DNA from: Copranaerobaculum intestinale
GTDB lineage: Bacteria > Bacillota_I > Bacilli_A > Erysipelotrichales > Erysipelotrichaceae
NCBI RefSeq assembly: GCF_009831105.1
Contig: NZ_WUUQ01000006.1
Coordinates: 62,659-94,658 of the forward strand
Reading direction: 5' to 3'
Length of the DNA: 32,000 bases
The notes below the pieces were generated by a model that was given only the letters and a program-made list of their open reading frames with translations, searched no databases and had not been told where the DNA came from. Positions 1-32,000 of this stretch are shown here, piece after piece. The first letter of the stretch is position 1. Each line of letters starts with the position of its first letter. A program made the translations under genes and the position numbers.

Positions 1-1
1 T

Positions 2-547
2 GTTGCGCTCGGATCCGCACTTATCATGATTGTATCAAAATATGGTTTTTCCGATATTTTAGGACTAAAAGGAATAGCGTTGGATCCGTCCCGTATTGCG
101 GCTCAAATCGTTACGGGGGTGGGCTTCTTAGGTGCCGGTATTATCTTTGTCCGACATGAAACAATAAATGGATTAACCACTGCGGCTGGTATCTGGGCGA
201 CTGCCGGGGTTGGTATGGCGATCGGTGCGGGACTATACAGCCTTGGTATTGCCACGGCAGTGGTTATCATTCTGGTTCAGATTATCTTGCACCGACAATT
301 CAAGTGGCTGCAGGAACCGATCATCAATCAGATTACCATTCAGATTCAGGATGAACCGCATGTCCTCAGTCAGATTAAACAGATGTTTGAGGAAAACGGA
401 TTTACGATCGAGCATATGAAAGCTTCCAAGGGTGATGGTGATGACCTCACTGTCAAGATGACAATTATATACCCCTTAGGTAAGCATGATCAGGATTTAC
501 TGGATATGATTCATCAGGACAAAGCGATTCACGTCTTGGAATTCTAG
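2..547 (+). CDS. mgtC: MgtC/SapB family membrane protein (N-terminus cut off by window edge)
   Basis: The frame is open from nt 2 (VALGSALIM...), so the listed ATG at 26 is internal. The hydrophobic core GVGFLGAGIIF / AAGIWATAGVGMAIGAG is typical of the MgtC family and is followed by a soluble C-terminal domain of about 90 aa. Stop TAG at 545-547. Confidence 0.8.
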   Translation, partial: VALGSALIMIVSKYGFSDILGLKGIALDPSRIAAQIVTGVGFLGAGIIFVRHETINGLTTAAGIWATAGVGMAIGAGLYSLGIATAVVIILVQIILHRQFKWLQEPIINQITIQIQDEPHVLSQIKQMFEENGFTIEHMKASKGDGDDLTVKMTIIYPLGKHDQDLLDMIHQDKAIHVLEF

Positions 548-853
548 TGTTTTTAATAGGGATATGTAACCATAAAAATATAATGAAAATTGGGACAGCG
601 ATTTTATCATAATTGCTTTTCTGCTTAGATCTGTATCATCACCGTATTATGTGTTTTATGCATGTGATGAGAAGCGTGCAGGTTGATGATACATGATAAA
701 AACTAAAAAGTGTGAGTAATGTTAGTATATCAATAGCATGAAATTTAACAGCTGGGAAGGGAATAGTCCTTATTCATTACCAAACACAGAGCGTAAGCAG
801 ATGATACTTTAAAAGTGGATGCCGGAATTGCATACGGATATGTAAGAAACTGC

Positions 854-878
854 AAGGGCGTGTGATCACGCTCTTTTT
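854..878 (+). terminator. Intrinsic-terminator-like hairpin inside the ~550-bp mgtC/ABC intergenic region
   Basis: AAGGGCGTG-tgat-CACGCTCTT gives a 9-bp GC-rich stem (one G.U pair) and a 4-nt loop, running into TTTTT (874-878). It lies about 300 nt after the mgtC stop and about 220 nt before the ABC start. Confidence 0.5.
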
Positions 879-1099
879 ATATGGAAGGATTTGATGAAAG
901 ATTTCATACATAAAGGTTAGTTGGTAAAAAATAAATATAATACTTGCAATCACAATCTAAAAAGTATAAAAAAACCAATGATAGCTTAGATTAGGCAGGG
1001 TAGTGATCAGATGCTTACAATCATAAAAAAGGCATATGATAACGTTTAACAAAACCCTTTGATTATGGTAAACTTATTTAAATGACGGGAGGGATAGCA

Positions 1100-2821
1100 A
1101 TGGTAAAACGTTTTATTTCGTATTATAAACCGCATATGCGTCTGTTCATCTTGGACATGGCAGCCGCTTTTTTTATTGCGGTAGGGGATTTGTTTTATCC
1201 AATTATTACCCGGGACATGTTAAATATTTACATTCCGCGGAAAGAGATTCAACTGTTAATTGTATGGAGTATTGTGCTGCTGGTCGTTTATCTGATAAAA
1301 ATGGTGCTGAATTATTTTGTGCAGTATTATGGACATCTGGTAGGTGTCTATATGCAAGCGGATATGCGCCGTCAGATGTTTAGGCGGCTTCAAAAGCTTC
1401 CGTTCAGTTATTTTGATGAACATGAAACAGGACAGATCATGTCGAGAATGGTGAATGATTTAATGGATATAGCAGAGCTTGCTCATCATGGCCCGGAGGA
1501 TTTATTTATTTCCATTGTTATGATCATCGGAGCATTCTTCTATTTGTGCACGATCAATATACCATTAACCGTAATTATCTTTATCTTTATTCCGATACTG
1601 GTCTATTTTAGTATTCGCATGCGAACCAGAATGTCTGAGGCATTCACCGAGAGCCGAGTAAAGGTAGCCATGATCAATGCCAATCTGGAAAACAGTATAT
1701 CCGGGATTCGCGTATCAAAAGCTTTTACGAATGGTATATATGAAGAGGAAAAGTTTCAGAAGGGAAATCATGCCTTTATCAAGGCGAGAGAAAAAGCGTA
1801 TAAAGCAATGGGACAATTTTTCAGCGGAACCGGCTTTATCATGGATTTACTGAATGTAGTTGTTTTGGTAGCAGGCGGTATTTATACCTATTACGGTCAG
1901 ATCAATTATGGAGATTTGGTAGCTTATATGTTGTTTATCAATATGTTTATCAATCCGATCAAAAAGCTGATCAATTTTATGGAAATGTTCCAGGAAGGCA
2001 TGACCGGCTTTAAGCGTTTCTGTGAGCTTGTCGATGAACCGATTGAAGAAGAACAGCCCGATGCGGTGGAACTCAAAAATGTCCAGGGAGAGATTGTGTT
2101 CGATCATGTAAGCTTTACATATACAGACGGCAAAGAAGTATTGCACGATGTGAATCTGCATATTCGGAAGGGGGAAAAGCTCGCCCTGGTAGGACCAAGC
2201 GGCGGTGGAAAAACAACTATTTGTCATTTGATTCCGCATTTCTATACCCTGGACAGTGGGATGATTTCGATTGACGGTACACCGATCAAAGATATCCGTT
2301 TTGAAAGCTTGAGAAAAAACATCGGCATCGTTCAGCAGGATGTATTCCTCTTTGGTGGATCAATCCGTGATAATATAGCTTATGGAGATCTATCAGCGGG
2401 TGATGATGCCATCATGGAAGCCGCAAAACGGGCCAATATCCATGATTACATTATGAGCCTTCCAGAAGGTTATCATACCAACATCGGAGAACGCGGTGTG
2501 AAATTATCGGGCGGTCAAAAACAGCGTCTGTCGATTGCCAGGGTGTTTCTGAAGGATCCGGCTATTTTGATTTTGGATGAAGCAACCAGTGCTTTAGATA
2601 ATACGACGGAGCTATTGATTCAGGAAGCGCTGGATGAATTATGCAAAGGACGTACGACCTTAATTGTGGCGCATCGTTTATCAACGATAAAAAATGCGGA
2701 CACGATCGTTGTGATTACCCACGGACAAATTGATGAAATCGGCACCCATGAGGAATTGCTTAAAAAAGATGGTTTATATACAAAGCTGTATAACAGTCAA
2801 TTTAAGACGATGGACGATTAG
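1100..2821 (+). CDS. ABC transporter, fused permease/ATP-binding protein (type I exporter, MsbA/MdlB-like)
   Basis: N-terminal six-helix hydrophobic domain, then Walker A GPSGGGKT, signature LSGGQKQR, Walker B ILILDEATS and H-loop AHRL. I prefer the ATG at 1100 (MVKRF...) because GGGAGGG sits 6 nt upstream; the ORF-track ATG at 1082 has no SD. Confidence 0.9.
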   Translation: MVKRFISYYKPHMRLFILDMAAAFFIAVGDLFYPIITRDMLNIYIPRKEIQLLIVWSIVLLVVYLIKMVLNYFVQYYGHLVGVYMQADMRRQMFRRLQKLPFSYFDEHETGQIMSRMVNDLMDIAELAHHGPEDLFISIVMIIGAFFYLCTINIPLTVIIFIFIPILVYFSIRMRTRMSEAFTESRVKVAMINANLENSISGIRVSKAFTNGIYEEEKFQKGNHAFIKAREKAYKAMGQFFSGTGFIMDLLNVVVLVAGGIYTYYGQINYGDLVAYMLFINMFINPIKKLINFMEMFQEGMTGFKRFCELVDEPIEEEQPDAVELKNVQGEIVFDHVSFTYTDGKEVLHDVNLHIRKGEKLALVGPSGGGKTTICHLIPHFYTLDSGMISIDGTPIKDIRFESLRKNIGIVQQDVFLFGGSIRDNIAYGDLSAGDDAIMEAAKRANIHDYIMSLPEGYHTNIGERGVKLSGGQKQRLSIARVFLKDPAILILDEATSALDNTTELLIQEALDELCKGRTTLIVAHRLSTIKNADTIVVITHGQIDEIGTHEELLKKDGLYTKLYNSQFKTMDD

Positions 2822-2964
2822 CAGAGAACGGCTATGAAATGTGTAATTTCAAGCAAGACTTTGATAACCGGTAAATGACTGACTGCATTACTGATGAAAT
2901 TTATTATCGGCAGCTGAATGACATGTATTCTATTTATTTTTGATCAATTATCATAAATATGAAT

Positions 2965-3046
2965 AAAAAAGAATGCCAATAACATGCGCCTCCGTTTATT
3001 GTTGTCCAACTTACGGGGTGCACTTCATAATGGCATTCTTTTTTTA
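2965..3046. terminator. Compound hairpin between convergent genes (possible bidirectional terminator)
   Basis: AAAAAAGAATGCCA (2965-2978) pairs with TGGCATTCTTTTTT (3031-3044). The 52-nt interior folds partly on itself (GCGCCTCCGT...ACGGGGTGC). An A-run lies on one side and a T-run on the other. The hairpin overlaps the cyclodeaminase stop codon. Confidence 0.45.
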
Positions 3047-3679
3047 TAAATACTTTTCGGCTTCCCGAAGCAGCAGCGTTTTCCAGCTTTCACTTTTTGA
3101 GAGCTGTTCCTCCATCCGCTTTTGCCAAGCAGTACGCAAGGCATCATCCTGTAAAGAGGACAGGTTGATCCGTACATTGTATCCTGCGCTTTTTACCGCA
3201 GTATCCAGCATTAGGACACCGACTGCAATGTCAGATACGGCATTTTTATTTCCGAAAGGAATGATGTCCATAAACGTACTCATGATTTCGGTACTCAGTT
3301 CCATGATGTGATAGGGAGATTCAATTGCCGTAATGGTAGCTTTCTGCATTGCTTCACTGCGGGCAGTCCTTTGTTCATCACTATCTTTAGGCATATGAAT
3401 AGCTTCCATAACCGTATTATACGCTTCACTGTCTTGATCGATTGCTTCCAGCAGTTCACTGCGTTTGGCTTCCATCATTTGAAAAGTCCGCAGAAACTGT
3501 ATCTGTACTGTCTCATCCAAGTCTTTAAAGCGTTTTTTGGAAATTGATAAATGCGCATACATGCGGCTCAATGCAACTCCCAGCGAACCGCATAATGCGG
3601 CAACACTGCCGCCGCCGGGGGCAGGGGAAGGGCTGTCCACTTCATTTAAAAAGTCAATTATTTTCATTTCCTGATACAT
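3044..3679 (-). CDS. Formimidoyltetrahydrofolate cyclodeaminase (FTCD C-terminal-domain family / cyclodeaminase-cyclohydrolase)
   Basis: FLNEVDSPSPAPGGGSVAALCGSLGVALSRMY is the hallmark N-terminal motif of the family. It is the last gene of the hut operon. Start is ambiguous: the ATG at 3679 (MYQEMKII...) has GAAAGG 9 nt upstream and follows the hutI stop by 1 nt; the ORF track's ATG at 3700 is the alternative. Confidence 0.85.
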   Translation of the reverse strand: MYQEMKIIDFLNEVDSPSPAPGGGSVAALCGSLGVALSRMYAHLSISKKRFKDLDETVQIQFLRTFQMMEAKRSELLEAIDQDSEAYNTVMEAIHMPKDSDEQRTARSEAMQKATITAIESPYHIMELSTEIMSTFMDIIPFGNKNAVSDIAVGVLMLDTAVKSAGYNVRINLSSLQDDALRTAWQKRMEEQLSKSESWKTLLLREAEKYL

Positions 3680-3680
3680 A

Positions 3681-4901
3681 TTACACAACCTTTCGTCCAT
3701 TCTTATATACCTGAGTTATCGGATTTTTCTGCATGTTTGCGATCACTTCATCAAAGCTGGCGACGTTCATAACGATAAAGTCAGCCTGCTTGCCAACCTC
3801 CAGTGAACCGATTTCATGATCGCGGTCAACTGCTTTGGCGGCATTGATCGTAGCCATGCTGAGTACTTCGTTCGGCGTTAGCTTATAACCGCGGCTGGCG
3901 ATTCTAAGCATCCATAGAAAGTCACTGCATGGGCAGGAACCGGGATTATAATCTGTGGCAACCGCGAGGGTAACACCATGCTTCAGCATCATTTTTGCGC
4001 GGGCATATGCGCTGCCCAAGTTAAAAGAGGTAGCAGGCAGCAGTACTGCCATTATATCATGAGCCGCTAGCTTATCACTGTCCGCTTCTGTGGTTACCAT
4101 ACAATGCTCCACACTGACAGCGCCCAGTTCACAGGCAACATCAACACCGCCGATGGATGCGATCTCATCGACATGAATTTTGATCTTTAATCCGGCGTCT
4201 TTGCCGATCTGTAAAATTTCTTTGGCTTCTTCAGCATTAAATACACCGGTTTCCAGAAAACAATCCATATATTCAGCCAGATGGTGTTCCATAACATAGG
4301 GAAGTACTTCATTCTTCTGATAGGTAAAGAAGGCATGCGCATCAGGATAATTTTTAGGGCGGGCATGCGCGGGAAGAAATGAAGAAATAAGCGTGATCGG
4401 TGTGTCCTTCTGCAGCTCCTTCACCACTTCCAGCTGTTTGATTTCCGTATCTCTATCCAAGCCGTAGCCGCTTTTTGCTTCCAGGGTCGTTACACCGCAC
4501 GTCAGCATATAATCCAGTGTAGCTTTGGCCTTGTTATATAATTCTTCAAACGTGGCTTTGCGGGTTGCTTCCACTGTGGCATGAATCCCGCCGCCGGCCT
4601 GTAAGATATCCAAATAGGCAACTCCGGCCATTTTTTTCCGATATTCATTGCTTCGATCTCCGCCGTATACCAAATGGGTATGCGCATCTATAAAACCGGG
4701 CAATACGATCTGGTTATTACAGTCGATGATTTCTCCGTCGACGAATGGTGCTTTGCCTGTGCCGATTTCTTGAACCCGCCCATCCGCTACGATCATCCAA
4801 GCATGTTCAATGATCGATGCATCATCCAGCCGGTCTTTTTTACGGACGCCGCCGGCCATGGTATACAGCTTGGCGATATTGGTAAACAGTTTAATGGACA
4901 T
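3681..4901 (-). CDS. hutI: Imidazolonepropionase
   Basis: Amidohydrolase-fold signature GFIDAHTHLVYGGDRSNEY plus the later HVDE and ATDYNPGS motifs. The ORF-track start at 4910 is a TTG. The ATG at 4901 (MSIKLF...) has AAGGTGA 9 nt upstream. It overlaps the upstream gene's stop by 11 nt. Confidence 0.92.
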   Translation of the reverse strand: MSIKLFTNIAKLYTMAGGVRKKDRLDDASIIEHAWMIVADGRVQEIGTGKAPFVDGEIIDCNNQIVLPGFIDAHTHLVYGGDRSNEYRKKMAGVAYLDILQAGGGIHATVEATRKATFEELYNKAKATLDYMLTCGVTTLEAKSGYGLDRDTEIKQLEVVKELQKDTPITLISSFLPAHARPKNYPDAHAFFTYQKNEVLPYVMEHHLAEYMDCFLETGVFNAEEAKEILQIGKDAGLKIKIHVDEIASIGGVDVACELGAVSVEHCMVTTEADSDKLAAHDIMAVLLPATSFNLGSAYARAKMMLKHGVTLAVATDYNPGSCPCSDFLWMLRIASRGYKLTPNEVLSMATINAAKAVDRDHEIGSLEVGKQADFIVMNVASFDEVIANMQKNPITQVYKNGRKVV

Positions 4902-5850
4902 GGTACTCAATCACCTTGGAAGCGTCAAAATCATGAAGCTTCAGCTGTTCACTTACATAAGCGACAAGCTCTTCCAAATTCAATGTCACCTCAGCTTTGG
5001 AAGCGACATGAAGATAGTAAGCGGCAATATCCTTTAAACAATCCACGGATACAAGGCCGATGAATTCAGAACCAATCACTTTTACATCATAGCGCTTTGC
5101 TTCCATCTTAACGGCTTCAAAGGCACGGTATACGCTGGTTTTGGTAAAATCGGTTACATTCATGGTCACCTGAACGATTCCTTTATCTTCCAGGGTAACG
5201 GGTCCCGCCTGAATACAGCGGTATCCGCCGCCTGAGTAACGAACCATGCGGGCAATTGCGGCCGCGATCTTACGGTTATCCGTATTCAGATCAATATTAA
5301 AAGCAATTAATAGCGGACGGCATCCTACTGCGGTTACCCCGGCTGTGGGATGCACGGCAGTTCCAAAATCCGGCTTCCAATACGGATCCTTCAATTTTTC
5401 TGCCATACCTTCAAATTCACCCTTGCGGATATCCGGCAAGCTGGCGCATTGTTCACGCTTTGCGGAAAGCGAATACAGGAAAACCGGAATATCGGTTGCT
5501 TCATGAAGCTCTTTGGCGCATTCTTCACTCAGCGCAACGGCTTCCTCAACTGTCATATCCTGAATTGGTATGAATGGCACCACATCAATCGCGCCCATTC
5601 GTTTGTGTTCCCCATGGTGTTTTCGCATGTCAATGCATTCCACCGCGATTTTAGCGGATTCTACCATTGCGGCTTTAACCGCCTGCGGTTCTCCGATTAC
5701 TGTTACCACAGTGCGGTTGTAGCTGGTATCACCTTCGACATTTACCAGGTGTACGCCCTTGGTTGTCTGAAAGGGTAAGGTAATTTGTTCCATCGCGGCA
5801 GGATTGCCGCTGATGGAGTAATTTGGCACACATTCTACGATCTTAGTCAT
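4891..5850 (-). CDS. ftcD: Glutamate formimidoyltransferase (FTCD N-terminal-domain type)
   Basis: Begins MTKIVECVPNYSISG, matching the ECVPNxSEG-type N-terminus of formiminotransferases. About 319 aa. AAGGAG lies 8 nt before the ATG. Sits between hutU and hutI. Confidence 0.88.
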   Translation of the reverse strand: MTKIVECVPNYSISGNPAAMEQITLPFQTTKGVHLVNVEGDTSYNRTVVTVIGEPQAVKAAMVESAKIAVECIDMRKHHGEHKRMGAIDVVPFIPIQDMTVEEAVALSEECAKELHEATDIPVFLYSLSAKREQCASLPDIRKGEFEGMAEKLKDPYWKPDFGTAVHPTAGVTAVGCRPLLIAFNIDLNTDNRKIAAAIARMVRYSGGGYRCIQAGPVTLEDKGIVQVTMNVTDFTKTSVYRAFEAVKMEAKRYDVKVIGSEFIGLVSVDCLKDIAAYYLHVASKAEVTLNLEELVAYVSEQLKLHDFDASKVIEYHVH

Positions 5851-7831
5851 GATTCAGCTCCTTATCTACCAATGCTTGAATCATATCCATATCTGCAAGA
5901 TAAGGCATGGTGATGCTGTCGGTATCTTTCATTGTTTCATTATAGCGGGCTGCTGTTTCTATAGAGTGATCATTGCCGGCCCAGCTGCGCCGAGCAACCC
6001 CGCCCATGACATCCCAAAGCATGGAGTTCCTTAAAATTTCATCTACGCGTTCACTGCCGTCAAGCACTAAGCCGAAGCCGCCATTGATCGCTTTACCGAT
6101 GCCGACACCGCCGCCGTTATGCAAAGCACATAAAGACATGCCGCGGGCCGCATTGCCGGCGAAACACTGGGTAGCCATATCGGCCATGAACTGTGAACCG
6201 TCTTTGATGTTGGAGGTTTCGCGGAATGGCGAATCCGTACCGGACACATCGTGATGATCACGACCCATCATGATCGGGCCGACAATTCCTTTACGAACCA
6301 TATCATTGAATTTTAAACCGATGTTTAAACGTCCGAAAGCATCCTGATATAGAATGCGGGCCTGCGTTCCGACCACCAGTTTATTGGCTTTGGCATCCTT
6401 GATCCATTTCCAGTTATCATAGTCCTGGAAGCGGCGATCCTTATCAATGCAGTCCATTGCCGCCTGATCGGTTAGATCGAGGTCTTTTGGCTCACCGGAC
6501 AGACATACCCAGCGGAACGGGCCATAGCCATAATCAAACAGTTCCGGTCCCAAAATATCTTCTACATAGGAAGGGAAGATAAAACCGTCTTTGTCATCTA
6601 AGCCATTTTTACTGATTTCTTTTATCCCGCTGTCAAATACAGCTTTCATGAAGCTGTTGCCGTAATCAAAGAAGTAGGTTCCCTGTTCATGAAGCTTACA
6701 TATGCATGCAAAGTGTTTGCGAAGCGATGCGTCAACCAGACTGCGGAATGTATCGTGATCATTTTTTAAAAGCTCAGTACGTGTCGCAAAATCAATACCA
6801 ACTGGACAGTAGCCGCCTTCATAGGCTTCATGGCAGGAGGTCTGATCGGACAAGATGTCAATTTTGATGTTATGATCGATCGCATAGCTCAGCAGATCAA
6901 CGATATTGCCATGGAACGCAATCGCACAGGCGCGTTTTTCTGCCTGACATTTGTGAGCCAGATCAAAGGCATCCTGTTCACTTTCTACAACCTCATCAAC
7001 CCAGCCCTGTGAATGACGGGTTTCAATCCGTGAACTGTCAACCTCCGCAACAATCGCAACGCCGTTCGCAATCTTCGCCGCTTTGCCCTGAGCGCCGGAC
7101 ATGCCGCCTAAACCGGAGGATACAAACAGCATATGTTCCATATCATTTTGTCCCGGATGAAGCATTCGTGCGGCGTTCAACAATGTGTTGTATGTGCCAT
7201 GAACGATACCCTGCGGTCCGATATACATCCAGCCGCCGGCGGTCATTTGGCCATAATTTGCCACGCCTAATGCCGCGAAGCGCTTGAAATCTTCCAAATT
7301 ATCAGCTTCTCCGACCATTAATGCATTGGTAATGATAACGCGGGGGGCATGCTTTTGAGAATGAAACAGTCCCAACGGATGACCGGATTCCATAACTAAG
7401 GTTTGCGTATCGGTTAATTGTTCAAGATATTTTTTGATTAAGCGATACTGCATCCAGTTTTGACAAACCTGTCCGGTTTCTCCATATGTTACCAGTTCAT
7501 AAGGATACAGAGCAGTTTCAAAATCGAGATTGTTGTCAATCATGACCTGAAAGGCTTTGCCCTCAATGCAGTTTCCTTTGTATGAATCAATGCTCTTACC
7601 GTAAATTCTTCCTTCCGGACGGAAACGATATCCATAGATACGGCCGCGTGTCATCAGTTCATCTAAAAATTCCGGTGCCAGCTCTTCGTGATATTCTTTC
7701 GGAATATAGCGCAGGGCATTGCGCAAGGCGAGAGCGATATCGGCTTTGGATAATTTTGCTTCCCGTTTAGGGGCACGGCGGATGCCTTCGACAAAGGCCG
7801 GGGTCGATTTTGGAATTTCCGTTAAAATCAT
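5843..7831 (-). CDS. hutU: Urocanate hydratase (long, ~660-aa form)
   Basis: Recognisable urocanase sequence throughout (GGMSGAQ NAD-binding motif, GRDHHDVSGTDSPFRET). AAGGAGG lies upstream. Separated from the hutH stop by 3 nt. Confidence 0.95.
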   Translation of the reverse strand: MILTEIPKSTPAFVEGIRRAPKREAKLSKADIALALRNALRYIPKEYHEELAPEFLDELMTRGRIYGYRFRPEGRIYGKSIDSYKGNCIEGKAFQVMIDNNLDFETALYPYELVTYGETGQVCQNWMQYRLIKKYLEQLTDTQTLVMESGHPLGLFHSQKHAPRVIITNALMVGEADNLEDFKRFAALGVANYGQMTAGGWMYIGPQGIVHGTYNTLLNAARMLHPGQNDMEHMLFVSSGLGGMSGAQGKAAKIANGVAIVAEVDSSRIETRHSQGWVDEVVESEQDAFDLAHKCQAEKRACAIAFHGNIVDLLSYAIDHNIKIDILSDQTSCHEAYEGGYCPVGIDFATRTELLKNDHDTFRSLVDASLRKHFACICKLHEQGTYFFDYGNSFMKAVFDSGIKEISKNGLDDKDGFIFPSYVEDILGPELFDYGYGPFRWVCLSGEPKDLDLTDQAAMDCIDKDRRFQDYDNWKWIKDAKANKLVVGTQARILYQDAFGRLNIGLKFNDMVRKGIVGPIMMGRDHHDVSGTDSPFRETSNIKDGSQFMADMATQCFAGNAARGMSLCALHNGGGVGIGKAINGGFGLVLDGSERVDEILRNSMLWDVMGGVARRSWAGNDHSIETAARYNETMKDTDSITMPYLADMDMIQALVDKELNHD

Positions 7832-7834
7832 AGG

Positions 7835-9364
7835 TTATACCTCCTTTAATGTACAAGTATGTTCAACTGCCGCTAACAGGGATCCGTCATGGATCATGTC
7901 GGCAATCTGATGAATAAATGGATAGAATACCGTATCCTCTTCAAAGAACGGCACGGCCTTGCGAATGGTTTCGTAGGCTGGCTGAGTACCTTTTCCGAGT
8001 TTTCCGTTTTCCTGCAAATCAATAGCCTGAGTACTGCACAGCATTTCCATTGCCAATACATCCTGAGTATTTTTCAGAATATCTTGCGCTTTGCGGGCAG
8101 CGATCGTTCCCATTGATACATGATCTTCCTGATTAGCACTGGATGGAATGGAATCCACACTGGCCGGATGGGCGAGCACCTTGTTTTCAGAAACCAATGC
8201 CGCAGCCGCATACTGAACGATCATAAAGCCGGAGTTCAGGCCGCCCTTCGGCGTTAAGAAAGCGGGAAGATCATTGTTGAGCGCCGGATTGACCAAACGT
8301 TCCACACGGCGTTCTGCAATATTCGCCAGCTCGCTGATCGCAATGCCTAAATAATCAAATGCCATCGCAACACTTTCGCCGTGGAAGTTGCCTCCGGATA
8401 TCGCGTATTCATCTTCCACAAACAAAATGGGATTATCGGTTACGGAGTTGATCTCAATTTCCAGCTTTTCAACGACATGGCGGATTGCATCCTTGCAGGC
8501 ACCGTGTACCTGTGGCGCACAGCGAAGTACATAAGCATCCTGTACGCGTTTCTCTCCTTGATTGGTAATGCGTTCACTGCCGTCCAATAAATCTCTTACG
8601 TTATCCGCGGTGTGAATCTGCCCGCTATGCGGACGCACCGCGTGGACTCTTGCATCAAAGGCATCACGGATGCCTTCCAGCGCCTCCATGCTTAATGCCA
8701 CCGATACATCGGCTAGCTTACTAGCCTGCAGTGCATCATAAGCGGTGATACAGCCAACTGCACACATAGCCTGCGTGCCATTGATCAGCGATAATCCCTC
8801 TTTGGCGCTTAATACGACCGGTTTGATGCCTGCCGCTTCCATCGCTGCTTTTGAAGGCACCCTTTTTCCGTTCAGGAATGCTTCCCCTTCACCAATTAAA
8901 GTGAGCGCCATATGGGCAAGCGGACATAGGTCGCCGGACGCGCCCAAGCTGCCTTTCTCATATACCAAAGGATATACATCACGGTTCAGCATATTCACCA
9001 GGGTTTCTAAGGTGGAAAGCCGAATTCCGGAGAATCCTTGTGAAAGTGAGTTGATCCGCAGCAGCATCATCGCTCTTACGATTTCTTCGCTGAAGGGATC
9101 ACCGACCCCAACCGCATGCGACATAATCAAATTGCGCTGCAGTTCTCCGGTTTCTTCTTTTGATATCAATGTATCGGAAAATTTACCGAAACCGGTTGTG
9201 ATTCCATAACTTACCTTGCCCTGTTCGACAAAGTCTTTTACCATTTGTTCCGCCTTGCGGATTTTTTCTTTTGCCTCATCGGATAAGGCAATTCTGCGGC
9301 GATTTCTCGCTACGTCAATTACATCATCCAAAACCAGATGATGACCGTCTATCATCAATTCCAT
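7835..9364 (-). CDS. hutH: Histidine ammonia-lyase
   Basis: The MIO-forming triad Ala-Ser-Gly is present in GSLGASGDLCPLAHM, with aromatic-amino-acid-lyase family sequence throughout. I prefer the ATG at 9364 (MELMIDGHH...) because AAAGGAG sits 7 nt upstream. The ORF-track start at 9427 adds 21 unlikely residues. Confidence 0.95.
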   Translation of the reverse strand: MELMIDGHHLVLDDVIDVARNRRRIALSDEAKEKIRKAEQMVKDFVEQGKVSYGITTGFGKFSDTLISKEETGELQRNLIMSHAVGVGDPFSEEIVRAMMLLRINSLSQGFSGIRLSTLETLVNMLNRDVYPLVYEKGSLGASGDLCPLAHMALTLIGEGEAFLNGKRVPSKAAMEAAGIKPVVLSAKEGLSLINGTQAMCAVGCITAYDALQASKLADVSVALSMEALEGIRDAFDARVHAVRPHSGQIHTADNVRDLLDGSERITNQGEKRVQDAYVLRCAPQVHGACKDAIRHVVEKLEIEINSVTDNPILFVEDEYAISGGNFHGESVAMAFDYLGIAISELANIAERRVERLVNPALNNDLPAFLTPKGGLNSGFMIVQYAAAALVSENKVLAHPASVDSIPSSANQEDHVSMGTIAARKAQDILKNTQDVLAMEMLCSTQAIDLQENGKLGKGTQPAYETIRKAVPFFEEDTVFYPFIHQIADMIHDGSLLAAVEHTCTLKEV

Positions 9365-9386
9365 AATATCAGCTCCTTTAGCTTTT

Positions 9387-9416
9387 ATTATACTTGTTTT
9401 TAGGCCGGATTGACAG
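9387..9416 (-). promoter_or_regulatory. Candidate sigmaA promoter of the hut operon
   Basis: On the minus strand: CTGTCA, 18 nt, TATAAT (plus-strand ATTATA at 9387-9392, TGACAG at 9411-9416). The -10 element is about 25 nt upstream of the hutH ATG. Confidence 0.35.
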
Positions 9417-9452
9417 TGGGAAACCACAGGAAAATCACTGCGAATTTACGGG

Positions 9453-9467
9453 ATCATAAATTATGAT
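9453..9467. promoter_or_regulatory. Perfect 7-1-7 palindrome ATCATAA-A-TTATGAT (candidate operator)
   Basis: Read directly from the sequence. Located in the 280-bp divergent hutH/GRE control region. The core CATAAATTATGA recurs at 9571-9582. Confidence 0.4.
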
Positions 9468-9570
9468 AAAAATTTTGTATTTAAGTGTTCATTTATGTTC
9501 GATTTGCGGATTTATGTGGTCTGTAATCAAATTATTTTGTCATATATATGTTCGGTTTCATAGGATAACA

Positions 9571-9619
9571 CATAAATTATGAATGCCTATTGACGGTAAA
9601 TGTTTGATTGTGTTACTTT
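9571..9619 (+). promoter_or_regulatory. Second CATAAATTATGA motif abutting a weak sigmaA-like promoter for the GRE operon
   Basis: CATAAATTATGA (9571-9582) lies 8 nt upstream of TTGACG (9590-9595). After an 18-nt spacer comes TG-n-TACTTT (9611-9619), a poor -10 with 3 of 6 matches. No GG-N10-GC sigma54 element is present in 9365-9644. Confidence 0.3.
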
Positions 9620-9644
9620 GAAATCGTAAAAGGAGGAATACCCT

Positions 9645-12062
9645 ATGAAATGTTTAAGTTTTCAGCCTAAAAATAACGACTGCGATTTTGAGCGCATCGC
9701 ACGTTTTCAGAAAGACATGAATATACGTACTGCTACCCTTTGTGCCGAACGTGCCGAGATCATCACGCGTTCGTTTCAGGAAACAGAAGGAGAGCCGATC
9801 GTAATTCGCCGTGCCAAGGCGTTTGCGGATATCTTGAAAGAAATGACCATCTATATTCAGAAAGATTCCTTGATTATCGGCAATCAAGCCTGCCGTAATT
9901 TTGCGGCTCCGGTTTTCCCGGAATATTCCTATGATTGGGTAATTGAGGAAATGGATGAATTTGCGCACCGCAGCGGTGACAGCTTTCAGGTTGATGAAGC
10001 TACGAAACAGCGGCTCCGTGCTTTAGAGGGCTATTGGATCGGCAAGACGCATAAGGATGAAGTATTGAAAAATCTTCCTTTGATCAATCGTGAAGCGGAA
10101 AAACAGAGTGTATTGCATCGGGGCGGCATCAGTATGTCCGGTGACGGCCATATTATCCCTAATCATGATTTTGTGTTGAAATATGGTTTTGGCGGTATGC
10201 GTGATATAGCGAAAGAGAAGCTGACACATGACGATCTTACCGAAGAACAGCGTGATTTTTATCAGGCATCGATACTTGCGATGGAGGGTGCTTTAACGTA
10301 TATCAAGCGTTTTTCTGAGCTGGCGCTTCAGGAAGCAAAGCACTGTACTGATGAAAAACGTGCCAAAGAGCTGGAAGCACTTGGTGAAATGTTTGCGACC
10401 TTCATGGAAGGCGGCGCCCGCAGTTTCCATGAAGCGGTTGAGGCAGTATATATGACACACCTGCTGATGATGATTGAAAGCAATGGACATTCTTTCTCTT
10501 TCGGGCGGTTTGATCAGTATGTCTGGCCGTATTATCAAGCAGATATTGAATCTGGAAAACTCTCAAAAGAGAAAGCGCTGGAAATCATAACGCATTTCTT
10601 TATCATGACAAATTCTTTGAATAAGATTCGTCCATGGGATCATACCCAGTACAGCGGCGGCTATCCGTTGTATTCCAATCTGATGGTCAGCGGCTTAAAG
10701 CCAAACGGAGAGGATGGAACCAATGATATTTCCTACCTGTGTTTAGAAGCGATGAATTTATCCATGCTTCCTGAGCCAAACTTATCTGTACGCTTTCATG
10801 AGCATACTCCGCATTCTTTGATGAAGGATGCGGCGAAGCTGATCCGCAAAGGATTCGGCATGCCTTCAATTTTCTGCGATGAAGTATGCATTCCGGCGAT
10901 GCAGTCACTGGGACTTGATTTAGCGGTAGCCCGCGATTATGCGTCAATGGGCTGTGTCGAAACGGCGATTCCGGGACGCTGGGGACATCGCGCAACCGGC
11001 ATGACCTATGTGAATTTCGGAAAAATTCTGGAGCTTGTCATGAATAATGGTATGGATCCGGAAAGCGGAGTCCAGCTGGTGAAGCTGAACGGTGAACCCG
11101 GCCGTGACATCCACTATGAAAGTTATGAGGAAATCTGGCAGGCTTGGGAAAAGCTGCTTGCGTTCTATACCGGTTTGGCGGTGGACTGCGATCTGGTCTG
11201 TGATCGTTCCTTAAAGTATCATGATGCGGATGCATTTGCTTCCTGTACGGTAAACAGCTCCTTAGCGCGCGGTAAAACCTTGAAAAACGGCGGTGCAGAA
11301 TATGACTATGTATCCAGCTCCAGCATCGGAATGTCGGTGGTCGGCGATTCCTTGGCGGCCATCAAAAAGCTGGTCTTTGAGGACAAGAAACTGACCTTGC
11401 AGCAGATCCGCGATGCGATGGATCACAATTTTGAAGGCCTGGAAGGCGCGAAGATTCGAAAGCTTTGCAAGCAGGCACCGAAATTCGGCAATGATGATGA
11501 CTATGTCGATGAAATTGTTGCGGATGTTTATGAATCCTATCTGAAGCTGCTGCCGAGCTTTAAAACAGATCGTTATGGAAAAGGCCCAATCGGCTGTACC
11601 TATACGATGTCAACATCCAACATCACCTCCTATGTGCCGAACGGCTTTGAAGTAGGGGCAACCCCGGACGGCCGTTTAGCTACCAAACCGCTGAACGAAG
11701 GGGCATCACCTTGCCTAGGCGCTGATAAAGAGGGACCGACGGCTGTGATCAATTCCATTTCCAAGCTGCCTAATAAGCGCATGGCGGGAGGACAGCTGCT
11801 GAATATGCGCTTCTCTCCGAATGCGTTGGACGGTGAAGAAAACTTAGAGAAATTTACCCGGTTCATGGAAGCGGGACGTAACAAGAATATTTTTCATAAT
11901 CAATTTAATATCGTTGACTCGGAAACCTTGAAAAAGGCCAAAGCACATCCGGAAGAATATCCGGATCTGATGGTGAGAGTAGCCGGCTATTGCGCGTTAT
12001 TCTCAACCCTGATGCCGGAAGCGCAGGATGCGATCATCGCACGGACGGAACTGAGCTGGTAA
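9645..12062 (+). CDS. Glycyl radical enzyme, PFL2/eliminase class (YbiW/PflD-like; predicted sugar-phosphate C-O lyase/dehydratase)
   Basis: 805 aa. Glycyl-radical fingerprint RVAGYCALF with Gly781 (GGC at 11985-11987), 24 residues from the C-terminus. The Cys loop MGCVETAIPG has a single thiyl Cys437 (10953-10955) and Glu439, as in GRE eliminases, not the Cys-Cys pair of pyruvate formate-lyase. AGGAGG lies 8 nt before the ATG. Confidence 0.9.
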   Translation: MKCLSFQPKNNDCDFERIARFQKDMNIRTATLCAERAEIITRSFQETEGEPIVIRRAKAFADILKEMTIYIQKDSLIIGNQACRNFAAPVFPEYSYDWVIEEMDEFAHRSGDSFQVDEATKQRLRALEGYWIGKTHKDEVLKNLPLINREAEKQSVLHRGGISMSGDGHIIPNHDFVLKYGFGGMRDIAKEKLTHDDLTEEQRDFYQASILAMEGALTYIKRFSELALQEAKHCTDEKRAKELEALGEMFATFMEGGARSFHEAVEAVYMTHLLMMIESNGHSFSFGRFDQYVWPYYQADIESGKLSKEKALEIITHFFIMTNSLNKIRPWDHTQYSGGYPLYSNLMVSGLKPNGEDGTNDISYLCLEAMNLSMLPEPNLSVRFHEHTPHSLMKDAAKLIRKGFGMPSIFCDEVCIPAMQSLGLDLAVARDYASMGCVETAIPGRWGHRATGMTYVNFGKILELVMNNGMDPESGVQLVKLNGEPGRDIHYESYEEIWQAWEKLLAFYTGLAVDCDLVCDRSLKYHDADAFASCTVNSSLARGKTLKNGGAEYDYVSSSSIGMSVVGDSLAAIKKLVFEDKKLTLQQIRDAMDHNFEGLEGAKIRKLCKQAPKFGNDDDYVDEIVADVYESYLKLLPSFKTDRYGKGPIGCTYTMSTSNITSYVPNGFEVGATPDGRLATKPLNEGASPCLGADKEGPTAVINSISKLPNKRMAGGQLLNMRFSPNALDGEENLEKFTRFMEAGRNKNIFHNQFNIVDSETLKKAKAHPEEYPDLMVRVAGYCALFSTLMPEAQDAIIARTELSW

Positions 12063-12064
12063 GT

Positions 12065-12973
12065 ATGGTACAGGGACGAGTTTCCAAACTCCAGCGTTAT
12101 GCGACCAAGGATGGACCGGGCCTTCGCACGACCGTATTTATGACCGGATGCAACCTTCGCTGTAAATGGTGTGCCAATCCGGAGATGCTGAATGCAAAGG
12201 GCGGTATGTTCTATTATAAGGAACGCTGTCAGCACTGTGGAATTTGTGTCCAGATGGCGGCTTTGGGAACGATCACATTTGCGGAAATCGGATGTGCAAT
12301 CGACCGGGAACACTGCGGTGATCTGGAGCCGATCAAGGACGCTTGTCCGTTTGAAGCTTATGAAAGCACCAGTCAGCTCATGGACTGTGAAACGCTGGTG
12401 CATAAGCTGCTACGGGATCGTGAATTCTATGAGAACAGCAATGGCGGAGTTACCTTCTCCGGCGGAGAAGCCGGACTGCAGGATGATTTTCTGTATGCGT
12501 GTGCCGCCAAGCTGCGCCAAGCGGGCATCCATACCGCTTTGGATACGGCAGGATTGCTGGAGCCTCAAAGATTGTTAAGGCTTTGTCAGGTATTTGATTT
12601 GGTGCTGTATGACATCAAAGCATTTGACGCGGATATTCATAAACGTTGTACCGGTGTTGACAATACTTTGATTTTAGAAAATGCCAAGCTGCTGTGTAAA
12701 CAAAAGATGCCGATGATCGTACGGATGATCGTTGTGCCTGGCATGAATGATGATCCCGCGGACATAACCGCCCGCCTGCAATTCGTGAAATCCTTGGGAT
12801 CAAGTGTGAAACAGGTCGATTTACTGCCTTATCATAACCTTGGCGAAGGAAAATATGATAAACTTGGTATGACATATGAATTACATGATATTGGAAAAAT
12901 GAGTGATGAACGCATGGAAGCCATCAAGCAGGAAGGTCAAAAGCTCGGCCTGCATATGACGATCGGCGGATAA
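12065..12973 (+). CDS. Glycyl-radical enzyme activating enzyme (radical SAM)
   Basis: GPGLRTTVFMTGCNLRCKWCANPE carries the CX3CX2C radical-SAM cluster. The extra Cys-rich ferredoxin-like insert (CQHCGIC ... DACPFEA) is typical of non-PFL GRE activases. The ATG at 12065 is 2 nt after the GRE stop; the ORF-track start at 11990 lies inside the GRE gene. Confidence 0.9.
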   Translation: MVQGRVSKLQRYATKDGPGLRTTVFMTGCNLRCKWCANPEMLNAKGGMFYYKERCQHCGICVQMAALGTITFAEIGCAIDREHCGDLEPIKDACPFEAYESTSQLMDCETLVHKLLRDREFYENSNGGVTFSGGEAGLQDDFLYACAAKLRQAGIHTALDTAGLLEPQRLLRLCQVFDLVLYDIKAFDADIHKRCTGVDNTLILENAKLLCKQKMPMIVRMIVVPGMNDDPADITARLQFVKSLGSSVKQVDLLPYHNLGEGKYDKLGMTYELHDIGKMSDERMEAIKQEGQKLGLHMTIGG

Positions 12974-12988
12974 CTGGAGGGAATGGAC

Positions 12989-13663
12989 ATGAAATTATTA
13001 TTGGATACAGCGAATTTAGAAGACATCAAAGAGGGGATGGAGTACTATCCCATGATCGGCGTTACGACGAATCCTTCGATCTTAGCGAAAAGCGGCGAGC
13101 CGATGTTTGACCATCTGCGGAAAATCCGTCAGATCATCGGCAGAGATAAGCTGTTATTTGCCCAGGTAATGGGTGAAACCTATGAGGAAATGATGGCGGA
13201 TGCGAAACGCATGGTGGAAGAGGTCGATGAGGATCTGCACATCAAGGTGCCGATGACGCAGGAGGGCCTGAAAGCGATCAAGGCGATGAAAGCCCAGGGC
13301 TATAAAGTGCTGGCCACAGCGGTATTCTCTGCCCAGCAAGCGATGCTTGCGGGAGCGGCCGGAGCCGATTTTGTCGCACCGTATATCTCCCGGATGATGC
13401 AGGCGGGCATGGATGCCTATGCGATCATTGAGGAGATTGCGATCGCCTATGAAGAACACAGCATCGAAACCAAGATCATTGCGGCCTCTTTTAAGCATAG
13501 TGTGCAGGTTGAAAAATGTATTTTGGCAGGTTCTCCTTACATTACCGCTACGCTGCCGATCTATAAGCAGATGCTGGCAGAACCGCTGACCGATGTTGCG
13601 GTCAAAGGATTTCAGAGTGACTGGCAGAATGCTTTTGATGGCGTGCTGCCGCACAAAATGTAA
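12989..13663 (+). CDS. fsa: Fructose-6-phosphate aldolase-type (Fsa/TalC subfamily 5 transaldolase-fold) enzyme
   Basis: MKLLLDTANLEDIKE...GVTTNPSI N-terminus. Schiff-base Lys in HIKVP (Lys86, AAG at 13244-13246). APY motif with Tyr132 (TAT at 13382-13384), where true transaldolases have SPF. Lys86 and Tyr132 have the same spacing as E. coli FsaA Lys85 and Tyr131. GGAGGGA sits 7 nt before the ATG at 12989; the ATG at 12983 is too close to the SD. Confidence 0.85.
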   Translation: MKLLLDTANLEDIKEGMEYYPMIGVTTNPSILAKSGEPMFDHLRKIRQIIGRDKLLFAQVMGETYEEMMADAKRMVEEVDEDLHIKVPMTQEGLKAIKAMKAQGYKVLATAVFSAQQAMLAGAAGADFVAPYISRMMQAGMDAYAIIEEIAIAYEEHSIETKIIAASFKHSVQVEKCILAGSPYITATLPIYKQMLAEPLTDVAVKGFQSDWQNAFDGVLPHKM

Positions 13664-13670
13664 CAGCTAA

Positions 13671-13709
13671 AACGGCAGGATGTCAAAAAGTGACATCAGC
13701 CGTTTTTTT
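13671..13709 (+). terminator. Rho-independent terminator of the GRE-activase-aldolase operon
   Basis: AACGGCAGGATGTCA-aaaag-TGACATCAGCCGTT (one bulge) followed by TTTTTTT. Confidence 0.8.
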
Positions 13710-13715
13710 ATATTC

Positions 13716-13745
13716 TTGTAGTCGGTAAAAAAAGCGTGCTATAAT
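13716..13745 (+). promoter_or_regulatory. SigmaA-type promoter for the LevR-like regulator
   Basis: TTGTAG (13716-13721), 18 nt, then TGc-TATAAT (extended -10; TATAAT at 13740-13745). It lies about 40 nt before the ATG at 13787. Confidence 0.5.
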
Positions 13746-13786
13746 GCAGATACAAAAATTTGATACACGAGCGGAGGACGGTCGAT

Positions 13787-16492
13787 ATGAAAAATGAAGA
13801 GAAAATCTATCTGGGCCTGTGTGAGCTGAGTGAAAAAGCAATTGCTTCATTGAGCGACGGCGTTACCACCAGTGAATTGGCAGATCATTTAAAAATGGAT
13901 CGGACTCTGGTTTCCCGCCACTTGGGAGTGCTGGTACAAGCAGGAAAAGCGGTAAAAGCAGGAAGCAAACCGATTTATTACCGCAGTTCTTCCAGCGTTC
14001 CCGCTTCCGATGCAGTGAAAACCGATGTTTTTGCCCAGCTGATCGGTTTTAACGGTTCGCTGTTGACCGCGGTAGAGCAGTGTAAATCCTCGGTGCTGTA
14101 TCCCAATGGCGGACTGCCGCTTTTGATTACCGGCTCCAGCGGTGTCGGCAAGAGTTATCTGGCCAACCTGATTTTTGAATATGCAAAGAATGAGGGAATC
14201 ATTGAAAAGGATGCAAAATGTGTGATCTTTAACTGCGCTGATTACGCCAACAACAAGGAGCTGCTTTCCAGTAAGCTGTTCGGTTATAAAAAAGGAACCT
14301 TTACCGGAGCGGATGAAGATAATGATGGTGTGATCGCGCTGGCCGACGGCGGTTATCTCTTTTTGGATGAAGTACACCGGTTGTCTCCCGAGGGTCAGGA
14401 AAAGCTGTTCCTGCTGCTGGATAAGGGAATTTATCAGCGCATGGGTGATAAAAATTATCAAAGTGTGCAGGTACGAGTGATCGCGGCAACAACCGAGGAT
14501 CCGAAAACTGCCCTGATCGACACTTTTCTGCGCCGGATCCCGATTCAGGTGCATCTGCCTGATTTTGCATCGCGAAACATCAGTGAGCGGCTGGAGTTGA
14601 TACAGCTGTTTTATGCCCAGGAGAGTCAGACCTTTCATAAGTCGATTCGAATATCAAAGAAGGTTGTGAACTACCTTTTATCCTGCGCGCTGCTTGGCAA
14701 TATCGGTGCGCTTCGCAATATCATCAAGGTGAGCTGTGCCAACGCTTCACGCAAAAATCGGGAAGCGCTGGTGCAAGTGGATATTGAAGATATTGCCCGG
14801 GAGCTTCCTCAGCATGTCGAAGTGCATGAGTTCACCAGCGCCGATTTAGAAATCGGCAGCAGCTTCGCAAGATCGCCGATCACGCCTTCCTCACTTCCGA
14901 ATGTGAAGGAGGTCATTGATATCATTACCGATATTTACGAACAGCTGAAAGCATGTCAGCGGCTCGCCATCAGTGAAGAGGAAGTAGAAAAATGCATTCG
15001 TTTGGATGTGAACCGTATTTCTGACGTGCTGTATTTTCATTCTAATAACAATGCCCAATCACTGTACTATTCATTATTCGCAACCCATGTGGAAAACGGC
15101 CTGAAGCTGTTGGAAAAGACATACGGCTTGAAATATTATGGCAATACGGTGAAAACCTTAAGCAGTGTATTAAATACCTTCAGTAAGGAACCGCTGTTTC
15201 AAAGCGATGAATATGTAGCGCTGTACCGCAAGACTTTAGAGTTGATCAAACATCGCAGCTATAAATATAATTTCGTTACCAACCGACTGCTGGAATATCT
15301 GCGCGATTCCTTTCATTATCAGTACGGAGTTTTAGAAGAGCTGTATTTGACGCTGTATATTTATTCATCGGTAGTCGATCATCACAGCGATATCAATGCA
15401 ATCATCGTGGCTCACGGGTATTCTACCGCGAGCAGTATCGCCTCGGTCGTCAATCAGATGCACAGCAATTATATCTTTGAATCGTTTGATATGCCGATCG
15501 ATATGGAACCGCAGGATATCGTTAAGGAAATCTGCGAATACGCAAAGCACTTAAATAAGGATAAGGATACGATATTCTTAGTGGATATGGGTTCGCTGTT
15601 TGAAATCTACTCATTGGTCAAGGACAGCTTTAACGGTGAAATGGTTGTTATTAACAACATTACGACGCAGCTGGCTCTGGGGGTGGGAAGCATGATCAAT
15701 CAGGGCCGCAGTCTGATTGATATCGTGGACAGTGTTGTGCGGGACTGCTCGATCAAATACAAGTATTTTGAACGCAAGGGCAAAAAGCGGGCAATCGTCA
15801 CTACCTGCGCATCCGGAATCGGCATTGCCAATAAAATACGCGATATGATTAAAAAGTGTGTGGCCGGAGAGAAACAGAATATTGAAATAATTTCCTGTGA
15901 TTATTTCACCCTGAAAAATATGGGCCGCAACAGTGAAATATTTAAAAAATATGATGTGCAGCTGATTATCTCGACCTTAGGCTTAACCATCGAGGGTGTA
16001 TCTACTATTTTATTTTCTGATTTGTTCTCCCAGAAAAATGAAGAACGAGTACGGGATGTATTCGCAAAGCTGTACGGAGAAGAGAACCTGCATCAGATCA
16101 TCAACAATCTCATGAAGATGCTGACGCTGGAAAATATCATTTCCCGCTTGATCATATTGAATCCCAACCGAGTGATCGAAAATGTCGATGCGATCCTCAG
16201 CGACATTGAAAACTGCTTTGCTTATCAGCTTGATTCCAGTTTAAAGCTGACGCTATACATTCATATCGCGATCATGCTGGAACGGTGTATCCTATCCCGT
16301 AACGAGCTGCAGGAGCAGCCCTACAGCGGGAAAGAAAGCGTTGCGGATATCAATAAGATGCGCCGTATCTTTGAAAAACAGCTGACAGACTTCGAAGTAC
16401 ATATTCCCGATCATGAGCTTGCCCTTGTTTTAAGTATCATCAAGGAGTATGACAACACTGCGGCAGCTTCGTTATCGGATGAGGATGAATAA
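13787..16492 (+). CDS. Sigma54-dependent transcriptional activator with PTS regulation domains (LevR family)
   Basis: N-terminal wHTH. AAA+ module with Walker A GSSGVGKS, Walker B GGYLFLDEVHRL and a sigma54-contact loop GTFTGA (14294-14311). PRD1. EIIA(Man)-like domain IIVAHGYSTASS (His543). EIIB(Gat)-like domain VTTCASGIG (Cys674). PRD2 LTLYIHIAIMLER (His826). The ATG at 13787 has GGAGG 9 nt upstream; the ORF-track start at 13760 is a TTG. Confidence 0.9.
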   Translation: MKNEEKIYLGLCELSEKAIASLSDGVTTSELADHLKMDRTLVSRHLGVLVQAGKAVKAGSKPIYYRSSSSVPASDAVKTDVFAQLIGFNGSLLTAVEQCKSSVLYPNGGLPLLITGSSGVGKSYLANLIFEYAKNEGIIEKDAKCVIFNCADYANNKELLSSKLFGYKKGTFTGADEDNDGVIALADGGYLFLDEVHRLSPEGQEKLFLLLDKGIYQRMGDKNYQSVQVRVIAATTEDPKTALIDTFLRRIPIQVHLPDFASRNISERLELIQLFYAQESQTFHKSIRISKKVVNYLLSCALLGNIGALRNIIKVSCANASRKNREALVQVDIEDIARELPQHVEVHEFTSADLEIGSSFARSPITPSSLPNVKEVIDIITDIYEQLKACQRLAISEEEVEKCIRLDVNRISDVLYFHSNNNAQSLYYSLFATHVENGLKLLEKTYGLKYYGNTVKTLSSVLNTFSKEPLFQSDEYVALYRKTLELIKHRSYKYNFVTNRLLEYLRDSFHYQYGVLEELYLTLYIYSSVVDHHSDINAIIVAHGYSTASSIASVVNQMHSNYIFESFDMPIDMEPQDIVKEICEYAKHLNKDKDTIFLVDMGSLFEIYSLVKDSFNGEMVVINNITTQLALGVGSMINQGRSLIDIVDSVVRDCSIKYKYFERKGKKRAIVTTCASGIGIANKIRDMIKKCVAGEKQNIEIISCDYFTLKNMGRNSEIFKKYDVQLIISTLGLTIEGVSTILFSDLFSQKNEERVRDVFAKLYGEENLHQIINNLMKMLTLENIISRLIILNPNRVIENVDAILSDIENCFAYQLDSSLKLTLYIHIAIMLERCILSRNELQEQPYSGKESVADINKMRRIFEKQLTDFEVHIPDHELALVLSIIKEYDNTAAASLSDEDE

Positions 16493-16513
16493 TGTCACAC
16501 ATAATCTATTAAG

Positions 16514-16552
16514 CTGTCACAGATGATGAAAAGTGATGTTTATCTGTGACAG
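16514..16552. promoter_or_regulatory. 9-bp perfect inverted repeat CTGTCACAG-N21-CTGTGACAG: candidate enhancer (UAS) for the LevR-like activator
   Basis: Read directly from the sequence. Its centre is about 95 nt upstream of the predicted sigma54 start site. A further half-site, TGTCAC, is at 16494-16499. It could instead fold as a hairpin at the 3' end of the regulator mRNA. Confidence 0.45.
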
Positions 16553-16563
16553 GTAATGAAAAA

Positions 16564-16586
16564 AGACCGATAAAATCGGCCTTTTT
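16564..16586 (+). terminator. Small terminator hairpin after the regulator gene
   Basis: AGACCGAT-aaa-ATCGGCCT (one A.C mismatch) followed by TTTTT. Confidence 0.45.
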
Positions 16587-16602
16587 CATCTTTTCAGCGA
16601 GT

Positions 16603-16618
16603 TGGCATGTTTTTTGCT
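16603..16618 (+). promoter_or_regulatory. Sigma54 (-24/-12) promoter of the PTS operon
   Basis: TGGCATGTTTTTTGCT. GG is at 16604-16605 and GC at 16616-16617, which is exactly the consensus TGGCAC-N5-TTGCW spacing. It lies about 28 nt upstream of the EIIA ATG and directly downstream of a sigma54 activator gene. Confidence 0.8.
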
Positions 16619-16645
16619 TCAATATAGGCAGAAAGGAGAAATTCT

Positions 16646-17062
16646 ATGTACAGTATCATCGTTATGAGCCATGGGGACATGGCAAACGGGCTGAAAGACA
16701 CGATGATGATGATCCTCGGGGAACAGGAGGATATCTATTTTATCAGTTTCACGCCAAGTGACAGTATCGAGGATTTTCGTAAACGGGTAAATGTTATTTA
16801 TCATTCGATCGAGGAAGACAGACAGGTGCTGTTTCTTACCGATCTATACGGGGGAACACCCAACCATGTGGCAACCGCTATGAAAATCGCTGAGCCGGGT
16901 CGAGTAGAGGTGCTCAGCGGCGTGAATATGCCTTTACTGATGGAAGCAACATTAGGAAAAGCGAAAGTTCTGAGTGACATTGTCGAGCACTTATTAGAGC
17001 AGGGACGCGGAGGCATGATCCGCATTGAGCCTGCCCTTGATCAAAACGAAGAGGATGAATAA
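16646..17062 (+). CDS. PTS mannose/sorbose-family EIIA component
   Basis: 138 aa. MYSIIVMSHGDMANG carries the phosphorylatable His9 in the canonical position. GGAGA lies 7 nt upstream. Confidence 0.9.
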   Translation: MYSIIVMSHGDMANGLKDTMMMILGEQEDIYFISFTPSDSIEDFRKRVNVIYHSIEEDRQVLFLTDLYGGTPNHVATAMKIAEPGRVEVLSGVNMPLLMEATLGKAKVLSDIVEHLLEQGRGGMIRIEPALDQNEEDE

Positions 17063-17081
17063 TTAAGAAGGAGGAAGTTTC

Positions 17082-17864
17082 ATGGAAATTTCATTTTTGC
17101 AGATCATCTTGTTATCTGCATATGGTTTCATCGCTATCTGGGATGACTTGAATCCCGGATTCAAATTAGGTAAACCGGTTGTTGCCGGAATGTTTGCCGG
17201 TCTCATCATGGGTGATATCCAAATGGGTCTGTTGGTCGGCGGTACGCTGCAGCTGATGATTCTGGGTGTCGGCACATATGGCGGTGCATCCATTCCCGAT
17301 TATATGACCGGTGCCGTAGTAGGTACTGCCTTCGCAGTTTCTTCCGGAAAAGGTCTGGAGTATGCGCTGGCAATCGCTGTTCCGGTGGGGCTGTTGATGG
17401 TTCAGCTGGATGTATTGGGAAGATTTTGTAATACTTATTTCCAACATATGGCGGATAAAGGCGCTGAGCAGCGCAACTACCGCAAGGTGGAACTGGGCAA
17501 TGTGCTCGGTATGATTCCCTGGGGGCTGTCCCGTGCCCTGCCGATATTCCTGGCACTGTTCTTCGGACAGGATATTGTAAAAACTTTACTGGATAATTCT
17601 CCTGAATGGCTGATGAACGGCTTAAAGACAGCCGGCGGTCTGCTGCCTGCGTTAGGTATTGCCATTCTGCTGCGCTACATGCCGTTAAAGACATACTGGA
17701 TGTATGCCATTGCCGGCTTCGTAGCTGCTACGTATTTGAAGGTGCCGATGCTGGGTGTAGCCCTTGTCGGTCTGGTTGCTGCCGGCGTTGCTTACGCACG
17801 TTCGGATGAACCGGCGGTGTCAGCTGTAGTAAATGAAGGAGGTACGATCGAAGATGATGAATAA
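17082..17864 (+). CDS. PTS mannose/sorbose-family EIIC component
   Basis: 260-aa polytopic membrane protein with family-typical sequence (ILLSAYGFIA..., GTLQLMILGV, LLPALGIAILL). GAAGGAGG lies upstream. Confidence 0.9.
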   Translation: MEISFLQIILLSAYGFIAIWDDLNPGFKLGKPVVAGMFAGLIMGDIQMGLLVGGTLQLMILGVGTYGGASIPDYMTGAVVGTAFAVSSGKGLEYALAIAVPVGLLMVQLDVLGRFCNTYFQHMADKGAEQRNYRKVELGNVLGMIPWGLSRALPIFLALFFGQDIVKTLLDNSPEWLMNGLKTAGGLLPALGIAILLRYMPLKTYWMYAIAGFVAATYLKVPMLGVALVGLVAAGVAYARSDEPAVSAVVNEGGTIEDDE

Positions 17865-18663
17865 TAGTAATGTCTGTGATAAAAAAATTCGTCGTAAGGT
17901 GTTCCTGCGTTGGTTCTTAAACGGTGAATCAGGCTGGAACTATGAAAAAATGCAGGGCTCTGGATACTGCTATTCTATGATGCCGGCATTAAAAGAAATC
18001 TATAAGGATGATCCGGATGCGCTTCAGGCTGCGGTAAAAAATCATCTTCAGTTCTTCAACACAACGCCGCATACAGCCAATATTATTTTAGGTGTCAACA
18101 TGGCGGTTGAACAAACCGTGAAACAGGACGGTAAAGATGCTATTGCCAGTATCAAAACCGGTCTGATGGGTCCGTTAGCCGGAGTTGGCGACTCCTTATT
18201 CGGAGTAATCATTGATACTGTATTAGGCTCTATCGCTGCTTATATGGCCCTGGAAGGCAATCCGATGGGATGTTTGATCTGGGTATTGGTCAGTGCGATC
18301 GGCATTACGGCACTGCGCTATGCTATGCTGGAAATCGGTTATAAGCAAGGTACCGATGTCGTTGCGAATATCTCTACTAAAATGAAAAAGATTACGGAAG
18401 CTGCCAGCATCCTCGGTCTGACGGTTGTCGGCGCTTTGATCCCTACCGTAGTCAATGCGAAGGTACCCTATGTATTTGAATGGGGAAAAGTAAAAATGCC
18501 GGTTCAGGATATGATCGATTCGATCATGCCAAACCTGCTTCCGGTACTGTTTGTCGTATTGATTTATTGGCTGCTGTCGAAAAAAGGAATGAATTCCACA
18601 AGAGTGATTATTTTCATTATCGTATTTGCGATTTTGTTCAACTTCTTAGGAATTCTTGGATAA
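17854..18663 (+). CDS. PTS mannose/sorbose-family EIID component
   Basis: The family-typical N-terminus (RKVFLRWFLNGESGWNYEKMQGSGYCYSM) matches the EIID RSxxxQxxxNYERMQ-type motif. The ATG at 17854 is 11 nt after GAAGGAGG and overlaps the EIIC stop. The ORF-track ATG at 17833 lies within the SD region. Confidence 0.9.
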   Translation: MMNNSNVCDKKIRRKVFLRWFLNGESGWNYEKMQGSGYCYSMMPALKEIYKDDPDALQAAVKNHLQFFNTTPHTANIILGVNMAVEQTVKQDGKDAIASIKTGLMGPLAGVGDSLFGVIIDTVLGSIAAYMALEGNPMGCLIWVLVSAIGITALRYAMLEIGYKQGTDVVANISTKMKKITEAASILGLTVVGALIPTVVNAKVPYVFEWGKVKMPVQDMIDSIMPNLLPVLFVVLIYWLLSKKGMNSTRVIIFIIVFAILFNFLGILG

Positions 18664-18666
18664 TGT

Positions 18667-19146
18667 ATGGAAGGTATCGTACACGTAAGAATTGATGACC
18701 GTCTGCTGCATGGACAAGTCTGTGCCTTTTGGTCAAATGCCCTTAAGTTAACAAGAATTATGGTGGCAAATGATGAGGTTGCCGTCGATGAAATGCAGAA
18801 GTCGGTACTGCGCATGGCGGCGCCTGCCGGCGTCCGTACATCCTTGATTTCACTGGAAAAAGCTTCTGCCAACATTCTGGCGGAGAAATACAAGGGACAG
18901 CGCGTACTGCTGATTTTAAAAAGCCCGAAAGATGCTTTGCGCTTAATCGAGATGGGTTTGCCGATCAAGTCGCTCAATGTCGGCAATATGGCAAACCGCC
19001 CGGATACGACCCAGTATAAACGTTCTATCTCACTGACAAAATCGGAATACGATGACTTCATGAAACTGCATGAGCTGGGAGTTCAAATGACGGCACAGAT
19101 GGTTCCAGAGGAAGCGGTCAGTGATCTGATGGAGTTCCTGAAATAA
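18667..19146 (+). CDS. PTS mannose/sorbose-family EIIB component
   Basis: VRIDDRLLHGQV carries the phospho-His15 of the IIB(Man/Lev) family. 159 aa. The start is 3 nt after the EIID stop. Confidence 0.9.
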   Translation: MEGIVHVRIDDRLLHGQVCAFWSNALKLTRIMVANDEVAVDEMQKSVLRMAAPAGVRTSLISLEKASANILAEKYKGQRVLLILKSPKDALRLIEMGLPIKSLNVGNMANRPDTTQYKRSISLTKSEYDDFMKLHELGVQMTAQMVPEEAVSDLMEFLK

Positions 19147-19163
19147 AAAAGAAAGGAAAGATC

Positions 19164-19877
19164 ATGAGAAATATCGGAAAACAATTTAATGATGCAATTA
19201 TCAACTGTTTGGAGCATATCGCTGACGGACAGGAAGAAGCAATCGCAAAAGCGGCGGAAATCATCGCCGATACGATTGAAAACGGGGGCATTGTGCAGTC
19301 GTTTGGTTCGGGACACAGCTATGGCAATGCGCTGGAGATCAGCGGCCGTGCCGGCGGTTTCATCCAGACGAAAATTATCAATGAGCCGTCCCGCGGAAAC
19401 TATGAGATGATCGAAGGAGTCGGTACGATTTTTATGAACCATCTCGATCTGCAGGTACAGGACTGCTTGATTATCATTTCCAATTCCGGACGTAATCCGT
19501 TGGGGATTGAAATGGCAATGGCGGCGAAAAAAATGGGCGTCAAGCTGATCGTCGTCACTGCTTATGATGTTGCTTCCCATTCAACATCCCGCCATTCAAG
19601 CGGTAAAATGCTGCATGAATTTGCGGATGTTATTCTGGATAACAAGTCAATTTTCGGGGATGCCTGCATCGAAGTAGCGGGACTGCCGGTGAAAGTCGGA
19701 GGTACTTCGCTGTATACCGGAAGCATGCTGTTAGACCGGGCAACGATGGATGCGATTGATATCCTGCTGGAACGAGGTGTGACACCGCCGCTGTTTATGA
19801 GTGCCAATGTGGATGGCGGACCGCAGTTCAACCAGAAATATCTGGATATGTATAAAGATCGTCTTCGCCGTTATTAA
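19164..19877 (+). CDS. SIS (sugar isomerase) domain protein, UPF0309-like, function unknown
   Basis: GGIVQSFGSGHSY...RAGG...LIIISNSGRNPLGIEMA...SRHSSGKMLHEFADVILDN matches the single-SIS UPF0309 pattern as I remember it. AGGAAAG is upstream. It is the last gene before the operon terminator. Confidence 0.75.
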   Translation: MRNIGKQFNDAIINCLEHIADGQEEAIAKAAEIIADTIENGGIVQSFGSGHSYGNALEISGRAGGFIQTKIINEPSRGNYEMIEGVGTIFMNHLDLQVQDCLIIISNSGRNPLGIEMAMAAKKMGVKLIVVTAYDVASHSTSRHSSGKMLHEFADVILDNKSIFGDACIEVAGLPVKVGGTSLYTGSMLLDRATMDAIDILLERGVTPPLFMSANVDGGPQFNQKYLDMYKDRLRRY

Positions 19878-19883
19878 AGGATC

Positions 19884-19910
19884 AAGAGGAACGGGAGTTC
19901 CTCTTTCTTT
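19884..19910 (+). terminator. Rho-independent terminator of the PTS-SIS operon
   Basis: AAGAGGAAC-ggga-GTTCCTCTT followed by TCTTTT. Confidence 0.75.
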
Positions 19911-20097
19911 TACCCTATTATGAAGTAGGAAATAGCTGAAAAGCTTCATGATATGATTAGCTATGACGATCATAAAGGGCGAATGATTCAACCTTTTTAT
20001 GAATTGAGCATGCTGAACATATTGTGCCGGGATGCGTACCGCATGGTATATACACGGGATAAGTAATGAATATTCATTAGGAAAGAAGGTTAACGAC

Positions 20098-20841
20098 ATG
20101 AAAGAAAAAATAATTGAAATTTGCTGCGTGAATTATAAAGACTGCATCCATGCTGAAATGTGCGGAGCGGATCGCATTGAATTGTGCGCATCCATGGCGG
20201 CCGGCGGACTGACCCCGTCGCTGGGTGTATTTCAAATGGTAAAGGAGCATGTCCATATCCCAGTCATGGTCATGATTCGTCCCCGCGGTGCTGGCTTCTG
20301 TTATCATGATTATGAGTTTGAGATCATGAAAAGGGATACGGAAATTTTTTTAAGCAATGGCGCCGAAGGGTGTGTCTTCGGTATCCTGAATGCGGATAAG
20401 ACAGTTGATCTGACACGTACTGAGGAACTTGCGGCAATCATTCATAAATACGGAAAGGAAGCGGTATTTCACCGTGCCTTTGATGAATGCCCAAATAAAG
20501 AACAAGCCATTCAGGAATTGATCGCATGCGGAATCGATCGGATCCTAACTGCGGGCGGTCAGGGAAATGCGGATGAGCATCTGGATGACTTAAAGCGCTG
20601 GCAGGATACATATGGTGAACAGATACAGCTTCAGGTATGCGGCAGTATCCGCAGTCATAATGCCATGTCTATTATGAAGCAAATTGGCTTTGATCAAGTT
20701 CATTCCGCCTGCCGCAGCTTTCATCAGGACGCCAGCGATGAACCGGCACAGAATTTGGGTTATCACAATGCGTATGATTGTGTCGATGAAACAGAATGCC
20801 GGCGTTTTGTGGACAGCCTGCGTAAGTCATGCGGTTGTTAA
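20098..20841 (+). CDS. cutC: CutC family protein (TIM-barrel; annotated 'copper homeostasis', true function unclear)
   Basis: IEICCVNYKDCIHAEMCGADRIELCASMAAGGLTPSLG matches the CutC N-terminal motif. About 247 aa from the ATG at 20098 (GAAAGAAGG upstream). The ORF-track start at 20032 adds 22 non-conserved residues. Confidence 0.8.
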   Translation: MKEKIIEICCVNYKDCIHAEMCGADRIELCASMAAGGLTPSLGVFQMVKEHVHIPVMVMIRPRGAGFCYHDYEFEIMKRDTEIFLSNGAEGCVFGILNADKTVDLTRTEELAAIIHKYGKEAVFHRAFDECPNKEQAIQELIACGIDRILTAGGQGNADEHLDDLKRWQDTYGEQIQLQVCGSIRSHNAMSIMKQIGFDQVHSACRSFHQDASDEPAQNLGYHNAYDCVDETECRRFVDSLRKSCGC

Positions 20842-20866
20842 GCGGTTTTTCTCATACCTCATGTTA

Positions 20867-20875
20867 TGATATAAT
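20867..20875 (+). promoter_or_regulatory. Extended -10 element (TGaTATAAT) upstream of the DeoR regulator gene
   Basis: TG-a-TATAAT at 20867-20875. The -35 region is poor (TTTTCT). It would give a very short leader before GAGGTGA and the ATG at 20893. Confidence 0.3.
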
Positions 20876-20892
20876 ACAAGCGAGGTGATAGC

Positions 20893-21687
20893 ATGCAGGC
20901 AGCACAGCGGCGAATGGAAATTTTTGATGATCTGCAGCGTAATAAAACGGTGGAGGTCAATGCTTTAGCGAATCATTACAAGGTGACACCGATGACCATT
21001 CGCCGGGATTTGGCAATTTTTCAGAAACAGGGATTGGTCACAACCACATACGGCGGCGCTTATCTAAATCAGGGTGCAGCCGTGGAGCCTAATTTTGCCT
21101 TAAAGAGCTCCCAGATGAAAGAGGGTAAGCAGTTGATCGCAAGAAGGGCGGCGTCTTTGGTGAATGAGGGGGAAACCGTTATCATCGACTGCGGTTCCAC
21201 TGCTTATGAGCTGGCAAAGTATATAGCGCATATGAATATAACGGTCATAACCAATTCACTGCCGGTCATGAATATCCTAAAGGATCATGAATCAATTAAG
21301 CTGATCATGGCTCCGGGACAATATAATCATGTATCTGCCGGTGCACTCAGCACATACACGCTAAGCTTTTATCAGGAGCTTCATGCGGACAAGGTCTTTA
21401 TGTCCACACAGGGCTTTGATGAGCGCATCGGACTGAGCGTTCCGGATATGGAAGACGCGGCTGTAAAAAAAGCTATTCTGCAGGCAGCTCGGGAGAAAAT
21501 TTTGTTAGCGGATATGTCTAAGTATAAACGGGAATATCTGGCAGTACACGCACAGCTGGAAGACTTCTCGATCATTGTGAATGACGGGAAATTTCCAATC
21601 GATGTTCAGCAGCGGCTGGAAGCAAAAAATATCCGCGTATACACCGTTGACCCTGATCATGATATGATCGGACTTTCATCTCGATGA
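20893..21687 (+). CDS. DeoR/GlpR family transcriptional repressor
   Basis: N-terminal HTH (RRMEIFDDLQRNKTVEVNALANHYKVTPMTIRRDL) plus a DeoR C-terminal sugar-phosphate sensor domain (VIIDCGSTAYELAKY, ITNSLPV, ADKVFMSTQG). Confidence 0.9.
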   Translation: MQAAQRRMEIFDDLQRNKTVEVNALANHYKVTPMTIRRDLAIFQKQGLVTTTYGGAYLNQGAAVEPNFALKSSQMKEGKQLIARRAASLVNEGETVIIDCGSTAYELAKYIAHMNITVITNSLPVMNILKDHESIKLIMAPGQYNHVSAGALSTYTLSFYQELHADKVFMSTQGFDERIGLSVPDMEDAAVKKAILQAAREKILLADMSKYKREYLAVHAQLEDFSIIVNDGKFPIDVQQRLEAKNIRVYTVDPDHDMIGLSSR

Positions 21688-21768
21688 TCATGAGGATCTT
21701 TTAAAGCAATAAATCCATGTAGTCTATATCACAGAATTATGATGACCAATTTGTAAAATAGCATAGTG

Positions 21769-21795
21769 AGCCGTTGAATCAAGACGGCTTTTTTA
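21769..21795 (+). terminator. Rho-independent terminator after the DeoR gene
   Basis: GAGCCGT-tgaatcaag-ACGGCTT followed by TTTTT. Confidence 0.55.
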
Positions 21796-21843
21796 ATGTT
21801 TTAGAAACCTGATGAATATACTGTGGTGAAAGATGAGGTATTC

Positions 21844-22917
21844 ATGGAAGATCGTAAAAAACTGCACATGCTGATCACTACCGCTTATCTGTTTGTGATC
21901 TTCTGCATTCTTTATATTGTGCTGCGTTATGGCATCTATTATTTTCTGCCGTTTCTGTTTGGTTTTCTCATTGCGTCCTGTTTGAAACCGGCAGTACGTA
22001 AGCTCTATCATATCACCCATATCAGCAAGCGTTTTTGGGGTATGGTATTGCTGCTGCTATTCTATGGCGTTACATTTTTTCTATTGGCTTTCGCCAGTGT
22101 CAAACTTTACGCATGGCTGAGAACCTTCATTCTTAATCTGCCATATCTTTACAGCCAACAGATTGAACCGCGAATGTTACTAGTCTTTGCTGCGATCAAT
22201 CATCAGATGGCTGATCTGGATCCCGATTTACTGCATACGCTGGATGAACTGGGAAGGGAAATCATGTTTTCTTTAGGGGATGTTTTATCTGCATTTTCAG
22301 GCAGTGCGCTTTTGGCATTATCGCAGTTTGTAACCACCCTTCCGGGCTTTTTCATGAACAGTATGATCATGATTCTTTCCTCGATCTTTTTCACCCTCGA
22401 TTATCAGCAGATCGTTAATTTTATCATGCGTCAAGGCTCTCAGCGGTTTCAGGATATTACTTTGGCAATACGGCGCTATCTCAGTGAGACCTGCAGCAGC
22501 TATGTAAAAGCATATACAAAGATTATGCTTATTACCGCCTTGGAGCTGACTGTTGGTTTTACTGTTTTAAAGCTGCCGCATCCTTTGGGACTGGCTCTGG
22601 GCATTGCTCTTTTCGATGTATTGCCGGTGCTGGGCTGCGGCGGTATCTTGATTCCCTGGGTATTGGCGTGTTTCATATTGAATATGCGTAAGCTGGGGGT
22701 TGGACTGCTGATCCTGTATTTTATTGTAACGCTTGTCCGCAATATCATCGAACCTAAGATTGTCGGCAAACAGGTTGGTATCCATCCGCTGCTGATGCTG
22801 GCGGCAATGTTCATCGGTGCGAAATTCTTCGGCTTTCTGGGATTTCTGCTTCTTCCATTTTTTGTGAGTGTTGTGAAAAGCTTGAATGATCAGGGTTATA
22901 TTCATTTATTTCAGTAA
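21844..22917 (+). CDS. AI-2E family transporter / YtvI-like integral membrane protein
   Basis: About 357-aa polytopic membrane protein with PerM/YtvI-like organisation and the C-terminal motif NIIEPKIVGKQVGIHPLL. Start is uncertain: ATG at 21844 versus GTG at 21823. Confidence 0.75.
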   Translation: MEDRKKLHMLITTAYLFVIFCILYIVLRYGIYYFLPFLFGFLIASCLKPAVRKLYHITHISKRFWGMVLLLLFYGVTFFLLAFASVKLYAWLRTFILNLPYLYSQQIEPRMLLVFAAINHQMADLDPDLLHTLDELGREIMFSLGDVLSAFSGSALLALSQFVTTLPGFFMNSMIMILSSIFFTLDYQQIVNFIMRQGSQRFQDITLAIRRYLSETCSSYVKAYTKIMLITALELTVGFTVLKLPHPLGLALGIALFDVLPVLGCGGILIPWVLACFILNMRKLGVGLLILYFIVTLVRNIIEPKIVGKQVGIHPLLMLAAMFIGAKFFGFLGFLLLPFFVSVVKSLNDQGYIHLFQ

Positions 22918-22974
22918 GGATATGTTCACATCGACAGTCTCGTGATAAAATAACAGAAGAAAAGAGGGATCATC

Positions 22975-23835
22975 ATGAAATTGGAAAATGCGTTGTATGA
23001 AGTTACATTTACGTTAAAGGGCGCTGAAATTCAGAGCTTTACCGATAAGCGTACCGGCATCCAGTATATGTGGCAGGGCGATGAAAAGTTCTGGACCGGC
23101 AAAAATCCTACATTATTTCCGATCGTTGGTAATACATATACCAAGGATTATGAGATAAATGGAAAACGCTACGCGATGAAAAATCACGGTATCATCCGGA
23201 TCAGTACATTTACCTGTATTGAACAAAGCGATCATCGTATCGTATTTGAATTATGCGATAATGAAGAAACCAGAGCAGTGTATCCGTTCTCCTTCCGCTT
23301 CCATACCATTTATGAATTAAGTGATTGGGGTTTAACGATCAGCTATGAAATTACCAATACCGGTGAGACAGACATGCCGTTTAGCTTTGGTCTGCATCCG
23401 GGCTTTAACTGTCCGCTTATGGAAGGTGAATCATTCGAGGACTATCGGCTGGTATTTGATCATGAGGAGCATTTGAATCATTGGATCATGGATGAGACAG
23501 CAAAGAAGGGGGTACGGATAAAACCGATAACGGTCAAAGAAATTCCGCTTCGTTATGCGGAGATTGAAGCATATGAAACCCTGATGTATACCGGTATGAA
23601 AAGTAACACGGTTACCCTGCAAGGCAAGGAGCACGGGGTTCGTGTAGGCATTGCCGGCTATCCGATGCTGGCCTTCTGGACCTGTAAGCCGGGTGCGCCA
23701 TACCTATGCATTGAGCCATGGTATGGATACGGTGATTTCTATGCGACCGAGAAGGATTTTTATCATCGTGACGGCACAATGATCCTTTCCCCCCAAAAAC
23801 TGTTTACGACCTCCTACACAATTGAAGTGTTCTAA
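22975..23835 (+). CDS. Aldose 1-epimerase family protein (LacX/YihR-like)
   Basis: 286 aa. Mutarotase-fold motifs FPIVGN, KNHGIIR, FSFGLHPGFN and CIEPWYG. GAGGGA lies upstream. Confidence 0.8.
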   Translation: MKLENALYEVTFTLKGAEIQSFTDKRTGIQYMWQGDEKFWTGKNPTLFPIVGNTYTKDYEINGKRYAMKNHGIIRISTFTCIEQSDHRIVFELCDNEETRAVYPFSFRFHTIYELSDWGLTISYEITNTGETDMPFSFGLHPGFNCPLMEGESFEDYRLVFDHEEHLNHWIMDETAKKGVRIKPITVKEIPLRYAEIEAYETLMYTGMKSNTVTLQGKEHGVRVGIAGYPMLAFWTCKPGAPYLCIEPWYGYGDFYATEKDFYHRDGTMILSPQKLFTTSYTIEVF

Positions 23836-23858
23836 TACTCCTGAGGGAGTATTTTTTT
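23835..23858 (+). terminator. Rho-independent terminator
   Basis: ATACTCC-tgag-GGAGTAT followed by TTTTTT, starting at the stop codon of the epimerase gene. Confidence 0.7.
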
Positions 23859-24114
23859 CTTTCAAAAGGACTGGAGAGGTGATTGCATCGGCCTACATGA
23901 AGAATCCCAAATATAAAAGCGATCAAAAGGCCGAAGAAGCCGCGTAATGCAAAAGATATGTTCAACTAGCATCAAGTGATTATTCTTTATATGGATTATG
24001 GAAATCAAGTTGGCTTGTTTTCACATTTTCGGCTCTCGTTAGTTTATGAGAACAAGACAGTATCAATCCCCTGAAAATGCGAGGTTTAAAGCCTTTATTT
24101 TGACCGGTCTTACA

Positions 24115-24143
24115 TTGCATTGAAGGGCGCTTCGTGCTATGAT
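24115..24143 (+). promoter_or_regulatory. Candidate sigmaA promoter of nagB
   Basis: TTGCAT (24115-24120), 17 nt, then TGc-TATGAT (TATGAT at 24138-24143). The 8-bp palindrome GACCGGTC (24102-24109) lies just upstream of the -35. Confidence 0.45.
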
Positions 24144-24170
24144 TATATGGTAAAATTAGGAGGACATTTT

Positions 24171-24890
24171 ATGCATGTAATCATTGTTAAGAATTACGAT
24201 GAGGTTAGTGAAAAAGCATTTGAAGTAATGAAGGAAATTGTTACATCTAAACCAAACGCAGTGCTTGGATTGGCAACTGGATCGAGTCCGATCGGTCTTT
24301 ATCAGAATATGATTAAGGATCACAAAGATAACGGCACCAGCTATGCTGCAGTTCAGTCATTCAATCTGGATGAATATGTAGCGCTGCCGCGTGATCATGA
24401 GCAGTCATACTGGACATTTATGCATGAGAACCTATTTAAAGGAATTGATATCAAAGAAGAAAATGTACATGTACCTTATGGAAGTACTAAGGAAGACTGC
24501 GAAGCTTATGAAAAAGCTATGGAAAACGTGAGTGTTGATGTACAGGTGCTGGGAATCGGCGCAAACGGTCATATTGGTTTTAATGAACCGGGTACTTCCT
24601 TTGATGAAGAAACGCACATCGTTACTTTGACAGAGAAAACACGTCAGGACAATGCTCGTTTCTTTGAAAATGATATGAATAAGGTTCCGACTCATGCGAT
24701 CACCATGGGGATTGCGACGATTATGAAAGCAAAGAAAATCCTGATGGTTGCGACTGGTGAAAATAAAGCAGATGCAGTGAAAGCAATGATTGAAGGCAAG
24801 CCTTCTATAGACTGTCCGGCATCCGTTCTGCAGAATCATAGCGATGTTGTGGTTATCCTGGATGAAGCAGCTGCTTCCAAGCTTCAGTAA
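24171..24890 (+). CDS. nagB: Glucosamine-6-phosphate deaminase
   Basis: MHVIIVKNYDEVSEKA...GLATGSSPIGLYQ...NLDEYV...GIGANGHIGFNEPG is a classic NagB sequence. TAGGAGGA lies 6 nt before the ATG at 24171. The ORF-track start at 24120 is a TTG upstream of the SD. Confidence 0.93.
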   Translation: MHVIIVKNYDEVSEKAFEVMKEIVTSKPNAVLGLATGSSPIGLYQNMIKDHKDNGTSYAAVQSFNLDEYVALPRDHEQSYWTFMHENLFKGIDIKEENVHVPYGSTKEDCEAYEKAMENVSVDVQVLGIGANGHIGFNEPGTSFDEETHIVTLTEKTRQDNARFFENDMNKVPTHAITMGIATIMKAKKILMVATGENKADAVKAMIEGKPSIDCPASVLQNHSDVVVILDEAAASKLQ

Positions 24891-24944
24891 GCTTTATGTA
24901 TTAAAGAAACAATTATTATCATAAAATTTATTTTATACCAAACG

Positions 24945-24980
24945 ATGGATGTTGCCGTTAAAAGGTACATCCATTTTTAT
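24945..24980 (+). terminator. Rho-independent terminator after nagB
   Basis: ATGGATGT-14 nt loop-ACATCCAT followed by TTTTT. Confidence 0.6.
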
Positions 24981-25143
24981 CTGCATTCTGATGTTAGGAA
25001 GCTTTCGAAACGACACGGATCAATAAGCGGTCAGTTTGAAACGATTATGGAAGATGCTATCCTTTTTCAAACTTAAAAATGTAGGAAACGCGTGCTTTTC
25101 CCTTTCGTATCTTCTATAATATCTATAAAAGGAAGGTGTAAAA

Positions 25144-26010
25144 ATGGATATCAAAATGATTGCCTGTGATCTGGATGGTACGTTGTTAACAAAAAATCAT
25201 GAGGTTTCCCCATTTACCAAGCAGATGCTTTTAGAAGCACAGAAACGCGGTATCATTGTCACCCTGGCAACTGGCCGTGATAAAGGAAGCTTGGATTTTG
25301 TCTATGAACCGCTGGAACTGGAAAATGGAAATAACTATGTGGCCGGCATTAATGGGCAGGTGATTTACAGCTTTCAGAAAAAGGAATATTTCGTCGATGC
25401 TGTCATGGATGGGGAAGATGCCAAAAAATGTATGCAGGTAGCCAAAGCGTTTAATCTGGAATGTATCTGCTGCTGCGGCTATGACCATTACAATTATATT
25501 TCCAAGCCATTGAAGCTGATGAAGCAGGTTCGCTCGCTGCTTGCCGGTCAGCCTACGGATTATGGACTGCAGGATGGCAAGCGTAATTTCATTGAGGTGG
25601 ACATCGACCAGCTTGAGATAACGCAGGATATTAATAAGATCATTTATATTCAGTCAGCGAAATTCTTCCGCAAAAATCTTCCAGTCCTGCGTGAAGCCTT
25701 AAAGGATTATGAAGTACTCATGGTAGGTGATGCCTGGATGGAGATCATGCCAAAAGGGGTCAGCAAAGGTAATGCTTTGAAAAGAATTGCTGAGGAAAAC
25801 GGCTTTACAATGGATCATGTGATGGTCTTTGGTGATGCCGAAAACGATCTGTCTATGTTTGATATGGCAGGCTACAGTGTAGCAATGGGCAATGCAATGC
25901 CGGTTGTGAAGGAACACGCTTCCATGGTCTGCGATGATAATGAACATGACGGCATTGGCAAAACAATTGAAAACTATCTTTTTCAAGCAAAAACAGAACC
26001 TACGAACTAG
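25144..26010 (+). CDS. Cof-type HAD-IIB family hydrolase (sugar-phosphate phosphatase-like)
   Basis: HAD motif I ACDLDGTLL, motif II TLATGR, motifs III/IV K...GDAENDLSM. Confidence 0.85.
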   Translation: MDIKMIACDLDGTLLTKNHEVSPFTKQMLLEAQKRGIIVTLATGRDKGSLDFVYEPLELENGNNYVAGINGQVIYSFQKKEYFVDAVMDGEDAKKCMQVAKAFNLECICCCGYDHYNYISKPLKLMKQVRSLLAGQPTDYGLQDGKRNFIEVDIDQLEITQDINKIIYIQSAKFFRKNLPVLREALKDYEVLMVGDAWMEIMPKGVSKGNALKRIAEENGFTMDHVMVFGDAENDLSMFDMAGYSVAMGNAMPVVKEHASMVCDDNEHDGIGKTIENYLFQAKTEPTN

Positions 26011-26022
26011 GCTCTGTTTTTT
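25993..26022 (+). terminator. Terminator hairpin embedded in the overlapping 3' ends of the HAD and ybaK genes
   Basis: ACAGAACCTA-cgaac-TAGGCTCTGT (one mismatch) followed by TTTTT. The stem contains the TAG stop of the plus-strand gene (26008-26010) and the stop of the minus-strand ybaK (26000-26002). Confidence 0.5.
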
Positions 26023-26497
26023 CACATATGGATGCGTATTCAGCATGAATGATATCGACAAGATCATGAGGGCTGCATGCAATCTGCAAGCCGATTTTGC
26101 CGCCGCTGAAGATGATGGTGGAATATGCTTGTGCGCTTTCATCGAGAATTGTGGGAAACTGCTTTTTCATGCCCAGCGGTGAGCACCCGCCTCGGACATA
26201 ACCGCTGATTTTGGTGATGTCCCGAACCGGAATCATCTCGATGCTTTTTTCATGTACGGCCTTTGCGGCTTCTTTCAGATGCAGCGTTTCCGCAACCGGC
26301 ACCATAAATACATAATATTGCTTGGAATGGCCGACACAAATCAGTGTTTTGAATACCTGTTCAGGATTTTGATTCAGCATTTGGGCGACATGGACACCAT
26401 CCACTGCTTCTCCCTGATGCTTATAGGTATAGGTCTGATAGGTTATCTTTGCTTTATCCAGCAAACGCATGGCATTGGTTTTACTTATTTTCGGCAT
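26000..26497 (-). CDS. ybaK: Cys-tRNA(Pro)/Cys-tRNA(Cys) deacylase YbaK
   Basis: The N-terminus KTNAMRLLDKAKITYQTYTY and the GGCSPLG motif are typical of YbaK/EbsC trans-editing proteins. AGGAGTG lies 6 nt upstream of the ATG. Confidence 0.85.
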   Translation of the reverse strand: MPKISKTNAMRLLDKAKITYQTYTYKHQGEAVDGVHVAQMLNQNPEQVFKTLICVGHSKQYYVFMVPVAETLHLKEAAKAVHEKSIEMIPVRDITKISGYVRGGCSPLGMKKQFPTILDESAQAYSTIIFSGGKIGLQIACSPHDLVDIIHAEYASICEKTEPSS

Positions 26498-26608
26498 ACG
26501 ATCACTCCTGCGCCTACTATAAGCTAAGAAGCGAAAAAAGGCAAGTGATCGATAAACATTTTACAGGGGTAAGAAAAGTATTGTATAATTGAGCAGGATG
26601 GTGTGAAT

Positions 26609-27487
26609 ATGAATATTAAAATGATTGTAACGGATATGGATGGGACTTTGCTAAACAGCCGTGACGAATGTTCTGCCGCTACCTGTGCAGCCTTGATCAA
26701 AGCTCAGGAAAAAGGAATGCGGCTGGTGTTAGCCAGCGGCCGCAGCTATACGAAAATGCTGAAATATGCTGATATGCTGCATATGCGTGAGTTCGGAGGC
26801 TACTTGATCGAAGTTAACGGCATGGCGCTGATGGATTTAAAAACATCAAAACGCACTGTGTATCAGCAGCTGAATCAGCAGGACTGCCAACGTTTGTTTG
26901 ATGCGTTGGCTCCCTATGTAGTAGAACAAATTTATATGATCGATGATGGCATGTATCATTATTTGCCGCAGCCGATATATGAGAAAAAGGCCGCATATCG
27001 CAAGCAGCATGGTTATCCCGATGATTATCCGCTGACTGCTAGTATATTAGGATATCTTTATGATAACCGGGAAGGCTATCCCCGTCTGATGACGATGCAG
27101 ACTCCAAAGGATATTAAGCTTCCCATCAATAAGCTATGTGTATATGAAGAGCCAAATAAATTGAAACCGATTGCGGACGATATCAAAGCAACTTTTCAAC
27201 AGGATTATTGGGCCGGCTTGGTTCATAACAATTGGCTGGAAATTACGCCGCTTGGGGTCTCAAAGGCCGTGCGGCTGAAACAGCTGGCAGATCAGCTGCA
27301 CATTAAATCTGACGAAATTTTATGCTTTGGTGATGGTGAAAATGATATAGAAATGCTTCAAAGCGTCACATATGGCATTGCGATGGGCAATGCTTTGGAT
27401 AATGTGAAGCAGGCTGCGTTCGATGTGACATTATCGAATGATGAAGACGGTATTTGGGCTGCTTTAAAGCAGTATGAAATTATATAG
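26609..27487 (+). CDS. Cof-type HAD-IIB family hydrolase (second copy)
   Basis: MIVTDMDGTLL, LASGRS and GDGENDIEML motifs. I prefer the ATG at 26609 over the GTG at 26603. Confidence 0.85.
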   Translation: MNIKMIVTDMDGTLLNSRDECSAATCAALIKAQEKGMRLVLASGRSYTKMLKYADMLHMREFGGYLIEVNGMALMDLKTSKRTVYQQLNQQDCQRLFDALAPYVVEQIYMIDDGMYHYLPQPIYEKKAAYRKQHGYPDDYPLTASILGYLYDNREGYPRLMTMQTPKDIKLPINKLCVYEEPNKLKPIADDIKATFQQDYWAGLVHNNWLEITPLGVSKAVRLKQLADQLHIKSDEILCFGDGENDIEMLQSVTYGIAMGNALDNVKQAAFDVTLSNDEDGIWAALKQYEII

Positions 27488-27504
27488 GAAAGGTTTTGAT
27501 TCCA

Positions 27505-28419
27505 ATGAGTACAAAAAAGAAAAAACGCAGACTCCGGCTGGGACGGCTGTTAATCGTAATACTCGGTTTTTTAATGGTATTTGTCGTCATCGCGGGAGCT
27601 GGGGTGTTTGCGTATTATAAATACGTGACCTCACAGGCTAAAGATATGAATATCCTACTAATCGGAACAGACGGCAGGGAATCTACTGATAATTCTTCAC
27701 GTGCTGATACGCTGATGATGATTCATGTCGATAAGGATACCAATACGATTACTACGGTTTCTCTGCCGCGTGATTCATATGTTTATATACCTTGTGAGGA
27801 TGCCTATGATAAAGTCAATCATGCCTTTTCATATGGAGATGCCAACTGGGCAAACAAAGGCGGCGGACGTGCCTGTACGATGAAAACCGTACAGAATGTG
27901 TTTGAATTGCCGGAGCTGGATAATTACGTGGAAGTCGATTTTTCCAAAATGATGAAAATTGTTGATTTAGTGGGAGGAATCGATTTGACCCCAACACATA
28001 CGTTTTGTGAGATGGATGAAAATGAACTAGCGGATCAATACTGTTTTACCGAAGGAAAAACCATACATATGAACGGTGCTATGGCACTTGCCTATTCTCG
28101 TCATCGCAAGAGTGACAGTGATATTTACCGTGCTGGCCGCCAAGAAGAAGTGGTAAAGTCGCTCTTTTCCAAAGCCAAGCGTCAGGGCTTGTGGGATTTG
28201 TATAAGCTGAGTAAGGAAGTTCTTAAAATTGTCGATACAAACTTGACCTTTCAGGATTTGATCGGGTATGCGGATATGCTGGAGGGTGAACTGAAAATCG
28301 ATCAGCAGGTTGTTTCGGGCAGTGATGATTGGGAATATGTGCCGGCTTATGGTCAGGAGATTTATTACTACAAACTGGATCAGGATTGGTTAAGTAATAT
28401 TATAAAAACCTTTCAGTAA
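27505..28419 (+). CDS. LCP (LytR-CpsA-Psr) family cell-envelope phosphotransferase
   Basis: Basic N-terminus, one TM helix, then ILLIGTDGRE...RADTLMMIHVD...SLPRDSYV...HAFSYG, the LCP core. I prefer the ATG at 27505 over the TTG at 27496. Confidence 0.85.
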   Translation: MSTKKKKRRLRLGRLLIVILGFLMVFVVIAGAGVFAYYKYVTSQAKDMNILLIGTDGRESTDNSSRADTLMMIHVDKDTNTITTVSLPRDSYVYIPCEDAYDKVNHAFSYGDANWANKGGGRACTMKTVQNVFELPELDNYVEVDFSKMMKIVDLVGGIDLTPTHTFCEMDENELADQYCFTEGKTIHMNGAMALAYSRHRKSDSDIYRAGRQEEVVKSLFSKAKRQGLWDLYKLSKEVLKIVDTNLTFQDLIGYADMLEGELKIDQQVVSGSDDWEYVPAYGQEIYYYKLDQDWLSNIIKTFQ

Positions 28420-28421
28420 AA

Positions 28422-28458
28422 AGAAAAGAGCGATGGATGCGCTCTTTTCTTTTTCTTT
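28422..28458 (+). terminator. Rho-independent terminator after the LCP gene
   Basis: AGAAAAGAGCG-atggatg-CGCTCTTTTCT followed by a T-rich tail. Confidence 0.75.
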
Positions 28459-28481
28459 ATTATTTTTAAAAGGGAGAAAGT

Positions 28482-28754
28482 ATGAAAAATTGGATTAGGA
28501 AATTACATTTTTCATCGGCAAGTATTCCTCTTGCCTATACTCAGTATAGAAAATGTTTATATGAATATTACGTCATAAGAATGTTAAAATATGTGATTTA
28601 TGTTAACCGAAAGATCAAGGAATTTATTGTTGTATCAAGCTATCTTTTAAAGAATGAATTTGTTATTTCTTCAGCAGCTTTCATCATATTCAAACGGTAT
28701 CTGAATTCTACATTTACATTCGCTTTCACGGATCTCAAAGTTACCTCACAATGA
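28482..28754 (+). CDS. Doubtful small ORF (90 aa) in a low-GC patch
   Basis: GGGAGA lies 5 nt before the ATG and a terminator-like hairpin is at 28790-28820. The composition is Y/K/I/F-rich, as expected from any AT-rich DNA, and I recognise no motif. Confidence 0.25.
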   Translation: MKNWIRKLHFSSASIPLAYTQYRKCLYEYYVIRMLKYVIYVNRKIKEFIVVSSYLLKNEFVISSAAFIIFKRYLNSTFTFAFTDLKVTSQ

Positions 28755-28789
28755 AGATTGACAATTATTCAAATAATGCGATAAATAAA

Positions 28790-28820
28790 GGAAAAAACCG
28801 CTGGGAGGCGGCTTTTTCCG
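28790..28820. terminator. Bidirectional terminator-like hairpin
   Basis: GGAAAAAACCGC-tgggag-GCGGCTTTTTCC (one mismatch), with an A-run 5' and a T-run 3'. Confidence 0.5.
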
Positions 28821-28996
28821 ATTATAGGGGATAGAATGATATACGGAACTTGGGATAATTTCTAGGGGATTCCGTATTAGCAAGATGTACTTGCTGATAA
28901 CACTATATCATTTTAGATTGTCGAAAGATGACGAATCATCGTTTATGACTCTTTTTCTGAATTTTTTATTCTTTTTTTATGGAATGCTTTGAAATT

Positions 28997-29005
28997 TGAT
29001 ATAAT
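28997..29005 (+). promoter_or_regulatory. Extended -10 promoter element TGaTATAAT
   Basis: TG-a-TATAAT at 28997-29005, about 20 nt upstream of the ATG at 29027. No good -35 element. Confidence 0.4.
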
Positions 29006-29026
29006 TTGGTCGAAGGGTTTGATGGT

Positions 29027-29374
29027 ATGCGTGAAAATACATGGAAAAAAGCCGCAATGGCAGCGATGAAGCAGCACGGTTTTAAAAGGAATGCCATAAA
29101 TCATAGCTTTTATTGCGAATGGCCGCACTGTTTGGCTGCCGCAGAATTTGAAATCGTACATAATAAACAAACGATGCGGATACGGCTTGATCTGTATGTA
29201 TATGCAAAACATGACCTGAAGAACCTGATGGATAAGGTGGATGCCAGTGATTATTTGACCTGCCAAGGTAAAGCGGATTTTCTGCTTGAGGGAGTAACCA
29301 GAGAAGCGGTTTATGACCAGGTGATCGATGCCTTGCAGGAAAGTATCCCTCGGATATCTGACATACCTGATTAA
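29027..29374 (+). CDS. Hypothetical protein (~115 aa)
   Basis: Balanced, charged composition, in contrast to the overlapping minus-strand ORF 28943-29416, which looks like an antisense shadow. GAAGGG is upstream of the ATG at 29027. The N-terminal pattern ...MKQHGFKRN...F is faintly reminiscent of DUF4304-type proteins, but I cannot confirm that. Confidence 0.55.
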   Translation: MRENTWKKAAMAAMKQHGFKRNAINHSFYCEWPHCLAAAEFEIVHNKQTMRIRLDLYVYAKHDLKNLMDKVDASDYLTCQGKADFLLEGVTREAVYDQVIDALQESIPRISDIPD

Positions 29375-29435
29375 AAAGATGCAATTCGGCAATACTGTAA
29401 GCGAAATGGCAAGCAATTTATTATTTTGGCAGAAT

Positions 29436-29464
29436 TTGCATCCTGAGGTTCAGCGTGATATAAT
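29436..29464 (+). promoter_or_regulatory. SigmaA promoter of the DEAD-box helicase gene
   Basis: TTGCAT (29436-29441), 17 nt, then TGa-TATAAT (TATAAT at 29459-29464). The -10 ends 36 nt before the ATG at 29501. Confidence 0.6.
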
Positions 29465-29500
29465 TTATCAGTTATCGTAAAAAACGGAAAGAAGGCAACA

Positions 29501-31243
29501 ATGACAAATTTTAATGAATTACCAATTAGCAACGAGATTTTAAAAGCTGTCCAGGAAATGGGCTATGAACATGCAACGCAGATACAGGCAGAAGCGATTC
29601 CGCTGATCATGCAGGGGAATGACGTTTTAGGCCGTTCAAATACAGGTACCGGAAAGACTGCCGCATTCGGCATTCCGGCGATCGAGCACGTAGAACCGGG
29701 ACACAAGCTGCCGCAGGCGCTGATCATCTGTCCGACCAGAGAACTGGTTACTCAGGTCGCAACCGAATTAAGAAAGTTTAGTAAGTATAAGGAAGGTATC
29801 AAGATTGTACCGATCTACGGTGGTCAGCCGATCGACCGGCAGATTCAACTCTTGAAGCGCGGAGTTGGAATCGTCGTAGGAACTCCCGGAAGAATCATGG
29901 ATCATTTAAATCGCCGTACCTTGAAGTTAAACGAGATTGATATGGTAATTTTAGATGAAGCTGATGAAATGCTGAACATGGGATTTAAGGAAGATATTGA
30001 AAGTATTCTTTCCATGATGCCCGATGGCAGAGAGCATCAGACGATTCTGTTTTCTGCTACGATGCCGGATGCCATTATGCAGATTACTAAGCAATTTCAG
30101 AAAAATCCGTGTGAAGTGGAAATCAAAAGTGCACAGCGTACGATAGATACGGTTGAGCAAATCTATTATGAAGTACCAAGGGGCAAGAAAACAAATGCCC
30201 TGCGGGTGCTGCTGAATCATTATGATCCGGATTTGACCATGATTTTCTGCAACACAAAGAAAATGGTAGATGAATTGACTGATGAGCTTAATAACAATGA
30301 TTTAAAGGCAATCGGTTTGCACGGCGATATGAAGCAGGTAGTGCGTACCCGCGTCATGGAGCAGTTTCGCACCGGAAACTATCCGATTCTGATTGCGACG
30401 GATGTGGCTGCCCGCGGTATTGACGTGGACAATATTGAGTTGGTTGTTAATTTTGATATTCCTCAGGATAATGAATATTATATTCACCGTATCGGAAGAA
30501 CCGGCAGAGCGGGCCGTCAAGGCAAGGCGATTACTTTGATCAGCGGCCGCAAACAGCGTGATTTCATTAAAGAAATCATGCATTACACCAAGACGAGCAT
30601 TCGCAAACATGTACTGCCCAGCAATGCGCAAATGCTGGAAGCGGGAAGAACTGCCTTTATTGAGTCGGTGAAACAGGCATGTGACAGTATTGACCAGGAC
30701 AGTATGGATATCGCAAACGAGCTGATGGCAGAAGGTATTGCGATTGAAAATATCATCAGTGCGCTGATTTCAATGAACTATCATCCGGAAGTTATTGATA
30801 TCGAGGACGATAAAAAGCAGGCACGCCGTGATTTTGAAACAACCCCGCTGAAATTTGATATCGGCGCATCCGGCGGAATTCAGCCAGGCCATATTGTATG
30901 CGCAATTGCGGAAACAACCGGATTGTCATCCAGTGTTATCGGCCGCATTGATGTGCGTGCACATTTCACGATCGTAGGCATTGCCAGTGACTATTCTCAT
31001 GTGGTGCTGGAGAAAATGAATCATACAATGATCCGCGGCAAGGATGTAACCGTTGTAGTTGATAAGAAACCAAAACGCCGTCAGGAGCGTGAGCGTAAAG
31101 ATCGCTATGAACATAAGGATAAAGTAAGCGCGTTCTTTGATGAAGAAAAGAAGCGCGGATCTCGCGTTTCTAAAACCAAAGGTGATAAGAAAACAAAGGA
31201 AGCACGCAGCCGTAATTCCCGCAGAGAACGCGGTAACCGTTAA
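29501..31243 (+). CDS. DEAD-box ATP-dependent RNA helicase (DeaD/CshA-like, with DbpA-type RNA-binding domain and basic tail)
   Basis: Q-motif (FNEL...GYEHATQIQ), motif I SNTGTGKT, motif II DEAD, motif III SAT, motif VI HRIGRTGRAG. C-terminal DbpA-like RRM (FDIGASGGIQPGHIVCAIAE...IRGKDVTV) and a Lys/Arg-rich tail. Confidence 0.93.
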   Translation: MTNFNELPISNEILKAVQEMGYEHATQIQAEAIPLIMQGNDVLGRSNTGTGKTAAFGIPAIEHVEPGHKLPQALIICPTRELVTQVATELRKFSKYKEGIKIVPIYGGQPIDRQIQLLKRGVGIVVGTPGRIMDHLNRRTLKLNEIDMVILDEADEMLNMGFKEDIESILSMMPDGREHQTILFSATMPDAIMQITKQFQKNPCEVEIKSAQRTIDTVEQIYYEVPRGKKTNALRVLLNHYDPDLTMIFCNTKKMVDELTDELNNNDLKAIGLHGDMKQVVRTRVMEQFRTGNYPILIATDVAARGIDVDNIELVVNFDIPQDNEYYIHRIGRTGRAGRQGKAITLISGRKQRDFIKEIMHYTKTSIRKHVLPSNAQMLEAGRTAFIESVKQACDSIDQDSMDIANELMAEGIAIENIISALISMNYHPEVIDIEDDKKQARRDFETTPLKFDIGASGGIQPGHIVCAIAETTGLSSSVIGRIDVRAHFTIVGIASDYSHVVLEKMNHTMIRGKDVTVVVDKKPKRRQERERKDRYEHKDKVSAFFDEEKKRGSRVSKTKGDKKTKEARSRNSRRERGNR

Positions 31244-31289
31244 AGCATGATTTACGAATAGGAAATTGTGATGATGCTCATATAGCTGA

Positions 31290-31327
31290 AAGGATTGTAC
31301 CTCGCATAATGGTACAATCCTTTTTAT
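31290..31327 (+). terminator. Rho-independent terminator after the helicase gene
   Basis: AGGATTGTACC-tcgcataat-GGTACAATCCT followed by TTTTT. Confidence 0.8.
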
Positions 31328-31363
31328 CAATTCTGATTGAAGAAAGCATATAAAAAGGATATG

Positions 31364-31801
31364 TCAGGAGGACATATCTTTCATTTCATCGAAACAGGAA
31401 GACCGTACAATCTGATCTCGTCCGGCATTTTTTGCTTCATATAGAGCTTCATCAGCGTATTTGATACCTTGTTCAATATGATGAATAGAATGCAATTTCT
31501 GATACCAAAGACCCGCGCTTATACTGACACATCCCTGTTCCGTATCCGATCTTTCAATATGCTCTTTTTTTATTGCTTCTAACAGTTTTTTTGCGAAAGC
31601 TTCAGCGGAAAACGGATGTTTTGAGAATTTTACGACTAGAAATTCTTCTCCCCCATAACGTATGGATATAGCGTTTTCCTCATGACTGATTTTTTGAATT
31701 AAATTAGCGATTTTCTGTATACAGACATCTCCTTGAACATGTCCGTATAAGTCATTGTATTGCTTAAAATAATCGATATCCAACATCAAAAACATACCCA
31801 T
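31364..31801 (-). CDS. Short GGDEF-domain protein (diguanylate-cyclase catalytic domain only; possibly N-terminally truncated)
   Basis: LMLDIDYFKQYNDLYGHVQGD and RYGGEEF active-site motifs. The frame is closed by a stop only 14 codons upstream of the first ATG. The usual N-terminal DxLTxLxNR helix and any sensor domain are absent. Confidence 0.7.
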   Translation of the reverse strand: MGMFLMLDIDYFKQYNDLYGHVQGDVCIQKIANLIQKISHEENAISIRYGGEEFLVVKFSKHPFSAEAFAKKLLEAIKKEHIERSDTEQGCVSISAGLWYQKLHSIHHIEQGIKYADEALYEAKNAGRDQIVRSSCFDEMKDMSS

Positions 31802-32000
31802 ATACCCTTTTTTTCGTGACGCTTCAAAATTCGGGTATATTTTTTATATTTAAATTATATATGTCTTTTTGACTATCTTTTTATATCTTCTTAAATGTCC
31901 GCATAGCCTTATTTTATCGGCTCTACGGGCATTTTGCTTTTGTGGTAAACCTCACATATCTAGGTCTATCTTCTTATATTTTCCCTATCAATCGTGGTTA

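Follow-up and report, generated by a model that had tools for sequence, protein, structure and literature searches.

A predicted radical sugar-phosphate operon beside a putative hexosamine-type PTS block in Copranaerobaculum intestinale

The window analyzed here, a stretch of 32,000 nucleotides from contig NZ_WUUQ01000006.1 of Copranaerobaculum intestinale, encodes a glycyl radical enzyme (GRE), its activase and an aldolase next to a sigma-54-controlled mannose-class PTS operon. The initial annotation treated positions 9645-19910 as one catabolic island, a Gram-positive counterpart of the E. coli 'anhydroglycolysis' route. This raises the question of whether the genes serve one pathway, and on which kind of substrate the GRE would act. 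We give a probability of roughly 55% to the reading that the stretch holds two separate, neighbouring units, namely a radical sugar-phosphate module composed of GRE, activase, fsa and a DeoR-family regulator, and a hexosamine-type uptake module.

Gene content and boundaries of the GRE operon

The GRE gene (9645..12062, forward strand) encodes a protein of 805 aa, recognized from its reading frame, domains, motifs and homologues. It contains the Pfam PFL-like and Gly_radical domains and is assigned by NCBIfam only to the broad TIGR01774 PFL2-3 subfamily. Gly781 is located in the motif RVAGY, and Cys437 and Glu439 in GCVE, residues that support a classification as a CXE eliminase/isomerase. The gene for a GRE-activating radical SAM enzyme of 302 aa (12065..12973, forward strand) starts 2 nt past the GRE stop; its product matches TIGR02494 and carries CNLRCKWC (Cys29/33/36) as well as a Cys-rich ferredoxin-like insert. 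The third gene (12989..13663, forward strand) encodes a 224-aa transaldolase-fold aldolase of the Fsa type (fructose-6-phosphate aldolase class), with the Schiff-base Lys86 in HIKVP, Tyr132 in APY, and Gln60. All 13 FsaA positions compared (D6, T26, N28, Q59, K85, L107, T109, A129, Y131, R134, A165, S166 and K168) are identical in the aldolase, E. coli FsaA and FsaB, and every catalytic and phosphate-binding residue of FsaA is kept. The features that the initial annotation had listed for the three proteins were all recovered, and its remark that the window holds no gldA-like gene was borne out by our search of the window.

A putative sigma-70-type promoter (TTGACG, about 18 nt, TGT-TACTTT) precedes the operon at 9590..9619 on the forward strand, and a stretch reading ATTGACG...TGTTT..TTGTGTTA is kept upstream of the orthologous GRE in locus L033. 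A sigma-54 pattern search of positions 9428-9644, upstream of the GRE, returned no element. The operon ends in an intrinsic terminator at 13669..13711 (forward strand; hairpin at 13679-13697, then a T run), followed by a promoter-like site for levR, TTGTAG...TATAAT.

Placement of the GRE among characterized enzymes

YbiW and PflD are ring-opening C-O lyases for 1,5-anhydroglucitol-6-P (AG6P) and 1,5-anhydromannitol-6-P (AM6P), respectively (PMC13450708, PMC12441222). The chemistry given in the initial annotation agrees with these two sources, the former a review, and the E. coli layout had also been stated correctly, with ybiW-ybiY beside fsaA, and pflD-pflC within the frw cluster beside fsaB-gldA.

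The GRE of the window belongs to a tight family, here named GRE807, whose members are 68-79% identical and occur in Erysipelotrichaceae, Oscillospiraceae, Coriobacteriia, Enterobacteria and termite-gut contigs, one of which is named Treponema. GRE807 is 37.9% identical to YbiW, 36.9% to glycerol dehydratase (GDH) and 34% to PflD; identity alone does not favor YbiW over glycerol dehydratase. Among the solved structures, YbiW gave the best match to the GRE (585 bits), followed by glycerol dehydratase (521 bits), diol dehydratase (513 bits) and PflD (464 bits). In a neighbour-joining tree with 300 bootstraps and thin outgroup sampling, from which CutC, HypD, IslA and diol dehydratase were left out, GRE807 was monophyletic at 100% and the YbiW-like sequences at 99%. 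The two groups were sisters at 89%.

Several motifs are common to GRE807 and YbiW-type sequences only: SGD.H, GC[VI]E[TV]A..G[RK]WG[HY]R.TGM, a 6-residue insert YG[KR]GP.G at 644-649, TS.I...VP.G and GG.LLN. Several positions in the pocket region depart from YbiW, with Phe86 in place of an Arg found in YbiW, PflD and GDH alike, Tyr340 and Cys411 in place of Ser and Asn in YbiW, and residues 557-566 unlike those of YbiW. Based on these sequence comparisons we conclude that YbiW, the AG6P C-O lyase, is the nearest characterized relative of the GRE, which is placed not as an orthologue of YbiW or PflD but in a distinct and very conserved sister family of YbiW.

Neighbourhoods across lineages and the predicted chemistry

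We counted partner genes in the 36 GRE807 loci whose flanks extend for 3 kb or more on either side. The activase was found in 30/36, DeoR in 19/36, NagA/NagB in 14/36, Fsa in 12/36, a kinase in 10/36, a YbiW-like paralogue in 7/36, a mannose-class PTS and GldA in 6/36 each, and PflD in 4/36. The recurrence of NagA, NagB, GlcNAc/MurNAc-type kinases and PTS of the NagE (GlcNAc) type or mannose class was unexpected; the link of the family is strong for NagA, NagB, the GlcNAc-type kinases and the NagE-type PTS. Adjacency to an Fsa-type aldolase is conserved in several lineages. The enterobacterial loci are ordered pflC-pflD-frwBC / ptsA-fsaB-gldA-DeoR-GRE807-activase-NagB-NagA, with or without a NagE-like PTS, and the termite-gut contigs ROK-YbiW-like-GRE807-activase-BadF kinase, with one activase only. 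The Phytobacter loci have PflD adjoining GRE807, and a YbiW orthologue 92% identical to that of E. coli is present in the genus as well, which places three sugar GREs in one genus.

These neighbourhoods bear on the view that the GRE shares the function of YbiW or PflD as a C-O lyase of AG6P or AM6P, only in another lineage, and that the locus is an ordinary case of the published pathway. The kinship with YbiW, the active-site motifs in common and the conserved Fsa partner are consistent with it, and the pairing of GRE807 with a YbiW-like paralogue in termite-gut contigs resembles the use of YbiW and PflD for two epimers in E. coli. We nevertheless consider it unlikely, given an identity of just 34-38% to both enzymes, the pocket-region substitutions, the presence in Phytobacter of both PflD and YbiW in addition to GRE807, and same-operon NagA, NagB and NagE-like genes for which the breakdown of AG or AM has no use. 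The caution in the initial annotation that the substrate could be other than AG or AM was well placed in view of the 38% identity to YbiW and the three GREs of Phytobacter.

The NagA and NagB proteins adjacent to the GRE look canonical, which fits poorly with a GRE product that passes straight to Fsa, and GlmM and phosphofructokinase also adjoin the GRE in several loci. Such neighbours would suit a true 1,2-eliminase (a dehydratase or deaminase) with a polyol phosphate or a phosphate derived from an amino sugar as its substrate; Fsa would then be fed by the fructose-6-phosphate made by NagB, and no anhydro-sugar ring would be opened. The near-equal identity of the GRE to glycerol dehydratase and YbiW points the same way, as does Tyr340, which agrees with GDH. 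However, the GRE lacks the dehydratase signatures NGVGH and GCVEPQ.PGK, has YbiW-type indels and grouped with GDH in 0% of the bootstraps, and both the site directly after fsaB-gldA and the tandem YbiW-like genes are a better match to a 1-deoxy-ketose route. A true eliminase is thus highly improbable.

Ring opening followed by aldol cleavage is the best reading of the operon, based on the YbiW kinship, the adjacency of Fsa and the enterobacterial position immediately behind the fsaB-gldA genes of the PflD cluster, and we infer an anhydroglycolysis-like mechanism. The activase would place a glycyl radical on Gly781. In the substrate, a cyclic sugar ether phosphorylated at position 6, the thiyl radical of Cys437 would take a hydrogen from a carbon that bears a hydroxyl, and Glu439 would deprotonate this hydroxyl. 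Cleavage of the adjacent ring C-O bond would yield a 1-deoxy-ketose phosphate, from which the Fsa-type aldolase would release glyceraldehyde-3-phosphate together with a C3 ketone, for instance hydroxyacetone. The substrate of GRE807 may be an amino-sugar analogue; the recurrent Nag-type partners point to a GlcNAc-like analogue and away from plain 1,5-anhydroglucitol.

The sigma-54 PTS block and its relation to the GRE operon

The block next to fsa begins with a LevR-type sigma-54 enhancer-binding regulator of 901 aa (13787..16492, forward strand) with HTH, AAA+ Sigma54_activat, EIIA-man and PRD domains; its orthologues in loci L116 and L121 are 66-67% identical. An inverted repeat, CTGTCACAG-N21-CTGTGACAG (16514..16553, forward strand), is a candidate LevR upstream activating site, and L121 has a comparable palindrome, TCACACAT...ATGTGTGA. 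A short terminator-like hairpin of levR (16567-16579) lies 3' of the repeat. The only exact match to a sigma-54 -24/-12 promoter in the window is TGGCATGTTTTTTGCT (16603..16618, forward strand). It lies 27 nt upstream of the start codon of IIA and is conserved in L116 (TTGGCACGATATTTGCTT) and L121 (TTGGCATGAGAATTGCTT). The mannose-class PTS genes follow on the forward strand (16646..19146; IIA 16646-17062, IIC 17082-17864, IID 17854-18663, IIB 18667-19146), and the best NCBIfam similarities of the subunits are to Aga (GalNAc/GalN) and mannose subunits, all under the curated cut-offs. A SIS gene completes the operon, which was thus present as initially described.

The SIS_2/UPF0309 protein (19164..19877, forward strand, 237 aa) is NagS/MurQ-like. 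It matches NagS (PDB 9EOL) with 147 bits and keeps eight of the nine functionally tested NagS residues (H53, S54, R64, E94, S119, S121, D179 and N228). The known chemistry of NagS/MurQ-type enzymes is dehydration of GlcNAc-6P (PMC12680351), and this family membership speaks against the additional isomerization step previously proposed for the SIS protein. Homologues are also encoded at a locus with a GalNAc-type PTS, AgaS and NagA, and at a glycosaminoglycan-lyase locus. A strong intrinsic terminator with a 9-bp stem and a T-rich tail (19884..19905, forward strand) closes the operon. A CutC-family protein of 247 aa (20098..20841, forward strand) accompanies the block; in L116, where the order is LevR-PTS-SIS-MFS-aminotransferase-CutC, the CutC is 62% identical.

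It is possible, although doubtful, that this PTS imports and 6-phosphorylates the substrate of the GRE, with SIS catalyzing an intermediate step and Fsa the last, so that 9645-19910 is one island. Of three related Erysipelotrichaceae species, two (represented by the window and L121-L123) carry the block no more than about 3-4 kb from the GRE cluster despite rearrangement, which speaks against full independence. A mannose-class PTS is also found no more than 8 kb from GRE807 in L010, L028, L033, L045 and L097; in L045 and L097 it precedes NagA/NagB-GRE-activase-DeoR, and in L028 (Caproiciproducens) the PTS operon contains a SIS_2 gene near Fsa-GRE-activase-DeoR. These PTS are, however, only about 30-37% identical to that of the window, and are thus paralogues from different subfamilies, and SIS_2 occurs with GRE807 in just 2/90 loci. 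The promoters of the two operons are of different types, and terminators, present 3' of fsa, levR and SIS, set the block off as a unit. The orthologous block is located 3' of the epimerase gene in L121 and among unrelated genes in L116, a separate contig from the sample, not necessarily the genome, that gave L033. Moreover, a 1,5-anhydro sugar lacks the free anomeric carbon that the established NagS/MurQ mechanism requires (PMC12680351).

The arrangement of these genes argues that the LevR/sigma-54 PTS-SIS block is not a fixed partner, as had been assumed, but a separate, movable amino-sugar-type module loosely tied to the GRE operon. Of the proposed Gram-positive counterpart of anhydroglycolysis, the ring-opening reading of GRE, activase and Fsa remains the favored one, whereas the adjoining sigma-54 operon is probably not an integral part. 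In the preferred two-unit reading, the 'anhydroglycolysis'-type radical module would comprise 9645-13663 and the DeoR gene, and the genes from LevR to CutC (13787-20841) would form a self-contained system for hexosamine-type sugar uptake that may supply it.

The DeoR-family regulator (20893..21687, forward strand, 264 aa) lies beyond the 9645-19910 stretch covered by the initial annotation. It is 41-61% identical to, and an orthologue of, the GRE-adjacent DeoR proteins of other lineages (L004, L006-L010, L028, L030, L033, L045, L097 and L121). GRE, activase, Fsa and DeoR genes are contiguous in L033 and L121, with deoR directly after fsa, whereas the LevR-PTS-SIS-CutC unit sits between fsa and deoR in the window. 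DeoR, the regulator that travels with the family, probably controls the GRE operon; in view of the operon's own putative sigma-70-like promoter and the terminator that precedes levR, the sigma-54 and PRD gating proposed earlier is not supported.

Genes for a YtvI-like membrane protein (21844-22917) and an aldose-1-epimerase-family protein (22975-23835; together 21844..23835, forward strand) come after deoR in all three related species. The nagB gene of the window (24171..24890, forward strand), near the GRE cluster but outside its operon, encodes a glucosamine-6-phosphate deaminase of 239 aa (TIGR00502, 285.9 against a cut-off of 236.9) that is 80% identical to NagB of L033.

The glycyl radical enzyme and its family

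The ORF map of the window and searches against Pfam and NCBIfam agreed with the gene positions and labels of the initial annotation. The glycyl radical enzyme (GRE; 9645-12062, plus strand, 805 aa) contains the Pfam PFL-like and Gly_radical domains and carries Cys437 and Glu439 in the motif GCVE and Gly781 in RVAGY. The radical-SAM activase, which starts at 12065 on the same strand, 2 nt past the GRE stop, has the motif CNLRCKWC, and the Fsa-type aldolase of the transaldolase fold (12989-13663, plus strand, 224 aa) has Lys86 in HIKVP and Tyr132 in APY. All of these residues were as previously quoted. The GRE matched only the broad TIGR01774 subfamily in NCBIfam and reached no equivalog model. 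The aldolase shares its residues with both E. coli FsaA and FsaB at 13 of 13 catalytic, phosphate-binding and donor-pocket positions checked, including Gln59 and Tyr131, with the Fsa-type Schiff-base Lys85 and the phosphate-binding residues Arg134, Ser166 and Lys168 (E. coli numbering). In transaldolases, the position of Tyr131 is occupied by Phe and that of Gln59 by Glu. The closest solved structures of the aldolase were Fsa enzymes, and its NCBIfam scores were 216.2 for TIGR00875 (cut-off 245.95) and 212.3 for NF009299 (cut-off 214). As noted before, no gldA-like reductase gene was found in the 32-kb window.

A protein search recovered proteins of about 807 aa, 73-79% identical to the window GRE, from Erysipelotrichaceae, [Enterobacter] lignolyticus, Caproiciproducens and Treponema, which define the family that we call GRE807. 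Further members with 68-78% identity were found by a genome scan with a single protein as query, which gave five close loci, and by an alignment-based metagenome scan; they belong to Phytobacter, Klebsiella, Enorma and 80 metagenome contigs, many of the latter from termite gut, going by the contig names. Conservation of 68-79% thus extends from Erysipelotrichaceae to Enterobacteria and termite-gut contigs, and such high identity across phyla implies one fixed function. GRE807 was absent from all E. coli genomes searched (5,426 of 5,426), in which the only nucleotide-level match to a family member was a 9% stretch in ybiW.

For the window GRE, identity to E. coli YbiW is 37.9%, compared with 36.9% to the glycerol dehydratase of C. 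butyricum and 34.0% to PflD. The values for YbiW and the dehydratase are so similar that overall identity cannot decide the affinity of the enzyme. The HMMER scores ranked YbiW (585 bits) above glycerol dehydratase (521), diol dehydratase (513) and PflD (464). Several features were common only to GRE807 and YbiW-type enzymes, namely SGD.H (NGVGH in dehydratases), a Cys-loop extension GC[VI]E[TV]A..G[RK]WG[HY]R.TGM with an identical indel pattern, YG[KR]GP.G, a six-residue insert at 644-649, TS.I...VP.G and GG.LLN. The phylogeny that had been proposed as a check was built by neighbour-joining (787 columns, 300 bootstraps) with thin outgroup sampling, and recovered GRE807 as monophyletic in 100% of replicates, the YbiW-like enzymes in 99% and the two as sisters in 89%; a grouping of GRE807 with glycerol dehydratase appeared in 0% of the 300 bootstraps of this thinly rooted tree.

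The enzyme nevertheless resembles the glycerol and propanediol dehydratases (C. butyricum DhaB1 and R. inulinivorans PD) in the GRE fold, the CXE loop and an identity of about 37-42%, and His169, Ser283, Tyr340 and Tyr653 equivalents are kept. Assignment to the B12-independent glycerol/diol dehydratases was rejected: the motifs NGVGH and GCVEPQ.PGK are replaced in the window by SGDGH and GCVETAIPGRWGHRATGM, the indels are of the YbiW type and the bootstrap value for a grouping with glycerol dehydratase is zero. No microcompartment or diol-pathway genes were found near the window GRE.

The E. coli layouts given in the initial annotation (ybiW-ybiY beside fsaA, and pflD-pflC in the frw cluster with fsaB-gldA) were correct on checking, as was the chemistry stated for YbiW and PflD, which act on 1,5-anhydroglucitol-6-phosphate (AG6P) and 1,5-anhydromannitol-6-phosphate (AM6P), respectively (PMC13450708; PMC12441222). 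YbiW-YbiY-FsaA is the AG6P C-O lyase pathway of E. coli (reviewed in PMC13450708). The window system shares with it a CXE Cys-loop GRE with adjacent activase and Fsa aldolase as well as the YbiW-type indels and motifs, but differs in its GRE (38% identity, changed pocket-region residues), its DeoR regulator, the lack of gldA in the window and the family's partners, which are NagA, NagB, GlcNAc-type kinases and PTS. The pocket region has Phe86 in place of the Arg of YbiW, PflD and glycerol dehydratase, and differs from YbiW also at Tyr340 (Ser), Cys411 (Asn) and residues 557-566. With the AM6P pathway of PflD-PflC, frw and FsaB-GldA, the window shares the pathway logic of PTS, GRE, Fsa aldolase and reductase; PflD, however, is only 34% identical and lacks both the YbiW/GRE807 insert and the WG.R.TGM loop, and frw is a fructose-type PTS whereas the window PTS is mannose-class.

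The window pathway would work like the YbiW and PflD pathways, with a non-orthologous GRE. The low identities and the separate clade with 100% support exclude orthology to either enzyme, and by sequence-based placement GRE807 is a third family beside YbiW and PflD. True YbiW orthologues, 51-52% identical to E. coli YbiW, stand beside GRE807 in termite-gut loci. To our knowledge, YbiW and PflD are the only sugar-opening glycyl radical enzymes that have been characterised. The AG6P C-O lyase pathway of E. coli YbiW-YbiY-FsaA was reportedly described by Ma et al. in 2024 (JACS 146:26187; doi 10.1021/jacs.4c07718), and GRE807 may already be included in their bioinformatic survey as 'YbiW-like'. 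A protein of 1047 aa (P0247), whose aligned part is 99% identical to YbiW, also contains YbiV-like HAD phosphatase domains, and led to YbiV proteins falling into the YbiW cluster; it may be a read-through or an assembly fusion of ybiW and ybiV.

Gene neighbourhoods and a candidate substrate

ORFs were called in 91 GRE807 loci and clustered, and labels were assigned via the window proteins and family searches; the Enorma locus (L009, high GC) was left out of the neighbourhood reading. Partners were counted within 8 kb in the 36 loci whose flanks extended for 3 kb or more on either side. An activase was present in 30 of the 36, a DeoR regulator in 19, NagA and/or NagB in 14 and Fsa, which is also adjacent in the window, in 12. 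Less frequent were a ROK or BadF-type kinase (10/36), a second, YbiW-like GRE (7/36), a mannose-class PTS and GldA (6/36 each) and PflD (4/36). The Fsa aldolase, the DeoR regulator and the nag-type genes provide a clear and testable context for the family.

The gene order in Enterobacteria is pflC-pflD-frwBC / ptsA-fsaB-gldA-DeoR-GRE807-activase-NagB-NagA, and the GRE807 module lies directly 3' of fsaB-gldA of the pflD cluster in contigs of Phytobacter, [Enterobacter] lignolyticus and Klebsiella. The adjoining NagB and NagA exceed their equivalog cut-offs, and in three contigs (L036, L038 and L039) a NagE-type GlcNAc PTS EIICBA follows (TIGR01998, 656 vs a cut-off of 553). The DeoR-GRE807-activase-NagB-NagA segment, seen in contigs L006-L008, L034-L039, L041 and L093 (for example L039:9058-17521), constitutes a second nag-like operon inserted between gldA and katG/yijE. 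PflD is encoded beside GRE807 in the Phytobacter loci, and the genus also has a YbiW orthologue (92% to E. coli YbiW). Since both enzymes are present in addition to GRE807, the latter probably represents a third specificity.

In termite-gut contigs, a YbiW-like GRE and a ROK kinase occur in tandem with GRE807, with one activase per GRE pair, and a BadF-type kinase, whose best solved relative is the MurNAc/GlcNAc kinase MurK, lies 3' of the pair. Tandem or divergent pairs of this kind were seen in L067, L072, L077, L090, L098 and L106, often with an ABC sugar transporter. A CE4 deacetylase and VanW beside the termite-gut GREs were dismissed as pathway members, their proximity being probably lineage-specific synteny. 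GlmM-like (phosphoglucosamine mutase) genes adjoin GRE807 in two unrelated contigs (L044:1038-2372 and L097:14277-15626), which strengthens the amino-sugar association. In an Erysipelotrichaceae MAG (L010:3987-9881), GRE807 is preceded by a mannose-class PTS, two FrlB/AgaS-like SIS proteins and a PfkB kinase, a fructosamine/Amadori-type set with a PTS module different from that of the window. In Caproiciproducens (L028:1-1295), a 4-hydroxyphenylacetate-decarboxylase-type GRE with small subunit and activase is located 9 kb upstream of GRE807.

By analogy to YbiW, the window GRE would use radical chemistry to open the ring of a 6-phosphorylated cyclic sugar ether, with Cys437 abstracting the hydrogen and Glu439 serving as base; Fsa would then cleave the resulting 1-deoxy-ketose phosphate, under the predicted control of DeoR. 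The earlier suggestion that the substrate may differ from those of YbiW and PflD was well founded, in that GRE807 probably has its own specificity and its nag-type partners suggest a GlcNAc-like analogue. More specifically, GRE807 could be the third enzyme of the 'anhydroglycolysis' type, with specificity for a cyclic ether that resembles GlcNAc (for example 2-acetamido- or 2-amino-1,5-anhydro-2-deoxyhexitol-6-phosphate). We regard this reading as unlikely and assign it a probability of a little under one in five.

In such a route, the 6-phosphate would come from a GlcNAc-type PTS, either NagE-like or mannose-class, or from a kinase resembling MurK/NagK, NagA would deacetylate the candidate 2-acetamido-1,5-anhydrohexitol-6-phosphate, and radical ring opening by the GRE would give a 1-deoxy-2-imino-ketose phosphate, which NagB could hydrolyse to ammonia and 1-deoxyfructose-6-phosphate, the presumed substrate of Fsa. 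The order of NagA, GRE and NagB is speculative. The Bacillota GRE operon includes Fsa only, which fits a product passed straight to the aldolase; the amino-sugar reading is therefore kept at low probability. If true, it would add to anaerobic metabolism a hitherto unknown route for an amino-sugar analogue, widespread in gut bacteria. More generally, if the GRE807 substrate is not one of the two known anhydrohexitols, radical glycolysis-like catabolism would reach gut nutrients of a new class, perhaps analogues of amino sugars. Literature searches turned up nothing relevant on GREs tied to GlcNAc genes, on other anhydro-sugar GREs or on the regulator DagR.

The LevR-PTS-SIS block and operon control

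Downstream of fsa, the window contains a LevR-type regulator of 901 aa (13787-16492; Pfam Sigma54_activat, EIIA-man and PRD), the PTS genes IIA, IIC, IID and IIB (16646-19146) and a SIS protein gene (19164-19877), the latter two identified by Pfam and NCBIfam. These genes, here the LevR-PTS-SIS block, are followed by a CutC-family gene (20098-20841), a DeoR-family gene (20893-21687) orthologous to the GRE807-adjacent DeoR (41-61% identity), and genes for a YtvI-like membrane protein and an aldose-1-epimerase-family protein (21844-23835), all on the plus strand.

Three related Erysipelotrichaceae layouts were compared with the window. In L033, whose GRE is 79% identical, the order is ABC transporter - GRE-activase-Fsa-DeoR-YtvI-epimerase...NagB; the flanking genes are 60-80% identical to their window counterparts, and neither a LevR-PTS-SIS-CutC block nor a hut operon was found at the locus. 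L116, another contig of that sample, carries an orthologous block (67-85% identical) among unrelated genes, in the order LevR-PTS-SIS-MFS-aminotransferase-CutC, with CutC last (L116:13112-13846). In L121-L123 (GRE 78% identical), the order is hut | GRE-activase-Fsa-DeoR-YtvI-epimerase-LevR-IIA-IIC-IID-IIB-SIS, with a block 66-89% identical to that of the window. In two of three layouts, those of the window and of L121-L123, the block is thus close to the GRE, though at differing positions, from which we conclude that it is a unit that moves, and that CutC is part of it. The association of the CutC-family ('copper homeostasis') gene with this moving block suggests a role related to sugars rather than to copper. 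The L033 fsa-deoR spacer showed no usable similarity to the window junctions, and the insertion boundaries are therefore set by genes only. The YtvI-like (TIGR02872, 232 vs a cut-off of 198) and epimerase-family genes were found 3' of deoR in all three related species (the window; L033:15354-17337; L121:14856-16848).

The region upstream of the GRE is a hotspot at which catabolic blocks are gained and lost. In the window, the ABC transporter is separated from the GRE by a complete operon for histidine utilisation (hutH, hutU, formiminotransferase, hutI and cyclodeaminase; 3044-9427, minus strand). A hut operon is present in L121 and absent at the corresponding position in L033, where the upstream block instead comprises an AgaS-like SIS protein, a mannose-PTS and a Mga-PRD regulator.

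The initial annotation had treated 9645-19910 as a single catabolic island. Proximity of the block to the GRE in two of three layouts is consistent with this; against it, the two are separate units at differing relative positions, and the mannose-class PTS near other GRE807 members are only 30-37% identical to the window PTS, with a SIS_2 gene also present only in L028. Support for a functional link is moderate, not strong, and nothing in the comparative layout speaks for control of the GRE operon by sigma-54.

The proposed sigma-54 gating of the GRE operon was also contradicted by the operon boundaries. A sigma-70-like promoter, kept in L033, precedes the GRE operon, no -24/-12 element was found upstream of the GRE, and GRE-activase-fsa ends at a terminator (13669-13711) before levR, which has its own promoter-like site. 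The only exact -24/-12 match (GG-N10-GC) in the 32 kb, TGGCATGTTTTTTGCT at 16603-16618, is located just 5' of IIA and downstream of a palindrome (16514-16553). This promoter of the PTS operon is kept in L116 and L121, and a strong terminator (19884-19905) closes the PTS-SIS operon. No sigL/rpoN gene for sigma-54 was found in the window. The GRE operon is likely to be regulated by DeoR, not by sigma-54. Between the divergent hutH and GRE genes lie the direct repeats ATTTATGTTCGATTT and ATATATGTTCGGTTT (9491-9505 and 9544-9558) and a 12-nt repeat, CATAAATTATGA (9455-9466 and 9571-9582); these could act as operators of either the hut genes or the GRE operon, and are not conserved in L033, a locus without hut operon.

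The block resembles the Bacillota LevR/sigma-54 PTS operons (lev of B. subtilis, and the enteric Gfr and Dga systems) in the AAA+ sigma-54, EIIA-man and PRD domains of the regulator, the exact -24/-12 promoter, the upstream palindrome and the IIA-IIC-IID-IIB genes, but differs in having a NagS-like SIS gene followed by the CutC-family gene. The best regulator model for the window LevR was DagR (447 bits vs a cut-off of 1400). The LevR/sigma-54 PTS itself is of a standard type; its NagS-like passenger is unusual, and a CutC-family gene accompanies it. Both are flagged here as components of a so far uncharacterised PTS module under sigma-54 control.

The SIS protein of the PTS operon

The best solved relatives of the SIS protein were SCO4393 (NagS; PDB 9EOL, 147 bits) and an uncharacterised structural-genomics protein. 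NagS of Streptomyces is a dehydratase of the UPF0309/SIS family, related to the MurQ etherase, which converts GlcNAc-6-phosphate to 6P-chromogen I (PMC12680351). Its orthologues (at least about 59% identity) are confined to Streptomycetaceae and located next to dmdR1, and homologues outside that family (about 26-36% identity), including a clostridial one, had negligible or no activity on GlcNAc-6P (PMC12680351). The window protein keeps eight of nine NagS residues (H53, S54, R64, E94, S119, S121, D179 and N228), but unlike Streptomyces NagS it has Asn at S91 and is encoded inside a PTS operon. At 147 bits it is only a distant homologue, and orthology to NagS was rejected. Because distant NagS homologues are essentially inactive on GlcNAc-6P, the predicted substrate is probably a related phospho-hexosamine.

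The initial annotation had allowed for an extra isomerisation step by this protein. Membership in a NagS/MurQ-like family argues against this and against a plain aldose-ketose isomerase. NagS/MurQ chemistry requires a free anomeric carbon, and 1,5-anhydro sugars have none. The neighbourhoods of SIS homologues with 58-62% identity likewise point to hexosamine chemistry, not to additional anhydro-sugar isomerisation, and fall within hexosamine or glycosaminoglycan loci: one contains GH35, a mannose-PTS, GntR, an AgaS-like protein and NagA, and the other PL8 and heparinase-type lyases together with KduI, KduD, KdgK and aldolase genes.
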